NCBI GenBank assembly: GCA_029976805.1
Contig: JAPOLY010000002.1
Coordinates: 23,502-87,501, forward strand
Direction of reading: 5' to 3'
DNA from: a bacterium
Lineage (GTDB): Bacteria; Planctomycetota; UBA8108; UBA1146
Length of the DNA stretch: 64,000 nucleotides
Of the stretch, positions 1 through 64,000 are shown piece by piece. The notes under the pieces are model-generated. The model saw only the letters and a program-made list of their open reading frames with translations. It was not told the origin of the DNA and searched no databases. The position numbers were made by a program, and so were the translations under genes. Positions within the stretch are counted from its first letter, which is position 1. Each line of letters begins with the position of its first letter.

Positions 1-2
1 CC

Positions 3-947
3 ATGGGAATGACATCCACCGTCCCGGTGATGGACTTTACCCGGCCAGCTCATGCAAACCCACAGCACCTTCTCGACCTGATCGAGCGCTACGAAGTGAC
101 CAACCTTTTCGCCTCCCCGGCACTTCTCGGTACACTTTCCCAGCATCTTCAAAAAACCGGGAAACTACTCCGAGGATTGAAACGGGTCATCAGCGCAGGT
201 GCTCCGGCAAGACATGGAGCGATCGAAACGCTGAGCCAACACCTTTCACCAGAGACATCCATCGAAACACCTTATGGAGCCACTGAAGGATTGCCTCTCT
301 GTCATGTTCATCACGACCAGATCCTCGCAACTCATGAGGCCACTTCAGCGGGAAATGGCGTCTGCATTGGATCAGCCGTTGACGGGATCGATCTCAAAAT
401 TGTCGAACCCGGAGGAAAGCCGAACGAAGGCAGCCTGCCCAATGGTCACATAGGTGAAATCTGGGTTTCTGGCCCCACCATCAGTAGAGGCTACCTGTTC
501 GACGAGGAAGCGGATGCAGTCCATAAGTTTACAGATCAAAAAAACCGAATCTGGCATCGCACCGGTGATATAGGCATGAAAGATACTGACAATCAGATCT
601 GGTTCAGAGGCCGCACCAGTCAGAGAGTGATGACCTCTCAGGGACCTCTGGATACCGTGGCCACGGAGCGGATCTTTGAAACCCATCCGGGTGTTTTTCG
701 TACCGCTCTTGTCGGAGTGGGCCCCACTGACGATCAACGACCGGTTCTCTGCGTCGAGCCTGATCCGGATTCCAATATGAGCCATGCTCAAATCCAACAG
801 GATCTGTTAATGCAAGCACATGAAAACCCGCTGACCCGCGGAATTGACCGTATCGTCATTACAGGACCATTTCCTGTCGACATACGGCACAATGCCAAAA
901 TCCAGCGAGAGCAGCTCGCTCTCATGGCAGGCAGGACTATTTCATGA
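3..947 (+). CDS. AMP-dependent synthetase/ligase, C-terminal ~314 aa (5' end lies outside the window); OleC-like (olefin beta-lactone synthetase) candidate
   Basis: ORF open from the window edge. Adenylate-forming enzyme C-terminal motifs are present (ETPYGATEG, WHRTGDIG, FPVDIRHNAKIQRE). ATGA overlap with the downstream OleD-like reductase. Confidence 0.75.
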   Translation: MGMTSTVPVMDFTRPAHANPQHLLDLIERYEVTNLFASPALLGTLSQHLQKTGKLLRGLKRVISAGAPARHGAIETLSQHLSPETSIETPYGATEGLPLCHVHHDQILATHEATSAGNGVCIGSAVDGIDLKIVEPGGKPNEGSLPNGHIGEIWVSGPTISRGYLFDEEADAVHKFTDQKNRIWHRTGDIGMKDTDNQIWFRGRTSQRVMTSQGPLDTVATERIFETHPGVFRTALVGVGPTDDQRPVLCVEPDPDSNMSHAQIQQDLLMQAHENPLTRGIDRIVITGPFPVDIRHNAKIQREQLALMAGRTIS

Positions 948-1948
948 AATGCCTCGTGACGGGTGCCGGTGGTTTTATCGGTGGAAACATCACCCGCCGA
1001 CTCTTGAAGTTGGGGCATGAGGTTGTCACCTTTCAGCGAGGAAACTATCCCGAGCTGAATCAATTGGGTGGAACACACCTTCAGGGCAGTATCACTCAAA
1101 AAGAACTGCTCATGGACGCCATGAAAGAAGTCGATGCGGTTTTTCATGTTGCAGCACTGGCTGCCATCTCCGGCCCCCGTGAAGATTTTGAGCAAGCCAA
1201 CGTTCTGGGTACCAGAAATGTGATCGAAGCTTGCAAGGCTAATGGCGTCCAACGCCTGATTTTCACCTCTTCCCCAAGCGTGGTCTTCGATGGCAAAGAT
1301 CAAATCGGGATCGATGAATCAGAGTCCTACCCCAGCCATTATCTGGCAGATTATCCGAGAACCAAAGCCATCGCCGAGGCCGAGGTCATCGCTGCCAACA
1401 GCGATCAGTTTTGGACCATTTCACTTCGCCCTCATTTGGTTTGGGGCCCTGGAGACCGACACCTTTTTCCACGAATCATCGAACGTGCACGTCAGGGTAA
1501 GTTGAAATTGGTACGTCGTCGTGGCATGAAAATCGACGCTTGCTACATCGACAATGCAGTGGATGCCCATATCTGTGCCTTGAATCAGATCGCCACCAAT
1601 CCTGATTGCAGGGGAAAATCGTACTTTGTCTCTAATGGAGAACCCACTTCACCGGAAGATCTGATCAACAGCTTCCTCTCTTGTGCAGAAATGAACCCGA
1701 TTCGCCCATCCGTCTCTCCATTTCTCGCAAAGGCTGCCGGCTGGCTGATTGAAAATATCTACAGAACATCCTTCTTCAGTGGCGAGCCCCCTCTCACTCG
1801 ATTCGTTGCCCACCAGCAATCCACCAGTCACTGGTTTGACCTTTCCGCAGCCAAGCGGGATCTCGATTGGCAACCCACCATTTCTACCGCAGTTGGTATT
1901 GAACGTCTCAGACAGCATCATTCTGAGGAAGAGCCCGTCTCGACATGA
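944..1948 (+). CDS. NAD(P)-dependent epimerase/dehydratase of the 3-beta-HSD family; OleD-like 2-alkyl-3-oxoalkanoate reductase candidate
   Basis: N-terminal Rossmann motif VTGAGGFIGG, plus RPHLVWGPGDRHLFPR and YFVSNGEP motifs. Translationally coupled to flanking genes by ATGA overlaps on both sides. Confidence 0.75.
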   Translation: MKCLVTGAGGFIGGNITRRLLKLGHEVVTFQRGNYPELNQLGGTHLQGSITQKELLMDAMKEVDAVFHVAALAAISGPREDFEQANVLGTRNVIEACKANGVQRLIFTSSPSVVFDGKDQIGIDESESYPSHYLADYPRTKAIAEAEVIAANSDQFWTISLRPHLVWGPGDRHLFPRIIERARQGKLKLVRRRGMKIDACYIDNAVDAHICALNQIATNPDCRGKSYFVSNGEPTSPEDLINSFLSCAEMNPIRPSVSPFLAKAAGWLIENIYRTSFFSGEPPLTRFVAHQQSTSHWFDLSAAKRDLDWQPTISTAVGIERLRQHHSEEEPVST

Positions 1949-2703
1949 GTTCATTTGCTGAAGATCACCATAAAGAAGAGCAACCGGTCATCGAGATTGA
2001 CACCTGGAAGTTCAGCCTCAGCGGCAAACCGGACTCGATTCAAAATCACCTGGAAGACCTCGTAGGAGAAGAAAGACAGAGAATCGAACAGGGTATTTTT
2101 CCGGAATTAGGGGAACGAGCCACTCGTTCACGTCTCGGATTACGCTGGATTCTTGCTGACTATCTGCAGTGCAAACCTCATGAAGTCCCTTTGATTATCG
2201 GGGAACACGGAAAGCCGGAACTCGATTCAGAATCTTCCCATTTTCAAAACCTTCACTTCAATCTGAGTCATTGTGGAGATCGCGCTCTGATGGCGGTCAG
2301 TTGGGATTCTGTTTTGGGGGTCGATCTCGAACGGATTAGGGAAGAATCCCCCATCGAAGACCTCGCTCAGCGTTGTTTCTCCGAAATAGAACGAAATGCA
2401 TGGCAGGAATCACCTGCAGATCTGCGACGAGTCTCGTTTTTTCATCTCTGGGTTCAAAAAGAAGCGATGGTCAAGGCCCATGGGGATGGCATGACCCTTC
2501 CATTGAGACTCTTTTCTGGAAACCCCGACTCGCAGGCTCTTGAAGGAGCGATCACTTCAGAGTTACCAGAAATTGGAGTAAACCTCTGGCGTTATCGTGC
2601 CGAAGTTTGCTCCGAAGACCTTCGGTCCGCGATCGTCTTCAAGGGCAAGGAAGCAAAGATATCCGATTGTGACCCCAGCAGGGTCGGTCTCAGTCGATGG
2701 TGA
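1945..2703 (+). CDS. 4'-phosphopantetheinyl transferase (Sfp-type)
   Basis: PPTase motifs GKPEL, FNLSHCGDRALMAV, LGVDLERI and WVQKEAMVKAHG. Confidence 0.85.
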   Translation: MSSFAEDHHKEEQPVIEIDTWKFSLSGKPDSIQNHLEDLVGEERQRIEQGIFPELGERATRSRLGLRWILADYLQCKPHEVPLIIGEHGKPELDSESSHFQNLHFNLSHCGDRALMAVSWDSVLGVDLERIREESPIEDLAQRCFSEIERNAWQESPADLRRVSFFHLWVQKEAMVKAHGDGMTLPLRLFSGNPDSQALEGAITSELPEIGVNLWRYRAEVCSEDLRSAIVFKGKEAKISDCDPSRVGLSRW

Positions 2704-4513
2704 TCGTCAGGACACCCGGTCCCAACTCCGATTGACTGAGGGAATCGAATCCCCCCACCCGAATGAAATAGTGATCTCCTTCTGAAACAACGAAATCGTT
2801 GATCCTGGAAGTCAAAAGCGGGCAAGGATCCCCCTGCGCATCAACACCGTCTCCATTGCAGGCCTGCTGGACCAGCTGTCCACATGATCCGCTATAGATC
2901 ACCATATCTGAGTCAAATACCACTTCATTAGAGCACAGAGAGAAGGTCGCGTTTCCTGTTGAAGGTACCGTAAAGTCGAACCAGATATCGGCGTACATCT
3001 GTCCCAGGAAGGTGGATTCACAACCGGCGTCATCATAAGGATCCGTCGAATCTGTCATCAAAGACGTGTCAAAATTGTTATCTCCAAGTGTCACTGTGAT
3101 AGCACTGGCGCATTCATCCCCGGGAAACCCTGCACCACAGGTGACGTCAGGGCAGCCTGTGTCACATCCCAATGAGTCGGGTGTGGGATCCAGCCCCGCC
3201 AACGGGAATGGTGCAGCGGGTTCTGCTCCGCCCGTAAAGAGGAATGCCAGAAGGTTGACTGCGTCAGAAAGATCGAGTGAAGCGTCGTCGTTAAAGTCGG
3301 CAGCAGAAGCGCAGGGCATATCACCAAAAACAAAAAGGTACTGCAAAAGGGTCACCGGATCGACGAGGTTGAGTTCTCCATCACTATCGATGTCTCCTCG
3401 AATGAAGAGAACATCAGGAATAGGCAGAAAGATCTCGCAGGGCTCGGAATCGGCAGTGGTACCCGCCAAAGAACAGCGAAGAACATAATCCAGAGTGATT
3501 CCGGGTATGGGTCCGGAATCGACAAAGCTGTTCTCGAGTGAATTCAGAGTCGCAATCAGGTTTCCCTGCCTCAACACATCCACCTGTTCATAAGGCAGTG
3601 GGTTTTCCCATGTCAAGAGAACGGTGTTTGCATTTTGTGTACAACTCAAACCTATGGGAGTCTCAAGATCTCCATCTATAGAAACTTCACAAGAAACATC
3701 AGGCGAAGTGACCCCCGCCAGAATTCCTCTCAAAGAGTAGGATCTCTCGGTTCCAATCAAAGCGTCAGAATCTTCAAAGAAACCAAGACCACCGGAAATT
3801 TCTGCAATGAGCAATCCGTCTCTGCGGATTTGAATCTGTGAATAATCCACCGGTTCCTGCCAGGTCAGGAACACAGTTTCAGCAACTTCCCCACAAACCA
3901 ATTCGGTGGGACGTAAAACATCACTGATTTCCAAATCCAGAGTTCCCGGAAGTGTCGGCAGAATGACCCCATTCTGATCTGTGACGATGGAGCCGATCCA
4001 ACCACATGTCAGGTCCGGATCCGGTGTGGAAAGTTGAATCAGACCATTCGGTGCATTTCCGACGACCCTGAACTCCAGTTGGGCGATGGGAGTCGATGTC
4101 GCCGACAAACTCTCACTGAGAATCAATCCCAGACTGAATGCTTCCTGACCGGAACCATCCCACCAACTTGCACAACCCTGATCTCCACCACTTCCAGCAG
4201 GCTCAGGTGCATTCCAAACAAGAATTTCGGGGTCAGGTGATCCGTTCAGCGACCCTGGTAAGTCGACGGATAACAATTGGAGAGAGCCTGAGTCCCATGC
4301 AACCGCATGCTGTAAACCACGAACGGTCTCGCCAGATGGATTCTCCAGTGAAAGATCTACGACGAAGGACTCACCCGGAGCATAGACACTTGCCTGACTG
4401 CTCAGATTCAACTCGATTTGCTGACCCATTGCTGAAGAAGACAATAAGCATATGCAGAGCATAACGAAAACAGGGCTTTGGCTAACCTCTGCGAAACATT
4501 TCTGAAATGACAT
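2690..4513 (-). CDS. Secreted multidomain protein: cohesin-like N-domain, two Fn3-like repeats, dockerin-like module, C-terminal six-Cys domain
   Basis: Signal peptide MSFQKCFAEVSQSPVFVMLCICLLSSSAMG, with GGAGGGG seven nt upstream of the ATG at 4513. Two ~80-aa repeats (LVCGEVAETVFLTWQEP... and LSCTQNANTVLLTWENP...). FIRGDIDSDGELNLVD...DFNDDASLDLSDAVNLL...PFP dockerin-like EF-hand pair. The track ORF extends to 4561. Confidence 0.7.
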   Translation of the reverse strand: MSFQKCFAEVSQSPVFVMLCICLLSSSAMGQQIELNLSSQASVYAPGESFVVDLSLENPSGETVRGLQHAVAWDSGSLQLLSVDLPGSLNGSPDPEILVWNAPEPAGSGGDQGCASWWDGSGQEAFSLGLILSESLSATSTPIAQLEFRVVGNAPNGLIQLSTPDPDLTCGWIGSIVTDQNGVILPTLPGTLDLEISDVLRPTELVCGEVAETVFLTWQEPVDYSQIQIRRDGLLIAEISGGLGFFEDSDALIGTERSYSLRGILAGVTSPDVSCEVSIDGDLETPIGLSCTQNANTVLLTWENPLPYEQVDVLRQGNLIATLNSLENSFVDSGPIPGITLDYVLRCSLAGTTADSEPCEIFLPIPDVLFIRGDIDSDGELNLVDPVTLLQYLFVFGDMPCASAADFNDDASLDLSDAVNLLAFLFTGGAEPAAPFPLAGLDPTPDSLGCDTGCPDVTCGAGFPGDECASAITVTLGDNNFDTSLMTDSTDPYDDAGCESTFLGQMYADIWFDFTVPSTGNATFSLCSNEVVFDSDMVIYSGSCGQLVQQACNGDGVDAQGDPCPLLTSRINDFVVSEGDHYFIRVGGFDSLSQSELGPGVLTITID

Positions 4514-4603
4514 GTTGAACCCCTCCGAGATCCCAATAACCGTCAGGTTCAAGGATATCACCGGGGCTAAAATTTCCGCTTCAGGAAATCGCGATTATCA
4601 AAT

Positions 4604-6859
4604 TCAGGTCAGAGTATTGAGCGCTGCACCCGCCCAAAACCACTTCACCTGACTTTCGCTACAGGTGTGACTGCAAACAGCACGATCCTCTGAACCATCC
4701 TGATGACGGAAAACAGCGGTCAAAGTGGTGCCAGGAGCCAACTCTTCCAGTCCCTCTATGGTGACCACGTCACCTTGGAGAACCTTGTCATAATCGGCAG
4801 GATCCTGGAATCTAAGCGGCAAAATTCCCTGCTTTTTCAGATTCGTTTCATGAATCCTCGCAAAGGAACGAACGATGACAACTCCACAACCCATGAATCG
4901 GGGACACATGGCCGCATGTTCACGACTCGACCCCTCACCGTAATTTTCATCGCCGACAACCGCCCAAAAATGACCGGAATCCCTGAGGGAGGCTGCTATC
5001 TCATGCAGAGGTTTGCTGCTCCCTGTTTCAGGATCGTTCCCAAGCCCTGGACTGTCGTGGAATGCATTGACCGCACCCAGGAACATGTTGCGCGATATAT
5101 TTTCCAGATGGCCCCGGAACTTTAGCCATGGGCCGGCAGGTGAGATGTGGTCAGTGGTGCATTTGCCATTTGCCTTGAACAAAAGTGGCATATCCACCAG
5201 CTGCTCAGCTTCACGCGGTTTGAAAGGCTTTAACAGTTGAAGCCGCTCACTGTTTTCTGCGACGTCCACCACGACTGAGGTCCCTGACTCTGGTGGAGCG
5301 ACAAATCCCTCGGAATCCGTGACGAATCCCTGATCTGGAAGGCTGTCCCCTTCCGGTACCGGAAGTTTGATTTCCTCACCACTCTCGGTCGTGACGGTAT
5401 CTGTGAGAGGATTGAAATCGAGGGTGCCTGCGATCGCAAAAGCCGTCACCAGATCTGGGCTGGCAATAAAGGAAAGGGTTTGGGCATTTCCGTCATTACG
5501 CCCCGGAAAATTCCGATTGAACGAGCTGACGATACTGTTGGAAGTCCCCTTTTCCATATCATCCCTTTGCCACTGACCAATGCACGGGCCGCAAGCGTTG
5601 GCGAGTACAGTCCCCCCCAGATTCTCAAAGATTCCTGCCTGACCATCACGCTCGACAGTCTTGAAGACCTGAGTCGAACCAGGAGAAACAAGAAACTGGC
5701 TTTTTGCCTTCAGACCAGCCTTGACGGCTTCATCTGCGATGGAGGATGCTCTGTCCATGTCTTCATACGAGGAGTTCGTGCACGAACCGATGAGGGCTGC
5801 ACTGATTTCCAATGGCCAGCCATTTTCCTTTGCCTCTGCGCCCAACGCAGACACGGGCCTTGCCCGGTCAGGTGAATGGGGACCGACAACATGAGGCTCG
5901 AGAGAATCGAGATCAATCTCAAGAATCTGGTCGTAAAATTCTGACGGGTTTTCTTCGACTTCAGCGTCGGGAGCAAGAAGATCAGCATGGTCTCTTGCCA
6001 AAGTGGCAAGGTCTCCCCTGCCTGTCGACTCGAGGTACAGCGCCATCGCCTCGTCAAACGGGAACACTGAGCAAGTTGCCCCGATTTCTGCCCCCATATT
6101 GGTAATTGTCGCTTTACCAGTACAGGAAATCGAACGGGCCCCATCGCCGATGTATTCAACGATGGCACCGGTACCACCCTTGACTGTCAGCTCTCCTGCA
6201 ACCTTGAGGATCACGTCTTTGGCGGAAGTCCAACCACCCAGATTTCCCTTGAGATGCACAGCAATGGCTCCGGGCCACTTGACGTTCCAGGGCAATCCTG
6301 CCATCACGTCAACGGCGTCGGCTCCACCAACACCGACAGCCAGCATTCCCAGTCCACCCGCGTTTGGAGTGTGACTGTCCGTACCAATCATCAATCCACC
6401 GGGGAACGCATAATTCTCGAGAACGACCTGATGAATAATCCCGGAACCCGGCTTCCAGAAACCGATACCGTACTTCTCTGAAGACGAGCGAAGGAATCGG
6501 TAAACTTCAGCATTGACCTCTTCCGCTGCAGCAAGGTCAGTTTGCGCCTCATGACGTGCCTGAATCAGGTGATCACAGTGGACGGTGGAAGGAACCTGGA
6601 CCTGATCAAGTCCGGCCTGCATGAATTGAAGAATCGCCATCTGCGCAGTCGCATCCTGCATCGCCACCCTGTCAGGACGCAAATCACAGTAATCTTGACG
6701 ACGCTCCGGAACGGAAGTCAGGGTCTCCTGATCGACCTCAAGGTGCGAAAACAGGATTTTTTCGGCAAGAGTCAGTCCTCTGCCCAAAACCTGTCGAGCC
6801 TGATCGTGGCGTTGACGTGCATTTTCGTAAAGCCCGCGAATTGCGTGAATATCCGTCAT
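4604..6859 (-). CDS. Aconitate hydratase (about 750 aa, mitochondrial-type aconitase family)
   Basis: Full-length aconitase-like sequence with IGTDSHTPNAGGLG, the cluster-ligand context GSCTNSSYEDM, ANACGPCIGQW and a C-terminal swivel domain. AGGAG lies seven nt upstream of the ATG at 6859. The track ORF extends to 6880. Confidence 0.9.
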   Translation of the reverse strand: MTDIHAIRGLYENARQRHDQARQVLGRGLTLAEKILFSHLEVDQETLTSVPERRQDYCDLRPDRVAMQDATAQMAILQFMQAGLDQVQVPSTVHCDHLIQARHEAQTDLAAAEEVNAEVYRFLRSSSEKYGIGFWKPGSGIIHQVVLENYAFPGGLMIGTDSHTPNAGGLGMLAVGVGGADAVDVMAGLPWNVKWPGAIAVHLKGNLGGWTSAKDVILKVAGELTVKGGTGAIVEYIGDGARSISCTGKATITNMGAEIGATCSVFPFDEAMALYLESTGRGDLATLARDHADLLAPDAEVEENPSEFYDQILEIDLDSLEPHVVGPHSPDRARPVSALGAEAKENGWPLEISAALIGSCTNSSYEDMDRASSIADEAVKAGLKAKSQFLVSPGSTQVFKTVERDGQAGIFENLGGTVLANACGPCIGQWQRDDMEKGTSNSIVSSFNRNFPGRNDGNAQTLSFIASPDLVTAFAIAGTLDFNPLTDTVTTESGEEIKLPVPEGDSLPDQGFVTDSEGFVAPPESGTSVVVDVAENSERLQLLKPFKPREAEQLVDMPLLFKANGKCTTDHISPAGPWLKFRGHLENISRNMFLGAVNAFHDSPGLGNDPETGSSKPLHEIAASLRDSGHFWAVVGDENYGEGSSREHAAMCPRFMGCGVVIVRSFARIHETNLKKQGILPLRFQDPADYDKVLQGDVVTIEGLEELAPGTTLTAVFRHQDGSEDRAVCSHTCSESQVKWFWAGAALNTLT

Positions 6860-7078
6860 TTCAGCACTCCTGCATCCCACTTGAGACGTATCCCTGAGGG
6901 AGTATCATCTACTCTGGTCGATGTTTATTGATCTATTCAAACGGCAGTCATCGTATCCCAAGATGTGTTTTCAAGGGAGTGATTCCGAACGTCGATTTGT
7001 TGACAAAGTGCCCGCCTTAACGCGCCGAGTCGCTCAGCGACCAGCAGTGATGCTGTCAGGGAAAGAGGACTCTTGATC

Positions 7079-7948
7079 ATGATGAGTCAAATTGGATCGG
7101 AAACTCCCCGCACCGAATCGGACAAGTCCCCATACTTTTTTCGATTTGTATCTCTTTTGGCAGTGATCCTGCTGAGCGGTTCTTCCCTGATGGGCCAATC
7201 AACCACTCTGGGCATCGGTGATGTCACGGCACAACCCGGAGACCCAGTTTCGATTCCCGTGCTGGCTGACTGGAATGGCCAGATTGCAGGATTCAGTTTC
7301 TCTCTCGCATTCTCAGGGCCCACACCCTTTCCACTGTCCGCCATGACGATTGACGTTGAAGGCACACTCGCAGGCGCCATCGAGGCTGAATATGTTCAGG
7401 CGCAGATTGACCTCTCCACAAGCACAATCATTTGTGGTGTTCTTTTCGATGCCCTTCCCCCATTCAACGGCCAGACATTGCCTTCCCTTGGATATCCCCA
7501 GGAAGTGGCATTTGTTCATGGAACCGTTCTTCCAACGGCTGTGGAATCCACGGTTCAATTCAATCCTCAAGACGGGTTCGGCTCTCCTCCCATCAACAAT
7601 ATGCTCGTTTTTGGGACAACTTCAGTAGCGGTAGACACTCTATACCCGGGATCTTTGTTGATCGAACTTCCTCCGGTCCCTCAACTTTTCATCCGTGGTG
7701 ATGTCAATATGGATTCCGTTGTTGATCTTGCAGACGTGATTTTCCACCTTGATTACACTTTCCTTTCCGGACCACTCCCGAGCTGCATGGACGCGGGAGA
7801 TGCCAATGACGATGGTGTTTCAGATGTTTCCGATGCCATCTTCCTGCTCTACTGGTTTTTCCTGGATGGACCCGGTCCCTGGGTTCCCTTCCCGAATCCA
7901 GGAGAAGATTTCACAAATGACAGTCTGGATTGTGCTCAAGGGCTCTAA
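7079..7948 (+). CDS. Secreted cohesin-like plus dockerin-like protein
   Basis: Signal/TM segment FFRFVSLLAVILLSGSSLMG. Cohesin-like start LGIGDVTAQPGDPVSIPVLADWNGQIAGFSFSLAF. C-terminal FIRGDVNMDSVVDLADV...DANDDGVSDVSDAIFLL...PFP module. Confidence 0.65.
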   Translation: MMSQIGSETPRTESDKSPYFFRFVSLLAVILLSGSSLMGQSTTLGIGDVTAQPGDPVSIPVLADWNGQIAGFSFSLAFSGPTPFPLSAMTIDVEGTLAGAIEAEYVQAQIDLSTSTIICGVLFDALPPFNGQTLPSLGYPQEVAFVHGTVLPTAVESTVQFNPQDGFGSPPINNMLVFGTTSVAVDTLYPGSLLIELPPVPQLFIRGDVNMDSVVDLADVIFHLDYTFLSGPLPSCMDAGDANDDGVSDVSDAIFLLYWFFLDGPGPWVPFPNPGEDFTNDSLDCAQGL

Positions 7949-7970
7949 TCAGAATTTTTAATCACAATTG

Positions 7971-8008
7971 AAAAAGCCCCGGCATGGAATCCATGCCGGG
8001 GCTTTTTC
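7971..8008. terminator. Bidirectional rho-independent terminator between convergent genes
   Basis: AAAAAGCCCCGGCATGG-AAT-CCATGCCGGGGCTTTTT: perfect GC-rich stem flanked by an A-run and a T-run. Confidence 0.85.
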
Positions 8009-8028
8009 GTCAATCATGAAGCGGATTG

Positions 8029-8991
8029 TCAGCTCAAATCCCTGAATAGATCCAAAAAACGGTCTTCGTATAGTTTAAAGACTCCCAAGCGATCCAACTC
8101 CGCTTTCAGAAGCGGAGTCTGACTTCGATCAAATTTGGCTCTTGAAAAAAAGTTTTCGAGTTCATCGTGTTCCGCTTTACTGAGACTTTCCATTGGAGAT
8201 TCGAACTCTTTTATCTCTGATTCATTATGGAATCTATTATCAGATTCCCAGGACTCCCCGGCCTCATTGGAGAATGCATCTCGAAGGGCAGCCATCTTCT
8301 CTTCCAACGCCATAATTTGACCATTCAAATGGTCAAAGTTCAGACGTATCGACATCAGCGAACAAAATGTTCTCAGTAGCGATCGCGTCGCTTTTGGATT
8401 GGGTGAATGAAGACCCCAAACAGGAATCTCGGAAACGAGACAAATTCCCTTCAAACCCAGCTCCTGTGCCGCCAGAAGAGTGAGTCCATTTAATCCCACA
8501 ATTCGTTCCGATCGGAGAGGCGGAATGCCCGCTTTTGCCAATTCTTCGCCACTATGAAAATCGGTCGTCCCGAATCGAACAACAGGCTCTTCTTCCGGTT
8601 CCAAAACACCCGAGATCGCTGCGAAACAAATCACGGTTTGAATCCCAAAGGTAGACATGGCAGTTCTGATGACGGCCCTCGCCAAATCCAGGGGTTTATC
8701 CATCGTTTGGGTATCTGGAATGAATACAATCAACTCCTGATTCGAAGCGGAGAGTACTCTCTGAAAGATTAATTTTGGAAGGTTCCCCTGAAAGATAAGC
8801 CCATTTTTGACCTGAATATCTTCCAGCTCAAAGTGTGGATCCGGGTTGAGTGCGGAAACACTTTCGGACTGCAACCCTTGCGAGAGAGTTCTGACACAGG
8901 AGGAAGCGACTCCTCCCAGACCAGGCCATCCGACAACAAGAATTGGTGCACTCTTTGATTTGGAGGGGGCTCCAAACGAAAAATCACTCAT
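8029..8991 (-). CDS. PAC2 (proteasome assembly chaperone-like) family protein
   Basis: N-terminal PILVVGWPGLGGVASS motif typical of PAC2/ATP-grasp-like family proteins. Family call from memory only. Confidence 0.45.
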   Translation of the reverse strand: MSDFSFGAPSKSKSAPILVVGWPGLGGVASSCVRTLSQGLQSESVSALNPDPHFELEDIQVKNGLIFQGNLPKLIFQRVLSASNQELIVFIPDTQTMDKPLDLARAVIRTAMSTFGIQTVICFAAISGVLEPEEEPVVRFGTTDFHSGEELAKAGIPPLRSERIVGLNGLTLLAAQELGLKGICLVSEIPVWGLHSPNPKATRSLLRTFCSLMSIRLNFDHLNGQIMALEEKMAALRDAFSNEAGESWESDNRFHNESEIKEFESPMESLSKAEHDELENFFSRAKFDRSQTPLLKAELDRLGVFKLYEDRFLDLFRDLS

Positions 8992-9176
8992 GAGTAACCT
9001 TATAAGCCGTTACTTTTTATAGACATATATTGGACAAAGAGGGTCATTTCCCCTTCATGCAAATTAGATATTAACCCTTTGAATCCACATATCAATCAAC
9101 CGGTCAGTCCATGATCCATAAATCGACTAGATCAGCATTGACAGGTATGACAGGTCAGGGAGTTCCATAATGGGCT

Positions 9177-10142
9177 TCACCATTTGAGACCCAAGAACAC
9201 CATTAACAACCATAGTGGGATAATCCAGCGAGGCCAGACCGATTTAAGTACGACCTCCACAGGATCTCTTCCCTTTTCATGGAAAACGAGTTCCCTGAAA
9301 TAAAGGATCAACCCCAATGCGACAACAACAACACTCCACCACCAGCTCCCGGTTTTGAATAGATCTGAGTTGAAACAATACCACAGATAGGTCAACCCGC
9401 AGGCGGCCATCGTCAGGGCAAGGGCACGAGAGAGAACAGGCAGCCTGTACCCTGACAAGCTCGGGCGGTATTCAGGTCCGTATCCCCTGGTCAACTCGGA
9501 ATAACGTTTCCCCAAAGCCAGATTCAGTGCCAGCAAAAATCCGGTGATGAATAACATTCCACTGGCTTTGACAAGCACCAGTGAGCAACCCAATATGAGT
9601 CGTATCAGAAAGAAGCTTGCCAAAAACAAGACGTCTAACCACGGTAGAGAGCGAGCCCAAACAGTATAGAGAACATTTCCTGCGAGGTAACACCCCCCCA
9701 GTAACCATGGCTCTGGTGAGAAAGGTGACAGCAGTCCGGGAATTGAGAGAAGTGCAAAACCTGCCAGAGAGACGAATATCCCCCAAAGATATGCACTGAC
9801 TGGTGACACGATTCCAGCAGCCACGGCGCGCTGCTTCTTGACAGGATGCTTTTGATCACTGTGGCGATCATGGATGTCATTGAAGATATACACCCCTGAA
9901 CTCAAAAGGGAAAATCCAAGGATTCCAAGAGCCAGATTCAGCGGGTCCGGGTCCCCCCCGGAAGCGACCGCAAAAGGCAAGGGCAAGAGAATAAACAGAC
10001 TCTTGATCCAGTGAGGGATTCTCAGCAACCCGACATAAGGTCCCAATTTGAAAGGCCGAGAGTCGGAGTCTGGTCGTGGCTCAGAAACACCCGTCAAAAT
10101 CAGGCTCTCCCTTCTCCAAAACTGCTCTGTCTCGGTTAACAT
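9177..10142 (-). CDS. UbiA-family prenyltransferase (decaprenyl-phosphate phosphoribosyltransferase-like)
   Basis: NDIHDRHSDQKHPVKKQRAVAAG (NDxxDxxxD motif) and multiple TM helices. The start at 10142 (MLTETEQ) is preferred because the longer ORF to 10238 would overlap queG. Confidence 0.7.
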   Translation of the reverse strand: MLTETEQFWRRESLILTGVSEPRPDSDSRPFKLGPYVGLLRIPHWIKSLFILLPLPFAVASGGDPDPLNLALGILGFSLLSSGVYIFNDIHDRHSDQKHPVKKQRAVAAGIVSPVSAYLWGIFVSLAGFALLSIPGLLSPFSPEPWLLGGCYLAGNVLYTVWARSLPWLDVLFLASFFLIRLILGCSLVLVKASGMLFITGFLLALNLALGKRYSELTRGYGPEYRPSLSGYRLPVLSRALALTMAACGLTYLWYCFNSDLFKTGSWWWSVVVVALGLILYFRELVFHEKGRDPVEVVLKSVWPRWIIPLWLLMVFLGLKW

Positions 10143-10148
10143 TCCAGA

Positions 10149-11117
10149 ATGGAAGAACCCATGATACCCGCAACTGATAACGGGGAAAATTCCGAGCTCG
10201 GAGACCTCAAAGCCGCTGCACTCAGAATCGGCTTTCACTCACTGGGAGTTGCCAGAGCCGGTGAATCACCCCATGCCCACCGATTTCGTGAGTGGGTTGA
10301 TCAGGGCATGCATGCAGGCATGAAATGGATGGAATCCAACAAGGAAAGACGCTGCGACCCCACTCTCACTGTCGACGGTGCTCAGAGTGTGATTATGGTC
10401 ACCTTGCCCTACCCTGACGATCCGGAACTTCCTGAGAGTGCCCCCAAAGTGGCCCGATATGCGCGTGGCAGGGACTATCACAAAGTGATGAAACCGATGC
10501 TCAAACAACTCTGCGAATCCGTTTCGCAGAATGGAAAATGGGAAACATGGTACTGCGTCGACTCCTCCCCCATTCTGGAGCGAGATTGGGCTGAACTGTC
10601 GGGCCTGGGCTGGATCGGCAAAAATGGCCTCATCATCGATGAGGAAATCGGCAGCTGGTTCTTTTTGGGAGGAATTGTCACTAACCGTCCATTACCGACC
10701 ACTTCAGCGGTGATGGATCGTTGCGGAACCTGTACTCGATGCCTCGATGCTTGCCCCACTTCTGCGATCATTGAACCCCGCAGTATCGATGCGGGAAAAT
10801 GTATCTCGTACTGGACCATCGAACACCGCGGAGAGTTTCCAGAGAATACGAAGTTGCATGGCTGGCTCTTCGGTTGCGACGTTTGTCAGGAAGTCTGCCC
10901 CTGGAACCAACGGCCTGCCCGTCTCAAACCCGTCATCCACCCAGAATTGAAACCCGGAAAATCCGCTGACACCTGCAAGGAAGTCCTCGACCTCGACAGG
11001 GAGGGGTTTCTGGATATCTATGCGGGAACTCCTGTCACACGTACAGGACTGGAGGGCCTGAAGCGAAACGCTCAGAAGATTCTTCAAAAGGAAAACCTGG
11101 AAGAGGACCCCTCTTGA
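10149..11117 (+). CDS. queG: tRNA epoxyqueuosine(34) reductase
   Basis: QueG-like layout with two ferredoxin motifs, CGTCTRCLDACPTSAI and CDVCQEVCPWN. Confidence 0.85.
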   Translation: MEEPMIPATDNGENSELGDLKAAALRIGFHSLGVARAGESPHAHRFREWVDQGMHAGMKWMESNKERRCDPTLTVDGAQSVIMVTLPYPDDPELPESAPKVARYARGRDYHKVMKPMLKQLCESVSQNGKWETWYCVDSSPILERDWAELSGLGWIGKNGLIIDEEIGSWFFLGGIVTNRPLPTTSAVMDRCGTCTRCLDACPTSAIIEPRSIDAGKCISYWTIEHRGEFPENTKLHGWLFGCDVCQEVCPWNQRPARLKPVIHPELKPGKSADTCKEVLDLDREGFLDIYAGTPVTRTGLEGLKRNAQKILQKENLEEDPS

Positions 11118-11683
11118 GATCCCTGAGTTCGCCCAGTCAACTCTTCAATACCACGATGACCACCCATGGCCTGATTGCACTGGTGGCCGTCTCTTTCCTC
11201 CTTGCGCTGAATGGGCCACAATTTTTTCTGATCGATTCATTTTCCGATCTCTTTCAGGCGTTGCTTCTGGGAATATTCGCAGGAGGTGCACTTCAGGTTT
11301 TGCAATGGTTGGCTCGAAAGACAGTCCCCATCATTCGCAACATGAGTGCGTTGCTGGAGACACAATTTGAGGGCTGGACAGGGAAGGAGATCTTTTTTGT
11401 CGCATTGATCTCCTCCATCTCTGAAGAATTGCTCTTCAGGGCTCTGATACAGCCCTACCTCGGCTTGTGGCTGACCAGTCTCATTTTCGGGCTGGCACAC
11501 TGGACCGGAGTCAGGGAGTTGAGAATATGGGTCCCCCTCGCATTTCTGGGTGGACTGTTCCTTGGTGCACTTGCGGAGTCCTCCCTCTTCGGGATTCCGG
11601 GCAGCGTCGCTGCCCACTTCACCATCAACCTGACCAGTCTCTGGATCCTTACCCACAAACGCGGAAGTCCGGAAACCCCCTGA
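11114..11683 (+). CDS. CPBP family intramembrane glutamic endopeptidase (CAAX protease-like)
   Basis: SEELLFRALIQPYL, FGLAHW and HFTINL motifs in a polytopic membrane protein. ATGA-type overlap with queG. Confidence 0.8.
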   Translation: MRSLSSPSQLFNTTMTTHGLIALVAVSFLLALNGPQFFLIDSFSDLFQALLLGIFAGGALQVLQWLARKTVPIIRNMSALLETQFEGWTGKEIFFVALISSISEELLFRALIQPYLGLWLTSLIFGLAHWTGVRELRIWVPLAFLGGLFLGALAESSLFGIPGSVAAHFTINLTSLWILTHKRGSPETP

Positions 11684-11874
11684 AATCGCCCACAATTCTT
11701 CATCCGCACTGAAGTCCTGCATTTATCCAAAATGCCCTGATATCGTGGATTTCATGCGTTATTCGGTTGGTTGACTCCTCTCATTTTTGAATGGATGATG
11801 CTGGTTGGCCAACATGCTCCTTTCGGAACAAAGTTGAGCCGGGCTTTTCTTGAGGAGGGAATGGGGGAGGATTT

Positions 11875-12273
11875 ATGGTCATCAAGCGCATCGACCCTGA
11901 CAAGGCTCACGATCTGTTGCAGTCTGATCTGGGATTCCAATATCTCGATGTTCGCATGCCTGAGGAATTTGCTGAAGGGCATGTTCCCGAATCGACCAAC
12001 ATCCCCATCATGATTCGTGGAGATGGGGGCGTCGGCCTGCGAATGAATCCTGAATTCGTCGATTGTGTCGAAGCAGAATTCCCTGCAGACACCAAAATCA
12101 TTCTCGGTTGTCAAAAGGGTGGTCGCTCACAAAAAGCAGCGGATCTTCTCTCAGAAAAAGGGTTCAGCAATTTGCATGACATGCGCGGAGGATATGTGGG
12201 TGAAACCGACGTACTCGGCAACATCACCTTTCCTGGCTGGAATTCCCGAGGACTGCCCACCACTCGGAAATGA
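11875..12273 (+). CDS. Rhodanese-like domain protein (sulfurtransferase)
   Basis: YLDVRMPEEFAEGHVPESTNIP and the active-site loop CQKGGRSQKAA. Confidence 0.8.
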   Translation: MVIKRIDPDKAHDLLQSDLGFQYLDVRMPEEFAEGHVPESTNIPIMIRGDGGVGLRMNPEFVDCVEAEFPADTKIILGCQKGGRSQKAADLLSEKGFSNLHDMRGGYVGETDVLGNITFPGWNSRGLPTTRK

Positions 12274-12300
12274 TCGTTCACTGAGAGTTCTCGACGAATC

Positions 12301-13152
12301 TCAGGCCTTTTTCCCCTCGGTATGAGTCCCTGGGGTCAGTATTTGTGAGAAGATTTTTCTGGAAACCAGCCCGACCAGCCCGCGTGGGGCGAATCTCACC
12401 AGAAAAAGCAACAGACGGTTCCTCCAGCCAGCGACCACGACTCCACGGTCACTCAACAATCCCCGGATTGCTTCGCCCGCAACATCCTCGGGACTCATCT
12501 GTCCCGCTCTAATGTGGTCTTCAGATATTCCTGCAGCCTTGAAAAAGGAAGTTTGCGTTACCCCGGGTGCCAAAAGCAAAATCCTGATCGGTTGATCATG
12601 CATTTCCCAACCGAGGCTTTCCGCAAAACGGTTTACGAATCCCTTGGTACCGCTATAAGCGGCCATCCCGGGACCTCCTGCATACCCGATCAATGATCCG
12701 ACAAAGAGAATGAAACCTTTCTGCCTGTCTTTCATGGGTTGGAGCAGAGAATGACTCAACCTGACCAGGGCCTGACAGTTGAGAAAGATCATTTGATCCT
12801 GGTCCACCAGTGACAGATCCTCAAATCTCCCCCCCAGACCGACTCCGGCATTGTTGACGAGACCGTCAATATCTTCTCCAGAGACCTCGGACAACAGCTG
12901 ATCAACTCCCTCTGAGGTTGCGAGATCCGCGACAACCAATCGGCATGGAATCTTGCAGCGCTGTGCCGTCTCTTCCAGGCGACTTCTGTTACGCCCGGCG
13001 AGAATCAAGGATCCTGCGCCATTTTGGGCCAACTTGACCGCCAACTCGGCTCCGATCCCATCACTCGCTCCGGTGACGAGCACATTCATTCCAGACAGAT
13101 ATGAAGACATCCGATCCCTCCAGGTTTGGATCAGGGCTGCGATACACGGCAA
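12301..13152 (-). CDS. SDR family oxidoreductase
   Basis: VLVTGASDGIG cofactor motif and a YSGTK catalytic motif. The real start may be the internal Met at 13110. Confidence 0.8.
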   Translation of the reverse strand: MPCIAALIQTWRDRMSSYLSGMNVLVTGASDGIGAELAVKLAQNGAGSLILAGRNRSRLEETAQRCKIPCRLVVADLATSEGVDQLLSEVSGEDIDGLVNNAGVGLGGRFEDLSLVDQDQMIFLNCQALVRLSHSLLQPMKDRQKGFILFVGSLIGYAGGPGMAAYSGTKGFVNRFAESLGWEMHDQPIRILLLAPGVTQTSFFKAAGISEDHIRAGQMSPEDVAGEAIRGLLSDRGVVVAGWRNRLLLFLVRFAPRGLVGLVSRKIFSQILTPGTHTEGKKA

Positions 13153-13234
13153 AATGACGACTTGTCAGGCTCTCTTGACAAAAAATCCATAATTTGCGGA
13201 AATTAGCCCGCCGGCATTAAGGAGTTGATTCCAC

Positions 13235-13924
13235 ATGAGCACCCATGTTCCTGATTTGATGATCACCATCATCTCAGGAGCGTCCATCCTACCTGAGTGG
13301 CTGGACGGCACCAGAGCACTCAACAACCTCCATGCGTTCTGGCAGCAATGCAACTGGATCGACATCGTCATCCTGTTAGGCATGCTTGCAGGCTTGTTCA
13401 CGGGGGCAGGCCTCGGCTTTTATCGCTCGACGGCTCTGCTCTTCGGTTCAACCACGGGTGCTTTCATGGCTTTTCAATTTTCGAAGCCCTTTTCCCAAAC
13501 TCAACTCTTTCAATCGGTCGGAGTCGAATTAGGACCACTGGGAGCTCAGATCCTTGCCGGCCTCGCCATCTTCGCCGGATCCATCTTTTCAACAATGCTG
13601 ATCACCTACTTCTTTCGCAGCCACTTTGACAGAACCCTCAAAACTTGTGATGGAGTTCTCGGTGCGCTGATGGGTGGAGGAATCGCAGGCCTCGTCTTTG
13701 GCTTGATCCTCCTCGGAGTCTTTCAATGGCCCGATGGGCAGATTCATCAACCGATTCGGGATTCGGTCATCGGTGTGCCCCTTGCTGAGGCAACCGGGAC
13801 ACTTGACCACTTCTTTCCCACCGATTTCCGGGATCGCTTTCAACTGACGCTTTCAGAATCATTGGAAGCCAAGGCCCAGATCGTGCCAGCAACCGTGGAC
13901 CTGCAAGAGACCCGCCCTCGCTGA
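13235..13924 (+). CDS. CvpA family membrane protein
   Basis: Four predicted TM helices with a CvpA-like N-terminus (NWIDIVILLGMLAGLFTGAGLGFYRS). Confidence 0.6.
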   Translation: MSTHVPDLMITIISGASILPEWLDGTRALNNLHAFWQQCNWIDIVILLGMLAGLFTGAGLGFYRSTALLFGSTTGAFMAFQFSKPFSQTQLFQSVGVELGPLGAQILAGLAIFAGSIFSTMLITYFFRSHFDRTLKTCDGVLGALMGGGIAGLVFGLILLGVFQWPDGQIHQPIRDSVIGVPLAEATGTLDHFFPTDFRDRFQLTLSESLEAKAQIVPATVDLQETRPR

Positions 13925-13993
13925 CGCTCGTATTCCTGTCATTCTCAGGGTCGTATACACTGATCATGGTCACAAACCTGGCAAGGGTATTCC

Positions 13994-15898
13994 ATGATTC
14001 CGATCTCGTGTGCATCTGTCGAAAAGACATCTTCACGTAAAACAGTCCGACCCGGGCTCCCGCTTTCGCTAACAGTTCTTCTATGGGTGACGCTGTTTCC
14101 CATTTCAGGAATCGGAGGGCTTTTTTCACAGGATTTCATCCCACCTCCGATCACTGCCACAGACCAGGTACTGAATTCACTTGAGAAGATCTATGACGAC
14201 TTTTGGGAATACCAACTTTCAGTAAGTCCCATGCTTGCTGCAGAGTATGGGGATAAGGCCGCTCAGGGCAAACTCCCACAATCCGGACTGAAAACCATCG
14301 ACCGCGATCTGAAAAAATATTTCAGTTTTTTCAATGCCATGTATGCCCTGGATCTCTCACAGATCCCCGAACAGGATCGTCAACAGGCACAGATCCTGAT
14401 CAACATCATTGAGAACAAACTGGATGGCATTCGTGTGGGTGAGCATTTGGCCCCCATCAATCAACGCAGGGGACCGCAAGTATGGCTCCCTCGACTTCAC
14501 AGCCAACTTCGTTTTGTCAAAACAGAAGATCACGAAAACTACCTCTCACGGCTTGAGGGGATCCCTGCTTATATCAATGGAGTAAAGGAAGTTCTGGAGA
14601 GAGCCGTCAATGAGGGCTTTTTGCCCCCGAAAGCAACTCTGGCCGGGGTTCCTGAACAATTTCTGGCCTGTATTTCTCCAGCACCGGCAGAGTCTCTCTT
14701 TTATGCTCCCTTCAACAAGATGCCTGCAGGTATCAGCCTGGAGAAATGGAGCGAGGTTCAGGAAAGAGCTCAGAGTGTGATCGGCGAAAAGGTTCAACCT
14801 GCCCTTGCCGAACTCGCAGCATACCTGGAGTCGACCTACATCCCTCTGGCGAGGGATTCCTTTGGGGCCTATGAATTTCCCAACGGTAATGAGTACTACA
14901 GTTTTTGCATCCGCAAACACACTTCGACACAACTCTCTGCCACCGATATTCATCAGTTGGGCCTCAGGGAAGTGGCAAGAATCAAATCGGAGATGCAGAA
15001 GATCATCGAGGAAGTTGATTTTGACGGCGATTTTTCAGCATTTGTGCAGTTTCTTCGTGAGGACCCTCGCTTCTATCACGAATCTGCAGAAGATCTCCTG
15101 AAGGGTTATCGGGATATTTGCAAACGTGCCGATGCCATGATGCCATCCCTGTTTGGAAAACTGCCGAGAGCTCCTTACGGAGTCCGGGAGATCCCGTCCC
15201 ACGAAGCCCCGCGATCGACGACCGCCTATTACATGTCCCCCCCTGCGGATGGAAGCCAACCCGGTTGGTTCTATGCCAATACCTTTGACCTGAGAAGCCG
15301 TCCTATTTACGAAATGGAAGCATTGGCTCTCCATGAAGCCGTCCCCGGGCATCACCACCAGTTGGCACTTCAGGGGGAAATGGAGGGGCTTCCAAACTGG
15401 AGAAAGATCACTCATTTCACGGCCTACATCGAAGGCTGGGGACTGTATGCAGAATCTCTCGGTGACGAAATGGGCTTCTACCAGAACCCCTACTCCCGAT
15501 TTGGGAAGCTCTCCTATGAAATGTGGCGTGCTCTGAGACTCGTAGTCGATACCGGTATCCATCAACTGGGCTGGACCAGAGATCAGGCGATTCAGGTGAT
15601 GATGGAAAACTCTGCCCTCACTCGAAAGAACGTCGAGGCAGAAGTGGACCGTTACATCGCATGGCCCGGACAGGCACTGGCCTACAAGGTGGGAGAGTTG
15701 GAGATCCAGTCATTGGTCAAGAATGCTCGTGAAGAGTTGGGCAACGACTTTGACATTCGCGGATTCCATGACCACCTGCTCGCCGAAGGTTCGATGCCGC
15801 TGGAGATTTTGCGCTCACGGATGGAATCGTGGGTACAAGAACAGAAGGCTGCTCAGGCAGCGGAGAACGGTACACAGAAAAACTCTGAGGAGGATTAG
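13994..15898 (+). CDS. DUF885 domain-containing secreted protein (putative metallopeptidase-like)
   Basis: HEAVPGHHHQ motif, IAWPGQALAYKVG, and an N-terminal hydrophobic signal. Confidence 0.75.
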   Translation: MIPISCASVEKTSSRKTVRPGLPLSLTVLLWVTLFPISGIGGLFSQDFIPPPITATDQVLNSLEKIYDDFWEYQLSVSPMLAAEYGDKAAQGKLPQSGLKTIDRDLKKYFSFFNAMYALDLSQIPEQDRQQAQILINIIENKLDGIRVGEHLAPINQRRGPQVWLPRLHSQLRFVKTEDHENYLSRLEGIPAYINGVKEVLERAVNEGFLPPKATLAGVPEQFLACISPAPAESLFYAPFNKMPAGISLEKWSEVQERAQSVIGEKVQPALAELAAYLESTYIPLARDSFGAYEFPNGNEYYSFCIRKHTSTQLSATDIHQLGLREVARIKSEMQKIIEEVDFDGDFSAFVQFLREDPRFYHESAEDLLKGYRDICKRADAMMPSLFGKLPRAPYGVREIPSHEAPRSTTAYYMSPPADGSQPGWFYANTFDLRSRPIYEMEALALHEAVPGHHHQLALQGEMEGLPNWRKITHFTAYIEGWGLYAESLGDEMGFYQNPYSRFGKLSYEMWRALRLVVDTGIHQLGWTRDQAIQVMMENSALTRKNVEAEVDRYIAWPGQALAYKVGELEIQSLVKNAREELGNDFDIRGFHDHLLAEGSMPLEILRSRMESWVQEQKAAQAAENGTQKNSEED

Positions 15899-15903
15899 TC
15901 GGG

Positions 15904-16578
15904 TCAGCGTTGAAAAGACAGGGATTTCCCCGAATCGGCGGGGCCGAGATCGAGAAGAAAATCCACTGCAGACTGAGCCCACTCTTCCGGCTCGACCGCG
16001 AGTGCAGCATCCGCGCTTCCAAATGCACGGCTGAGCATCTCCGTGTGAACCACTCCAGGCGAAAGAGCCACAGCCGCCAATTCCGCAGGCAACTCCTGAG
16101 CCAGTGAGCCAATCAGGCCTTCCACTGCAAACTTGGAAGCACAATACGGGGCCACCTCGGGTGAAGTACTGCGCCCCCATCCGGAGGACAAGGCCACGAG
16201 AACCCCTCGCCCCAATTCCAGCATCTCGGGAACAAACGCACAGAGGGTGTGGTGAACCCCTTTGATATTGACGTCGATCACTGAAGAGAACTCAGCGGCG
16301 GATATTTCCCAGAGAGGTGCACGAACATTCAGTAATCCGGCATTGGCGATGACCAGATCCGGAGTGAACCCTGATCGCCGCAAATCGCCGGCCCACTGCT
16401 TCATCCCCTCTTCATCGCAGACGTCCACAGCCCTGAAATAGGGTTCCCCACCCAAATCCTCAAGCAAAGAGCCCTGCCTTGCGCAACCGGCCACTTCCAC
16501 ACTCCGCTTTTGGAATTCCGCCACCAGAGCTCTGCCGATTCCTCTACTGCACCCGGTGACGACAACCTGCCGTGCCAC
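15904..16578 (-). CDS. SDR family oxidoreductase
   Basis: VVVTGCSRGIGRAL and YCASK motifs. Its start overlaps the miaE stop. Confidence 0.8.
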   Translation of the reverse strand: MARQVVVTGCSRGIGRALVAEFQKRSVEVAGCARQGSLLEDLGGEPYFRAVDVCDEEGMKQWAGDLRRSGFTPDLVIANAGLLNVRAPLWEISAAEFSSVIDVNIKGVHHTLCAFVPEMLELGRGVLVALSSGWGRSTSPEVAPYCASKFAVEGLIGSLAQELPAELAAVALSPGVVHTEMLSRAFGSADAALAVEPEEWAQSAVDFLLDLGPADSGKSLSFQR

Positions 16579-17210
16579 TAGTGCATCCTTGCTTCGACCG
16601 GAAGTGATCGCAGCAAATCGGCCTCAATCTCTGCCGCTTCAGAGATCCTTCTGGTGACTACCGCCGGATCACACACCTGCATGGCCAAATCACGAAAGGA
16701 CTCCCAATGTCGCCCCTCCGCATCTGCCAGGCGCTGATAGAAATTGGACAGATCGGGATCCGCCTCTGGCCCCGATTCAAGGGCCCTGGCGAGGACTCGA
16801 AAGCGTTCACAAGACCGGGCCTCGACGAACGCGTTGACGATCAGGTGATCGCCAAGACCGCCGATCCCGGATCCCTTCGCACACAGGAGGCCACGCAGTT
16901 TTTTGACATAGGGATCGACAGGTGGAGGCCCCAGAGAGACCCCCCGCTGCTTCAGCAAGTCCGTCACCTGTCGAAAATGCAGCATCTCTTCCTGAACCAG
17001 CGCAACCATCGGCCGGTGCAAAAACTCATGTTCAGGAAATCGGGCCATCAAACCGAGACCGGCACTGGCAGCCTTGTATTCACACCACGCATGATCACGA
17101 AGAACCTGATCCAGATTTGCAAGGGCCAGAGGAGCCCATTCTTCGGAAGTTTCACAGGTGAGGGGCAAACCCTCCAACACTGCTGAATTCACGGTCCTAC
17201 TCCTCTTCAA
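16578..17210 (-). CDS. miaE: tRNA-(ms2io6A)-hydroxylase (MiaE family non-heme diiron protein)
   Basis: DHAWCEYKAASAG, EEMLHF, EARSCERF, AEGRHW and a C-terminal ...RMH, matching the short MiaE family. Confidence 0.8.
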   Translation of the reverse strand: MKRSRTVNSAVLEGLPLTCETSEEWAPLALANLDQVLRDHAWCEYKAASAGLGLMARFPEHEFLHRPMVALVQEEMLHFRQVTDLLKQRGVSLGPPPVDPYVKKLRGLLCAKGSGIGGLGDHLIVNAFVEARSCERFRVLARALESGPEADPDLSNFYQRLADAEGRHWESFRDLAMQVCDPAVVTRRISEAAEIEADLLRSLPVEARMH

Positions 17211-20041
17211 TCCTTGAAGTGGTATGCCTCGGGATCTCTTCCCAATGGACGCGGCAGCTCCCGGGGTCTTCTCAATCCACCGTTGCGATCGGGTCCTGCA
17301 GGTCGTGCCAGTTTCAACCAGTTCTGGTGTGCGGCCCTGGCTTTCTCCGGATGGACGACCACGTCACCATACTGGTCCTCGTCCGCAGCCTTCACCAATC
17401 GGACCTTCTGATGCCAGCAGTGCATACCGCTGACCGGGTCAGTCTGAACAGGGAAAGCGAGGTTTTGATGGACGCCACTTTCGTCCCACCAGGTCCTCTC
17501 ACTGTCGGGATCGTCACTCTTGAAAGGCTCAGAACCCTGAAGTCGACGCATTCGGGTACTGCCATCCGACAGCTCTTCAAAATTGACGGTGGCACTGCTC
17601 CAGCGTGACCCGGGTCCATCCTCTTTGCGCCAGCGGCCCATATGGTGGGAACAGGCGATCACCCCACTACGAATGCCATCCGTAATCCGGGCACGATTGA
17701 CGAAATGTCCAATCTCTGTCTCAACCCGCACCAGTGCACCATCGAGGATGTCGTGACGCTCTGCATCTTCCGGATGAATCCACACCGGATTGGCATGGGA
17801 GATCTCCATCAGATGCTTGGAGTTGGCAGAGCGGGAGTGAATCATCGTCGGCAAGCGGAACGTGGGAACGAGAACGTAGATGCCATTTTCCGGATCCAGA
17901 TTTTCCGGGCCTACATGAGATCGTGAAACGCCGGGGAGCGCCTCCTCCGAGAAACCCCACTCTTTGAGAAGACCCGAGTAGATCTCTATTCGGCGGCTGG
18001 GTGTCGGAAAGCCCTTGCGAATCGCACCATCCACCGCGACGCCGATCACTTTTCCATCGACACTGGCGAGCCCGGTTTGGGGATCGATCTCCGGGATCTG
18101 ATTTTCAACCAGATCCACTTCCTGCCGATGAAGTTCATAGGCTTCTCCAGGCAACTCGTGGGCACCCACTCGAGTCATGTACTCCATGGGGGTCATTTGA
18201 TTCTCTGCCGCTTTTTCCGGGAGGCCCGGAACACTGTTTTCGAACATGTGTTGATACTGCTCTTCAACAGTGACCTTTTCTCCCGGTCTGTAGGGAGATT
18301 CAAAATGTTTGCGAATTCCGAGACTGCCATCCGGGTCAATACGCCACGACAACTCGATCCAGAATTCGTCTTCCTCCCACACCTCGCCGGGGTTGAATCC
18401 ACGGGTATCGTCGCTGGGCTTTCCTTCCAGTCGAGCCAATGCCCTGAAGATCGGCTGCCGGAAAGAGAGCCAGCGCGCTGAATGCGTCTCCAGACTCTGA
18501 ACGTCGTGCCTCTCGGTGGAATGACCCATCGGCAGGACCAGATCGGCGTAATAGGCGGTTTCATTCCAGGTCGGAGTCAGGGCGACATGAAGGCCCACTT
18601 TCTCCTCGTCTTCAAGCATCCTCATCCACGACATGCCATCCGGATAGGTCCACACCGGATTGAAGACACGTGTGAAATAGACACCAATCTTGCCGATTCC
18701 GTCTTCCACCAGATGCGGCAGCAGATGACTCATTTCATAAAATGAGGTGGGAAATTGTCGCGGCCAGATTAATTCATTCCAGCGCTTGCCGGGATCTGGC
18801 ATCGAAAAGAAGTCCGGCTTGAACTTGTTCCAACCGGCTGGAGAGGTGCCCCCCTCCACTCCCAGTGAACCTGTGAAAGCATTGAGGATCGCCAGCGAAC
18901 GGGCGATCTGCCACCCTCCCAGATTGCCGCTGGCGGCACTGCGCCAGCAATGGGCGGCAATACGTGATCCGGCCCGGGCAATCTCGGCAGCCAATTTTTC
19001 AATGCTGCCACTTTCCAGTCCAGCGTAGCTCTCGGCCTCCGCGGGTGTCCACTCCGAAAGGTGTTCGGAGAAGCGCTTCAGGAAACGATCCACCGTCGGT
19101 ACGTCTTCTGGATGAAGCTCTTTCAGGTAGCCACGCCAATCGACCCACTCCTCGAGGAACTTGCGATCAATCCGATTCTCCTCGATGAGGATTCTCAATG
19201 CCGCGAGGATGACTGCGCCTTCGGTTCCCGGTTTCGTAGGCAACCACAGGTCCGCCCTCGAAGCGGTGTTCGACAATCGTGGATCGAGGACCACGATGCG
19301 AGCCCCACTGTGTTTGGCTTCAATGATTCTCTGGGCATGGGGATTGAAATAGTGCCCTGACTCGAGATGGGCACTGAGGAGCAGAATCAACTGGGCATTG
19401 GCGTGATCCGGTGCGGGACGGTCGTACCCCCAGGTGAACTGGTAACCGGCACGGGCACTGGCAGAACAAACCGTGGTGTGGCTGTTGTGGCCATCAATCC
19501 CCCACGCCTGCAAGACGCGCTCGACTGAGCCCTCATGTCCCGGCCTGCCCACGTGATACATCACCTCGTCGTGACGATCTTCCTTGAAACAATCCTGGAT
19601 CGAATTTGCGATCTGATTGAGAGCGGTTTCCCAACTGACCGGTTCAAACTTGCCCTCACCGCGAGGACCGACCCGGCGCATCGGTTGAAGAATCCGCTCC
19701 GGGTCCTGCACCTGATTCAGCGTCGCAGGTCCCTTGGCACAATTTTTTCCGCGGCTTCCGGGGTGGAGCGGATTTCCCTCGAGACGAAGGATCTCCCGGG
19801 AGTCCTTGTCCACCGCAGCCAACAACCCACAGGCCGCTTCACAGTTGAAACAGGTCGTCGGGACCATCGCCAGTCGTCGTGGCTTGCGCTTGCTGTCCAG
19901 CTCTTCCACTTCGAGCCACTTCTCGAAGGGAGGATAGTGCAACAATCCTTCTCCATAGGGATCGGGATCGGGCCACTTTCTTTCTCGGGGAACCAACCCG
20001 ACAAGTCCGGCAAGCTTTTCGATCCAGCTGATCTTACTCAT
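17207..20041 (-). CDS. Molybdopterin (bis-MGD) oxidoreductase catalytic subunit, no Tat signal
   Basis: N-terminal 4Fe-4S motif CFNCEAACG...GKNCAKG and the candidate Mo-ligand region HTTVCSASARAGY. About 940 aa. No twin-arginine motif at the N-terminus. Confidence 0.85.
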   Translation of the reverse strand: MSKISWIEKLAGLVGLVPRERKWPDPDPYGEGLLHYPPFEKWLEVEELDSKRKPRRLAMVPTTCFNCEAACGLLAAVDKDSREILRLEGNPLHPGSRGKNCAKGPATLNQVQDPERILQPMRRVGPRGEGKFEPVSWETALNQIANSIQDCFKEDRHDEVMYHVGRPGHEGSVERVLQAWGIDGHNSHTTVCSASARAGYQFTWGYDRPAPDHANAQLILLLSAHLESGHYFNPHAQRIIEAKHSGARIVVLDPRLSNTASRADLWLPTKPGTEGAVILAALRILIEENRIDRKFLEEWVDWRGYLKELHPEDVPTVDRFLKRFSEHLSEWTPAEAESYAGLESGSIEKLAAEIARAGSRIAAHCWRSAASGNLGGWQIARSLAILNAFTGSLGVEGGTSPAGWNKFKPDFFSMPDPGKRWNELIWPRQFPTSFYEMSHLLPHLVEDGIGKIGVYFTRVFNPVWTYPDGMSWMRMLEDEEKVGLHVALTPTWNETAYYADLVLPMGHSTERHDVQSLETHSARWLSFRQPIFRALARLEGKPSDDTRGFNPGEVWEEDEFWIELSWRIDPDGSLGIRKHFESPYRPGEKVTVEEQYQHMFENSVPGLPEKAAENQMTPMEYMTRVGAHELPGEAYELHRQEVDLVENQIPEIDPQTGLASVDGKVIGVAVDGAIRKGFPTPSRRIEIYSGLLKEWGFSEEALPGVSRSHVGPENLDPENGIYVLVPTFRLPTMIHSRSANSKHLMEISHANPVWIHPEDAERHDILDGALVRVETEIGHFVNRARITDGIRSGVIACSHHMGRWRKEDGPGSRWSSATVNFEELSDGSTRMRRLQGSEPFKSDDPDSERTWWDESGVHQNLAFPVQTDPVSGMHCWHQKVRLVKAADEDQYGDVVVHPEKARAAHQNWLKLARPAGPDRNGGLRRPRELPRPLGRDPEAYHFKD

Positions 20042-20053
20042 GCTGATCTCTCC

Positions 20054-21577
20054 TCATGCCAGGGGGAGGCGTTGTGGAGCCTCCACCCACAGGTGTTCCC
20101 AAAGGGCAATTCCCAACAACGCCAACAGCGCGGGGATGACGGCCAATCCCGATCCGGTATCGAGGAATGAGATCCACAGTAATGGAATCAATTTTCCAAG
20201 GCCCAGGACCCCCACCCAGTAAATCGGTGCACGGCGCCCTTCCAGAATCGAGTGGGCAGCACGACGGGCAGCTTCGGTGGAATGGCGTCCATGGACATCG
20301 AGCAGAACGAAAGGGGTTTCCAGAATCAGGGCAAAAAGTAACAGGCCCTTGAGTTCTCCCAGTTCACCGGGGTTCAACAACCAAAGCGCAGCCGCTCCGG
20401 CTACGACAGCTTGCAGACCCAAATGGAGTGGCGAAAGGGCCGATTGCCACATGTCTCTTCCCTTCGCCTGGCCGAAGAGCCAGCCGGAGTAGGCTGCCAC
20501 AAAAGTGCCGAGGACTCCCCCTGACAGTAACAACAGTGCACCGAGACCACTCGAACTGCTCTCACCCAACCACCAACCTGCAACCAGCACTCCGTTGTAG
20601 AGAGTGATTCCATAGGCTCCACGGACCAGCCAGGAAGACCATTGAGGCCGCAGAAGAACCCAGAGGAATCTCTCCGGTCTCTTCAGGTCGGCGACCAGCA
20701 AGACTCCGGTCACGGCCATGAAGATCAACGCCAGAGGCCAGGCTAGGTCGAGGGCCCCATCGATCAGGCTTCGTCTTTCAAAGGGCCAAAGCAGTGCGGG
20801 GACCATCAGTGCTCCTGCGGCAATCGACTTGGTCCACAGGTACGCACTGACCTTCCAGCCCCAGCTGAGGGCGTGACGCTGCTGGATGTCGTAAGTCCGC
20901 GTCGGAGCTCCCCGCTGGTATGTCACCGGGTTCTCGGCATCGTCGGTCCCATCCTCCTGTCTTTGACCCCAAAGCGTTCTCTGTGGTCGTTGACTGGCGA
21001 GCGGATCGAGAGCCTCCACATGACCTTCGATGTAATGAATCTTGGGACGGGTTCCTTTTTCCGGCTTGCGAACCATCGTCGGTTCACCCGCCACCAATCG
21101 TGCGATCCGGCTCTCTGGATCAGCCAGGTCTCCCGTCACGATCGCTCCCGTCGGACACACGACAGCACATGCCGGTTCTCGACCGGCATCGACACGGTGA
21201 CTGCAATAATTGCATTTGGTCGCGGTCCCCGTCTCCGGGTGGATATCGATGGCATCGTAGGGACAGGCCTGCATGCACGCTTTGCAGCCAATGCATCTCC
21301 CGGGATCAAAATCGACGATGGCATCCTTGCGAACGGAGAGGCTGGCTGTGGGGCAAATTTCCACACAGGGAGCATCGGCACAGTGATTGCATCGCAAAAC
21401 ATGGAAGGCACGCTCTGCGCGGGGATGAACCCCTTTTTCCAGATATTGGACCCAGGTCTTGTTGATCCCGACCGGATCAGAGTGCTCGGTCTTGCACGCC
21501 ACTGTGCAGGCGTGGCAACCGATACAGCTGCGGTTGTCGATCACGAATCCATAGGAGGGGTCAGTGTGGGAAGCCAT
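20054..21577 (-). CDS. Fusion of a four-cluster 4Fe-4S ferredoxin subunit with an NrfD/PsrC-like polytopic membrane anchor
   Basis: Cys motifs CIGCHACTVAC, CNHCADAPCVEICP, CIGCKACMQACP and CNYC...CAVVCP, followed by about 8 hydrophobic helices. Confidence 0.8.
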   Translation of the reverse strand: MASHTDPSYGFVIDNRSCIGCHACTVACKTEHSDPVGINKTWVQYLEKGVHPRAERAFHVLRCNHCADAPCVEICPTASLSVRKDAIVDFDPGRCIGCKACMQACPYDAIDIHPETGTATKCNYCSHRVDAGREPACAVVCPTGAIVTGDLADPESRIARLVAGEPTMVRKPEKGTRPKIHYIEGHVEALDPLASQRPQRTLWGQRQEDGTDDAENPVTYQRGAPTRTYDIQQRHALSWGWKVSAYLWTKSIAAGALMVPALLWPFERRSLIDGALDLAWPLALIFMAVTGVLLVADLKRPERFLWVLLRPQWSSWLVRGAYGITLYNGVLVAGWWLGESSSSGLGALLLLSGGVLGTFVAAYSGWLFGQAKGRDMWQSALSPLHLGLQAVVAGAAALWLLNPGELGELKGLLLFALILETPFVLLDVHGRHSTEAARRAAHSILEGRRAPIYWVGVLGLGKLIPLLWISFLDTGSGLAVIPALLALLGIALWEHLWVEAPQRLPLA

Positions 21578-21714
21578 GGGGTTGAATTTACCCTTGGGAA
21601 GGCCCAGAGGCCATCAGTACGGACCGTCTTGACGGGGAACTTTTCAGCCTGCAAGTTCAGACCTTGTCAGTTTCTGACACTTCAGGCGTAAATCTGGAGG
21701 AGGGAGGAAGCCCC

Positions 21715-24498
21715 ATGTCGAGGGTCGAACGTCACTTTCTGGGAAAATCCCAAGGATTCCTGCGGGCCGCTGCCGAGCGTCTGGTCACAGAGGTCTCGGG
21801 TGAGTCTGGCGATTCCGGACCCATCGATCTCAGGGACCGCCTGGTGGTTCTTCCGGGTAGCAGGGCTGCCCGCCTCCTCCTTCGACAACTGACGCAAATC
21901 AGCCACGACCGTGGAGTGGGTCTTCTCCCCCCTGAAATTGAGACTCCGGGTCAATTGGAGCCCCAACTCATCGATCGGGAACTTCCGCGGATCACTCCCG
22001 AAGAAGAGAGACTCTCCTGGTTAATGACCCTTCAAGCCGCCTCCCTCCCGCAGAAGGAGTTACTGGGGATTGAGGAAACCACCAGCGGGAATGCCTCCGG
22101 ATTGTTGAAAGTCGGTCAACTTCTCTCAAATACCGTTCGTCAGCTCAAACAGGAGGGGTCCAACCCCGGGGCTGCCGCCCACTGCATGGCCCCCCGCGAT
22201 ACTGAAGCGGCTAAACGATTACTCGTGGTTGAGGAATTGGAAAATTTCCGTCTGGAGTTGCTGCGCAACTGGGGAGTCCACCCCGGAGGATTCAGCCAGG
22301 CTTCCCCCCGCGAAGTTCACAGAAAAGTGATCCTGATCGGAATCCTTGAGTTGCCATCGACGACGCGAGCATGGCTGGAGGAACATTGCCGGTGCCAGAT
22401 CTGGATCGACGCCGAAAGTGAAGACCACCATCTCTACGACGACTGGGGACGGCCGATCTCCGAAATGTGGTCGCAACTGGAACTCGCCGATTCGATTCCC
22501 ATGATCGTTGCCGACCAACCTGCGGATCTGACCCTCGCCGTCGTTCAACACATCTCCGACCAGACTTCGATCGAAAAGATGGAGGACGTCTCCCTCGGGC
22601 TGCTGGACGAGGATTTGACCCCATGGTTAACCGAGGGCCTTCGTCGACATGGCATGGGAATCCACCCTGCTGCAGGAAAGCCCCACTCGCTGACCTCTAC
22701 AGGTCGACTGGTGGAAGGGATTCGCAGGGTCGTTGCTGGAGGCTCCTTTTCCGCATTTTCCGCGCTCGCACGCCACCCACTCGTGCTGAAACTTCTACCC
22801 ATGAGAACAGACCATAAAGGTGCGGAGATCGAAGTCCTGAAAGATCTCGATCGCTGGAGCACGGAGCGTCAACCGGATCAGGCAGAAGACCCGAATGCCC
22901 CTCCTGCGCTCCTTCACTTGCAGGAACAACTGTCTCCTCTCATGAGCGACGACGATCTTCTGCATCAGCGAATCGACCAATACCTGCAAGTTCTCGGAAA
23001 TCTCGTCGGAACAGATGCCGATGGATTTCCACTGATTCCCGAGGGTGAGGGAGATCTGCTCATCGAGACCCTCGAAAAGTTGCGTGAGTGTGGTCCTCAA
23101 ACAGAACTGCATCTGGCCGCAGACAACTTTGTCAGTCTCGTTTGTGCCTTGACGATGGACTCCCTGATTCCTGAAGAAAATGACCCCTCTTCTATTCAGG
23201 GACTCGGCTGGCTTGAACTCGCAATGGATGAAGCACCCCACTTGATACTGACCGGTATCAGCGAGGGAAAACTGTCAGGGTCACTGACCTCCGATCCCCT
23301 GATTCCCGAATCATTGAGAAGAGAACTGGGAATCCCCGGCTATGAGGAAAGAGTCGCCCGCGACACTCACCTGCTTCGCAGCCTGATCGATGGACGACGT
23401 CACACTGTCGTTGCTCTTTCAGCCAGAGATTCGCAGGGTAATCCGCAACTCCCCTCCCGTCTCCTGCTCCGCGGTGAAGCAGGAGTTCAACGACTGAGAG
23501 ATTTCCTCCAGCCCGAAAAGCGGGTGCTTTTGAAAGAGCAAATCACACAACCTGCTGAAGAGTTTGCGGATCTGGGTCCTCCACGATCGATCGATGCACC
23601 CACTCCTGAAAAAATTTCGGTCACCGGATTCGCCCGCTGGATTGCGGACCCCGTTCTCTTTCAACTGGAACGCACTCTCAAATGCTCCGAGTGTCACGAT
23701 CGTGATTTACAACTGTCGCCAATGGCATTCGGAAACATGGTTCATTGGGTCCTGGAGACGTACGGAAAAACCGAAGCGCTGCGGGATCTCAAGGACAGGG
23801 ATGCCATTCTCGAAGCGGTCGACTCCCTGCTCGATCAATACTGTCGAAAAAAACTGGCACAGCATCCCCGTGCAGCGGTTCTGGTCCAGGTTGAGCAGGC
23901 ACGGGCACGACTCGAGATCTGGGCAACCCAACAGACCACACTGCGCTTTCAGGGTTGGAAAATCATGGCCACAGAGATTGCACTTGACCCGGAACATTGC
24001 AGATTGACAGTGCCGGAAGGAAGTATCGGAGTCTCAGGCAGAATCGATCGAATTGATCGCAATGAAAAAACCGGTGAGTGGCGCATCCTCGACTACAAAA
24101 CCAGTGAACAGGGACCTTCTCCAGAAAAGGACCATGGAAGGCGACCAGGGAGAGAGACGGAGTGGAAGAAACTGCAACTCCCACTGTATCGTCATTTCGC
24201 GTCCACTCTGGTTCTTGAGGGTGTTCAGCTGCCAGCAGATCCGGAGGTTGGATTTTTCAATCTTCCGGGAACCACTTCGGCCCGCTCGGTTCAAATCGCT
24301 GCATGGACCGACGACGACTTCGATGATGCCATCGCGCGTGCCCATGAAATCGCTTCGGAGATTCTTTCTCCAGAAGAACGAACCCTCGAAGTGTTGACTC
24401 CCCCCTGGGACCGCGCTCTTGCAGGCGTGGTCATCGATGCTGAGAAAAGTCTTTCGGCAATGCTGGAAGTCTCTGCGGAAGATGAGGTGGAGGCATGA
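21715..24498 (+). CDS. AddB-like PD-(D/E)XK nuclease family protein (helicase-nuclease complex subunit B)
   Basis: C-terminal RecB-type nuclease motif GRIDRIDRNEKTGEWRILDYKTSE. Overlaps the downstream AddA-like gene by 4 nt. GGAGGAGGGAGGA lies upstream of the ATG at 21715. The track ORF starts at 21664. Confidence 0.7.
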   Translation: MSRVERHFLGKSQGFLRAAAERLVTEVSGESGDSGPIDLRDRLVVLPGSRAARLLLRQLTQISHDRGVGLLPPEIETPGQLEPQLIDRELPRITPEEERLSWLMTLQAASLPQKELLGIEETTSGNASGLLKVGQLLSNTVRQLKQEGSNPGAAAHCMAPRDTEAAKRLLVVEELENFRLELLRNWGVHPGGFSQASPREVHRKVILIGILELPSTTRAWLEEHCRCQIWIDAESEDHHLYDDWGRPISEMWSQLELADSIPMIVADQPADLTLAVVQHISDQTSIEKMEDVSLGLLDEDLTPWLTEGLRRHGMGIHPAAGKPHSLTSTGRLVEGIRRVVAGGSFSAFSALARHPLVLKLLPMRTDHKGAEIEVLKDLDRWSTERQPDQAEDPNAPPALLHLQEQLSPLMSDDDLLHQRIDQYLQVLGNLVGTDADGFPLIPEGEGDLLIETLEKLRECGPQTELHLAADNFVSLVCALTMDSLIPEENDPSSIQGLGWLELAMDEAPHLILTGISEGKLSGSLTSDPLIPESLRRELGIPGYEERVARDTHLLRSLIDGRRHTVVALSARDSQGNPQLPSRLLLRGEAGVQRLRDFLQPEKRVLLKEQITQPAEEFADLGPPRSIDAPTPEKISVTGFARWIADPVLFQLERTLKCSECHDRDLQLSPMAFGNMVHWVLETYGKTEALRDLKDRDAILEAVDSLLDQYCRKKLAQHPRAAVLVQVEQARARLEIWATQQTTLRFQGWKIMATEIALDPEHCRLTVPEGSIGVSGRIDRIDRNEKTGEWRILDYKTSEQGPSPEKDHGRRPGRETEWKKLQLPLYRHFASTLVLEGVQLPADPEVGFFNLPGTTSARSVQIAAWTDDDFDDAIARAHEIASEILSPEERTLEVLTPPWDRALAGVVIDAEKSLSAMLEVSAEDEVEA

Positions 24499-27400
24499 GT
24501 TTCCCCTATCACCGTATGATTCGGGCCAGTGCCGGCTCCGGAAAAACCTACGCTCTGACGACCCGTTATCTGGGATTGATTCTCTGTGGAGAATCCGCTG
24601 ACTCCATTCTGGCAGTGACCTTCACCCGTACTGCTGCCGGGGAAATCATGGAGAGAATCCTCGACAGATTGCTGAAGGCACTCGAACCCAAGGGACTGTC
24701 AGAGTTGAGCCATGCCCTGAAACTGGAAGGGTTTACTCAACTCGTTTCGGAACTGGAATCCACCTCACAGGATGAGGCCATCAGGAACCGGATTGAACCC
24801 GCACTGACTCAGATGCTCTCTGTTCTGCACAAATGCCAGGTCTCTACTCTGGATGCGTTCTTCTCACGTATTGCCACAGGATTTACATACGAATGCGATC
24901 TCTCTCCAGGCTGGCAAATTCTTGATGAAGAATCCCTGAACAAGATTCGCACCGGAGCAATCCAGAAGATTCTGGAAGATGAGGGAACCCGGGAAGCCCG
25001 CCAATTGATGCACCGCCTCAACAAGGGAAAGCTCAGCAGTCAGGTTGCTGCGGATCTGGACAGGCTCGTCTCTGACTTCCACGAAAAATGGCGCGAGTTT
25101 CCCCCACAAGCCTGGGAGCTGCCCGCTGACTGTGCAGGTCCCAAACCTGCAGACCTCGAACGTGCATGGGAAACTGTTCTCCGATTCGAGTGCCCCAAAG
25201 ACAAAGCAGGCAAAAAGAAACGCAAACACTGGGAGAATGGACTGCGAACCCTCCAAGAGGTTTGGGGAGAAGATCTTTTGACGAGGCTCGCAGCCTGTGA
25301 AAAAGGTCTTCTGTCCAAGGTGATCCACGGTGACCGAATCTTTGACCGGGTCGAAATTGATGACGACCTTTTCGAAGCGATTCAGACCTTTCTCCGACAG
25401 TTAGGCAGTGAATACTCCGCATTGATTCGAGTACAGAACCAGTCCACCGGTGAGTTTTTACAAAAGTACGACACCGAAAGAAGCCGCGGACTCAAGGAAC
25501 AGGGCGGCCTCAACTACAGCGATGTCCCTGTGGCTCTTCTGCAAGCCCGTATCCTTGGTCAGATGGGGCTCGTCGATGACCGCATGGATGCTTCAGTCAG
25601 GCACCTCCTTCTCGATGAGTTTCAGGATACCTCCCTGATCCAGTTTGCGGTTCTTGATCCCCTGATCGATGAGTTGGCAGCGGACAGCGCCGGTGGGAGA
25701 TCGATTTTTTGCGTCGGAGACAGCAAACAGGCCATCTATGGCTGGCGCGGTGGCCGGGCTGAAGTGATGGACCTGTTTGAACAAAAACTTTTGCCCGGAT
25801 CCGAGGAACGATTCGACGAATCCTGGAGATCATCAGCCCCAATTCTGGAGTGTGTGAACCAGACCTTTGGAGACCTCGGTTCTGCAGCGCCGGAAATTGA
25901 GGATCAGGCGGCTGTCGACAAGTGGAGCACCCTCTTCGATGAACATCGCGTGGCAGCTCCGCGTGCTCCCCTGGAAGCGGGTCATGTGACATTGCGGATT
26001 GCCAATGAGCATGAAGGCAAGTCCAGTAAAATCTGCCCCTATCTGGATACCCTTGCCGAAGTGGAAAGACTGCAGAACCTCTCGCCCGAGGGCACCATTG
26101 CCATCCTCGTTCGGAAAAATCAGCAGATTTCCCATTTGGTCAATGCCCTGAAAGCAAAGGGAATCGAAGCCAGTGAAGAGCGTGGAAACCCGCTGACCGA
26201 TTCGCCTGCCGTCGGTCGACTGATCGCCCTGCTCGAATGGATCGAACATCCCGGTGATAGCACTCTTGGAGTGGCAGTGGAACGCTCGCCACTTCCTGAG
26301 ATCCTGAAAAAAGATCCAGACAGCCCATGGAGAACCGTTCTCGACGAACTCCGGGAACGAATCTATTCGGAGGGATTACCGGAGGTCTTCAGCCCCATCT
26401 GCGATGAAATGGCAAAGGTCTGTACCGAGGAAGATCAGTTACGCATCCAGCAGTTCATGGAACAGTTGAGATCGATCGGATTTCATGGTTTGCGAATGGC
26501 AGACCTGATTGAGGGATTGCGCAACAGGTCCGTTCCGCGACCGGGAGGATCTCCTGTACAAGTGATGACGATTCACCAGGCCAAAGGCCTTGAGTTCGAT
26601 GCCGTCATCCTCCCCGAACTGGATTTCCGCTGGTTCCAGGTGATTCCGGGCCTTCTCACACTCGAGAACGATTTTCAGCCGGTTCACCTGTCACGCTACG
26701 TTGGCAAGAAACACCTCTCTCTGGTCGGTGACCCCTACCCCCAAATGTATCAGCAGAGTCGGGATCAACGGCTCACCGAAGCTCTCTGCCTTTTGTATGT
26801 CGCCATGACCCGGGCAAAACACACTTTGATCATGCTGCTGCCGAAACCACCCAAAAAGGGAGAGTACTCATCAGACTCCTACGCCTCTCTTCTCGTTCAA
26901 AAACTGGCACCAGGTGTAGAACTCTGCGCCGGCAATGTTCTGTACGAAATCGGCAAACCTGAAAATCAATCTTCCGCTGAGGAAAGCAGTGAGCGTGCCC
27001 GAATTCCGGTCGGCAGTCGTCGCCCGGAACCGAATTCTCAAAAAGAAAAGGCGAGCAGGGCTTCCGGTAAAGCGGGACATTTGACTGCCCCCCGTCGCAG
27101 GGCATTGCAACTCGGAAACCTCTCTCACCACTTGCTGGAACAGTGCCTGTGGACCGAGCTGTCTCCGACTGTCGCCATGGAAAGTCTCATGTCACGATTC
27201 CCGCGTGAAGAGTCTCTCCATCAGGAGGCGGTGACTCTCGTCTGCGAAGCATTCACCAAGGGACCTTTCGCAGATATCTTCGATGAGAATCTGACCCGAC
27301 AGCGATTGGGCTGCGAGGGCGATGATCAAATCGTTGTAGAAATGGAAATCCCTATCCTGACCCGGATTGGTGATCGTGATTTTCATGGAGTCATTGACCG

Positions 27401-27635
27401 CATGGTCATGCGAAAGACCGGGAATCATGTGGTGAGTGCCGAGTTGATTGATTTCAAAACAGATACTCTGGCCAGGGACTCAGCGGAACTGATCGAAAAG
27501 TATCAGGAGCAGATGCAAAAGTATCGCCAGGCGGTACATAGTGGCTGGGGAATCCCCGTCGAAAACATCGATTTGAAAATCGCCCATATCAATTCCGGCA
27601 CGTTCACTTCACTGGACGTTACCAGCCTTCCCTGA
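24495..27635 (+). CDS. UvrD/Rep-family helicase with C-terminal RecB-type nuclease (AddA-like)
   Basis: ASAGSGKTYALT (Walker A), LLLDEFQDTS, VGDSKQAIYGWRGG, TIHQAKGLEFD, LYVAMTRAK, and the C-terminal motif GVIDRMV...LIDFKTD. Confidence 0.85.
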   Translation: MSFPYHRMIRASAGSGKTYALTTRYLGLILCGESADSILAVTFTRTAAGEIMERILDRLLKALEPKGLSELSHALKLEGFTQLVSELESTSQDEAIRNRIEPALTQMLSVLHKCQVSTLDAFFSRIATGFTYECDLSPGWQILDEESLNKIRTGAIQKILEDEGTREARQLMHRLNKGKLSSQVAADLDRLVSDFHEKWREFPPQAWELPADCAGPKPADLERAWETVLRFECPKDKAGKKKRKHWENGLRTLQEVWGEDLLTRLAACEKGLLSKVIHGDRIFDRVEIDDDLFEAIQTFLRQLGSEYSALIRVQNQSTGEFLQKYDTERSRGLKEQGGLNYSDVPVALLQARILGQMGLVDDRMDASVRHLLLDEFQDTSLIQFAVLDPLIDELAADSAGGRSIFCVGDSKQAIYGWRGGRAEVMDLFEQKLLPGSEERFDESWRSSAPILECVNQTFGDLGSAAPEIEDQAAVDKWSTLFDEHRVAAPRAPLEAGHVTLRIANEHEGKSSKICPYLDTLAEVERLQNLSPEGTIAILVRKNQQISHLVNALKAKGIEASEERGNPLTDSPAVGRLIALLEWIEHPGDSTLGVAVERSPLPEILKKDPDSPWRTVLDELRERIYSEGLPEVFSPICDEMAKVCTEEDQLRIQQFMEQLRSIGFHGLRMADLIEGLRNRSVPRPGGSPVQVMTIHQAKGLEFDAVILPELDFRWFQVIPGLLTLENDFQPVHLSRYVGKKHLSLVGDPYPQMYQQSRDQRLTEALCLLYVAMTRAKHTLIMLLPKPPKKGEYSSDSYASLLVQKLAPGVELCAGNVLYEIGKPENQSSAEESSERARIPVGSRRPEPNSQKEKASRASGKAGHLTAPRRRALQLGNLSHHLLEQCLWTELSPTVAMESLMSRFPREESLHQEAVTLVCEAFTKGPFADIFDENLTRQRLGCEGDDQIVVEMEIPILTRIGDRDFHGVIDRMVMRKTGNHVVSAELIDFKTDTLARDSAELIEKYQEQMQKYRQAVHSGWGIPVENIDLKIAHINSGTFTSLDVTSLP

Positions 27636-27636
27636 A

Positions 27637-29682
27637 TCAGGGACAAGATGGGTGTTCAGTGCATGAGAAGTGAGCCTCAACAGGCGCAATTCCACACTCG
27701 GGGAATGGCGAAGGTGGATTGGCTCCACCAGAGAACTCATAGAAGAGCAGGTAGAGGCCGTCAGAAATATCCAGGAATCCATCCCCATTGGCATCGGCGG
27801 CTTCTTCACAGTTGATGATCACGAGATCACCGAAAACCCTTGAGATCAGCAGCACCGCGTCTGCCAGCCGGACTCCGGGGGTGCCATCTGCATCTCCACG
27901 GATAAAAGTCGGTTCGCATTCATCCACATACCCATTGCCATTCGTGTTCAACAGCGGATCACTCAAATCGCAATCATCCGGATGCAGGTTACCGTTGCAA
28001 TCCTCGACCACTCCGGAAAGGACTGCACAAACATCGGGCAGACCATCCTGATCGCAATCGTCTTCACAGATATCAGGGAGGCCATTCCCATCGCAGTCTG
28101 ACAACTGACCATTACTGATCTCACACTCATCCAGCTGGCCATTCTGATCGCAATCCTCTGAAGGATTGAGAACTTCACAGACGTCCGGTTCTCCATTTTG
28201 ATTGCAATCTTCCTGACAAATGTCGGGAATCAAATCCTCATTACAGTCGGAGACCAAACCCAAAGTCGTTGCGCATTCATCCGGGACACCGTCTGCATCA
28301 CAATCCGCTACTCCGCCTGAAAGTGTGGAACAACTATCGGGAATGAGGTCTCCGTCACAATCCGCAACAAGGCCCTGGGCGATGGCACAGGAATCCGGGA
28401 TACCGTCGAGATCACAATCGATTGTTGCACCTGTGACGATTTCACAGGCATCCGGTTCACCGTCCCCATTGCAATCCTGATCACCACTGACCGAGTACTT
28501 CACGCCCCCTCCCAGAACAGCGGCACTCGAATCGAGGGGGGCTCCTGCGAAGATCATTCCCTTGTCAATGGCAAGAGCGGTTCCCAGAAAAGACCCTGCG
28601 TATCCAGTCATGTCACTCTCGTGAACCCACTCTTGAAGATAGCGGTAGATCCGTACTCTTCCGGTTGGCATTGCCTCGTTGCCCATGTCCATCGGCGATC
28701 CCACTGCCAATAGATTTCCGTCGATGGCAAGGGTCGCCCCAAATCCAGTTCCAGAAGAACCACTGTCCGGTGTCAGGAAAGGCTGAAGAATCCAGATCGA
28801 GTTTGACCGGCGATAGGAAACTACCTGTCCGGCAAAGGGCCCGGAAAAACTGGAATAGGGGCTACCTATGAAAGCGTAATCATCCAGGAGACTGACAGAG
28901 GTTCCAAATCTGTCCCCCGGCTGTGCCACATTGTTGCCAAATCTGGCCGATTCAAACCAACCGTCAGGACCGCCTGAATAAAGAATGGCAATTCCGCTAT
29001 CGATCCCTGAAGCATCTCTGCCCGGAGATCCGACCAACAGTTGCCCGAGACTGTCTACCGATATGGAGGTTCCGAAGTTATCGCCTTCAACTCTGTCTTC
29101 GGCCAACAGTCTCTCTTCGAATTGCCATTGGCCCATGGAGTTCAGCCGCCAGACTGTGACGCAGCCTGCTTCACCGACATCGGTCGTGTATGTGGGACTT
29201 CCGACAACCAGTACACCGCCTTTGAGATCGAGACTGCTTCCAAAGCCATCCCCATCGACTCCCTGGCTGTCGATGATAATCGAGTGGTAAACCCACCCAA
29301 AACGGTCCCTCTTCCACATCTCGATGTATCCGAGCCCGATTGCACCGATGGCGAGCCAGTTTTCATCCGCTGCCAAAGAAGATCCGTACTCAGCCCCGGA
29401 CAATCCACTGAAGACATGCTCCAACTGGTATCCGGAAACCCCTCTCCTGAATGAACGGACACTTCCACTAAGGAAGCCTCCGCCATCGTCACCGATGGCA
29501 CCGACAAAAACCCGGCCTCCACTGACGGCAACAGAGCGCCCAACCCGGTCCCCGGGATTAATCCCAAAGACCTGCAAATCATCTTCCACGCACTGCGACC
29601 AGAGCTGAGAACCCTGAAGCATTGCAATCAGGCAGAGGATCTGAATAGACAACCGGAAAATCCGGGAAAATTGGGGTGGCAT
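27637..29682 (-). CDS. Secreted FG-GAP (integrin-alpha-like) repeat protein with a Cys-rich DCxxxGxPDxC repeat array and a dockerin-like C-terminus
   Basis: Signal peptide. Repeated GDxFGxSVA...G.P motifs (residues ~40-395). 10-11 DC(D/N)xxGxPDxC units. FIRGDADGTPGVRLADA...DANGDGFLDISDGLYLL...PFP. Confidence 0.75.
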   Translation of the reverse strand: MPPQFSRIFRLSIQILCLIAMLQGSQLWSQCVEDDLQVFGINPGDRVGRSVAVSGGRVFVGAIGDDGGGFLSGSVRSFRRGVSGYQLEHVFSGLSGAEYGSSLAADENWLAIGAIGLGYIEMWKRDRFGWVYHSIIIDSQGVDGDGFGSSLDLKGGVLVVGSPTYTTDVGEAGCVTVWRLNSMGQWQFEERLLAEDRVEGDNFGTSISVDSLGQLLVGSPGRDASGIDSGIAILYSGGPDGWFESARFGNNVAQPGDRFGTSVSLLDDYAFIGSPYSSFSGPFAGQVVSYRRSNSIWILQPFLTPDSGSSGTGFGATLAIDGNLLAVGSPMDMGNEAMPTGRVRIYRYLQEWVHESDMTGYAGSFLGTALAIDKGMIFAGAPLDSSAAVLGGGVKYSVSGDQDCNGDGEPDACEIVTGATIDCDLDGIPDSCAIAQGLVADCDGDLIPDSCSTLSGGVADCDADGVPDECATTLGLVSDCNEDLIPDICQEDCNQNGEPDVCEVLNPSEDCDQNGQLDECEISNGQLSDCDGNGLPDICEDDCDQDGLPDVCAVLSGVVEDCNGNLHPDDCDLSDPLLNTNGNGYVDECEPTFIRGDADGTPGVRLADAVLLISRVFGDLVIINCEEAADANGDGFLDISDGLYLLFYEFSGGANPPSPFPECGIAPVEAHFSCTEHPSCP
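27913..28482 (-). repeat. In-frame array of 10-11 degenerate repeats encoding DC(D/N)xxG(x)PDxC units, mostly at 19-codon period
   Basis: Units DCNGDGEPDAC, DCDLDGIPDSC, DCDGDLIPDSC, DCDADGVPDEC, DCNEDLIPDIC, DCNQNGEPDVC, DCDQNGQLDEC, DCDGNGLPDIC, DCDQDGLPDVC and DCNGNLHPDDC, read from the translation. Confidence 0.8.
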
Positions 29683-29764
29683 TTCGGGACCATTCTCACA
29701 GGGGATGAACGCGCTCAGAGGGCGTACTGCAGGAACACTGTGAGATCAATTCAAGCCGTCCTTC

Positions 29765-29801
29765 CGGAAGTGTCAATCCCGGAAGGACGGCCCAATCACG
29801 T
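29765..29801 (-). terminator. Strong hairpin after the amidohydrolase operon (probable terminator or RNA-stability element)
   Basis: GCCGTCCTTCCGG-11 nt-CCGGAAGGACGGC: perfect 13-bp stem 20 nt downstream of the stop at 29821. The tail on the minus strand is only partly T-rich. Confidence 0.55.
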
Positions 29802-29820
29802 GAGTCATAAAAGGCAGAGA

Positions 29821-31227
29821 CTAGCCTTTAAGGGGATCTCCCAATCGGCGTGGCCAGTGATCATCCGGCGGCGGAGCGTCGAGATCACCATCGGGTCTGA
29901 TGTGATCCAGAATGCCCTCTTCCTCCTTGTCGTACTGAATCTTGCCGTTGACGAAAGCCCAACGAACCAGAGTCATGTAACTGAGCAGGTCTCCGTCGGT
30001 AATGATGAAGTCGGCATCTTTTCCCACCTCAAGGGAGCCCACACGATCAGCCACACCCAGCAATCTCGCAGGTTCGATGGTGATCGCTTCGATGGCCACC
30101 TGTTCCGGCAACCCACCACGCACTGCAAAGGCCGCCTCCAGGGGAAGGTGAGACAAATCCCGCCCGGCAAGTCCCCAGAGAGCAATCCCTGTGTTTTGAG
30201 GAATGATGACCAACGGCACACCGGCATCGTGGAGCAACTTGGCATTCTCAATGCTCGATCCACTTTCACGATTGAGGTCCTCATTGGCATTCACGCGGGC
30301 GCGAGGTGAAATGACGGCACTGGCTCCGGCTCTCGAAAGAACCCCGGGATCGATCCATCCCTCTTCGGCTAATTCAAAGACGATTTCAAAACCGTATTTG
30401 CGGGCCAACGCAGAATACTCGCGAATCTCCGCCATCGAACGTGAACGAACCAGAGCCTGGCTTTGTCCGGTGAGAAGACTGCGAACCGTGGCGTAGATCC
30501 CCTTGATCCATTTGTCATCGGGGGCTTTCGCTTCCGGATCTTTCTTTTTCTCCTCAGCGTGGCGCTCCAACGCTCTCAGGTGCTCTTGAACCCGATCCAT
30601 CGCACGGCGCAGTTCACTGCGGCCTCTGGGATTCCTGTAGCTGTAATTGATACTGCTGAAGGATTTGGGGCGGATCGTCAGATCCTCAAGGCTTCCATGA
30701 ACCAGCTTGGTGACTCTCGAGCCATTCCAGGTAGCAGTAATACCGGCGGCCAGACCCATCGTCGTGTCGAGATCAAAGGGGTCCTGGCTCTTCTCCGCTT
30801 CACCGGAGCCCACCAGTCCGGAAGAACGAAACGCCACCAGACCCGGATAGACATGGTGCCCCGTCGCGTCGACCACCTCTGCCCCCTCGGGGCCATCCAC
30901 AGGACCGGCAACGATCTGGTAGATCTTGCCGTTCTTGCAGATCAGGGTTCCGTTCCGGTGTGTTCCACCTGTCACGGTGTGAAGGGTGGCCCCGCGAATG
31001 ACAAGGTATTCATCCTCTGAGTCCGCGGCGACGATCTCCTTCTTCTCCGGCTCCGGTTCCGGTGCGGGAGGAGGAGCCTGGCGACGGCGTCCACGACGAC
31101 GGCGCGGTGGATCCTGTGCTTCCGAGATGCTCTCGCTCAGACTATAGCCACCCGGAATCACCGGCATGTCCGTGAAGACGATGACAAAAGCCAACAGAGC
31201 GGTGATGATTCGAATATTCTTCAACAT
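29821..31227 (-). CDS. Secreted amidohydrolase-fold protein, degenerate metal site (operon position 8 of 8)
   Basis: Signal anchor MLKNIRIITALLAFVIVF. PGLVAFRSSG replaces the HxH motif. C-terminal family motif GSLEVGKDADFIITDGD. TGATG overlap with the upstream gene. Confidence 0.75.
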   Translation of the reverse strand: MLKNIRIITALLAFVIVFTDMPVIPGGYSLSESISEAQDPPRRRRGRRRQAPPPAPEPEPEKKEIVAADSEDEYLVIRGATLHTVTGGTHRNGTLICKNGKIYQIVAGPVDGPEGAEVVDATGHHVYPGLVAFRSSGLVGSGEAEKSQDPFDLDTTMGLAAGITATWNGSRVTKLVHGSLEDLTIRPKSFSSINYSYRNPRGRSELRRAMDRVQEHLRALERHAEEKKKDPEAKAPDDKWIKGIYATVRSLLTGQSQALVRSRSMAEIREYSALARKYGFEIVFELAEEGWIDPGVLSRAGASAVISPRARVNANEDLNRESGSSIENAKLLHDAGVPLVIIPQNTGIALWGLAGRDLSHLPLEAAFAVRGGLPEQVAIEAITIEPARLLGVADRVGSLEVGKDADFIITDGDLLSYMTLVRWAFVNGKIQYDKEEEGILDHIRPDGDLDAPPPDDHWPRRLGDPLKG

Positions 31228-32546
31228 CAGCGATCCTCCCGATCCCAGACCACTTCACCGGAGATCATGGTCTTCATGACTTTCACCCCCGGGTCGAGTA
31301 ACGATCCATTGAGAAGAATCAGGTGGGCCGCTTTGCCCTCCTCGATCGTCCCCATTTGATCGCCCAGTCCCAGAAACTCCGCCGGAGCAGAAGTCAGTGA
31401 GGCGATCGCATCCTTTTCAGACATGCCATATCGAACCTGCTCCGCCAGATATCCCGGCAGCTCTCTCATGCCACTGGCACTGTCTGCACGCGGCAGGCTG
31501 ATCACAGAACATCCTCCCCGTGAAAGTGCCGCAGGGACATGGTAGCGATAGTAGGTATCGGGCAGAACACTCATTCCGGGGGGGATCATGACCGTCGCCT
31601 TGCGTTCGATCAGTTCATCGACCACTTCATGGAACGCACCGTTGCGGGCTCCCGGCAAGACGAAAATCGATGCTGGATCTCGATCCTCCAGCTCCTTGAC
31701 GCTCGACATGGCCGCATCCACGTGCAGCATTGAACCGGGAGATGAGATCGAGATCACCAACGGCATGGCGGAAGATTTCTCTTCGAGAATATCCACCAAC
31801 GGAACCAGAGCCGGATTCATCGGCGGAGCCTTGAACTCTTTGGGACCTTCGTCTTTTTTGGACTTGTCCCCCTTCTCGGCTGCAGCCTTGTCCTTGTCTC
31901 CTTTTTCCGCTTCCTTCTTCTTCGCCTCTTCAGCGGCCTTCTTGGCCTCTTCCTGCTTTTTGTCCCACTCTTCGCGGGCCTTCTTCACCTTTTCGATTTC
32001 CTTGCGGGCACCGTCAAAGGCCTGAGACACGGTTCGGTAGAGTGAAGTAGAGCCTGTCACCGTCAGCGGCAGATAGACCGACTCCTTGAGGATCCGGTTT
32101 TCTGCTTCAGGTGCGGTGTGCACGATGACTGCCTGACCATGAAATCCGGTTCCGGCAGGAACAAAGGCGGCAGCAACAAATCCCGCCTCAAGGAAAGATT
32201 CCCAGTCCATTTCCCCATCGACCCAGCGATTGAGAACCGTCTGGTCACAGCCCACACCGCTGACTCTTCCACCAACCAGCCCCTGGCTCGTTCGCGAAAG
32301 GACCAGACCCGCCATCAGCGTCTGATTCCGGGCCTCAATAATTTTGGCGTTGTCAGGAATCTCGAGCTGGTTGCCAATCAGGGTGATCTTGCCATCTTCG
32401 ATGACGACTTCACCGGGACTGATCGTCTCGCCGGTACCCGTGATCACGGAGCCTGCACGAATGACCGTAACCCGGTCCCCCGCCAGCAGATCCGTGGAGA
32501 CCCCCGCCAACAGGGCAAGGATCCAGGTCCATTTAATGATTCTCAT
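31227..32546 (-). CDS. Secreted amidohydrolase-fold protein, degenerate metal site (position 7 of 8)
   Basis: Signal peptide MRIIKWTWILALLAGVSTDLLAG. AGLVLSRTSQG replaces HxH. Lys/Glu-rich insert KKAREEWDKKQEEAKKAAEEAKKKEAEKGDKDK. C-terminal GTIEEGKAAHLILLNG. Confidence 0.75.
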   Translation of the reverse strand: MRIIKWTWILALLAGVSTDLLAGDRVTVIRAGSVITGTGETISPGEVVIEDGKITLIGNQLEIPDNAKIIEARNQTLMAGLVLSRTSQGLVGGRVSGVGCDQTVLNRWVDGEMDWESFLEAGFVAAAFVPAGTGFHGQAVIVHTAPEAENRILKESVYLPLTVTGSTSLYRTVSQAFDGARKEIEKVKKAREEWDKKQEEAKKAAEEAKKKEAEKGDKDKAAAEKGDKSKKDEGPKEFKAPPMNPALVPLVDILEEKSSAMPLVISISSPGSMLHVDAAMSSVKELEDRDPASIFVLPGARNGAFHEVVDELIERKATVMIPPGMSVLPDTYYRYHVPAALSRGGCSVISLPRADSASGMRELPGYLAEQVRYGMSEKDAIASLTSAPAEFLGLGDQMGTIEEGKAAHLILLNGSLLDPGVKVMKTMISGEVVWDREDR

Positions 32547-33787
32547 TAGAAAACCCTCTTCTCACTGGCTTCGTAGGTGACTTCACCATCGATCACCGTC
32601 ATCTCGCAGGATGAACGGGGGTCGATCGGATCACCGGTCCAAAGGCAAAAATCTGCGTCGAGGCCCACAGTGATGCTGCCGAGACGATGGTCCATCATCA
32701 GTGCTTCCGCGGGGATTTTAGTGATCCCCTTCAGCGCCTCGTAGGGTTTCCAGCCGTAGTAGCAGGCCATGCTCGCCTGATAGGCCAACTCTTCCTGCGG
32801 CACCACCGGAGAGTCAGTATTGATACCCAGCTTGCGGACACCCCCCTGCCACCAGCGGGCAGCATTGCCCATCAGTCGTCTCTGGGTGCGATCGTAGTGG
32901 AGCTGTCTCGGTCCATTGATGGTGTAAATCGACTCGTCCGCGTTGACGAGCGGAGCGACTTTCCAGGCGTCGAAAGTGGAGTGATCCAGCACCGTGCGGA
33001 TGTTGAATTCTCCTGCAACCATTTTGACTGTGGTCATCAGCACCTGGTAAATCTGAGTGTGAACCGAAGCCACCGTTTCACGACGGAACAGCGGTCGAAA
33101 CTCTTCCCAGTTCAGATTGAAGGCGGGCTCGACCTCGAGGCGACCTTCTTCCCACTCGGTTCTGGCCAAGTGGTAATCCCGCGCTTTGCGCAGGGTCTGA
33201 CGGGTGTTGAAGTTCATGAAGGAACGTCCCACACCGTAGAAGTAACGCTCCGGGTTTCCTGCCTGGGCGATCTTCAGGGATCCGGGAGCCTTGATGACGG
33301 ATTCCGCAACAGTGCCCTCGGAAGTCTTCATGATCGTACCGAAGCCGGACATGTTGTTTCCGCTACCCGGGATCGTCAGCACCGTCGTCACACCACCGGC
33401 GCGAGCGCGAATCATCTCCGGGTTGTCGGGGACGATGGATTCCAGCGTGCGCAATCCGGGGTTTGTCAGATAGACGTAATCATGAAGGTCTGGAGAGCCG
33501 CCTCCGGTGTGGTTGTGACACTCGACAAAGCCGGGAACCAGCCACAGGTTCTTGTGCTCAAAGACCTTTGCTCCGGGGGGGATCATGATCTCTTTCGATT
33601 TCCCCACCGCCGTGATCTTACCATTTTCGACGATCACGGTTGCGTTGTTGATCACACGCTCTTCGGTATCAAAGGTCACCACCTTGCCGACCTTGAATGC
33701 CAGGGTCTCGGCGGTTGCATCCGCAGAAAGACATACGAGGAACAGGAAGGCCAGACTGAAAATCCATTGATTGGCAGAGATCCTCAT
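32546..33787 (-). CDS. Secreted amidohydrolase (COG1228-like), the only paralog with an intact HxH motif (position 6 of 8)
   Basis: Signal peptide. PGFVECHNHTGG (HxH), later His residues (ASVHTQ, VLDHST), GINTDSPV (Asp) and C-terminal GSITVGLDADFCLWTGDP. Confidence 0.85.
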   Translation of the reverse strand: MRISANQWIFSLAFLFLVCLSADATAETLAFKVGKVVTFDTEERVINNATVIVENGKITAVGKSKEIMIPPGAKVFEHKNLWLVPGFVECHNHTGGGSPDLHDYVYLTNPGLRTLESIVPDNPEMIRARAGGVTTVLTIPGSGNNMSGFGTIMKTSEGTVAESVIKAPGSLKIAQAGNPERYFYGVGRSFMNFNTRQTLRKARDYHLARTEWEEGRLEVEPAFNLNWEEFRPLFRRETVASVHTQIYQVLMTTVKMVAGEFNIRTVLDHSTFDAWKVAPLVNADESIYTINGPRQLHYDRTQRRLMGNAARWWQGGVRKLGINTDSPVVPQEELAYQASMACYYGWKPYEALKGITKIPAEALMMDHRLGSITVGLDADFCLWTGDPIDPRSSCEMTVIDGEVTYEASEKRVF

Positions 33788-36507
33788 CGTTGGACCTCCT
33801 CTCCATTGACAAATACCCTCTCGAGACGGCTACCCCCTTCGAAAGGATGTCCCTTCCAAATGAGCAGGTCTGCTTCCATGCCGACACCGATCTGACCGAT
33901 TCGGTCATGAGCACCGACCACCTTGGCCGCTCCACGGGTCAGCGCATCCAGCGCAGCATCCGCAGCCATTCCATTGGCCACTTCTCCTCGGACCCTGAAG
34001 GGCAATCTGCGGGCACCATCTGCGGCGGAACTTCTGAAGCCAACTGTCACTCCTGATCGTCCCAACCAGGTGGAGGGCATGTAGGTGGTGTCTGCAGCTT
34101 CGAAACTCATCTGATCCGGCAGCAACACGGGGATTTTCTTCTCCAGAAGAAGATCCTTGTGAAAGCGCATGAACTGATCGAGTTGAACGGCAAAAGGAAT
34201 CTCCTTGCCGGTGAAGTAATCGACCACGGACGGCAGGGTGTTGAAGCCTCTCACCGATACGAGAACCGGAATCTTCTTTTCCAGCACCGAACGGATCGGT
34301 TCCAGAGTCGCCCGGACTCTGGGCGGATTCGGTCGACCGTCTTCGTCCTGCTTCTTTCGACGGGTGACCTTGAAGGTTTTCGCCTCCTTGCTGGTCCGGG
34401 TCCCGGATAGATCCGCAGAGAAGGCCAGGATCGAAATCTTGCCCTCCATCGAATCTTCACCAATGAGCTCCGCTTCGATCCGCGGGGTATCCGGAAGATC
34501 TCCCTCGGGAACCTCGATGGTTCCCCGCAGAGTCGTCCCCTCAAGGGTGCCGACCATGCGCACCGGAACGGGCGGTGCAGGCTCGACCAGTCGACCCTCC
34601 CATTCTGATCCGGTCAGGGTGATCGAAAGAGTGGCGCTTTCAGGCTCGGGAATCGGACCACCACTGATGGTCATCTCCCAGATTCCGGTCAGGGGATCAT
34701 CCAGCTTTTCTTCCGGAACCTCCTCGACCTCCTCCTGCTTGCTCTTCTCTATCTTCTCCCCGGCTTCTTTTTTCTTCTTCCACTCGGCGAGATCTTTTTC
34801 GTATTTCTCCCATGACTCGAGGTACTTCTGCCCCTGATCAAAGAGACGACGAATCGCCCCGAATCCGCTATCAGAGATTTCCAGGAGAAGCATCGAATAG
34901 TGCTCGTCGATCCGCGCCTCACGGCTGTCGCCGGAAGTTTTGGCAAGAACCCCGACCCCTGCACCACGCTGCAGTCGCTTCGGTGCCAGCAACTGACTGG
35001 TCACTCCAGCCAGAGCCACGCTGTGCTCACGGTCGCCGGTCACACCCAGCGTTCGATGCAATCGATCTCCCGTTCCCATCGTGGCGGAGTCCCCCTCCAG
35101 TCCCAGATGGCCGTAACAATCGATAAATCCCGGGGCAAGAAAACTACCGGGTCCGGCGTCGATCACCTGACAATGCGGCGGGTGAGGAACACGGTGACCG
35201 ACCGCGGTAATCATACCGTTCTCGATCAGGACCTGAGCATCACTCAGCTGTTCCTCAGGAGAGATCCAGATCGTCTCCGCGCTGATCACTTTGGTGTGCT
35301 GCTCTTCCGGCTGCCACGCTCTCAGACCCTCGACAAAAACCTCGAGGGGACGGGCGTGAATCTTCCAGGGTGCATCATTCCAGACCACGATATCGGCGTC
35401 TGCTCCGGGATGGAGGTGTCCCACCCGGTCTGCAACTCCGAGGATGCGAGCTGCATTGTGAGTCACCCATGGAATCACCGATTCCGGGGAATCCATCGCA
35501 GCGGCCGCTTCACTCATCGCCCAACCCAATTGGGAAAGGTCATCACCGGGAGGGGCCAGCGCCCATGCGGGACTGTCCTTCAGGTGCGGAAAACCGTGGG
35601 AGCGAAGGACGCCTCCGTTGGGAATATCCCCCTGAGGTCCTCTCATGCGCAGGACCACCGGAACACCTGCAGCGGCCAGATCGGCTTCCATGGCGCCCAC
35701 CATCGCATCCGCCACAAGATATCCCTGACGATCCTCGGACTGCATCATCTGAAGCATGCCCTGGAGATCGGGAGCGGCATCCACAGAGATGCGCATGGGA
35801 ACACCGGTGCCCCAGACCTTGGCCAGCTCACCGTGAGCGAGAGAGTCTTTTCCCGCCATATCGATCGCCTCACGCAAGGCCAGAAGCCGATCGATTCGGC
35901 TTGCGGGTCTTTGTGGCGCGGGTGGTTCAATCTGAACATCACTGGAAGCGGGGAAGGGAATCTCCAGAAGAGGATCGGGATTGTCGACCCGGTCCCTGAG
36001 GGAGATCGCCAGATCGGATGAATCGACCAAAACCCTGCCAGAAGGAGCACCCTCCAGCTTCACCACCGCCCCCTGACCCGACAGCAGTCGGTGTTCACCG
36101 GGATTGACATGAATCGTGGTCACGCCTGTTTCCAGAAGCGGGCGATGATCTCCGTAGGTGTTGTATCCATCAACGGCCCGGAATGCGGCGGAAATCGACT
36201 CGTCACCACGGTGAGGACCGACAACCGCACTGGAGGCCGCAACAAGCCCGGGTGTCACATAGGCGTCGGGCCAATGCAACAGCGGAAGATCACCCACCAA
36301 ACCGGCAGAGATCTGGGCCCATGGACCGCTCTCCACGACACGGCCATCTCGAACAACGATGGCTCCATCTACCAGCGATTGCTGCCCGTTATGCAAATGC
36401 CCGGCGCGAAGAACAAAATCTCCGCCTGCCCGGACCTCTGCCGCTGGGAGCAACACCAGTATCAGGAGCAGTAACCCGGTCAGCCGGGTCCACTTGCCAG
36501 TCTGCAT
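33784..36507 (-). CDS. Secreted double amidohydrolase-fold protein (two tandem domains), both metal sites degenerate (position 5 of 8)
   Basis: Start MQTGKWTRLTGLLLLILVLLPAAEVRA at 36507, one nt after the upstream TAG stop. Domain 1 has PGLVAASSAV and GHLHPGADADIVVWND. Domain 2 has PGFIDCYGHLG (Tyr in place of the first His) and GQIGVGMEADLLIWKG. A charged insert lies between them. The track ORF extends to 36582. Confidence 0.75.
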   Translation of the reverse strand: MQTGKWTRLTGLLLLILVLLPAAEVRAGGDFVLRAGHLHNGQQSLVDGAIVVRDGRVVESGPWAQISAGLVGDLPLLHWPDAYVTPGLVAASSAVVGPHRGDESISAAFRAVDGYNTYGDHRPLLETGVTTIHVNPGEHRLLSGQGAVVKLEGAPSGRVLVDSSDLAISLRDRVDNPDPLLEIPFPASSDVQIEPPAPQRPASRIDRLLALREAIDMAGKDSLAHGELAKVWGTGVPMRISVDAAPDLQGMLQMMQSEDRQGYLVADAMVGAMEADLAAAGVPVVLRMRGPQGDIPNGGVLRSHGFPHLKDSPAWALAPPGDDLSQLGWAMSEAAAAMDSPESVIPWVTHNAARILGVADRVGHLHPGADADIVVWNDAPWKIHARPLEVFVEGLRAWQPEEQHTKVISAETIWISPEEQLSDAQVLIENGMITAVGHRVPHPPHCQVIDAGPGSFLAPGFIDCYGHLGLEGDSATMGTGDRLHRTLGVTGDREHSVALAGVTSQLLAPKRLQRGAGVGVLAKTSGDSREARIDEHYSMLLLEISDSGFGAIRRLFDQGQKYLESWEKYEKDLAEWKKKKEAGEKIEKSKQEEVEEVPEEKLDDPLTGIWEMTISGGPIPEPESATLSITLTGSEWEGRLVEPAPPVPVRMVGTLEGTTLRGTIEVPEGDLPDTPRIEAELIGEDSMEGKISILAFSADLSGTRTSKEAKTFKVTRRKKQDEDGRPNPPRVRATLEPIRSVLEKKIPVLVSVRGFNTLPSVVDYFTGKEIPFAVQLDQFMRFHKDLLLEKKIPVLLPDQMSFEAADTTYMPSTWLGRSGVTVGFRSSAADGARRLPFRVRGEVANGMAADAALDALTRGAAKVVGAHDRIGQIGVGMEADLLIWKGHPFEGGSRLERVFVNGEEVQR

Positions 36508-36508
36508 C

Positions 36509-38050
36509 CTAGAGTCCTCCCTTGCTTGCCGAATCAGTTTCGGGAGCGGGGCTGGGCGCGGGTTTCTCTTCGCTCTTGCCATCCTTCTTCAGGGGCTCGG
36601 CAGCTTCCTCGGTCTCTTCTGACCCTTTGGCTCCAGCTCCCTCTTCAGTCGAACCCTCTTCTCCCTGGGCTTCCTCGCCGGAAGCTCCCTCGGAAGTTTC
36701 TTCCATCTCCTTGGATTCGTCAGAACTCTCCTCTTCCTCCATTTCGGGGAAGAGACGCTGCAGACGGGCATCCATCTCTCGGTCGTAGGCGAGGATTCCT
36801 TCGATCCAGACCTTCTGAACCCATGAGGTCATCTCCAGAGGGTTTCCAGTCCACATGACAATATTGGCGACCTTGCCCTTGTCGATGGATCCGTATTGCT
36901 CTGCGACGCCACAGATCTCGGCAGCACCCAGAGTGATCGTGCGCAATGCCTGCTCCTGCGACATACCGTTACGAACGAGACGCGCAGCTTGATAGGTCAA
37001 AAGGTTTTCCGGCATGACATTGCTGCGACCCGCCTGCAGGGCGAAACGAATCCTGTTCTGACGCATCACCTCGGGAATAAAGGTCTCCTCCACCTCTCCG
37101 GTGATGGCATCTCTTTCGCGGTGGATCAGATCACTGTCGAGAACCACTGGCACCTTGGCTGCAGCAATCTCAGCCGCAGCAAGGTGAGCGTCCCCGGAGA
37201 GCACGAGAACCGCTCTTCCGGTCCAGCCCCTGTCAGCAATCATCGCGATAGCAGGAGCCACATCCGTCGCAGCACCGCAATGGATCCAGGCCCCCAGCTT
37301 TCCTCCATCGAGATAAGCCAGATGACGATGGCGGTCGTCGAGGTCCTCTTCACGGATCATCGACTTCCCTTTCTCACGCGCTTCGGCGGGAGGCAAGGAA
37401 TCCAGATCGTCACTGTTTTCTGCTTCCTGTTCGTAGCGAGTTTCAGCAAGGTTTTCATGCCAGCGATCAAACTCGCTGAAGACCCCTCGCAGTTCTGCAC
37501 GCTGGCGAAGACGGTCGTAACCCCCTTTGGGAGACACGGACATCTTGAGAGCGATCCCCGGCAAACGGGTCATCTCATCGGGAGAGAGACCAATCGGATG
37601 CACGATCCGGCTCACCCCGCCGACCACGCAGTTGTTGCCCTGCATGACGTGAACCGTGGAGATGCCGTTTCTCAGGGAGTTTTCAAAGAAGAAACGGGAT
37701 GGGTCGATGGCGTCGTAGACATCGACAAAGGGAGCCACCGACAGATTCTCGTTGGGAATGTCCAATCCTGCGGGATTGTGGGCATCCACCAATCCCGGTG
37801 CCAGGATCATTCCGCTGCAATCCACTTCCATGGCATCGTAGGGAACTGCCATATCTGCTCCGCCCACCGCCTGGATGATGCCATTCTCGATCAGAATGGT
37901 TCCATCGACGACGGGTGCACCGGAGACAGTCAGGATCTTGCCGCCTGTCAGGGCCACCTTGGGAGATGACTGGGCTTCTGCGACTCCCTGCTGGAAAAAC
38001 AGCAGAAGAGTGATTCCCAGAGTCAGGAATTTGTGAGTCAGGGTCGACAT
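36509..38050 (-). CDS. Secreted amidohydrolase-fold protein, partially degenerate metal site, acidic C-terminal tail (position 4 of 8)
   Basis: Signal peptide MSTLTHKFLTLGITLLLFFQQGVAEA. PGLVDAHNPAG (a single His). GSIDKGKVANIVMWTGNP. About 80-aa Glu/Ser/Gly-rich tail. Confidence 0.75.
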   Translation of the reverse strand: MSTLTHKFLTLGITLLLFFQQGVAEAQSSPKVALTGGKILTVSGAPVVDGTILIENGIIQAVGGADMAVPYDAMEVDCSGMILAPGLVDAHNPAGLDIPNENLSVAPFVDVYDAIDPSRFFFENSLRNGISTVHVMQGNNCVVGGVSRIVHPIGLSPDEMTRLPGIALKMSVSPKGGYDRLRQRAELRGVFSEFDRWHENLAETRYEQEAENSDDLDSLPPAEAREKGKSMIREEDLDDRHRHLAYLDGGKLGAWIHCGAATDVAPAIAMIADRGWTGRAVLVLSGDAHLAAAEIAAAKVPVVLDSDLIHRERDAITGEVEETFIPEVMRQNRIRFALQAGRSNVMPENLLTYQAARLVRNGMSQEQALRTITLGAAEICGVAEQYGSIDKGKVANIVMWTGNPLEMTSWVQKVWIEGILAYDREMDARLQRLFPEMEEEESSDESKEMEETSEGASGEEAQGEEGSTEEGAGAKGSEETEEAAEPLKKDGKSEEKPAPSPAPETDSASKGGL

Positions 38051-38101
38051 CGATTACCTCGGTTTCAATGCTTCCTCCGCAGTGCGGGTGGAAGGTTTAG
38101 C

Positions 38102-39631
38102 TCAATTTCTCTCGTATGAAAGTACGCCGTCCAGCATGACCTTTTCGATGCGGGTCAAGGCTGAGAAAGGGGAACCGTTCCAGCAAACCAGGTCTGCTCT
38201 GCGTCCCGGCTCAAGGGTTCCCACCTCTTTTTCGATTCCCAGCAATTGGGCCGGGTACTGAGTCACCATTCGCAACGCCTCCGCCGGATCGACTCCATAT
38301 CGAATCGCCAGCATCGCCTGACGGGCGAGACCCTCTTCACCGCGCAGATCCTGCGCACTGAGAGCCATCGGAATACCGGCGTCAGAAAGATCGCGAACCG
38401 TGTGAAGTCTTCGATTGCGCATTTCACGCGAGCCCGCAGTGATTCCGCTGGGCTGATCGAAGATGGGGCCGAAGACCACGGGTGTTTCTGTTTGCTTGAG
38501 GAGGTCGACCCTTTTCCACGCTTCCACCGGATCTTCCAGTGTGAAGGAAATGCCAAACTCATTGGCAAAGCGGAAGGCAGTTTCGATGTCACTGCCAGTT
38601 CTGGCCTGAATTCTCATCGGTACATCTCCGGCGAGGACTCCCTGCAAAACCCGGGAAGCCTCCGCAGAGGTTTTATCGGCACCGGTCGGCTCAAGGCCCC
38701 GGGCACGAAGAAGGGCATCGTAGAATGCTCTGCGGAAAACCCAGCCCACTCCCATACGGGAATCGGGGCGACGGGTGTAGATGGAAACAAAGCCTCGGAA
38801 AGGACTGCGATTCCGGGTGCCGTAGCGATAAGCATCGCTGCCGACCACCGTTTTGACAGAACCGGTTCCCATGAATCGATCGGTGATCGGACCGCCGGTG
38901 CGCATCGTGGCTCCACGGGATCCGATCACGGCAGATCCATCGGGACTGATGTAAACCGTGGTCACTCCCTCCTGGAGCAGTCGATCAAAATCTTTCGACC
39001 CGTGATCGATACCGTCCATGATCTCGAATTGGGGAACCACCTCGCTCGACTGGTCCGTGATCAGCCCGCTCTCGCTGGGAACCCCGGCAGCCATCGCTTC
39101 GCGCTTCAGCTCAGCGAGTTCCTCTTCTTCCTCTTCCTCATCATGAGCGTGAGCATGGGGGTCATGCTCCGGGTATCCACAGAAGAGACAGCTCTCGTCA
39201 TGACGGTGAAGCGTCTGGGCAGGACAGACCGTTCCGCAGGGACAGACATCGCCGCCGTGGTACTGGTCTTCCATCCCCAATGCTCGGAGAATCGACAGTC
39301 GCGGATCCTCCGTGGGATAAAGCATGGCATCCATGACGTCGATCTTGGCATTCGCATCGATCAGCCCGGGGGTCACTTCAGCAACCTCCATGACCTCCAG
39401 TCCTTCCGGAACGGCTCCACCGGAAGTGACACTCTCGATTCGTCCTTCACGGACGACGATGACCGCATTGTCGACGGTCTGGCCATTGCCGAGGTGAGCC
39501 TTGCCCGCCTTCACCACATAGGAGTTGATCGTTTTCACGGCCTCCTCTTCGGCAAGAAGTGGCGAGAAACAGAATCCGGTGACCAGAGCGAAGACCCACA
39601 GCATCAGGGGGTACTTGGATGTGTTGTTCAT
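38102..39631 (-). CDS. Secreted amidohydrolase-fold protein, degenerate metal site, Cys/His-rich insertion (position 3 of 8)
   Basis: Signal peptide MNNTSKYPLMLWVFALVTGFCFSPLLA. PGLIDANAKID replaces HxH. Insert GGDVCPCGTVCPAQTLHRHDESCLFCGYPEHDPHAHAHDEEEEEEE. GTLEPGRRADLVCWNGSP. Confidence 0.75.
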   Translation of the reverse strand: MNNTSKYPLMLWVFALVTGFCFSPLLAEEEAVKTINSYVVKAGKAHLGNGQTVDNAVIVVREGRIESVTSGGAVPEGLEVMEVAEVTPGLIDANAKIDVMDAMLYPTEDPRLSILRALGMEDQYHGGDVCPCGTVCPAQTLHRHDESCLFCGYPEHDPHAHAHDEEEEEEELAELKREAMAAGVPSESGLITDQSSEVVPQFEIMDGIDHGSKDFDRLLQEGVTTVYISPDGSAVIGSRGATMRTGGPITDRFMGTGSVKTVVGSDAYRYGTRNRSPFRGFVSIYTRRPDSRMGVGWVFRRAFYDALLRARGLEPTGADKTSAEASRVLQGVLAGDVPMRIQARTGSDIETAFRFANEFGISFTLEDPVEAWKRVDLLKQTETPVVFGPIFDQPSGITAGSREMRNRRLHTVRDLSDAGIPMALSAQDLRGEEGLARQAMLAIRYGVDPAEALRMVTQYPAQLLGIEKEVGTLEPGRRADLVCWNGSPFSALTRIEKVMLDGVLSYERN

Positions 39632-40821
39632 TTTCTGACGCTCTCCAATTCATTCACTTTTCCGGGTTCGGCAACCCGCATTCCCTGCCCCCCACGCCAG
39701 ACGTGAATCACGCTGGAAGCAGTGTCGAGAGGATCTCCAGAGAAAAGAACCAGGTCCGCTCTCTTGCCTGCGGAAACCTCTCCCGTTTCCAACGCTCCGG
39801 AGACTTTCGCCGGATTGCTGAAGAGGGCTCTGCGGGCAGCGTTGGCATCCATTCCTGCGGAAACTGCCATGGCAGCACTTCCACGGAGGTGATCGGCGGG
39901 ACCTGCCGGAAGTCCACCGGCAAAACTCAATTCCACCCCTTGCTTCGAAGCCCTTACGGCCATCATGAGATGGGCACGGCTTCCACCATCCAACAGAGGT
40001 CCGACGACCATATGCACCGGCTTGGGAAGATCTTTCACGAGATTCAAAGGGGAACGGCCATCTCCACCGGTGTGAATGAAGACCGGAATCGCATCGGCTG
40101 ACCAGGGCAATGCGAGTGCCTGGCGCAAATCGATTCCCTCCGCCACGTACAGGAGGCCCGGATTTTTCAGAGCCTCAGGGCCGGTCTGCATCCAATCTCT
40201 CCAGATGGAGAGCAATGCGGTTCGACTGGTCGGAACCCGGTTCGCAGAAAGAACGGAGTCACCCAATGCCAGCATCATTTTTCCGGATCCCAATCGGGTG
40301 GCCGAAAAATCGCTGTGGCAAAGGAAGGTCGCACTCTTTCCATTGACGACTCCGAGGGGCTGCGCCACCAGAGTGGTGTAGAGCACCCCGTGGTGAGCGG
40401 CGACATCCAGCCACGGATCCGAGGAGTCGAAACTGCTCCCGGCGTCGAGATGATCGTCGACCAGAACGGTTCCGGAGCGCAAGGATCCGGGTTTGCCACG
40501 GGTACCCAGCGCACCCATGAGATCGTGCAATCCCGGGGTCAGGACGGATCCTTCAGGGGCTCGGTGAATATGGTCAAACGCCTTCTCATCGACGGTGGAA
40601 CTGGGCACCAGGGCCTGAATCTTGCCGTCATTGCCGACGATGACCGCCCAGTCCCCCTCCAGATTTCCATCGGGGAGAAGAACCTGTGCACCGGTGATCG
40701 CCACTCCGCTGCCACCGGCGTCTGCCGGGATGGAAAGCGTCAGGGTGAAGAGCAGTGCAAGCCCGAACAGGAACAACCTGTTTCCCGAGTTCGGTTTTTG
40801 ATGGTTGGAGCGATTCAACAT
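39628..40821 (-). CDS. Secreted amidohydrolase-fold protein, degenerate metal site (position 2 of 8)
   Basis: Start MLNRSNHQKP at 40821, overlapping the upstream stop (TAATG). PGLHDLMGALG replaces HxH. GEVSAGKRADLVLFSGDP. ATGA overlap with the next gene. The track ORF extends to 40929. Confidence 0.7.
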   Translation of the reverse strand: MLNRSNHQKPNSGNRLFLFGLALLFTLTLSIPADAGGSGVAITGAQVLLPDGNLEGDWAVIVGNDGKIQALVPSSTVDEKAFDHIHRAPEGSVLTPGLHDLMGALGTRGKPGSLRSGTVLVDDHLDAGSSFDSSDPWLDVAAHHGVLYTTLVAQPLGVVNGKSATFLCHSDFSATRLGSGKMMLALGDSVLSANRVPTSRTALLSIWRDWMQTGPEALKNPGLLYVAEGIDLRQALALPWSADAIPVFIHTGGDGRSPLNLVKDLPKPVHMVVGPLLDGGSRAHLMMAVRASKQGVELSFAGGLPAGPADHLRGSAAMAVSAGMDANAARRALFSNPAKVSGALETGEVSAGKRADLVLFSGDPLDTASSVIHVWRGGQGMRVAEPGKVNELESVRK

Positions 40822-42134
40822 TAGAAGCGCCCTCCTCTCGCCGCAGAGGCTTCTTGCCAGACCACTTCCCCGTCGATGATCACCTTTACAGGGCGAGCTG
40901 CCGGCTGGGTCGCCGGGTTGGCACTCCACAGAACAATGTGATTCTGTCCGGGTCTAAGGGTATCCCGACGACTGCGAAGACCTCTGAGGTTCGTCGACTG
41001 GGCACTCGTGAGCGCAGCCTCCCCCGTCATCTTGCGGGTCATTCGCCAGAGGCCTTCTCCTGAGCCTCCACTGCCGACCACCCAATCCATTTCATGCTCC
41101 TCCAGGAGGGCAGCGAGATTGGAAGATCTTCGGGGAGTCGTACTCAGAACTCCAGGACCGGAGACCGCCATCGACGTCGCTGGCTGGTCGATAATGAAGG
41201 AAAGGTCATCCAGTTTTTTCAAGTCATCGATCACCAGAGCCGCTTCATCCGCCCCATGAATGATCGCGTCCAACTGGAACATTTGAATCAACTCGCAGGC
41301 ATTCAAAAGATCTGCAGATCGCCGGGCGGTGATCAAAACCGGAATCTTGTGGTCCAGTGCACGAAGGAGGATATCACTGTCCTCATCGAGATCGGGACGA
41401 CGGGGCTTTTCGGGTGCCTTCTTCTCCTCGTCGTCCTTTTTGCCATCTTCGGAAGACTTTTCGCCCTCCCCTTCACCGTCCTTGGCCTGTTCCTCGACCC
41501 ACTTCTTCAGCTCCTCGAGGTACTCCTCCAGGTCTGATTCATAACTGTCGAGGCTGTCGCGACGGTCACGGGCATTGTTGAACTGCTCGACGATTTTGTC
41601 GAAAGCACGAATGCGCGCGGAAGGGGCTCCCGATGAAAGATTGATGCAAAGGGCGGCCTCTTCCTCGATCAGGACGCCATGCCCGCCACCTTCCGCCTCT
41701 TCCAGTGAAACCCAGCAGGATCTGCCAGAGATACCGCTGCCGCGAACCGGAACCAGATGGACCCGGGTCACGCCTGACGAGAGGACCATTTCGATATCAT
41801 CCTTGGAAAAGCGATCGAAGCCGTCCCAACTCCACTGCTTGGCCTCTCCCGATCCGCCCACTGGAAGGGTGAGAACGGAAGCGTGATCCACGAGGCCTGC
41901 TGTGGCAAAAAGCCCCTGGGCCGGGATTTTTTTAGACATGAGTGGCACGTCTGCAGTCTGGGAGATTTCGGCGATCCTGCCGCCACGGATCATGATCGTC
42001 AGATCCTCGAGAGTCCCGCCACGCGTCGGGGCGCTGACGCCCTCCAGAACAACCGGACGTTGAAACAACTGACCCTCTACCCAACCCGGGTAGAACAGAA
42101 GGATCAGCATCAGCCACACTCTGGGTGAAGACAT
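40821..42134 (-). CDS. Secreted amidohydrolase-fold protein, degenerate metal site (position 1 of 8)
   Basis: Probable start MSSPRVWLMLILLFYPGWVEG at 42134. AGLVDHASVL replaces HxH. Charged insert EELKKWVEEQAKDGEGEGEKSSEDGKKDDEEKKAPEK. The track ORF extends to 42239. Confidence 0.65.
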   Translation of the reverse strand: MSSPRVWLMLILLFYPGWVEGQLFQRPVVLEGVSAPTRGGTLEDLTIMIRGGRIAEISQTADVPLMSKKIPAQGLFATAGLVDHASVLTLPVGGSGEAKQWSWDGFDRFSKDDIEMVLSSGVTRVHLVPVRGSGISGRSCWVSLEEAEGGGHGVLIEEEAALCINLSSGAPSARIRAFDKIVEQFNNARDRRDSLDSYESDLEEYLEELKKWVEEQAKDGEGEGEKSSEDGKKDDEEKKAPEKPRRPDLDEDSDILLRALDHKIPVLITARRSADLLNACELIQMFQLDAIIHGADEAALVIDDLKKLDDLSFIIDQPATSMAVSGPGVLSTTPRRSSNLAALLEEHEMDWVVGSGGSGEGLWRMTRKMTGEAALTSAQSTNLRGLRSRRDTLRPGQNHIVLWSANPATQPAARPVKVIIDGEVVWQEASAARGGRF

Positions 42135-42682
42135 ATGCTTGGCTCTTTCCTCATAAGCCGTTGCCCTCGCAACGACTCGGCGCTCATTCACACTGATTCG
42201 ATCAAAGTCATGTGATGCCTGCGGTTGACAAGCCTGCACCCGGACACAGCCGTTGAGCAGACTCGTTATTACTTGGGGCAGACTTCATTCCTGCAGATGG
42301 TGAAACTCCCTCATAACAGGGAACAGATCCTCCACCTGTAGAAGCCGGTACACAGACCGGTATCCCTCTCGTCAAACAATCAGGGCTGATCGCGCGGGGA
42401 TTCCCCCCAGTTCGCTGAATACCCCTGCTGAAATCGTCTATCTCTATTCCCCCACCTCTGGTGAGCTCCAAAGGGATTGGAGAGCTCCAAAGGTATCCCC
42501 GCGATTCATGTCCCCGAATTTCCCGCAGGTCGAGGTACAGAATAACCACCAGAATCCACCCATGAAACCTGTAACGTCCGCCGATCTGCTCGCATCGGAG
42601 CAATTCCGGGTGCAAACTCGGACTGATGTGACAGAGCAGCGAAAGCCCCTGAAACCGCTTTCCAGACTGTCAGCCAGAAAGG

Positions 42683-43609
42683 ATGCAACCGATGAATGAC
42701 GGATATTCCTCCCCGCTCCGGGGAACCGGGCTCTCTGAAGCTCACAGAACCCGTATTGGCCTCGCTGAAATGCTTCGCGGTGGCGTCATCATGGACGTGA
42801 CCACAGCCGAGGAGGCTCATGTGGCCCAAGAGGCCGGAGCAGTCGCGGTGATGGCTCTCGAAAGAGTGCCCTCCGACATCCGCAGGGATGGTGGTGTCGC
42901 CCGCATGTCCCCGGTCGAAAAAGTGGAAGAGATCCAAAAGGTCTGCTCGATTCCGGTGATGGCGAAAGCACGCATTGGGCATTTTGTTGAAGCCGAGATT
43001 CTGGAATCCCTCGAAGTGGATTTCATCGACGAATCGGAAGTGCTGACCCCCGCAGATCACGCCTACCACATCGATAAAAATCGTTTCAACGTTCCCTTCG
43101 TCTGTGGAGCCACCAATCTGGGTGAAGCCCTGCGTCGAATCGGCGAAGGTGCGGCCATGTTGCGCACCAAGGGCGAAGCAGGAACCGGTGATATCACCGA
43201 GGCCGTGCGTCACCTGCGGGCGATTCACTCCGAAATCCGCCGTCTCACCACTGCTCCTGAGGAAGAGTGGATGACTCTGGCCAAAGATCACGGTGCTCCC
43301 TATTCCCTCGTATGCCAGGTGGCAAAGGAAGGCCGACTCCCGGTTCCCAACTTTGCGGCCGGTGGTATTGCCACTCCTGCTGACGCAGCGCTGGCAATGC
43401 GACTCGGTGCGGAAGCGGTCTTCGTCGGTTCAGGAATCTTCAAATCGAAGGACCCCCTGCGCACAGCCAAGGCCATCGTTCATGCCACCGCCCACTTTGA
43501 AGATGCGGCTGAACTCGCCAACGCCTCCCGTAACCTGGGAGAAGCGATGCCGGGAATCGATGCCAGCAAGCTGCCGGAAGCGGAGCGTCTTCAGGATCGC
43601 GGCTGGTAA
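42683..43609 (+). CDS. pdxS: Pyridoxal 5'-phosphate synthase lyase subunit
   Basis: Highly conserved PdxS sequence ([66 protein letters not shown]). Confidence 0.95.
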
Positions 43610-43612
43610 ATC

Positions 43613-44185
43613 TTGGCCACTGTTCAGGCCGCTGTTCTCGCCTTGCAGGGATCTGTGGAACCCCACCTCAGATCCCTGCATGCTGCGGGTGCGGAACCCA
43701 TCGAATTAAGAAAGCCCACAGAGTTGAACGGGATTACCCATCTGGTGATCCCCGGTGGCGAAAGCACCACTCTGCATCATCTGCTCAAGATTCACGGTCT
43801 TGATCAGCAGATCCCTGAGCGGGTCCGCGCAGGTTCACTGGCCCTGTTGGGCACCTGCGCAGGAGCGATTCTGATGGGCAAGAATCCGGATCAGGCTCCA
43901 CCCCGTTTTGAACTGATCGATGTGGATGTCGACCGCAATGCCTATGGTCGTCAGATCCACTCCTTCGTCGGGGAAGTCGAGTGGCAATCGGGACCCGGGC
44001 CCGGCACCGGCGAGGGGGTCTTCATCCGCGCCCCGAAATTTGTCCGCATTGGCGAAGGGGTCAACGTCATCGCTCGCAGGGAGGATGAGGTGGTCGCAGT
44101 CCAACAGGGACGTTGCGTCGCATGCTGCTTCCACCCGGAGCTCACCACCGATCCCCGCCTCCACCGCTGGTTTCTGGGGATCTGA
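43613..44185 (+). CDS. pdxT: Pyridoxal 5'-phosphate synthase glutaminase subunit
   Basis: VLALQGSVEPH, LVIPGGESTT, GTCAGAILM (nucleophile Cys) and FHPELT. TTG start four nt after the pdxS stop. Confidence 0.9.
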   Translation: MATVQAAVLALQGSVEPHLRSLHAAGAEPIELRKPTELNGITHLVIPGGESTTLHHLLKIHGLDQQIPERVRAGSLALLGTCAGAILMGKNPDQAPPRFELIDVDVDRNAYGRQIHSFVGEVEWQSGPGPGTGEGVFIRAPKFVRIGEGVNVIARREDEVVAVQQGRCVACCFHPELTTDPRLHRWFLGI

Positions 44186-44341
44186 CCCCCGCACTTCCTT
44201 CGCACAACTGAGCCATTTTTCCTCCCGGACTGCGATTCTGCAGGGACACACCGGATATTCACTGGATCAGGAACCGCTGACACCGGACTATGCATTTACG
44301 GGAAATCCTTCAGATTCAGGGATGTGGGCGAGGAGATTTCG

Positions 44342-45937
44342 ATGAATGAACCGGTAAAGACGGATTCAAATCCGAGAATCGGCATCTTTGGCTGGGGAGT
44401 CATCGCTCCCGGCTGCGACAGTGTCGAGACCTTCCGTGAGAAACTTTACACAGGAGGTTCATGGCTCGAAAAGTTTGAGGACTTTGGTCCCAGTAACTTT
44501 CTCGTCGGAGACCCAGACTTTGACTTTGAAAAATATCACTCCTGGATCGATGACCGCTTCCCCCCCAACCGCTTCGGTCAACTTCAGAGCAAGATGGGTG
44601 ACCCAACTCTGATGGCGGTGGGCAGTTTCATTCAGGCCCTCGAGCAGAACCCCGGAATCGAAAAGACACTTCAAGACCTGGGCAATGCAGCCCATGTCTA
44701 CGTGGGCACCGGTCTCGGCGATTTGCCGACGATTTCCGAAGTGGCCCTGACTGCAGATCGCGCCCAGGCCCGTTGGGATGAGTTTTGGGCGAGCCCGGAA
44801 AACTGTCCGGCCAGAGCCGCTTTCACCGCCGGGGATGCGGATCCTGAAACGCTGCAAGATCTTCCCGAAGATCCGGAAACCGTCGCCCCCGAAGCCCGGG
44901 AAGATGCTCGAAGAAGCTGGAATCGATATTGGGCTGAAAAATCCACCCGTCTCACTGATTACCTGGAAAAGAGTCGGGAGATTGAAGGTGAAAGTATTGA
45001 GGGTGAGGTCGAGAGCAACAAGGCTGCGGTGATCCGTGGCAAGATGAAAAAGGCCGCCCAGTTAAGAAAAGACTGGGGAGTCCCCCTCGAGCCCTGGAAT
45101 GCGGTTTCTCCAAATCTGCTGTGGAATATTCACAGTTCCGTGGCCACACAGATCACCATGATGGGCAAGATCACTGGACCCAGTTTCTCCCCGGTGGCGG
45201 CGTGTTCCACCTTTGGAGTCGCCCTCAAGCTGGGCATGGACGCCATTACCCGCGGTGAAGCGGAAGCGGTCGTCGTCGGGGCTGCAGATCCGCCACCACA
45301 CTCCATGGTCGTGGGAGCGTTCAATGCCGCCCGCGTGCTTTCCAATGATGGTGAAGTCTCCAAACCCCTCACCGGTTTGCGTGGAACCCACATCAGTGGA
45401 GGCTCCTGTGTCTGGATCATCGGTGACCTCGAAAAGATGCAGGCACGGGGATTCAAACCCCTCGGAATGGAACCGGTGGGAGTCGGTCTGACATCGGATG
45501 CAGACCACATCATTACCCCGAGTGAAGAAGGGCCGACCGCTTCGATTCATTCCGCCCTTGAAGCGGCCTCAGCAAATGTAGAATCTGTCTCGACCTGGGA
45601 CCTTCACTGCACCGCAACTCCCGGCGATTACCTTGAAGTTGAAAATGCACGCAAACTTTTCCCCGAACACATCCTGATGACCGCCCGCAAGGGTACCTTC
45701 GGTCACGGTATGGGTGTCTGCGGTGGCTGGGAATTGACGGCTCAAATGCTTGCTGGAGAATCAGGACAAATTGCTCCCACATCTCTCGCTGAGACAGAGC
45801 TGAATTCACAGATCTCCGAAGTCCATCGGAACTTTACCGGAAAGGAAGCCGTCCCCCTTCCAGAGGGACTCTCCGGAAAACTCTCCATGGGTGTCGGTGG
45901 CATCAATGCGTGTGTGATCTGTCGTCCCTTCGACTGA
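44342..45937 (+). CDS. Beta-ketoacyl-[ACP] synthase family protein with a large N-domain insertion
   Basis: KAS triad contexts AACSTFG (Cys), DADHIITP (His), LHCTATPGD (His) and KGTFGH. GGCGAGGAG lies upstream of the ATG at 44342. The track ORF starts at GTG 44324. Confidence 0.8.
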   Translation: MNEPVKTDSNPRIGIFGWGVIAPGCDSVETFREKLYTGGSWLEKFEDFGPSNFLVGDPDFDFEKYHSWIDDRFPPNRFGQLQSKMGDPTLMAVGSFIQALEQNPGIEKTLQDLGNAAHVYVGTGLGDLPTISEVALTADRAQARWDEFWASPENCPARAAFTAGDADPETLQDLPEDPETVAPEAREDARRSWNRYWAEKSTRLTDYLEKSREIEGESIEGEVESNKAAVIRGKMKKAAQLRKDWGVPLEPWNAVSPNLLWNIHSSVATQITMMGKITGPSFSPVAACSTFGVALKLGMDAITRGEAEAVVVGAADPPPHSMVVGAFNAARVLSNDGEVSKPLTGLRGTHISGGSCVWIIGDLEKMQARGFKPLGMEPVGVGLTSDADHIITPSEEGPTASIHSALEAASANVESVSTWDLHCTATPGDYLEVENARKLFPEHILMTARKGTFGHGMGVCGGWELTAQMLAGESGQIAPTSLAETELNSQISEVHRNFTGKEAVPLPEGLSGKLSMGVGGINACVICRPFD

Positions 45938-46182
45938 CCCGCAGAGCGTACACAGGGAGCGCAAAGTCGGTACATTTCCCATCAAAACCGTCCATAAAAG
46001 CAGATATCGCCACGGTTCGCTTCAGATGCGATTCAAACCCGCTTCCGGAGGGTCCGCCGATCGGCTAATCTGTCCGTTTCAATCAGGATCCGAATTTTTG
46101 CCAGAGGCGGATCCGGTGATTTTCGTCCTCCCAAAGGAGGCCTTTTCAATCCTCACGGATCAAACCCCAGCAAGGAGAACCC

Positions 46183-47139
46183 ATGAAGTCAGCTCTGACA
46201 GGGATCCTGTTTCTGTGCCTTTTGATGTTCGTTGCGACCCCCTTCCTTTCTGCGACCGAAAAGGCCGCCGAAGGTCTTTCCTGGGAAACGGATATCTCCG
46301 TTGCCATGGAGAAGGCCAAAAAGGAGGGCAAGGACATTCTGATCAACTTCACCGGCAGTGACTGGTGCGGCTGGTGCAAAAAACTCGACGCCGAGGTTTT
46401 CTCCAAGCCGGACTTTGATGCCACTGCAGGCAAGCAGTTCGTCTACCTTTACCTGGATTTCCCCCAGGCTGAAGAGCTGAAAGCCAAAGTGGTTGACCCC
46501 AAAATGAATGACAAGCATCGCGATGAGATGGGAGTCAACGGGTACCCCACCATCATGCTCGCCGATGCCATGATGCGCCCTTACGGTCGTACCGGATACC
46601 TTCCGGGTGGACCCGAAGCTTATCTCAAGAATCTCGAGGAGTTGCGTACCGAAGGAGACAAGCTGAGGAAGATGCTTGTCGCTGAAGATGCGGAAGCCGG
46701 CAAGATGCTCGCTGACGTTTTTGGCGTGTTGAGCAAAAACGAGCTTCTCGGATACCCCGGATATTCCAAGTATCTGGAGATGGCTGAGAAATCTGACAAC
46801 GCCGATCTGAAAAAATTGGTCGCCGCCCACAAGTCCAACATGCGTCTCAAAGAGTTGATGAACACCCGCGAGCCGGACTTCCCGACACTGGTCGCTTTCC
46901 TGACCGAAAACCCGGAGGCCAGCGGACCGGATGCCCTCAATGCTCTCTGGTTTGCCCACCAGTGGTTGGCTGAGCAAGATCGCAGGGACGAGGCCAAAGC
47001 TTTCCTGAATCGCATGCTCAAAGATCCTCTGGTCGCCGACAATCCTCAGGGCAAGCAGATGATCGAACAGGCCATCCACAATCTGGACCATCCTGACGGA
47101 AACCATGACCACGACGGTGACGGGGTTCCCGACCACTAG
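46183..47139 (+). CDS. Secreted thioredoxin-family protein with a His/Asp-rich C-terminal tail
   Basis: Signal peptide MKSALTGILFLCLLMFVATPFLSA. FTGSDWCGWCKKLD (CxxC). Tail HPDGNHDHDGDGVPDH. The mirror ORF 46189..47136 on the minus strand has no recognisable motif. Confidence 0.8.
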   Translation: MKSALTGILFLCLLMFVATPFLSATEKAAEGLSWETDISVAMEKAKKEGKDILINFTGSDWCGWCKKLDAEVFSKPDFDATAGKQFVYLYLDFPQAEELKAKVVDPKMNDKHRDEMGVNGYPTIMLADAMMRPYGRTGYLPGGPEAYLKNLEELRTEGDKLRKMLVAEDAEAGKMLADVFGVLSKNELLGYPGYSKYLEMAEKSDNADLKKLVAAHKSNMRLKELMNTREPDFPTLVAFLTENPEASGPDALNALWFAHQWLAEQDRRDEAKAFLNRMLKDPLVADNPQGKQMIEQAIHNLDHPDGNHDHDGDGVPDH

Positions 47140-47160
47140 GCCGGCCTCCCGTACACATTG

Positions 47161-47201
47161 AAACGGAGGGTGGATCCCCGGGGATCCACCCTCCGTTTTT
47201 T
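47161..47201 (+). terminator. Rho-independent terminator
   Basis: AAACGGAGGGTGGATCCCCGGGGATCCACCCTCCGTTTTTT: long perfect palindromic stem followed by a T-run. Confidence 0.9.
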
Positions 47202-47263
47202 GATGCCTGATCTACAAATTGGATCACTTCTGCCCGTAAACCGACTGATCAGCATTCTCGAAA

Positions 47264-49171
47264 TTGCGCCCAGTCGTTATGATCGTGAGCAGAAGAGGGA
47301 GCAATACTTTGGCCAGGGACACCAAGCCCAAACCAGGATGTGAAGGATTTCGCCGATCCGGCAACCGGACCCCCGGTCGTTCGGGAAAGCGACGGGCATG
47401 GGTTCTCGGATTTGTCCATCTCCTCATCGCAGGCCATCTGATTCACTGGTGGGTCACGGGGCGCACCCTCTCTCCTATCGAACCTTCAGAGAGTATGTAC
47501 ACTCTCGAAAATGGTCAGGTGAATGCGGGCTTCATCTTTTTTGTGGTCGCCATCTTGTCGACCGCAGTACTGGGGCGGTGGTTCTGTGGCTGGGCATGTC
47601 ACATGGTGGCACTCCAGGACCTGTGTGGCTGGATGATGAAAAAAGTCGGAATCACGCCCCGCCCCTTCCGCAGCCGCCTGCTCTCCCTGATCCCCTTCAT
47701 TCTCGCCTTCTACATGTTTCTCTGGCCCACCTTCAAACGGGAAGTGTTTCCCATCATTGAATCTTTCCTTCCGGGAGTGACCTCGTGGTTCGCCCCCGTG
47801 AAAGCATGGCCGGGATTCAGCAACCACCTTTTCGTGGAAGATTTCTGGGCCACATTCCCTTCGGTCATCGTCTCGATTCCATTCTTTCTGATCTGCGGGT
47901 TCGTCGTGGTCTACCTTCTGGGGGCCAAAGGTTTCTGTACTTATGGGTGCCCCTATGGAGCCTTCTTCAACATTGCTGACCGTGTCTCACCGATGCGCAT
48001 CGTCGCAGACATGTCGAAGTGTGAATCGTGTGGATTGTGCACGGCAAACTGCACCTCCAATGTTCAGATCTCCCGTGAAATCCGGGTTCATGAGCAGGTG
48101 GTCGATCCGGGCTGCATGAAGTGCCTCGACTGCGTGGATGTCTGCCCCAACAGCGTGCTTTCATTTGGTTTGGGGAAGCCAGGACTCTTGGCGAGCAAAG
48201 GTCCTGAAGCAAAAAAAATCGCCCGAAAATCTCAGCTCTCCTGGGGTGGTGAACTGGCACTCGCATTGGTGTTTGCCCTGAGCTGGTTCAGTTGGCGTGG
48301 AGTCTATGAGCAAGTCCCCCTGCTGATGGCCACCGGGATCGCACTGATGGTGACGTTTCTGAGTTGGAAAGCAGCTCAGTTGTTGAAGGAGAAGGATGTT
48401 TCCCTGCAGCAACAGCCCCTTCGGAGATCCGGGAGGTGGACTTCATCCGGCAAGTGGGTTCTCGTCACGGCTTTCCTCTGCCTGACGATGACGGCCTCTG
48501 CAGGGAAATCCCGTTGGGACCTCCAGCAGTCCTCCCAATGGATGGAGAAAGCGGCGGTCAATCTGGATCAGGTCTTTTTGCCGGGGAAACCTCCGGTCCC
48601 AGCCGAAGCCATCTCCGCGGCTGAAAGTGCGCTCGGGTTTTTACACTCACAACTCTCTGTCACCCGGGGTGGATTCGCCCTCTTTGAGCCGGAGGGGACC
48701 CGCCTTGAAGAACGACTCGGTTACATGAGCGCCGTGTCCGGTGATCTCGCTGAGGCCAAAAGATGGTGGAGCAGCGCTCTCGAAGAACCTCTCGAACCGA
48801 GCCACGATCTGGTGTTGCGTTTTGGCCAACTGATTGAAAAGCAGGAGGGCCCGAAGGCATTGGCCGACTGGCTGAACTCCTCCAGAGAGCGCTGGGGGTT
48901 AATCCCTCCCCTTGTCACTCTTCGGGGAATTCTGGCGCAGAAACAGGCTACTGCCTCTGTTCAGAATGGAAGCTACTTTGCTGCGGCCCTGCACTTGGAA
49001 GCCCTGATCCCCTGGATCGGACCCAACCCCGGCTTGCTCGATGACATGGGTCGACTGCTCGACTCAGCGGTCCCGAGTCAGGAAGTTGACGAGATGCGTC
49101 AACGCCTCAGCCAACTTCGATCCAACAACGTTATTCCGGGATCCACTTCAGGGACGGTTCAGGAAGACTGA
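47264..49171 (+). CDS. Polytopic 4Fe-4S binding membrane protein (CcoG/FixG/NapH-like N-part) with a long C-terminal helical domain of unknown function
   Basis: RWFCGWACHMVALQDL, GFCTYGCPYGAFFN, CESCGLCTANCTS and CMKCLDCVDVCPN. Start uncertain. Confidence 0.7.
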   Translation: MRPVVMIVSRRGSNTLARDTKPKPGCEGFRRSGNRTPGRSGKRRAWVLGFVHLLIAGHLIHWWVTGRTLSPIEPSESMYTLENGQVNAGFIFFVVAILSTAVLGRWFCGWACHMVALQDLCGWMMKKVGITPRPFRSRLLSLIPFILAFYMFLWPTFKREVFPIIESFLPGVTSWFAPVKAWPGFSNHLFVEDFWATFPSVIVSIPFFLICGFVVVYLLGAKGFCTYGCPYGAFFNIADRVSPMRIVADMSKCESCGLCTANCTSNVQISREIRVHEQVVDPGCMKCLDCVDVCPNSVLSFGLGKPGLLASKGPEAKKIARKSQLSWGGELALALVFALSWFSWRGVYEQVPLLMATGIALMVTFLSWKAAQLLKEKDVSLQQQPLRRSGRWTSSGKWVLVTAFLCLTMTASAGKSRWDLQQSSQWMEKAAVNLDQVFLPGKPPVPAEAISAAESALGFLHSQLSVTRGGFALFEPEGTRLEERLGYMSAVSGDLAEAKRWWSSALEEPLEPSHDLVLRFGQLIEKQEGPKALADWLNSSRERWGLIPPLVTLRGILAQKQATASVQNGSYFAAALHLEALIPWIGPNPGLLDDMGRLLDSAVPSQEVDEMRQRLSQLRSNNVIPGSTSGTVQED

Positions 49172-50121
49172 TCTTCTCCAGTCAGTTTCAGGTAGGCCTG
49201 CTCAAGACTTGCTCCCTCACGCACTTCATGGGGAGGCAAGCCCTTCTCTACCAGAAAACGGTACAGCTGAGACAAGGCGCCATTGAGGCCATTTTCCTGA
49301 TCCGCATTCAGACTGACCGTCAGTTGCTGGTCAGAGAACTCCACTTCGTTGATGTGGCTCAACTGCTTCAGCTCAACGACCAATTCCACCTCCACCTTTG
49401 CATCGAGGTGTATCTCAAAGCGGCGCGCCCGTCGTGTGACCTCTTCCACGGTACCACTGGAAATTAACTCGCCACCGACGATCACACCGACGGAATCGAT
49501 GAGGTCCTGTAACTCCAACAGGTTGTGCGAGGAAACGATGACCAGCGAAGATTCTGCCAACTCCCGCATCAGATGACGAATCTGACGTGCGTTGGCGGGG
49601 TCGAGGCCGGCTGTCGGCTCATCGAGGAGGACGATTTCAGGCTTGGCGAGAATCGCCTGAGCCACACCGAGTCTCTTGCCCATTCCATGAGAGAGAACAG
49701 CGGCTCCCCGAAAAAGTTCTGTCTCGAGGCCCACCCGCTGCATCACTTCGCGAACGCGCTGCTCCGCCACTTCCCCTTGATAACCATCCAGTTTCAACAG
49801 AAACAGAAGTTGATCAAAGATGGAGATGTCTCTGGCGAAGATGGCGTCCTGAGGCATGACGCCCACCCGACTCATGAGGGCAGAAGCCACGGGACTCGAT
49901 TCCCCCAATACTGAAATCGTCCCCTTCTGCAAAGTCAGGAACCCGGCGATCAGGGAAAACAGTGTCGTCTTGCCTGCACCATTGGGCCCGACCAGTCCGA
50001 CGATGCCTTTTTGGGGCAGAACCCAATCGATGTCCTTCAGGGCCTGCTTATCACCAAAGTGATGACTCAAGCCGCTGATGCGAATGGCTTCACCGGTGGT
50101 CACTTCAGAAGAGTTGCTCAA
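49159..50121 (-). CDS. ABC transporter ATP-binding protein
   Basis: Walker A GPNGAGKTT, signature LSHGMGKRL, Walker B IVLLDEPTAGLD. Confidence 0.9.
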   Translation of the reverse strand: MSNSSEVTTGEAIRISGLSHHFGDKQALKDIDWVLPQKGIVGLVGPNGAGKTTLFSLIAGFLTLQKGTISVLGESSPVASALMSRVGVMPQDAIFARDISIFDQLLFLLKLDGYQGEVAEQRVREVMQRVGLETELFRGAAVLSHGMGKRLGVAQAILAKPEIVLLDEPTAGLDPANARQIRHLMRELAESSLVIVSSHNLLELQDLIDSVGVIVGGELISSGTVEEVTRRARRFEIHLDAKVEVELVVELKQLSHINEVEFSDQQLTVSLNADQENGLNGALSQLYRFLVEKGLPPHEVREGASLEQAYLKLTGEDQSS

Positions 50122-51044
50122 AGGTCAGCCCTCCGGAATCTCCATGCAGCAAGAGTCATGAACAGAAGACTGTGGCCCAACGAATATGCCACGGCGGTGA
50201 AAACCTTGTCTCCGTCAGGAGAGAGCAGCTCGTGCGAGTATCCCCAGGGCAGCAGATACAGAAGATTACCAAGGGGATCCCATGCCTCCTGGAGACTGAG
50301 TGACAGCAACGGTGTCCCCACCGTGGCTCCCACTGCAGCAAGGAGAGCGACCATCGGGACCCTGAAGACCGCAGAACAAAGAACTCCAAGGGAAACATAG
50401 GGGGTCGCCAGACAACATAAAGAAAAAAGGCAACGTCCCGCCCATGGCACCATCGATTCAGTCGCCTCCGGAGGCAACATGATCGACAGATAGACCACGA
50501 CTGAGAACAAGAGCAGCAGTATCAAAACCCATGACAGGAACAGAGTCCCCAGCCAGCGCCCCACCAACAGGGACAGGCGGCTGGTTCGGGGAAGGAGATA
50601 GCGAACCGTTCTGTGTTGGACATCGCTGGAGATCGCCGTGAATGAACCCAGCGGCAAAATCAGAGGGAGGACCACTCCCAACAGCAATACCGTGATCGAC
50701 AGCAACATCGGATTATCCAGGATCAGATACCGTGCCCACATACCCAGATCGATCAGGTCTCCGGATTCCATTCGAGAGAGAATATCCGTGTCCGGTGGAA
50801 GATTTTCATCTTCCACGCCCATACGCAAACTTGCCGTCGCAAGGGCAAACCCGATGGCCTTGCTTGCGGATTCACTAAACTCTTCAGCTGTCGTAAACCC
50901 CAACTCCACAGGAGTGATCGAGAGATTCGCCAGTGATAAACCGATCAAGATCGTCAGAAAGATGAAGGCGACTCCCGAGCCGGTCCGCAAGGAGTGAATG
51001 ATCAGTTTTTGTGCATGGAGAAGAACATGACGAAATTGAATCAT
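50118..51044 (-). CDS. ABC-2 type transporter permease
   Basis: Six predicted TM helices. ATGA overlaps with the ATPase gene and the upstream membrane protein gene. Confidence 0.65.
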   Translation of the reverse strand: MIQFRHVLLHAQKLIIHSLRTGSGVAFIFLTILIGLSLANLSITPVELGFTTAEEFSESASKAIGFALATASLRMGVEDENLPPDTDILSRMESGDLIDLGMWARYLILDNPMLLSITVLLLGVVLPLILPLGSFTAISSDVQHRTVRYLLPRTSRLSLLVGRWLGTLFLSWVLILLLLFSVVVYLSIMLPPEATESMVPWAGRCLFSLCCLATPYVSLGVLCSAVFRVPMVALLAAVGATVGTPLLSLSLQEAWDPLGNLLYLLPWGYSHELLSPDGDKVFTAVAYSLGHSLLFMTLAAWRFRRADL

Positions 51045-51625
51045 CCGGATTTCCCCTGAGCTTGAAGAAAGTCACGGCGAAAAATCACATGGAGCATGAA
51101 GATCAGGAAGAGAGGGTAGAAAATTTGGCGTGCAATGGAGAGTCCACTTCCCCTGAGATACGTTTCCGGCAACCAGTCGATGTTCAAAATGTAAAAGGCT
51201 GCCAAAGCGACGCCGCCGAGGGTGCCGAGCCAACGCCCGATCAAATTGCTGCGCTTCAGCAATCCCCAAATCGAAACCAGAAGCAGCAGTGTTGCTACCA
51301 ATCCGATCAGGGCGAGGATTTGCAGATCCATGGGAGTGAGCCCCTCATCGAGGAGAGAATTCAGGTATCTTCGACGCCAGCCCCGGCCCCGCACCTCGCC
51401 CTCTGCCACCTCCATGAGATCATAGGAAGTCATGAATCGCTGGATCGTCGTTCCACCGACGGCAAGAGCAAAGAACCCATTGAGAACAGAGAGAGCGGTC
51501 AGCCCACCGGGACGATCACTCGCTGCCAACGGCGTTTTCCCCGAGAAGCATCCGCAGTTCAGAAACGTGCTCAGACTCCAGAGCCACCTGTTGACGTGCG
51601 AACTCCTCGAGAACCACGTCCCCAC
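51041..51625 (-). CDS. Small integral membrane protein, start uncertain
   Basis: Hydrophobic helices (ILALIGLVATLLLLVSIWGLL, LGGVALAAFYILNI, IFYPLFLIFMLHVIF). The 5' part of the ORF overlaps the ferritin-like gene, so the true start may be the Met at 51433. Confidence 0.5.
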   Translation of the reverse strand: MGTWFSRSSHVNRWLWSLSTFLNCGCFSGKTPLAASDRPGGLTALSVLNGFFALAVGGTTIQRFMTSYDLMEVAEGEVRGRGWRRRYLNSLLDEGLTPMDLQILALIGLVATLLLLVSIWGLLKRSNLIGRWLGTLGGVALAAFYILNIDWLPETYLRGSGLSIARQIFYPLFLIFMLHVIFRRDFLQAQGKSG

Positions 51626-51965
51626 TACCCTCTACCACCTCGAGAAACTCTTTGTACGCATCCAGAGCCGCCTGCTCAAAGAGCAGTGCCGTTTGAAGAG
51701 CTTCGACACCCGTGCACTTTTCACCCGTCAACTCGAGATTGATTTTGGGTTTTGGGGTTCCCCCCACCTGAAGAATCTTCTCGGAAACCTGCTGTGCATG
51801 CTCGACCGTTTCTTCATGATTTTCCTGAAGCACCTTTTGGATGACCAATCGATCGATTCCCTGAACCAGTGTGCCCAGATGCAAGTATCGGATCGAAGCT
51901 TCCAACTCTTCCGCCAACAATTCATTCAGGCGGCTCAAAGCAACCTCGCGGGAATATTCACTCAT
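51516..51965 (-). CDS. Ferritin-like diiron domain protein (bacterioferritin/Dps-like)
   Basis: Four-helix diiron pattern ELEASIRYLH, EETVEHAQ, FEQAALDAY and LESEHVSEL. Start MSEYSREV at 51965 overlaps the regulator stop by 8 nt. The track ORF extends to 52082. Confidence 0.75.
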   Translation of the reverse strand: MSEYSREVALSRLNELLAEELEASIRYLHLGTLVQGIDRLVIQKVLQENHEETVEHAQQVSEKILQVGGTPKPKINLELTGEKCTGVEALQTALLFEQAALDAYKEFLEVVEGSGDVVLEEFARQQVALESEHVSELRMLLGENAVGSE

Positions 51966-52515
51966 CGTCTTTATCCTTGCTTTGCTCTTCAGACCTGCTC
52001 TGCAATCGCTCGGAGATGGTCTCGATCTCTTTTCCTGGGAACGCCTCAACCCGGCCTTCACGGATGCTGTCCTCGAGAGCATTCACTTGCCGGTCACGAT
52101 CCGAAGAAGAATCCGAAGCATCTTCTCTTCGATCGATGTAAATCGCCAGCGCCTCAGCAGTCAGATCGCTGACCAGGTGCTCAATCTTGCAGGCGTCCAT
52201 TTCCGCCAGATCCGCGGGCAGGCCGAGGGATTTTTCCAAAAACGCCTTAAACAGGACCCGCTTGGTGTGAATTCCCCGTGCAATCCGCTGGCCTTCATCA
52301 GAAAGCCCCAAATGCTTGTGCTGGTCTTCCACCACCAGCCCTCTTTGCCGGAGCCCCTTGAGGGAGACGGAAACACTTCCGCGGGTGATACCCAGCTTTC
52401 GGGCAACATCCGACACTCGGGCATACCCCTGATCTTCCAGGAGTTGCTGAATCGCCGTCAAATGGTGGGCAGCGGAATGACTTACGGGGTTCTGATCGAA
52501 CTCTCGCCAATCCAT
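51958..52515 (-). CDS. DtxR/MntR-family metal-dependent transcriptional regulator
   Basis: From MDWREF: wHTH segment YARVSDVARKLGITRGSVSVSLKGLRQRGLV, then a dimerisation/metal-site helix region and an acidic tail. GAGGAGGAGG RBS upstream. The track ORF extends to 52773. Confidence 0.8.
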   Translation of the reverse strand: MDWREFDQNPVSHSAAHHLTAIQQLLEDQGYARVSDVARKLGITRGSVSVSLKGLRQRGLVVEDQHKHLGLSDEGQRIARGIHTKRVLFKAFLEKSLGLPADLAEMDACKIEHLVSDLTAEALAIYIDRREDASDSSSDRDRQVNALEDSIREGRVEAFPGKEIETISERLQSRSEEQSKDKDDE

Positions 52516-52532
52516 TCGCACCTCCTCCTCTT

Positions 52533-52548
52533 GTTTGGGTACCCAAAC
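52533..52548. promoter_or_regulatory. Perfect 16-bp palindrome GTTTGGGTACCCAAAC, candidate operator (copy 1 of 3)
   Basis: Lies 18 nt upstream of the DtxR-family regulator start, in the intergenic region shared with divergent feoA. Related copies at 58921..58936 and 60308..60323. Confidence 0.55.
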
Positions 52549-52705
52549 GGGTTGATGAGCACTCAAACAGCATGTAAAAATAGGCCTGTTGAGCACTGTG
52601 TTCCTGGATCTGCAGATTAATGCCCGATTCACGTAAGGACAAGTGTTCGTAAAAGTTGCGAGGCTCACTTGAGCCTTCATCTCAGGACTTTCGAACTGGA
52701 GATCC

Positions 52706-53008
52706 ATGCAAACCGGCAACCCCAGCCCTGAAAAGAGTGTGCGACCCTCGCTGGAACAGGCGGCTCTCAGCACGTCTGCTCAGGTCAGATCACTCTTCGA
52801 CATGAAATTGGGAGATCGGGGCCGCCTGGTAGAAGAGTCGATCCCCCAGAATCAGCGCCCCCTCCTGGAAGCGATGGGCATGTGCGGGGATTGTGAACTC
52901 CGGGTTTGCCACAATTCCGGTTCCTGTATTCTGGAGATCGACGGACAAAGGGTAGGGCTCAGCGAAGAGATCGCCTCTTCCCTTCGGGTTCTCCCCCTGG
53001 ACAGTTGA
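52706..53008 (+). CDS. feoA: FeoA family protein
   Basis: FeoA/SH3-like pattern LFDMKLGDRGRLVEE...LLEAMGMCGDCELRV...ILEIDGQRVGLSEEIASSLRV. Confidence 0.75.
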   Translation: MQTGNPSPEKSVRPSLEQAALSTSAQVRSLFDMKLGDRGRLVEESIPQNQRPLLEAMGMCGDCELRVCHNSGSCILEIDGQRVGLSEEIASSLRVLPLDS

Positions 53009-53133
53009 TCCAGATTTCCTTCCTTGAACACGCTTTCCTTTCACAAATCTGATTCATTGTTTTTACAACCGCAAAGTAGTCTACATTCCGTAGTCTGCAT
53101 TCCAGTGTTGATTTTCAGGGTTGAACAGGGTGG

Positions 53134-53823
53134 GTGAAGACTGACATGACCCGATTCTACAAGCAGTCCGGATTTACCCTTGCTCGCTCCAACACCTCCA
53201 CCCGTTGGCTCCTAACGCTCTTTTTTCTGACCGTCATCGCTGGCTGTGTCGTTGCTGCAGTTCAGTACTCCAGCAGTGCAGGAGGATTCTCCGTCGACAA
53301 TGCCCGAGAATGGGTTCTGGGCAATGAGGACGACCTCGATGCTGAAGAATTGATGTCCGAAAAAACTCCCAGGGAACTGCTCTCCTTTATTCATGACCAT
53401 ATCTTCTCTCTGGGAATGTTGCTCTTCGTTGTCCTGCACCTGTTTGAACTGACTCCCTGGTCGACTGGGGTCAAGGTCACCCTTTCCTTCACAGGCTTTG
53501 GAAGTCTTGTCGGGTTGCTCTTCTCACCCCTCGCCATTGCTTCCGGAAGTTCAATGGCACTCTTCACCCAGATCATCGGTGGAAGCCTTCTGTTGCTCAG
53601 TCTGGTACTGGGATCTTTGGCGTGCCTCGACGAGCTGTGGTGGGCCCCTCGCCGAAGAAATCGAGCGGGCAAGGCCGATCCCCCGGCATCAAATCCGCTC
53701 TTTCCGGCCAAAGGCTCGGGAAAGCCTGACTCGGACAACCCTGACTCGGGAAGCTGCCCCATGGGCTTTGGATCGGATCAAAAAAATCCCGGGAAACCTT
53801 CCTCAGAAGATTCCCCGGGATAA
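53134..53823 (+). CDS. Membrane protein of unknown function (about 4 TM helices, Pro/Gly/Ser-rich C-tail)
   Basis: ORF with hydrophobic helices, directly downstream of feoA. No motif recognised. Confidence 0.5.
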   Translation: MKTDMTRFYKQSGFTLARSNTSTRWLLTLFFLTVIAGCVVAAVQYSSSAGGFSVDNAREWVLGNEDDLDAEELMSEKTPRELLSFIHDHIFSLGMLLFVVLHLFELTPWSTGVKVTLSFTGFGSLVGLLFSPLAIASGSSMALFTQIIGGSLLLLSLVLGSLACLDELWWAPRRRNRAGKADPPASNPLFPAKGSGKPDSDNPDSGSCPMGFGSDQKNPGKPSSEDSPG

Positions 53824-53849
53824 TCCATGACGCATGGGAATGCGTGGCT

Positions 53850-55019
53850 TTACTTACTCTTTTCAGTGGCCTGTTCGGCTTTCGCTTCCTGAACCAGCAA
53901 CTCGATGGCGTCATCCATTTCTTTGCCACGGACATCCTTGTAACGAATGATTCCCTTGGCGTCGATCAGGTAGATCGTCGGCCAACCGGTCACGTTCCAA
54001 CGCGTTGAAATCGGTCCGCCCGGACTCCCATCGTAAAAACTGAGCCAGTTGATCTTGTTTTTCTCGACCACTTCACGGGCTTTTTCAATGGAGGAATCCG
54101 AGTTGATTCCGACGATGGCAAAAGGATCTGCAGAGTATTTCTCCACGAGCGACCGCTCGTGTGGGTACATGGCCCTGCAGGGACCTCACCAATCACCCCA
54201 GAAATCAAGCAGGATCACCTTGCCTCGGAAAGAGGACAGCTGCATCAGCTTGCCGGAGATCTCCTTGCCGATGATTTCGGGTGCGACACAACCGACCTGA
54301 AGATTCTTCATTTCGAAAAGGTCGCCTTTGACCTTGTCGGCATAAACGGATCTCCCGTAAGAGACATCTCCATACTCATCCTGGACCCTTTTGAGCAGAG
54401 CCAGGCCCTCACTGCGGGTTTCTTCCTTCTTGCCCTTGATCTTGGCAAGAGAATAACAGCCGGCGGCCTGAACTTCCCTGTGAGGAGAGTCACTGACGAC
54501 CACGCTGAGAAAATCGCACATGGCTGGCGCCATGGCCTCCGAGCAGTAGTGGGAGTAGCGCAAGACGTCGGCCAGTTTCTCGTTCTTCAGGTAGTGAGTC
54601 TTGAGCGCCGACATGGCCTTTTCAGCCATCCAACCGGCAGATTCACTTCTGCCAGCCAAAGCCAGCATTTGGTCGCAAGCACCGAGGGCTGCTTCTGTCC
54701 CCGCATACTTGTCGATGGTTTTGAGCATCTCCGGGCCGACGACCATTACTGGATCGAGTGCCGGATCGAGTTCGATCTTCTCCATCTCTTTATCGCTGAG
54801 ACCTTTTTCCCGAGCCTCTGTCAGGGGCTTGTAATAAGCCTCCTGAGCCTTATTCATTTTTTTGTTGATCTCTTCAAATGCCTTTTCAGCGGCCGCTTCC
54901 ATCTTTTCGTCTGCGACCCCCACTGAAACGGGGGAATAAGAGAAAGCCACTGCCGGACCCGACAGCATAAAAGCGATTACGAGACAAACGGTCCCGTATC
55001 GACGAAGACGAGGAATCAT
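53850..55019 (-). CDS. TlpA/ResA-like thiol-disulfide oxidoreductase, candidate selenoprotein (in-frame UGA at 54186..54188 read as Sec in a UxxC redox motif)
   Basis: Track ORFs 54186..55070 and 53850..54170 are in the same frame. Read-through gives ...GKVILLDFWGDW-U-GPCRAMYPHERSLVEKYSADPFAIVGINSD...GWPTIYLIDAKG, a canonical thioredoxin-fold W-C-G-P-C context with TGA at the first Cys. Neither half is a complete fold alone. Signal peptide MIPRLRRYGTVCLVIAFMLSGPAVAFS from 55019. Confidence 0.75.
54128..54185 (-). promoter_or_regulatory. SECIS-like stem-loop immediately 3' of the in-frame UGA
   Basis: In the mRNA, the lower stem pairs CUGCAGGG with CUCUGCAG. The upper stem CACGAGC/GCUCGUG (7 bp) closes a GGUC apical loop that starts 32 nt after the UGA. 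Confidence 0.6.
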
Positions 55020-55112
55020 GGGATACCCTTCCAATTTTGACCTTCCGGTCGATCCACATCCGTGGATCAAACTGAAAACAAAGATACCACAGTGAAATAA
55101 ATTGGCAGGGTC

Positions 55113-55232
55113 CTATTTGGAGCAGGGTCCACAATCTCCTCCGGACGCGCGGCTCCGCTTCCGGACCAGCAACAGGAGAGCGATAACTGCGAGGAGAGTC
55201 ACGATCCAGAATTGGGGATCGGATTCAAACAT
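55113..55232 (-). CDS. FeoB-associated Cys-rich small membrane protein (39 aa; below the ORF-track length cutoff)
   Basis: MFESDPQFWIVTLLAVIALLLLVRKRSRASGGDCGPCSK: one TM helix, a basic stretch and a C-terminal Cys pair. Starts 7 nt after the feoB stop. Confidence 0.6.
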   Translation of the reverse strand: MFESDPQFWIVTLLAVIALLLLVRKRSRASGGDCGPCSK

Positions 55233-55238
55233 GGATCC

Positions 55239-57182
55239 TCACTCCCACCCGAGAAGCAGAATCAGCATGCGCATGGCTGCAGCCATGCCCCAAGCCAGAA
55301 GGCTCATCCATGTCAACTGAAGGATCGCCCACTTCCATGCCCCGGACTCCTTACGAGTGACCGCAAGCGTGGGCAGGCATTGCATTGCCAGCACGAAAAA
55401 GACCAACAATCCAGCAGCCGACGAGGGCGTCAAAAGAGGCGAACCATCATCGCGCCTGGAGTTTCTGATCTTGTCCATCAAAGGTTCCGCCTCTGCCTCT
55501 TCACCGGTTCCCAATAGAACACTGGTTGAGGACACAAAAACTTCCCTGGCGGCAAAACTGGCCATGATCGAAATCGACAACTGCCAATCGGCTCCGATGG
55601 GTGCAAACACCGGCTCCACACTCTTGCCGATACGACCCAGGTAGGAAGCGGCTGTACTCTCTCGAGAAGCGAGAGAATCCGCTTCCTCGACGAGCGCTTC
55701 GGCTTCCTCTACAGATTCCACCGCTTCAGCTTTGGCTCGCAAATCGGCGACTGCTGAACTCTCCGTACTCTTGGGGTAGGTTCCCAACCACCAGAGAACA
55801 ATACACATCAGCAGAATGACGGTTCCCGCATTTTTCAGGAAGATCCAACCACGCTGGCAGGCGATTTTCAGGGAGTCCACCAATGACGGTCGCTGAAAGG
55901 GAGGCAGCTCGAGAACCAGATCGGGACTCGGCCCTGGCAACAGGAAACGCCGAACTATCCAGGCGCTGAAGACCGCTGCCAATGCTCCCAGCAGGTAACA
56001 CCCGGCAAAAGCCAATCCGGCAATGAAGGGATTTTCAGGAAAGAGCAACCCCACCAGTAATTGGTAAACCGGCAATCTGGCGGCGCAAGAGAGGAATGGA
56101 GCAACCAGAATCGCTGCCAGACGATCCTTGCGATCCGGAATCAAACGCGTGCACAAAATTCCCGGAATGGCACAGGCGTGACTCGACAACAAGGGAACGA
56201 AGGAATGCCCCGGCAGGCCGAACGGCCTCAGCCAACGATCCGCAACCAATGCGGCACGGGCCAGATAACCGGTTTCCTCCAAAATACTGATGAGGAAAAA
56301 CAGCAGCAAAACCTGAGGCAGGAAAATCAGTGTACCCGATACCCCACCGATGATTCCCTCGACGACGAGACTTCTGACCTCGCCTTCCGGCATGCTTGTA
56401 GAAACCCAATCCGCGATCAAAGCAAAGGTATTGTCGAGCCATTCCATGGGAATCTGGGCCAACCAGAACACACATCCAAAGAGCAGGCTCATGATGATGA
56501 AAAAGGTCGTCAGCCCCCAGAAGGGATGTAGCAGGAATCGATCGAGGCGATCCTCTTTTTCCCTTCTCTTTCGGGCCTCCTCTGGTCGAACCGGGCGTGT
56601 CACCGCTGCGACAGTATCGTCGACCCATTTCGAGTCGAGAACCGTATCCTGGGGACTCACGGGCCGCTCTGCCGCTGCCAGAATAAATTCTTTGAGGCCT
56701 GCATTTCGGTGAGCATGCCGATGTGCCAGTTCCAATACAGGGACCTGAAGCATCTCCTCCAAGCGCTGGAAGTCGATCTCAACGCCCCTGAGTCGTGCTT
56801 CATCGGTTCGGGTCACAATGACCGCATTGGGCGTTCCTTTTTGCATGCACTCGGCCAACAGGTTCATGTTTCTGCGCAAGCTGACCGCATCGATCACACT
56901 GACGATCAAGTCGGACTTTTGGGGGGCACCCAAATGTTGTTGGCAATGACGGGATTCGGGAAGGTCCAGTTGAAGCCCGTAGCATCCGGGGAGATCCGTG
57001 ACCTCTACATCGATGTCTCCCCAGCGATCCTTACCCACCAGCGATTCTGCAGTGATCCCGGGAAAATTGGAGACTCTGGCATTCCCCGTCACAAGGGCAT
57101 TGAAGAGGGTGGATTTTCCAACGTTGGGATTACCGGTAACAGAGATGCGGAGTGTTTTTCCGGATTGTTCTTGGTTCTTCAC
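55239..57182 (-). CDS. feoB: Ferrous iron transport protein B
   Basis: N-terminal G-domain GNPNVGKSTLFNAL and DLPG, followed by a polytopic membrane domain. About 650 aa. Confidence 0.9.
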   Translation of the reverse strand: MKNQEQSGKTLRISVTGNPNVGKSTLFNALVTGNARVSNFPGITAESLVGKDRWGDIDVEVTDLPGCYGLQLDLPESRHCQQHLGAPQKSDLIVSVIDAVSLRRNMNLLAECMQKGTPNAVIVTRTDEARLRGVEIDFQRLEEMLQVPVLELAHRHAHRNAGLKEFILAAAERPVSPQDTVLDSKWVDDTVAAVTRPVRPEEARKRREKEDRLDRFLLHPFWGLTTFFIIMSLLFGCVFWLAQIPMEWLDNTFALIADWVSTSMPEGEVRSLVVEGIIGGVSGTLIFLPQVLLLFFLISILEETGYLARAALVADRWLRPFGLPGHSFVPLLSSHACAIPGILCTRLIPDRKDRLAAILVAPFLSCAARLPVYQLLVGLLFPENPFIAGLAFAGCYLLGALAAVFSAWIVRRFLLPGPSPDLVLELPPFQRPSLVDSLKIACQRGWIFLKNAGTVILLMCIVLWWLGTYPKSTESSAVADLRAKAEAVESVEEAEALVEEADSLASRESTAASYLGRIGKSVEPVFAPIGADWQLSISIMASFAAREVFVSSTSVLLGTGEEAEAEPLMDKIRNSRRDDGSPLLTPSSAAGLLVFFVLAMQCLPTLAVTRKESGAWKWAILQLTWMSLLAWGMAAAMRMLILLLGWE

Positions 57183-57225
57183 TTACGCCCCCTGAAAAAG
57201 CACTGCTCAATCAGCCAGAAGAGTC

Positions 57226-58842
57226 TCAGCGCTGAGTGCGTCCGACAAAACGCGGCTGGCTCTCACCCTCAATCAGAATCACTGCGGAAGCATTCGGGCA
57301 GTTATTCAGGATCGATCGTGCCCCCTCTTGTCCGAGAAGAGCAACAGTGGTGCTCAAGGCATCCGCCTCGGTGGCACTGCTGGAAAGCACTGAAGTGGTC
57401 AGAATACGTCCTTGCGAAGAATTGTCGAGAAGTTGCACCAGGTGATCCCCGCGTTCATAGCACGCGGTGGTCGCCAGTGAGGAGCGAATCAGTGCAAGCT
57501 CATGAAGGACAGATTTGCCATCCCGGGGGTCGTGGATCCCCACAGCCCATGATTTTTCACCGGGGGGCGGATCGAGAGCCAGCAGTTGGCCTCCGAAATC
57601 GAGAAGAGCACGGGAGCAACCGTGAGACTCGAGTACGACGGCCGCACGATCGAGGGCATAACCCTTGCCGATTCCTCCCAAGTCGAGAATCAGACCGGGA
57701 CGCAACAGAGTGATCGTCTCCTTTTCCCGATCCACCTTGACGCTGCGGAAGCCATCCTTCTTCAGAGTCAAATCGAAGGCTCCACCACTCTCCCTGGACA
57801 TGGCGAGTGCTTTTTCGACGACCTCGATGGTTTCCCGGGCAACCTTGACCGGCTCTCCCACAGGTGCCGCTTCTACCCTCAAGACGTCGCTCCCCGCTTT
57901 CCAGCGGCTGTGCAACGATTCCAGGCGCTCTACTTCAGAATAAGCGGCTTCCACGGCCTTGAGTGCCTGCTCTCCGTAGACCTCCATCTTGAGGACGGTT
58001 CCCATGGCGGGACGAGCCCTCTCGACAGGTGCATCTTTATCTCCCAACCCTGATCTGAGCACAGAAACTTCCTCAGGGCCCGCAGCAGAAACCGGTTCCG
58101 CCGAGGCGGGTTCACCGTAAGCCAGAGATGAGCCGGAAAGAGATTGCCAAACCAGATCCAGATTCTGTTTCTGCGAAACCTCAACAGTCGCCATCGATCT
58201 TCGCACTGCGCGAACAGCCGCGCGGGCAGAGAGAGTCGCTCCTGAGAGATTACGGATTCCGCGGTGGAGCTTCAGCGACTTGCCGAGTTTTTTATTTCTG
58301 AACTGCCGGGTGAATCGCGGAGATTCAATCTCTTGGCCGATGTGCTCTCGGTAAACAAGAACCTGAAGGTCGAGGACACGAAGATCATTGTCGAGAGCAA
58401 CAAAGAAAGTGATGGGACGATACTTACCGACCTCATCGAGGATCACCACAGATCCCAGTCTGTTGCCTTGGGGAGAGGTGACCCGGAACAGGGTGGTCTG
58501 TTGGTCCCTGGTTCTCACCCTGCTGATCTCAACGATCTTCTTCTTCACTTCCCCTTCGACTGGAACATGACAGCGCTCCACGTGTACATCCGCACTCCAC
58601 AGATCTGCGATCAGATCCCTGCTGAAGAAGCCGGAGGTCTTTTCGGGGAGCGTCGTCTCAGTCGACACACCCGTCTCCGAAGAGACGGATTCAGATGTAC
58701 CTGGCCCAAGGGCCAGTGCCTGAGAAGAAACCGACAGAACCAACAGCAAACCCGCAACCAACCCGCGGTACCGGAAGCAGACCCGCGACTCGCGGATCTG
58801 TTCGGAATGCGTGCTGAAATCACTGCAGGAAACGGGGCTCAT
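57226..58842 (-). CDS. Secreted fusion protein: FMN-binding domain (RnfG/NqrC/NosR type) plus ApbE-like FAD:protein FMN transferase
   Basis: Signal segment RYRGLVAGLLLVLSVSSQALA. FMN_bind-like segment ending NLSGATLSARAAVRAVRRSM (SGAT flavinylation motif). ApbE-like MGTVLKMEVYG, FDLT, DLGGIGKGYALDRAA and ATEADALSTTV. The start at 58842 is preferred because the track TTG start at 58938 lies inside palindrome copy 2. Confidence 0.75.
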   Translation of the reverse strand: MSPVSCSDFSTHSEQIRESRVCFRYRGLVAGLLLVLSVSSQALALGPGTSESVSSETGVSTETTLPEKTSGFFSRDLIADLWSADVHVERCHVPVEGEVKKKIVEISRVRTRDQQTTLFRVTSPQGNRLGSVVILDEVGKYRPITFFVALDNDLRVLDLQVLVYREHIGQEIESPRFTRQFRNKKLGKSLKLHRGIRNLSGATLSARAAVRAVRRSMATVEVSQKQNLDLVWQSLSGSSLAYGEPASAEPVSAAGPEEVSVLRSGLGDKDAPVERARPAMGTVLKMEVYGEQALKAVEAAYSEVERLESLHSRWKAGSDVLRVEAAPVGEPVKVARETIEVVEKALAMSRESGGAFDLTLKKDGFRSVKVDREKETITLLRPGLILDLGGIGKGYALDRAAVVLESHGCSRALLDFGGQLLALDPPPGEKSWAVGIHDPRDGKSVLHELALIRSSLATTACYERGDHLVQLLDNSSQGRILTTSVLSSSATEADALSTTVALLGQEGARSILNNCPNASAVILIEGESQPRFVGRTQR

Positions 58843-58920
58843 CGACTTCTTCCTCTGATTGAAAGGGACGGTTTCGGGTTCCTTTTGCGGACCCGCCGAA
58901 AATAGAACTGATTTGGTACC

Positions 58921-58936
58921 GTTTGGCAACCCAAAC
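58921..58936. promoter_or_regulatory. Near-perfect palindrome GTTTGGCAACCCAAAC, candidate operator (copy 2 of 3)
   Basis: 79 nt upstream of the FMN-binding/ApbE start at 58842. Same 7-2-7 architecture as copies 1 and 3. Confidence 0.5.
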
Positions 58937-59060
58937 AAATGACTTCTTTTACTGCTTTTGATCAGATTTACCCAAATTCAGCCTTCAGACTCTCATTGCC
59001 CATATTTTGACAAGGATCCCCACTCCCACCCCGAAGGGCGAGAGTAGGGGAAAAAAGGGC

Positions 59061-60215
59061 TTAGAAGTAAGTCGCTGCTGAGAAGATGAAGGTTCCGTCG
59101 GGGTCCTCTGAACCCTCGATCGACTCCTGCTCGTAGTCGAATTTGAGAACCGTCTCATCCGTCGGTCGCATGTTGAAGCCGTAAGTCATACGGCTGGTCA
59201 CCGGGCCGGTGAGATCCTGCTCTTCCCAACGGATCGTCACAGCACAAGAGGAGTCATCCCCCCACAGGTTGGTGACGAAATCCGGGAAGAACTTTTTGGA
59301 GACTTCGATGGAAGTTGCGCTGATATCGTCGGGAACTCCACCGGCGATCGCCGCTGCGTCGCGGTCGATGGAGACATTCCCCAACTCAAAGTTCAGGATC
59401 GTCGCCCCCACTGCCTCAACCCAGCTGCCCAGATCGGTCGTAATATCGATGACGGTAATACTCAGATCGAGGTCACCGGCGTCATCCCAGGGACCAGTCC
59501 AATTTGAGAATCCAATTTCGGTTCCGAGCACAGGGCTGTAAGTGAAACGCCCCACAAAACTGGCGGGACGATCCCCTTTATTGGTTTTCAGGCTGGGACG
59601 TCCTCCACGAATACCGCTGGAAGTGTTGAAGTTGTACCCACCGGCACCGTCTTCACCCTGGAAACCGTTGACGGCATAGAACTCCATTCCCCAAGTTCCA
59701 TCATCCGCCCCCCACACTCCTCCCAAACCGGCACTGGTCATCGTTGAAGGAACGATAGAGCGGGCCACGAAAGGGCGGTTCGTCAACTGGCGCATGGGCG
59801 AGTCGTGGTAAAGGTTGGTGGAACCCAATGGGATCAGAATCGCTCCCGATCTGAGGGTCCAACCACCAAAATCCACATCGGCATAGGCGTATTCAACTTT
59901 GGTTTCACCATCACCTCTGGGAGCGCTGGCACCTCCATATTCGAATTCGATTTCGGCGGAGAAACTCACATTTTCGCTGATGTTCGCATCCAGCATTGGA
60001 ACCAGTCGATGCTGTTTGAAATCGAGACGATCACTGTTCATGAACAACTCGAGATCCAGGTATCCCCCCAGGCGAATATCCCGATCGCCTTCTGCCGCAG
60101 GGCGATTGTCGTAACGGTCAACCTGAGCTTCGAGAGCTCCAGAACTGGACAGAGTCAAAGCCAGTACACAGACCAAAAGTGTGATTCTGGTGCAGATCAC
60201 TTCGTTCGAAGGCAT
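59061..60215 (-). CDS. Outer-membrane beta-barrel porin-like protein
   Basis: Signal peptide ending SSGALEAQ, alternating amphipathic strands rich in G/Y/F/T, and a C-terminal aromatic residue (...SAATYF). Confidence 0.55.
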   Translation of the reverse strand: MPSNEVICTRITLLVCVLALTLSSSGALEAQVDRYDNRPAAEGDRDIRLGGYLDLELFMNSDRLDFKQHRLVPMLDANISENVSFSAEIEFEYGGASAPRGDGETKVEYAYADVDFGGWTLRSGAILIPLGSTNLYHDSPMRQLTNRPFVARSIVPSTMTSAGLGGVWGADDGTWGMEFYAVNGFQGEDGAGGYNFNTSSGIRGGRPSLKTNKGDRPASFVGRFTYSPVLGTEIGFSNWTGPWDDAGDLDLSITVIDITTDLGSWVEAVGATILNFELGNVSIDRDAAAIAGGVPDDISATSIEVSKKFFPDFVTNLWGDDSSCAVTIRWEEQDLTGPVTSRMTYGFNMRPTDETVLKFDYEQESIEGSEDPDGTFIFSAATYF

Positions 60216-60307
60216 TCTTTCGTTTCCTCTCTGAGCGGGGGCGAAATGGAACTATCGCACCTCAAGTAAAATCAGCATTCTGGCGTTGGTTATATAGCCA
60301 CTCTTGT

Positions 60308-60323
60308 GTTTGGCAAGCCAAAC
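60308..60323. promoter_or_regulatory. Palindrome GTTTGGCAAGCCAAAC, candidate operator (copy 3 of 3)
   Basis: Perfect 7-bp arms with a 2-bp spacer. 93 nt upstream of the porin start and 59 nt upstream of the divergent methyltransferase start. Confidence 0.5.
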
Positions 60324-60381
60324 AATTGAAATTGTCGCCAAAATACCTGAATTTTGTCAATTTCCCGCAAACCTCCATAGG

Positions 60382-61563
60382 ATGGAATCCATGAGGGATA
60401 TCTGGCAAAAACTGATCTCGGGTCAACTCGATTCTCTGCTCCAAATGGCGCAGGACACCCCTCAGGGTGACGTTGCAGCCATCTCCAGGTTAAGGCGACA
60501 TGGGTCTCTCGAAGAGGTCTCCGTGGTCCTTGAAGCTCTCGAGGCTCGCCGTCGCTCCCGGGGTCGGCTTCGTGAATCCCCATCATGGCTGATGGATCGT
60601 GAAGGCATGGAACAAGCCACCCGAACGACCGTCGCCGAGCACAAGGCACAGAGAATGCGATCTGCCATCGGCTCTGAAACTGTCATCGACCTCTGTTGTG
60701 GAATCGGCAGTGACACGGCAGCTCTCGCCCAATCCGGACCGGTGATCTACGTCGACCATGATCCGGTTCGGGTCGAATTGACCCGCTTCAATCTCACCCG
60801 GTCAGCGAAGAATCCCAGCAACTCACACCCTCTCGTTGCGGACGCAAAGTGCCTGCCCCTCCCCCCCTTGCCACTGCATGTCGATCCCGCACGCCGCGTC
60901 GATGGCCGCCGGGTTCACGACTTTGAAGGAATGGTGCCGGGACCTGAGATACTGAACAGACTGATCGAGAGACATCATTCCGTTGCATTGAAGTGCGGCC
61001 CCGGTATTTCGGTCGAGGATTTACCTCCCGGTGAGATCGAGTGGCTTCAGGATGGCAACGACCTCGTCGAAGCCACACTCTGGTGTGGAAATCTGGCCCA
61101 ATCAGCCAGACGCAGTGCAACACTTCTGCGCCAATCCCTGACGATCAGCGGTGAACAGGAACCTCTTCAACAGAGCAGCCTGAAAAATCCCGCCTTTCTG
61201 CACGAACCCTGTTCCGTCATCGAGCGCTCCGGATTGGTGTGCAAGGTTCAGGGAGAAGTCGCTGCCGGTGAATGGCATCCCGGCCTCGGCTGGCTCGCCG
61301 GTGAAGAAGAGAGAACCAGCCCCTGGTTTCGCAGTTTTGCAGTGGTCGCCCAGATGGGGTGGCACGAAAAGAAAATCATCGACTGGTTTCGCCAACAGGG
61401 GTGTTCACCTGCAAGCATCAAAACCCGGGGGGTGCAGGAAAATCCCTCACAGTTGATCAAACGCTTCAAGGGAGACCCGGGGCCGTGGATTCTCGCACTG
61501 CTCAGAAGAGGGCGTCAGATTGAAGCCTGCATCCTCAAAGAGCTGAATCCATTGGCAGGTTAA
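60382..61563 (+). CDS. Class I SAM-dependent methyltransferase (THUMP-like C-terminal domain type)
   Basis: SAM motif I VIDLCCGIGSDTAALA. Start MESMRDIW at 60382 is preferred over the track start at 60304. Confidence 0.65.
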   Translation: MESMRDIWQKLISGQLDSLLQMAQDTPQGDVAAISRLRRHGSLEEVSVVLEALEARRRSRGRLRESPSWLMDREGMEQATRTTVAEHKAQRMRSAIGSETVIDLCCGIGSDTAALAQSGPVIYVDHDPVRVELTRFNLTRSAKNPSNSHPLVADAKCLPLPPLPLHVDPARRVDGRRVHDFEGMVPGPEILNRLIERHHSVALKCGPGISVEDLPPGEIEWLQDGNDLVEATLWCGNLAQSARRSATLLRQSLTISGEQEPLQQSSLKNPAFLHEPCSVIERSGLVCKVQGEVAAGEWHPGLGWLAGEEERTSPWFRSFAVVAQMGWHEKKIIDWFRQQGCSPASIKTRGVQENPSQLIKRFKGDPGPWILALLRRGRQIEACILKELNPLAG

Positions 61564-61566
61564 GTC

Positions 61567-62748
61567 CTAGATACGGAACTCTTCGGGAACCGAAAAGTTT
61601 TCATGGATTTCGTTCTTCCCCGTGAGGGAATCCACCAGCCATTCGGCAGTTTTGGGGCCAATCAGAAGACCCGTTCGGTAATGTCCGGATGCAATCCACA
61701 GAGTGCGTCCAATATCGATGGGCCCCATCAGAGGGCCGCCGTGTCTCAGGGATTTGGGACGAAGACCTGCCCAATGACGGACGATCCGGCTTTCCACCCC
61801 TGAACCGAAAAAGGAGATCGCCGCCTCGATCAGGCGCGCACGCCCGGTGGCCGTCGGTTCCGGCAGAGTTTCTTTTCCTTCACCGGTATCCCCCACACTG
61901 TTACCGAACCACGAGGAGCCTCCGGGCCCCGGTATCCATGAGAATCGACTGCGATTGCCTGAAGGATCATCCACGTCTGCCAGCTTTGCATCAAAGGTCA
62001 CGATGTGAGGAGGAGCGGGAATGTCGAGGGCGATCGCTTCACCCCTTACGGGTTTGAGCGGCAAGGGTTTGACCAGAGCCGGATTGATCAAAGCGGAAGT
62101 TTCCCATCCGGCGGACAAAACCAGAGGGTTTTTTTCATCGATAGGAGGGAGGGGAGTCTCCAGAGAAGATCTCACAATCCTGTGGCCCTCTTCGATGCCC
62201 AGCGAAATTTCCCCGAGATCATCGGTAATCTCCACACCCATTCCCAAACAGGAGCGTCTCAATGCTTCCATCAATCCGTCAGGGTCAACGACCGCTTGAT
62301 GCTCTATGTAGAGTCCAGCCTGAGGTTCCCTGTGCATTTCCGGGAGAAGCCGCTGCAATTCCTGCTGATCGAGAACCCGAACATTTCCTCCGGAACCATG
62401 GAGTTTCTCCAAAGCTCTGTGCGGATCCTGAACCGTGCGGTCCCGCAGATCCAACCCCCCACAAATTCTGAATCCACAATCGACCCCCCCACTTTCATCC
62501 TTGAGCTGTTCAGCCAACTGCGGCCACTCCTCCCAGCTCTGGTGACGCAAATCAAGATAGGGAGAACGACGGTGTTCCGGGGCCTTGAGCACTCCTGTGG
62601 CAGCATGGGAGCAACTTGTACCGAAACTGCGGGAATCGAGAACCCGAACCGGAAGACCCCTCAGGCGTGCTTGTCTGGCGACAGAGAGGCCGATGACTCC
62701 AGCTCCAAGAATCGTCAGGCTTTGCAGTTTCATCCCTGTTCCTTGCAT
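61567..62748 (-). CDS. FAD-dependent oxidoreductase (DAO family, glycine oxidase ThiO-like)
   Basis: Dinucleotide motif ILGAGVIGLSVA and C-terminal SGHYRTGLLIGPKTA. Confidence 0.75.
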   Translation of the reverse strand: MQGTGMKLQSLTILGAGVIGLSVARQARLRGLPVRVLDSRSFGTSCSHAATGVLKAPEHRRSPYLDLRHQSWEEWPQLAEQLKDESGGVDCGFRICGGLDLRDRTVQDPHRALEKLHGSGGNVRVLDQQELQRLLPEMHREPQAGLYIEHQAVVDPDGLMEALRRSCLGMGVEITDDLGEISLGIEEGHRIVRSSLETPLPPIDEKNPLVLSAGWETSALINPALVKPLPLKPVRGEAIALDIPAPPHIVTFDAKLADVDDPSGNRSRFSWIPGPGGSSWFGNSVGDTGEGKETLPEPTATGRARLIEAAISFFGSGVESRIVRHWAGLRPKSLRHGGPLMGPIDIGRTLWIASGHYRTGLLIGPKTAEWLVDSLTGKNEIHENFSVPEEFRI

Positions 62749-62843
62749 TTACTCACGCATCGAATCGCGATCGACTAGGGGGTACAATCGTAACCAGTCG
62801 TTACAAAGTGAATAATACCTCAAGGAACGACGGAGGAGGCCGT

Positions 62844-64000
62844 GTGATTCGTTGGATTCTCATTCTGCCGGTCTTTTTTCAAGCGTCATATACTGGCCAG
62901 TTCTACCTTTCTGCCCAAGCCGTGAATGATGAATGTTTTCAGGCGACAATTATTGGTGAGGGCATCCACTCCATCGACACCACTCAGGCCACCACGGGTA
63001 CCGATCCCGTACCGGTCGACACTTGCCCGGGAACCGCGCTCGGTGAGGTGCTTTTTGATGTCTGGTATTCATTTGAAGTCCCCGAGTCGGGACTGATGAC
63101 GATCACGACCTGCGATACCGTCAACTTTGATACGGATGTCATCGTCTACAATGGAACCTGCGACAATCTGTCACCGCTGGCTTGCCATGGAGATTCCCCT
63201 TCCTGTCTGGTTCAGGGAACCGGCAACTCCTGGAACACCGTTCTCGCCGATGTTCCCGTGACCTCCGGGGAGACACTTTTAATCCGAATCGGCGGCTACG
63301 GAAATCAGGATCTGGGAATCGGCACTTTCGAGCTCAGTCTTGCCCCGCCGCCGCCACCACCGCCACCGGCGATTCCCCATGACGATTGCTCCGATGCCCG
63401 GCCAGCAACTGTGGGACTCAATCCCCTGGAAACCACGGGCGGAAGCACCAGCCCTGAGCCCTACTCATCCATCACCGGCTGCAGTGCCCTCGGACAAATG
63501 CAGGCAGATGTCTGGTTTCGCTGGGTCAGCCCAGAGGATGGAGTGATCCATCTGAGGACCTGTGAGATCGTCGACTTCGACACCGATCTCGTCGTCTACA
63601 CCGGAGAGTGCGATGATCTGAGTCAACGCGCCTGCAGTGGAGACGAGTCCAGTTGCACCCTCTCGGGAACCGGGATGCCTTCATACAACTCGCGTATCGA
63701 AAACCTCTCCGTCTTTGCTGGAGAGGTCCTCCACTTTCGAGTGGGTGGATGGGGTCCCAACGACTTCGGTTCCGGCGACCTGCTTCTCGAACTTGAAGTG
63801 GATGTAATTTCAGCCCTCGTTGGGTCCTCAGAACCTGGATCCTGGGAATTGAATGTCGAGGCAGAACTCTCCGGGGCCTGTGACGCACTGTTGTTTTCAA
63901 CCACAGGCTCGGAACTTCTCGTCAACGGTCCCTTCACAGCAGGCGAGGTGGTGACAGCAATGCTACCGACCACCGCTTCTCCGGGATTCATCGATTTCTG
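62844..64000 (+). CDS. Secreted protein with two tandem six-Cys domains joined by a poly-Pro linker (3' end outside the window; not in the ORF track)
   Basis: GTG at 62844 preceded by GGAGGAGG. The frame is open to the window end. Translation VIRWILILPVFFQASYTGQFYLSAQA (signal), then NDECFQAT...IRIGGYGNQDLGIGTFELSL, APPPPPPPPA, and HDDCSDAR...FRVGGWGPNDFGSGDLLLELEV. Confidence 0.75.
   Translation, partial: MIRWILILPVFFQASYTGQFYLSAQAVNDECFQATIIGEGIHSIDTTQATTGTDPVPVDTCPGTALGEVLFDVWYSFEVPESGLMTITTCDTVNFDTDVIVYNGTCDNLSPLACHGDSPSCLVQGTGNSWNTVLADVPVTSGETLLIRIGGYGNQDLGIGTFELSLAPPPPPPPPAIPHDDCSDARPATVGLNPLETTGGSTSPEPYSSITGCSALGQMQADVWFRWVSPEDGVIHLRTCEIVDFDTDLVVYTGECDDLSQRACSGDESSCTLSGTGMPSYNSRIENLSVFAGEVLHFRVGGWGPNDFGSGDLLLELEVDVISALVGSSEPGSWELNVEAELSGACDALLFSTTGSELLVNGPFTAGEVVTAMLPTTASPGFIDF

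Follow-up and report, generated by a model that had tools for sequence, protein, structure and literature searches.

Reduction of Fe(III) outside the cytoplasm followed by Fe(II) uptake via FeoAB is the logic underlying V. cholerae VciB. The same order of steps has been described for B. japonicum, where periplasmic reduction involving FsrB feeds FeoAB (PMC10760861). Flavinylated FMN_bind proteins have been linked to iron assimilation together with VIT1 and P19/FTR1 (PMC8238504), and sifE and apbE mutants of B. breve are impaired under iron chelation (PMC5449479). The flavin-based EET system of Listeria monocytogenes comprises FmnB/ApbE and the FMN_bind lipoprotein PplA, EetA/EetB, Ndh2 and DMK; as proposed for the locus described here, flavin is attached by an ApbE-type transferase to an extracytosolic FMN_bind protein, which goes on to reduce Fe(III), with electrons delivered by small membrane proteins of unknown mechanism (PMC8238504 and general background). 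Related clusters were reported by Méheust et al. (2021) and by Huang et al. (2024); these combine P19/FTR1 with FMN_bind, or PepSY-, MsrQ- and DUF4405/FezC-type cytochromes with VIT1. Both there and in our locus, genes for ferrous-iron transport and for a small membrane electron carrier with His residues, a putative one in our case, adjoin an FMN_bind/ApbE pair, and thioredoxin-like proteins occur as alternative or additional partners (PMC8238504, PMC11334425). FeoAB, the transporter encoded here, is not mentioned in the text of either study.

The window analysed here, a DNA stretch of 64,000 nucleotides from a marine planctomycete, contains a metal-regulated gene island in which an undescribed cassette is joined to the FeoAB Fe(II) importer (Table 1). 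This arrangement most likely serves periplasmic Fe(III) reduction preceding import, and we assign a probability of roughly 55% to the interpretation of the region as a metal-repressed reductive iron-acquisition island. Five minus-strand genes follow one another: those for a porin and an FMN_bind–ApbE fusion come first, feoB is third, and the last two specify a 39-aa peptide with CxxC and a TlpA-like protein whose reading frame holds a conserved UGA. All of these genes were found in the order and on the strand given in the initial annotation, except that the selenoprotein gene, which had been placed within positions 55113-60215, lies outside this interval. The absence of feoA from this operon, also noted previously, is literally correct, but the island, which is conserved, does contain feoA at a distance of 2 kb, in a convergent operon with the gene for the membrane protein Aq_1264_TM. 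This second half of the island had been missed, and is adjoined by a dtxR–ferritin pair. The whole island is kept in loci L001-L005 and L007 (50-96% identity).

Genes of the minus-strand operon are closely spaced, and a strong terminator closes the operon. Metatranscriptome contigs show that the island is transcribed in situ. The previously proposed co-transcription is upheld for the fusion/feoB and feoB/39-aa peptide junctions, both of which are crossed by RNA contigs, but none of the contigs joins the tlpA-like gene to feoB, as they end near position 55050. Furthermore, a contig spanning 52603-53195 covers feoA and the start of the Aq_1264_TM gene, which places both in one transcription unit. 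A palindrome (TGTTTGGS-NN-SCCAAACA) precedes all three transcription units of the island, with three matches in the window (0.08 expected), all of them in island promoter regions. Its first copy occupies the same position in the orthologous loci L002-L005, and the second is covered by an RNA contig (58631-58982). A different palindrome found in other Planctomycetota (TTGAGA-N5-TCTCAA) did not generalise.

Table 1. Features of the island, with window coordinates.
Feature	Position	Strand	Evidence and remarks
Ferritin-like protein, 149 aa	51516..51965	-	Domain matches, synteny; 8-nt overlap of its start with the end of dtxR
DtxR/MntR-family metal-dependent repressor, 185 aa	51958..52515	-	Domain matches
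Palindrome copy 3	52532..52549	.	Divergent dtxR/feoA promoter region; same position in L007
feoA, 68 aa	52802..53008	+	Pfam FeoA PF04023, 25 bits (cut-off 23); synteny
Aq_1264_TM (PF27139), four-helix inner-membrane protein, 225 aa	53146..53823	+	Downstream of feoA
Bidirectional intrinsic terminator	53786..53821	.	16-bp-stem hairpin, T-tracts; between convergent tlpA-like and Aq_1264_TM genes
Secreted TlpA/ResA-like thioredoxin-fold selenoprotein, W-U-G-P-C	53850..55022	-	Domain searches, ortholog comparison
In-frame UGA and bSECIS-like hairpin	54144..54188	-	UGA (TGA) at 54186-54188, hairpin at 54144-54161
Single-TM peptide, 39 aa, cytoplasmic C-terminal CGPC	55113..55232	-	FeoB-associated Cys-rich type
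feoB, Fe(II) transporter, 647 aa	55239..57182	-	GTG start; TIGR00437, 382 bits (cut-off 315.65)
Secreted FMN_bind–ApbE fusion, 538 aa from MSPV	57226..58842	-	Longest ORF (570 aa) reaches 58938
ApbE (FAD:protein FMN transferase) domain	57274..58026	-	149 bits
FMN_bind domain, RnfG/NqrC-like	58195..58425	-	PF04205, 23.8 bits (cut-off 22); rnfG, 1.3e-7
Palindrome copy 2 (1 mismatch)	58920..58937	.	Porin/fusion intergenic region; kept in L004 and L005
Porin-like outer-membrane protein, 384 aa	59061..60215	-	Signal peptide, C-terminal ...ATYF; AF2 model, structure matches
Palindrome TGTTTGGCAAGCCAAACA, candidate DtxR-family operator	60307..60324	.	Just downstream of porin promoter -10 element
Sigma-70-like promoter TTGACA-18-GACAAT	60331..60360	-	Upstream of porin gene; 10/12 consensus match only

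Translation of the fusion probably starts at MSPV rather than at the start of the longest ORF, giving 538 aa as in its orthologues (P0001, P0002). Profile searches agree with the FMN_bind and ApbE domains recognised in the initial annotation. The threonine predicted to be flavinylated (codon 58234-58236; T235 in the 570-aa ORF, T203 in the 538-aa protein) is part of the motif R-N-L-S-G-A-T-L-S, which lacks the leading Asp of the canonical form (PMC12052999). G233, A234, T235 and S237 are invariant, and the G-A-T triplet is unchanged across 30 homologues, which bears out the claim of a modifiable Thr within an SGAT motif. The ApbE domain retains MGT, DLGGIGKGYALD, S/T491, H499 and D526-A-L-S-T, including the catalytic residues T/S491, H499 and D526; in ApbE of the window clade, the DPxTG segment after the catalytic His is gone and there are two deletions. 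The fusion would flavinylate itself and may function as a ferric reductase. The porin gene encodes a general-porin-like outer-membrane protein. It scores below the cut-off of Pfam Porin_O_P (18.7 vs 20.9 bits), and AF2 (pLDDT 87.8) predicts a barrel of 16 strands that matches OmpF/OmpC/Omp32/OprP (E~5e-12).

In the tlpA-like gene, the loop of the bSECIS-like hairpin (CACGAGC-GGUC-GCUCGUG) starts 31 nt past the UGA. TGA and hairpin are identical in 7/7 orthologues, down to 58% amino acid identity, and a variant RNA contig of the gene contains synonymous changes with the TGA retained. The encoded protein resembles the ResA/TlpA-like selenoproteins of NCBIfam NF041054 (WAxxUGC) in its secreted thioredoxin fold, the Sec at the first position of CxxC and the bSECIS-like hairpin that follows, but differs in its W-U-G-P-C motif, an additional helical N-terminal domain of ~210 aa and the location of its gene inside a feo operon. 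The 39-aa peptide, which is kept in L001-L003, matches FeoB_associated (PF12669) under the cut-off of 27 (17.6 bits, E=0.0047).

Comparison of gene neighbourhoods shows an ancestral unit made up of a porin, Aq_1264_TM, and FMN_bind with ApbE as one fused or two separate genes, and not of the fusion with feoB. This core cassette is present in at least six phyla, with members in Planctomycetota, Dadabacteria, Nitrospiria, Gemmatimonadota, Elusimicrobiota, Acidobacteriota and delta-proteobacteria. An adjoining, co-directional feoB was found in 9/36 cassette loci spanning four phyla, compared to 0/44 ApbE-only loci (Fisher p=4e-4), although these counts overstate independence, because many loci are phylogenetically related. 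In a second, independent metagenome sample of 117 loci found via the Aq_1264_TM motif, the FMN_bind gene was located directly beside that of Aq_1264_TM in 94 and a porin was present in 58. Porin and Aq_1264_TM are the general linked partners of the fusion, with Aq_1264_TM nearly always present. None of these 117 loci had feoB nearby. The association of the fusion with feoB, as initially proposed, therefore recurs in four phyla but does not hold as a general linkage, and since feoB is absent near most cassettes, their general role need not be Feo-coupled. Fur-family genes were adjacent in eight loci of each sample; in the first, these were seven of the 36 cassette loci and L041, in which no porin was detected. 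In an unbiased Pfam neighbour census of one set, FeoB, FUR, Fe_dep_repr and ABC-3 ranked top, and cassettes lacking feoB were frequently accompanied by fur, ferritin, TonB/ExbBD or ABC importers. The idea of a periplasmic ferric reductase supplying Feo is thus plausible and partly supported; feoB is directly attached in some lineages only.

Less probably, the cassette would be a general-purpose module for electron transfer or redox reactions in the periplasm whose substrate is not iron (flavin or quinone chemistry, repair and a different acceptor are candidates), with the feoAB adjacency in the window lineage resulting only from shared regulation or chance. Most cassettes are indeed isolated among unrelated genes, the complete lack of feoB in the motif-anchored sample is in line with such a role, and the Emcibacter example adjoins a reductive dehalogenase gene. 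Furthermore, E. coli-type Fur boxes upstream of the porin were not enriched in the motif-anchored metagenome sample (1/40 loci at p<=0.05), and HD-domain genes were the commonest neighbour (13/35) in the census of the other set. However, the same 35 loci also yielded Ferritin (11), TonB_C (9), ExbD (5) and ExbB (4), and the recurrence of ferritin, TonB/ExbBD, fur and DtxR in two independent censuses, the feoB adjacency that is confined to cassette loci and missing from ApbE-only controls, and the candidate operator that the cassette genes of the window share with dtxR and feoA all argue for a role in iron metabolism.

Aq_1264_TM is a likely membrane electron conduit; its gene is located with feoA on the strand opposite to porin, fusion and feoB. 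The model in the initial annotation contained no electron source, and this protein had been overlooked. TM2 bears an invariant H-x-H motif at its periplasmic end and, 13 residues further along the helix, a third His that 12/60 family members lack. Neither structure nor sequence gave a significant match to any cytochrome, and faint Ni_hydr_CYTB matches were restricted to 3/60 members. It appears doubtful that electrons are derived from another membrane system, such as a NapH/MauN-like polyferredoxin (47264-49171) or a DsbD/CcdA–TlpA thiol relay, while Aq_1264_TM performs another function, e.g., periplasmic FAD supply for ApbE or metal binding. The lack of detectable similarity to cytochromes would fit this explanation, as would the tightest link of Aq_1264_TM being to ApbE itself, with Aq_1264_TM–ApbE fusion proteins in some organisms, which would also be compatible with cofactor supply; its near-constant presence with the cassette and the histidine spacing, which we take to be typical of bis-haem membrane proteins, speak against it. 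The NapH-like gene is syntenic in L001 and flavinylation systems are known to use proteins of this type as partners (PMC8238504), but Fer4_5/NapH is not recurrent beside the cassette in other lineages.

It is highly improbable that the island handles Mn or another divalent metal, with an MntR-like repressor controlling a Feo-type Mn(II) importer and a flavoprotein reducing Mn(III/IV): some FeoB homologues transport Mn(II), and the regulator has its best NCBIfam and PDB matches in MntR (69 bits; 2h09, 1on1), scoring slightly better than as DtxR or IdeR, but its metal ligands, presumably a selectivity signature as in the DtxR/MntR literature, include a Cys at the position of DtxR Cys102 and MntR Glu99 and lack the MntR Asp8/Glu11 pair, feoB exceeds the FeoB equivalog cut-off, the ferritin gene is translationally coupled to that of the regulator, and fur, TonB and ferritin adjoin the cassette elsewhere.

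As a reductive iron-acquisition island, the locus could function as follows. Small Fe(III) species would enter the periplasm through the porin, and the fusion would use FAD to place FMN on its own Thr203, either in cis or from one molecule to another. Electrons would cross the inner membrane via Aq_1264_TM, whose TM2 histidines might coordinate a metal centre or, in a dimer, haem b, and the covalent flavin would hand them to Fe(III), with the resulting Fe(II) taken in by FeoB together with FeoA. The DtxR-type repressor would silence all three transcription units via the common palindrome, and the ferritin-like protein would act as an iron store. The Sec-containing periplasmic TlpA-like protein and the CGPC peptide are putative lineage-specific accessories, probably involved in thiol/selenol redox maintenance or protection around FeoB.

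Despite these parallels, the island differs from each of the described systems. Listeria is Gram-positive, has no porin, uses its system for respiration instead of uptake and encodes transferase and substrate as separate proteins; Ndh2 and DMK genes are lacking at the window locus, and Aq_1264_TM and Feo genes at that of Listeria. VciB and FsrB are unrelated haem or His membrane reductases supplied via TonB receptors, in contrast to the predicted covalent flavoprotein and dedicated porin encoded here. Fusion of ApbE to its own substrate is shared with trypanosomatid fumarate reductases, in which an N-terminal ApbE domain precedes the protein that it flavinylates (PMC12052999), but these enzymes are eukaryotic, cytosolic or glycosomal, and differ in substrate domain and domain order. 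Compared to the clusters of Méheust et al. and Huang et al., the membrane partner belongs to PF27139 instead of PepSY, MsrQ or DUF4405, the cassette has a porin as an integral component, and the FMN_bind substrate is fused to ApbE. An Emcibacter cluster (apbE / porin–FMN_bind–K09939) is contained in their supplementary table but is not discussed. The combination of a porin, a predicted flavoprotein fused to its own ApbE and a small His-bearing membrane protein constitutes a widespread yet undescribed cassette.

The minus strand of the island encodes, in order, a porin-like protein, a secreted FMN_bind–ApbE fusion, FeoB, a 39-aa peptide and a TlpA-like selenoprotein, a gene series that was proposed in the initial annotation and was recovered by ORF listing, translation, and Pfam and NCBIfam scans. 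The span of 55113-60215 assigned to it there contains the genes from the porin to the peptide, but the selenoprotein gene lies outside. Likewise, feoA, described as absent from the operon, is indeed separate from feoB and on the opposite strand, yet it is encoded nearby, beyond the terminator. We favour, with a probability of roughly 0.55, a model in which small Fe(III) species would enter through the porin and be reduced by the covalently flavinylated FMN_bind domain, with electrons supplied across the inner membrane by the membrane protein Aq_1264_TM (PF27139), and in which FeoAB would import the resulting Fe(II), a DtxR-type regulator would repress the system and a ferritin-like protein would store the iron. 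Elsewhere in the window, at least eight consecutive Amidohydro_1/3 amidohydrolase-family paralogues form an unusually long tandem array (29821-42239, minus strand), a molybdopterin oxidoreductase with an N-terminal Fe4S4 domain is encoded at 17207-20041 (minus strand), and an AddAB-like pair, consisting of a PD-(D/E)XK nuclease protein followed by a UvrD-type helicase, at 21664-27635 (plus strand).

Features of the iron island and of the amidohydrolase array, with their positions in the window
Feature	Position	Strand	Remarks
Ferritin-like gene	51516-51965	-	Overlaps dtxR by 8 nt
DtxR/MntR-family repressor gene	51958-52515	-	Divergent from feoA
Palindrome copy	52532		Between dtxR and feoA
feoA	52802-53008	+	Pfam PF04023, 25.0 bits vs 23 (match on 52706-53005)
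Aq_1264_TM, 225 aa, four helices	53146-53823	+	PF27139 on orthologues
Intrinsic terminator, 16-bp stem	53786-53821		Ends minus-strand operon; feoA and Aq_1264_TM directly beyond, + strand
TlpA/ResA-like thioredoxin-fold protein, secreted	53850-55022	-	Active site W-U-G-P-C; TGA at 54186-54188
39-aa peptide, single TM, ends in CGPC	55113-55232	-	Directly after feoB
feoB	55239-57182	-	TIGR00437 equivalog, 382 bits vs cut-off 315.65
FMN_bind–ApbE fusion, secreted	57226-58938 (longest ORF)	-	Start MSPV at 58842; Pfam and 538-aa orthologues
Palindrome copy	58920		Between porin and fusion genes
Porin-like protein, 384 aa	59061-60215	-	ORF listing, translation, fold model
Palindrome copy	60307		Just past TTGACA-18-GACAAT promoter, before porin gene
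Amidohydrolase paralogues	29821-31227, 31227-32546, 32546-33787, 33784-36582	-
Amidohydrolase paralogues	36509-38050, 38102-39631, 39628-40929, possibly 40821-42239	-

Both domains of the fusion, proposed initially together with its SGAT motif, scored above their cut-offs in the Pfam/NCBIfam scans: ApbE (PF02424) with 149.3 bits against a curated cut-off of 25.6, and FMN_bind (PF04205) marginally with 23.8 against 22. The FMN_bind domain also matches the rnfG subfamily model (E=1.3e-7, under that model's own cut-off), and PF04205 is precomputed for most homologues of the fusion. The start was placed at MSPV because the orthologues are 538 aa long (residue numbers below refer to the 570-aa ORF), and a signal-peptide-like h-region followed by A-L-A at the N-terminus indicates an extracytoplasmic location. 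In an alignment of 30 homologues reaching down to 29% identity, G233, A234, T235 and S237 in and beside the flavinylation site S232-G-A-T235 are invariant, so that the site conforms to [S/T]-G-A-[S/T] and the modifiable Thr postulated earlier is present throughout. The leading Asp of D-x-x-[S/T]-G-A-[S/T] is absent: at position -6 the window protein has Arg and the 30 aligned homologues vary, and the Asn at -5 is nearly invariant; exchange of Asp for Ala in this motif has only minor effects (reviewed in PMC12052999). The ApbE half has TM1553, FmnB and the ApbE proteins of T. pallidum, E. coli and V. cholerae as PDB relatives (E 4e-19 to 1e-9), and alignments to its homologues, FmnB and TM1553 show that it retains the MGT motif and DLGGIGKGYALD, the latter corresponding to the GGIGKG FAD/Mg region of ApbE. 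Residue 491 carries a hydroxyl (Thr in the window, Ser in most homologues), His499 is nearly invariant, and Asp526, within D-A-L-S-T, is invariant among the 30 homologues. Since the ApbE centre is Ser-His-Asp (S241/H257/D285 in V. cholerae, S257/H273/D301 in FmnB; PMC12052999), alignment to Listeria FmnB and TM1553 identifies T491, H499 and D526 as the putative catalytic residues. The ApbE domain of the window clade shows two deletions in the 30-homologue alignment and is missing the D-P-x-T-G stretch after the catalytic His. Self-flavinylation of the fusion, by transfer of FMN from FAD to its own Thr, is a plausible prediction, for which the trypanosomatid fumarate reductases provide the sole precedent of an ApbE fused to its own substrate.

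Conservation of the island was examined in an ApbE-anchored sample of 80 loci (one genome per species), which was probed with the island proteins together with the orthologous island L001. The whole island is kept in L001-L005 and rearranged in L007, all from marine Planctomycetota and sharing 50-96% identity with the window. Beyond this clade, only porin, FMN_bind, ApbE and Aq_1264_TM (detected by tblastn or HMM) stay together, and this four-part cassette is the real conserved unit. Planctomycetota, Dadabacteria and one Thermodesulfobacteriota MAG encode FMN_bind and ApbE as a single fused protein; in Acidobacteriota, Elusimicrobiota, Nitrospiria and Gemmatimonadota the two are separate genes, frequently arranged as apbE–porin–FMN_bind. 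Four distant planctomycete genomes, in which the neighbouring genes have Pfam annotation, carry the porin, the fusion and Aq_1264_TM as a compact operon amid unrelated genes. Because only the cassette persists outside the clade, we conclude that in the window lineage feoB and the genes for the 39-aa peptide and the TlpA-like protein were inserted between the fusion and Aq_1264_TM genes, and that the Aq_1264_TM gene was inverted and joined to feoA.

A second, independent sample was anchored on Aq_1264_TM by searching metagenome contigs with a degenerate DNA pattern that encodes T-H-F-H-x-F-S-M-P and yielded at least 120 loci; among the matches listed, 117 of 120 encode the PF27139 family. A family-specific FMN_bind gene lies immediately upstream of Aq_1264_TM in 94 of these 117 listed loci, and a porin was found in 58 and apbE in 20, the latter two counts being low largely because many contigs are short. 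The typical layout among the listed loci, apbE divergent from porin–FMN_bind–Aq_1264_TM, also appears without comment in the Emcibacter row of the supplementary table of Méheust et al. (ApbE / OprO/P-like porin – FMN_bind – 'K09939'). HD/HD_5-domain genes are the most frequent neighbours of the cassette in the soil and sediment metagenome loci L086-L205 (13 of 35 long loci among the matches listed), and a DNA topoisomerase gene lies beside it in 8 long loci of the same listed set, a recurrence that probably reflects synteny among relatives.

As we read these neighbourhoods, iron homeostasis is the one functional theme that recurs around the cassette, and iron is its candidate substrate. A link between the fusion and feoB in other genomes, as proposed initially, was found in the ApbE-anchored sample, in which 9 of 36 cassette loci, against 0 of 44 ApbE-only loci, have feoB as a co-directional neighbour (Fisher p = 4e-4); because many loci are related, neither these nor the other locus counts are independent events. 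The nine represent four phyla (Planctomycetota, Thermodesulfobacteriota, Elusimicrobiota and, with Polarisedimenticolia, a fourth). The link did not extend to the motif-anchored loci, where feoB was within reach in 0 of 117 among the matches listed. Fur-family genes stand beside the cassette in eight loci of the former sample and in only 8 of the 117 listed loci of the latter. An unbiased Pfam census of ~200 neighbour ORFs in 32 loci outside the window clade had FeoB at the top and FUR, Fe_dep_repr and ABC-3 next. The Aq_1264_TM-anchored census (150 neighbours in 35 long loci among the matches listed) returned, within those matches, HD (13), Ferritin (11), TonB_C (9), ABC_tran with TOBE_2 (6), ExbD (5) and ExbB (4); in spot checks ferritin and exbB–exbD–tonB directly adjoin the cassette, and in one Elusimicrobiota locus ferritin follows immediately after Aq_1264_TM. 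The E. coli Fur-box consensus was enriched in the first sample, with 8 of 31 loci reaching an empirical p<=0.05 and a ninth 0.065; upstream of the porin genes of the second sample, E. coli-type boxes passed p<=0.05 in 1 locus of 40 and were not enriched. Set beside these neighbourhoods, which include the many loci that have neither feoB nor fur nearby as well as those flanked by feoB or ferritin, a redox function of the cassette unrelated to iron is unlikely, although it is the alternative we take most seriously. The window island is, as we read it, the most explicit form of the cassette's iron link.

A Fur-box-like palindrome, (A/C)TTGAGA-N5-TCTCAA(T/G), lies upstream of the cassette in L006, L009, L010, L015, L020, L042 and L056, with 8 matches in 15 kb vs 3 in 492 kb. 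The pattern was derived post hoc from cassettes of other Planctomycetota; as a general cassette operator TTGAGA-N5-TCTCAA was rejected, with 0 matches upstream of 45 independent porin genes. In the window, a GAGA-N5-TCTC palindrome (GAGATTCAATCTC) occurs at 58320-58332, inside the FMN_bind coding region of the fusion gene, and three more copies at 8270, 24358 and 26330.

The first component of the proposed uptake route shows a weak profile match to Porin_O_P (18.7 bits vs a cut-off of 20.9). Modelled with AlphaFold2 from 35 homologues (pLDDT 87.8), the protein folds into a barrel of 16 strands resembling OmpF, OmpC, Omp32 and OprP (Foldseek E 5e-12 to 1e-10, TM 0.55-0.6), and together with a signal peptide and a C-terminal aromatic residue the model places the protein with the general 16-strand porins. 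A porin–redox-protein conduit of the MtrB type (~26 strands) was ruled out by the 16 strands, the length of 384 aa and the likeness to OmpF/OprP.

PF27139 is precomputed for 19 of 19 close homologues of Aq_1264_TM and for neighbours of distant fusions, and the window protein was assigned to the family via these. An exhaustive profile search of 1.84 billion representatives recovered only 191 clusters at 50% identity, four of which are Aq_1264_TM–ApbE fusion proteins. The proteins P0183, P0225, P0274 and P0261 from other organisms carry the four Aq_1264_TM helices at the N-terminus and a complete ApbE domain. In such fusions the two parts are separated by a fifth TM segment or a lipobox (lipoprotein signal), consistent with an N-in/C-in topology of the four helices. 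Over 60 diverse members, Gly59, His83 and His85 (225-aa numbering) are invariant, Glu61 and Trp165 are nearly so, and a third His is located exactly 13 residues past His85 in 47 of the 60, among them all the cassette-linked members that were inspected. Flavinylation-associated b cytochromes of the DUF4405/FezC/MsrQ/PepSY type carry four central haem-ligating His residues; Aq_1264_TM has only these three, all in a single helix (HxH plus H at +13), and would have to dimerise to ligate haem. The H-13-H arrangement would allow two bis-His haems in an Aq_1264_TM homodimer, analogous to those proposed for the FezC homodimer (PMC11334425). Comparison of Aq_1264_TM with the PDB gave no match by sequence even at E<=10 and only generic four-helix bundles by fold (E>0.8, from a moderate model with pLDDT 66.6), and profiles of DUF4405, FezC, MsrQ and PepSY-type b-cytochromes had no match in the protein. 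Members searched against Pfam at E<=1 returned nothing beyond faint cytochrome b561 matches, with weak Ni_hydr_CYTB signals in 3 of the 60 and in P0261. Profile and fold searches thus gave no support for a cytochrome kinship of PF27139, and a metal centre or cofactor supply are possible alternatives to a haem conduit. We propose a conduit role for Aq_1264_TM because of its near-obligate linkage to FMN_bind and ApbE, its fusions to ApbE and its conserved His pattern.

Alternatively, electrons could be delivered by another system and Aq_1264_TM have a different role, an arrangement compatible with the iron model that we judge to be quite improbable. A NapH/MauN-like polyferredoxin (Fer4_5, 635 aa) is encoded at 47264-49171 (plus strand), a few kb from the island, its gene is syntenic in L001, and NapH-like proteins are partners of flavinylation systems (PMC8238504); however, it does not recur in other lineages in the neighbour censuses, which speaks against a conserved conduit. 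A secreted thioredoxin-like protein is encoded at 46183-47139 (plus strand), likewise a few kb from the island.

Within the island, the favoured reductive iron-uptake model extends to regulation. The palindrome TGTTTGGS-NN-SCCAAACA is present in three copies in the 64-kb window vs 0.08 expected, and its positions are conserved in the orthologous loci L002-L005 and L007. This common and positionally conserved palindrome suggests that three operons, those of the porin, of feoA–Aq_1264_TM and of dtxR–ferritin, belong to one regulon. The predicted regulator contains Fe_dep_repress and Fe_dep_repr_C domains, both above their Pfam cut-offs. Manganese as the substrate instead of iron is very improbable: MntR proteins give the regulator a slightly higher score than DtxR or IdeR proteins do, but its C-K-I-E-H conforms to the primary-site ligands Cys-x-x-Glu-His of DtxR/IdeR repressors and aligns with E99-G-I-E102-H103 of B. 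subtilis MntR with Cys in place of Glu99, at what we take to be the position of DtxR Cys102, and the MntR pair Asp8/Glu11 is absent from the regulator in this alignment, which together presumably constitute an iron-type ligand set.

The window organism is common in seawater metagenomes. In four marine metatranscriptomes the island is represented by contigs of >=99% identity; their coverage is uneven and interrupted by gaps, a pattern that speaks against carried-over DNA. Individual RNA contigs span the fusion/feoB junction (57086-57364), the junction of feoB with the 39-aa gene (55214-55583), and feoA with the start of the Aq_1264_TM gene (52603-53195), and another covers the porin–fusion intergenic region (58631-58982). 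The co-transcription assumed initially is therefore supported across the first two junctions but not as far as the tlpA-like gene, whose contigs end near 55045-55053 in two runs, none of them bridging to feoB. As these contigs end near 55050, the tlpA-like gene may have its own internal start upstream of the gene. The depth of the tlpA-like contigs (54384-55053 and 53814-54333) exceeds that of feoB or the fusion in the metatranscriptomes.

FeoB contains FeoB_N, two Gate domains and FeoB_C (Pfam). The 39-aa peptide, initially annotated as a FeoB-associated Cys-rich protein, fits the PF12669 family in architecture and position (one TM, C-terminal Cys, directly 3' of feoB) but fails its FeoB_associated cut-off of 27 with 17.6 bits (E=0.0047). 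The TGA codon of the tlpA-like gene is kept in 7 of 7 orthologues (58-98% aa identity), Cys replaces Sec in distant homologues (WCDTC, WCESC; L022, L023, L037), and a variant-strain metatranscriptome contig has synonymous changes two and three codons past the TGA, which is itself kept. Downstream of the UGA, a hairpin (CACGAGC-GGUC-GCUCGUG, 7-bp stem, loop from 31 nt) is identical in 7 of 7 orthologues; its local fold is not unusually stable (z = -1.1). The conservation of UGA and hairpin is the pattern expected of a bSECIS and predicts a candidate element. Rfam at gathering thresholds gave no match over the island, including this hairpin and any FMN or other riboswitch or known RNA, and selA, selB, selD and tRNA-Sec were not found within the 64-kb window. 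ResA-like selenoproteins are already recognised (NCBIfam NF041054). The N-terminal ~210 aa of the TlpA-like protein (54390-55020) are helical and belong to no Pfam or NCBIfam family, their sole PDB sequence match being a weak one to bacterioferritin 9qq4 (E=0.017, residues 106-204) that may be due to chance. The model is at its least constrained in the roles it gives to the Sec-containing protein and the CGPC peptide; P19/FTR1 ferrous-iron clusters, which carry an FMN_bind or thioredoxin-like gene, offer a parallel for such accessories (PMC8238504).

If the model is true, an uncharacterised membrane family (191 clusters at 50% identity, at least 120 metagenome loci) would gain a function, a compact four-gene system testable in heterologous hosts would be defined, and siderophore-independent reductive iron uptake in marine and soil heterotrophs would have a molecular candidate. 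Furthermore, a Sec-containing periplasmic thioredoxin in a feo operon would represent an unusual link between selenium and iron. More tentatively, and with more doubt than confidence, we propose that the porin, the covalently flavinylated periplasmic protein and Aq_1264_TM could constitute a hitherto unrecognised, phylum-spanning, TonB-independent reductive iron-uptake pathway. PF27139 would then be a novel type of transmembrane electron carrier, either a b-type cytochrome acting as a homodimer or a protein with a metal centre, and in some cases fused to ApbE. In a widespread marine planctomycete this pathway would be hard-wired to FeoAB, a DtxR regulon and a periplasmic Sec thioredoxin.

Full-text literature searches yielded no paper linking FeoB with ApbE or flavinylation, no description of the porin–FMN_bind–ApbE cassette and no mention of Aq_1264, in agreement with the initial view that the combination is not a characterised system. 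In Listeria, an iron-related role of a flavinylated FMN_bind protein has biochemical support, and VciB reportedly feeds FeoAB by periplasmic reduction. The involvement of flavinylated FMN_bind proteins in iron assimilation has a bioinformatic basis (PMC8238504, PMC11334425) and is backed by genetics in Bifidobacterium (PMC5449479). FsrB is a documented case of periplasmic reduction that feeds FeoAB (PMC10760861). Flavinylated proteins in iron reduction and periplasmic reduction into Feo are thus known, whereas their connection and the cassette with PF27139 have not been described and are new here, the most interesting element being the uncharacterised PF27139 partner together with its dedicated porin.
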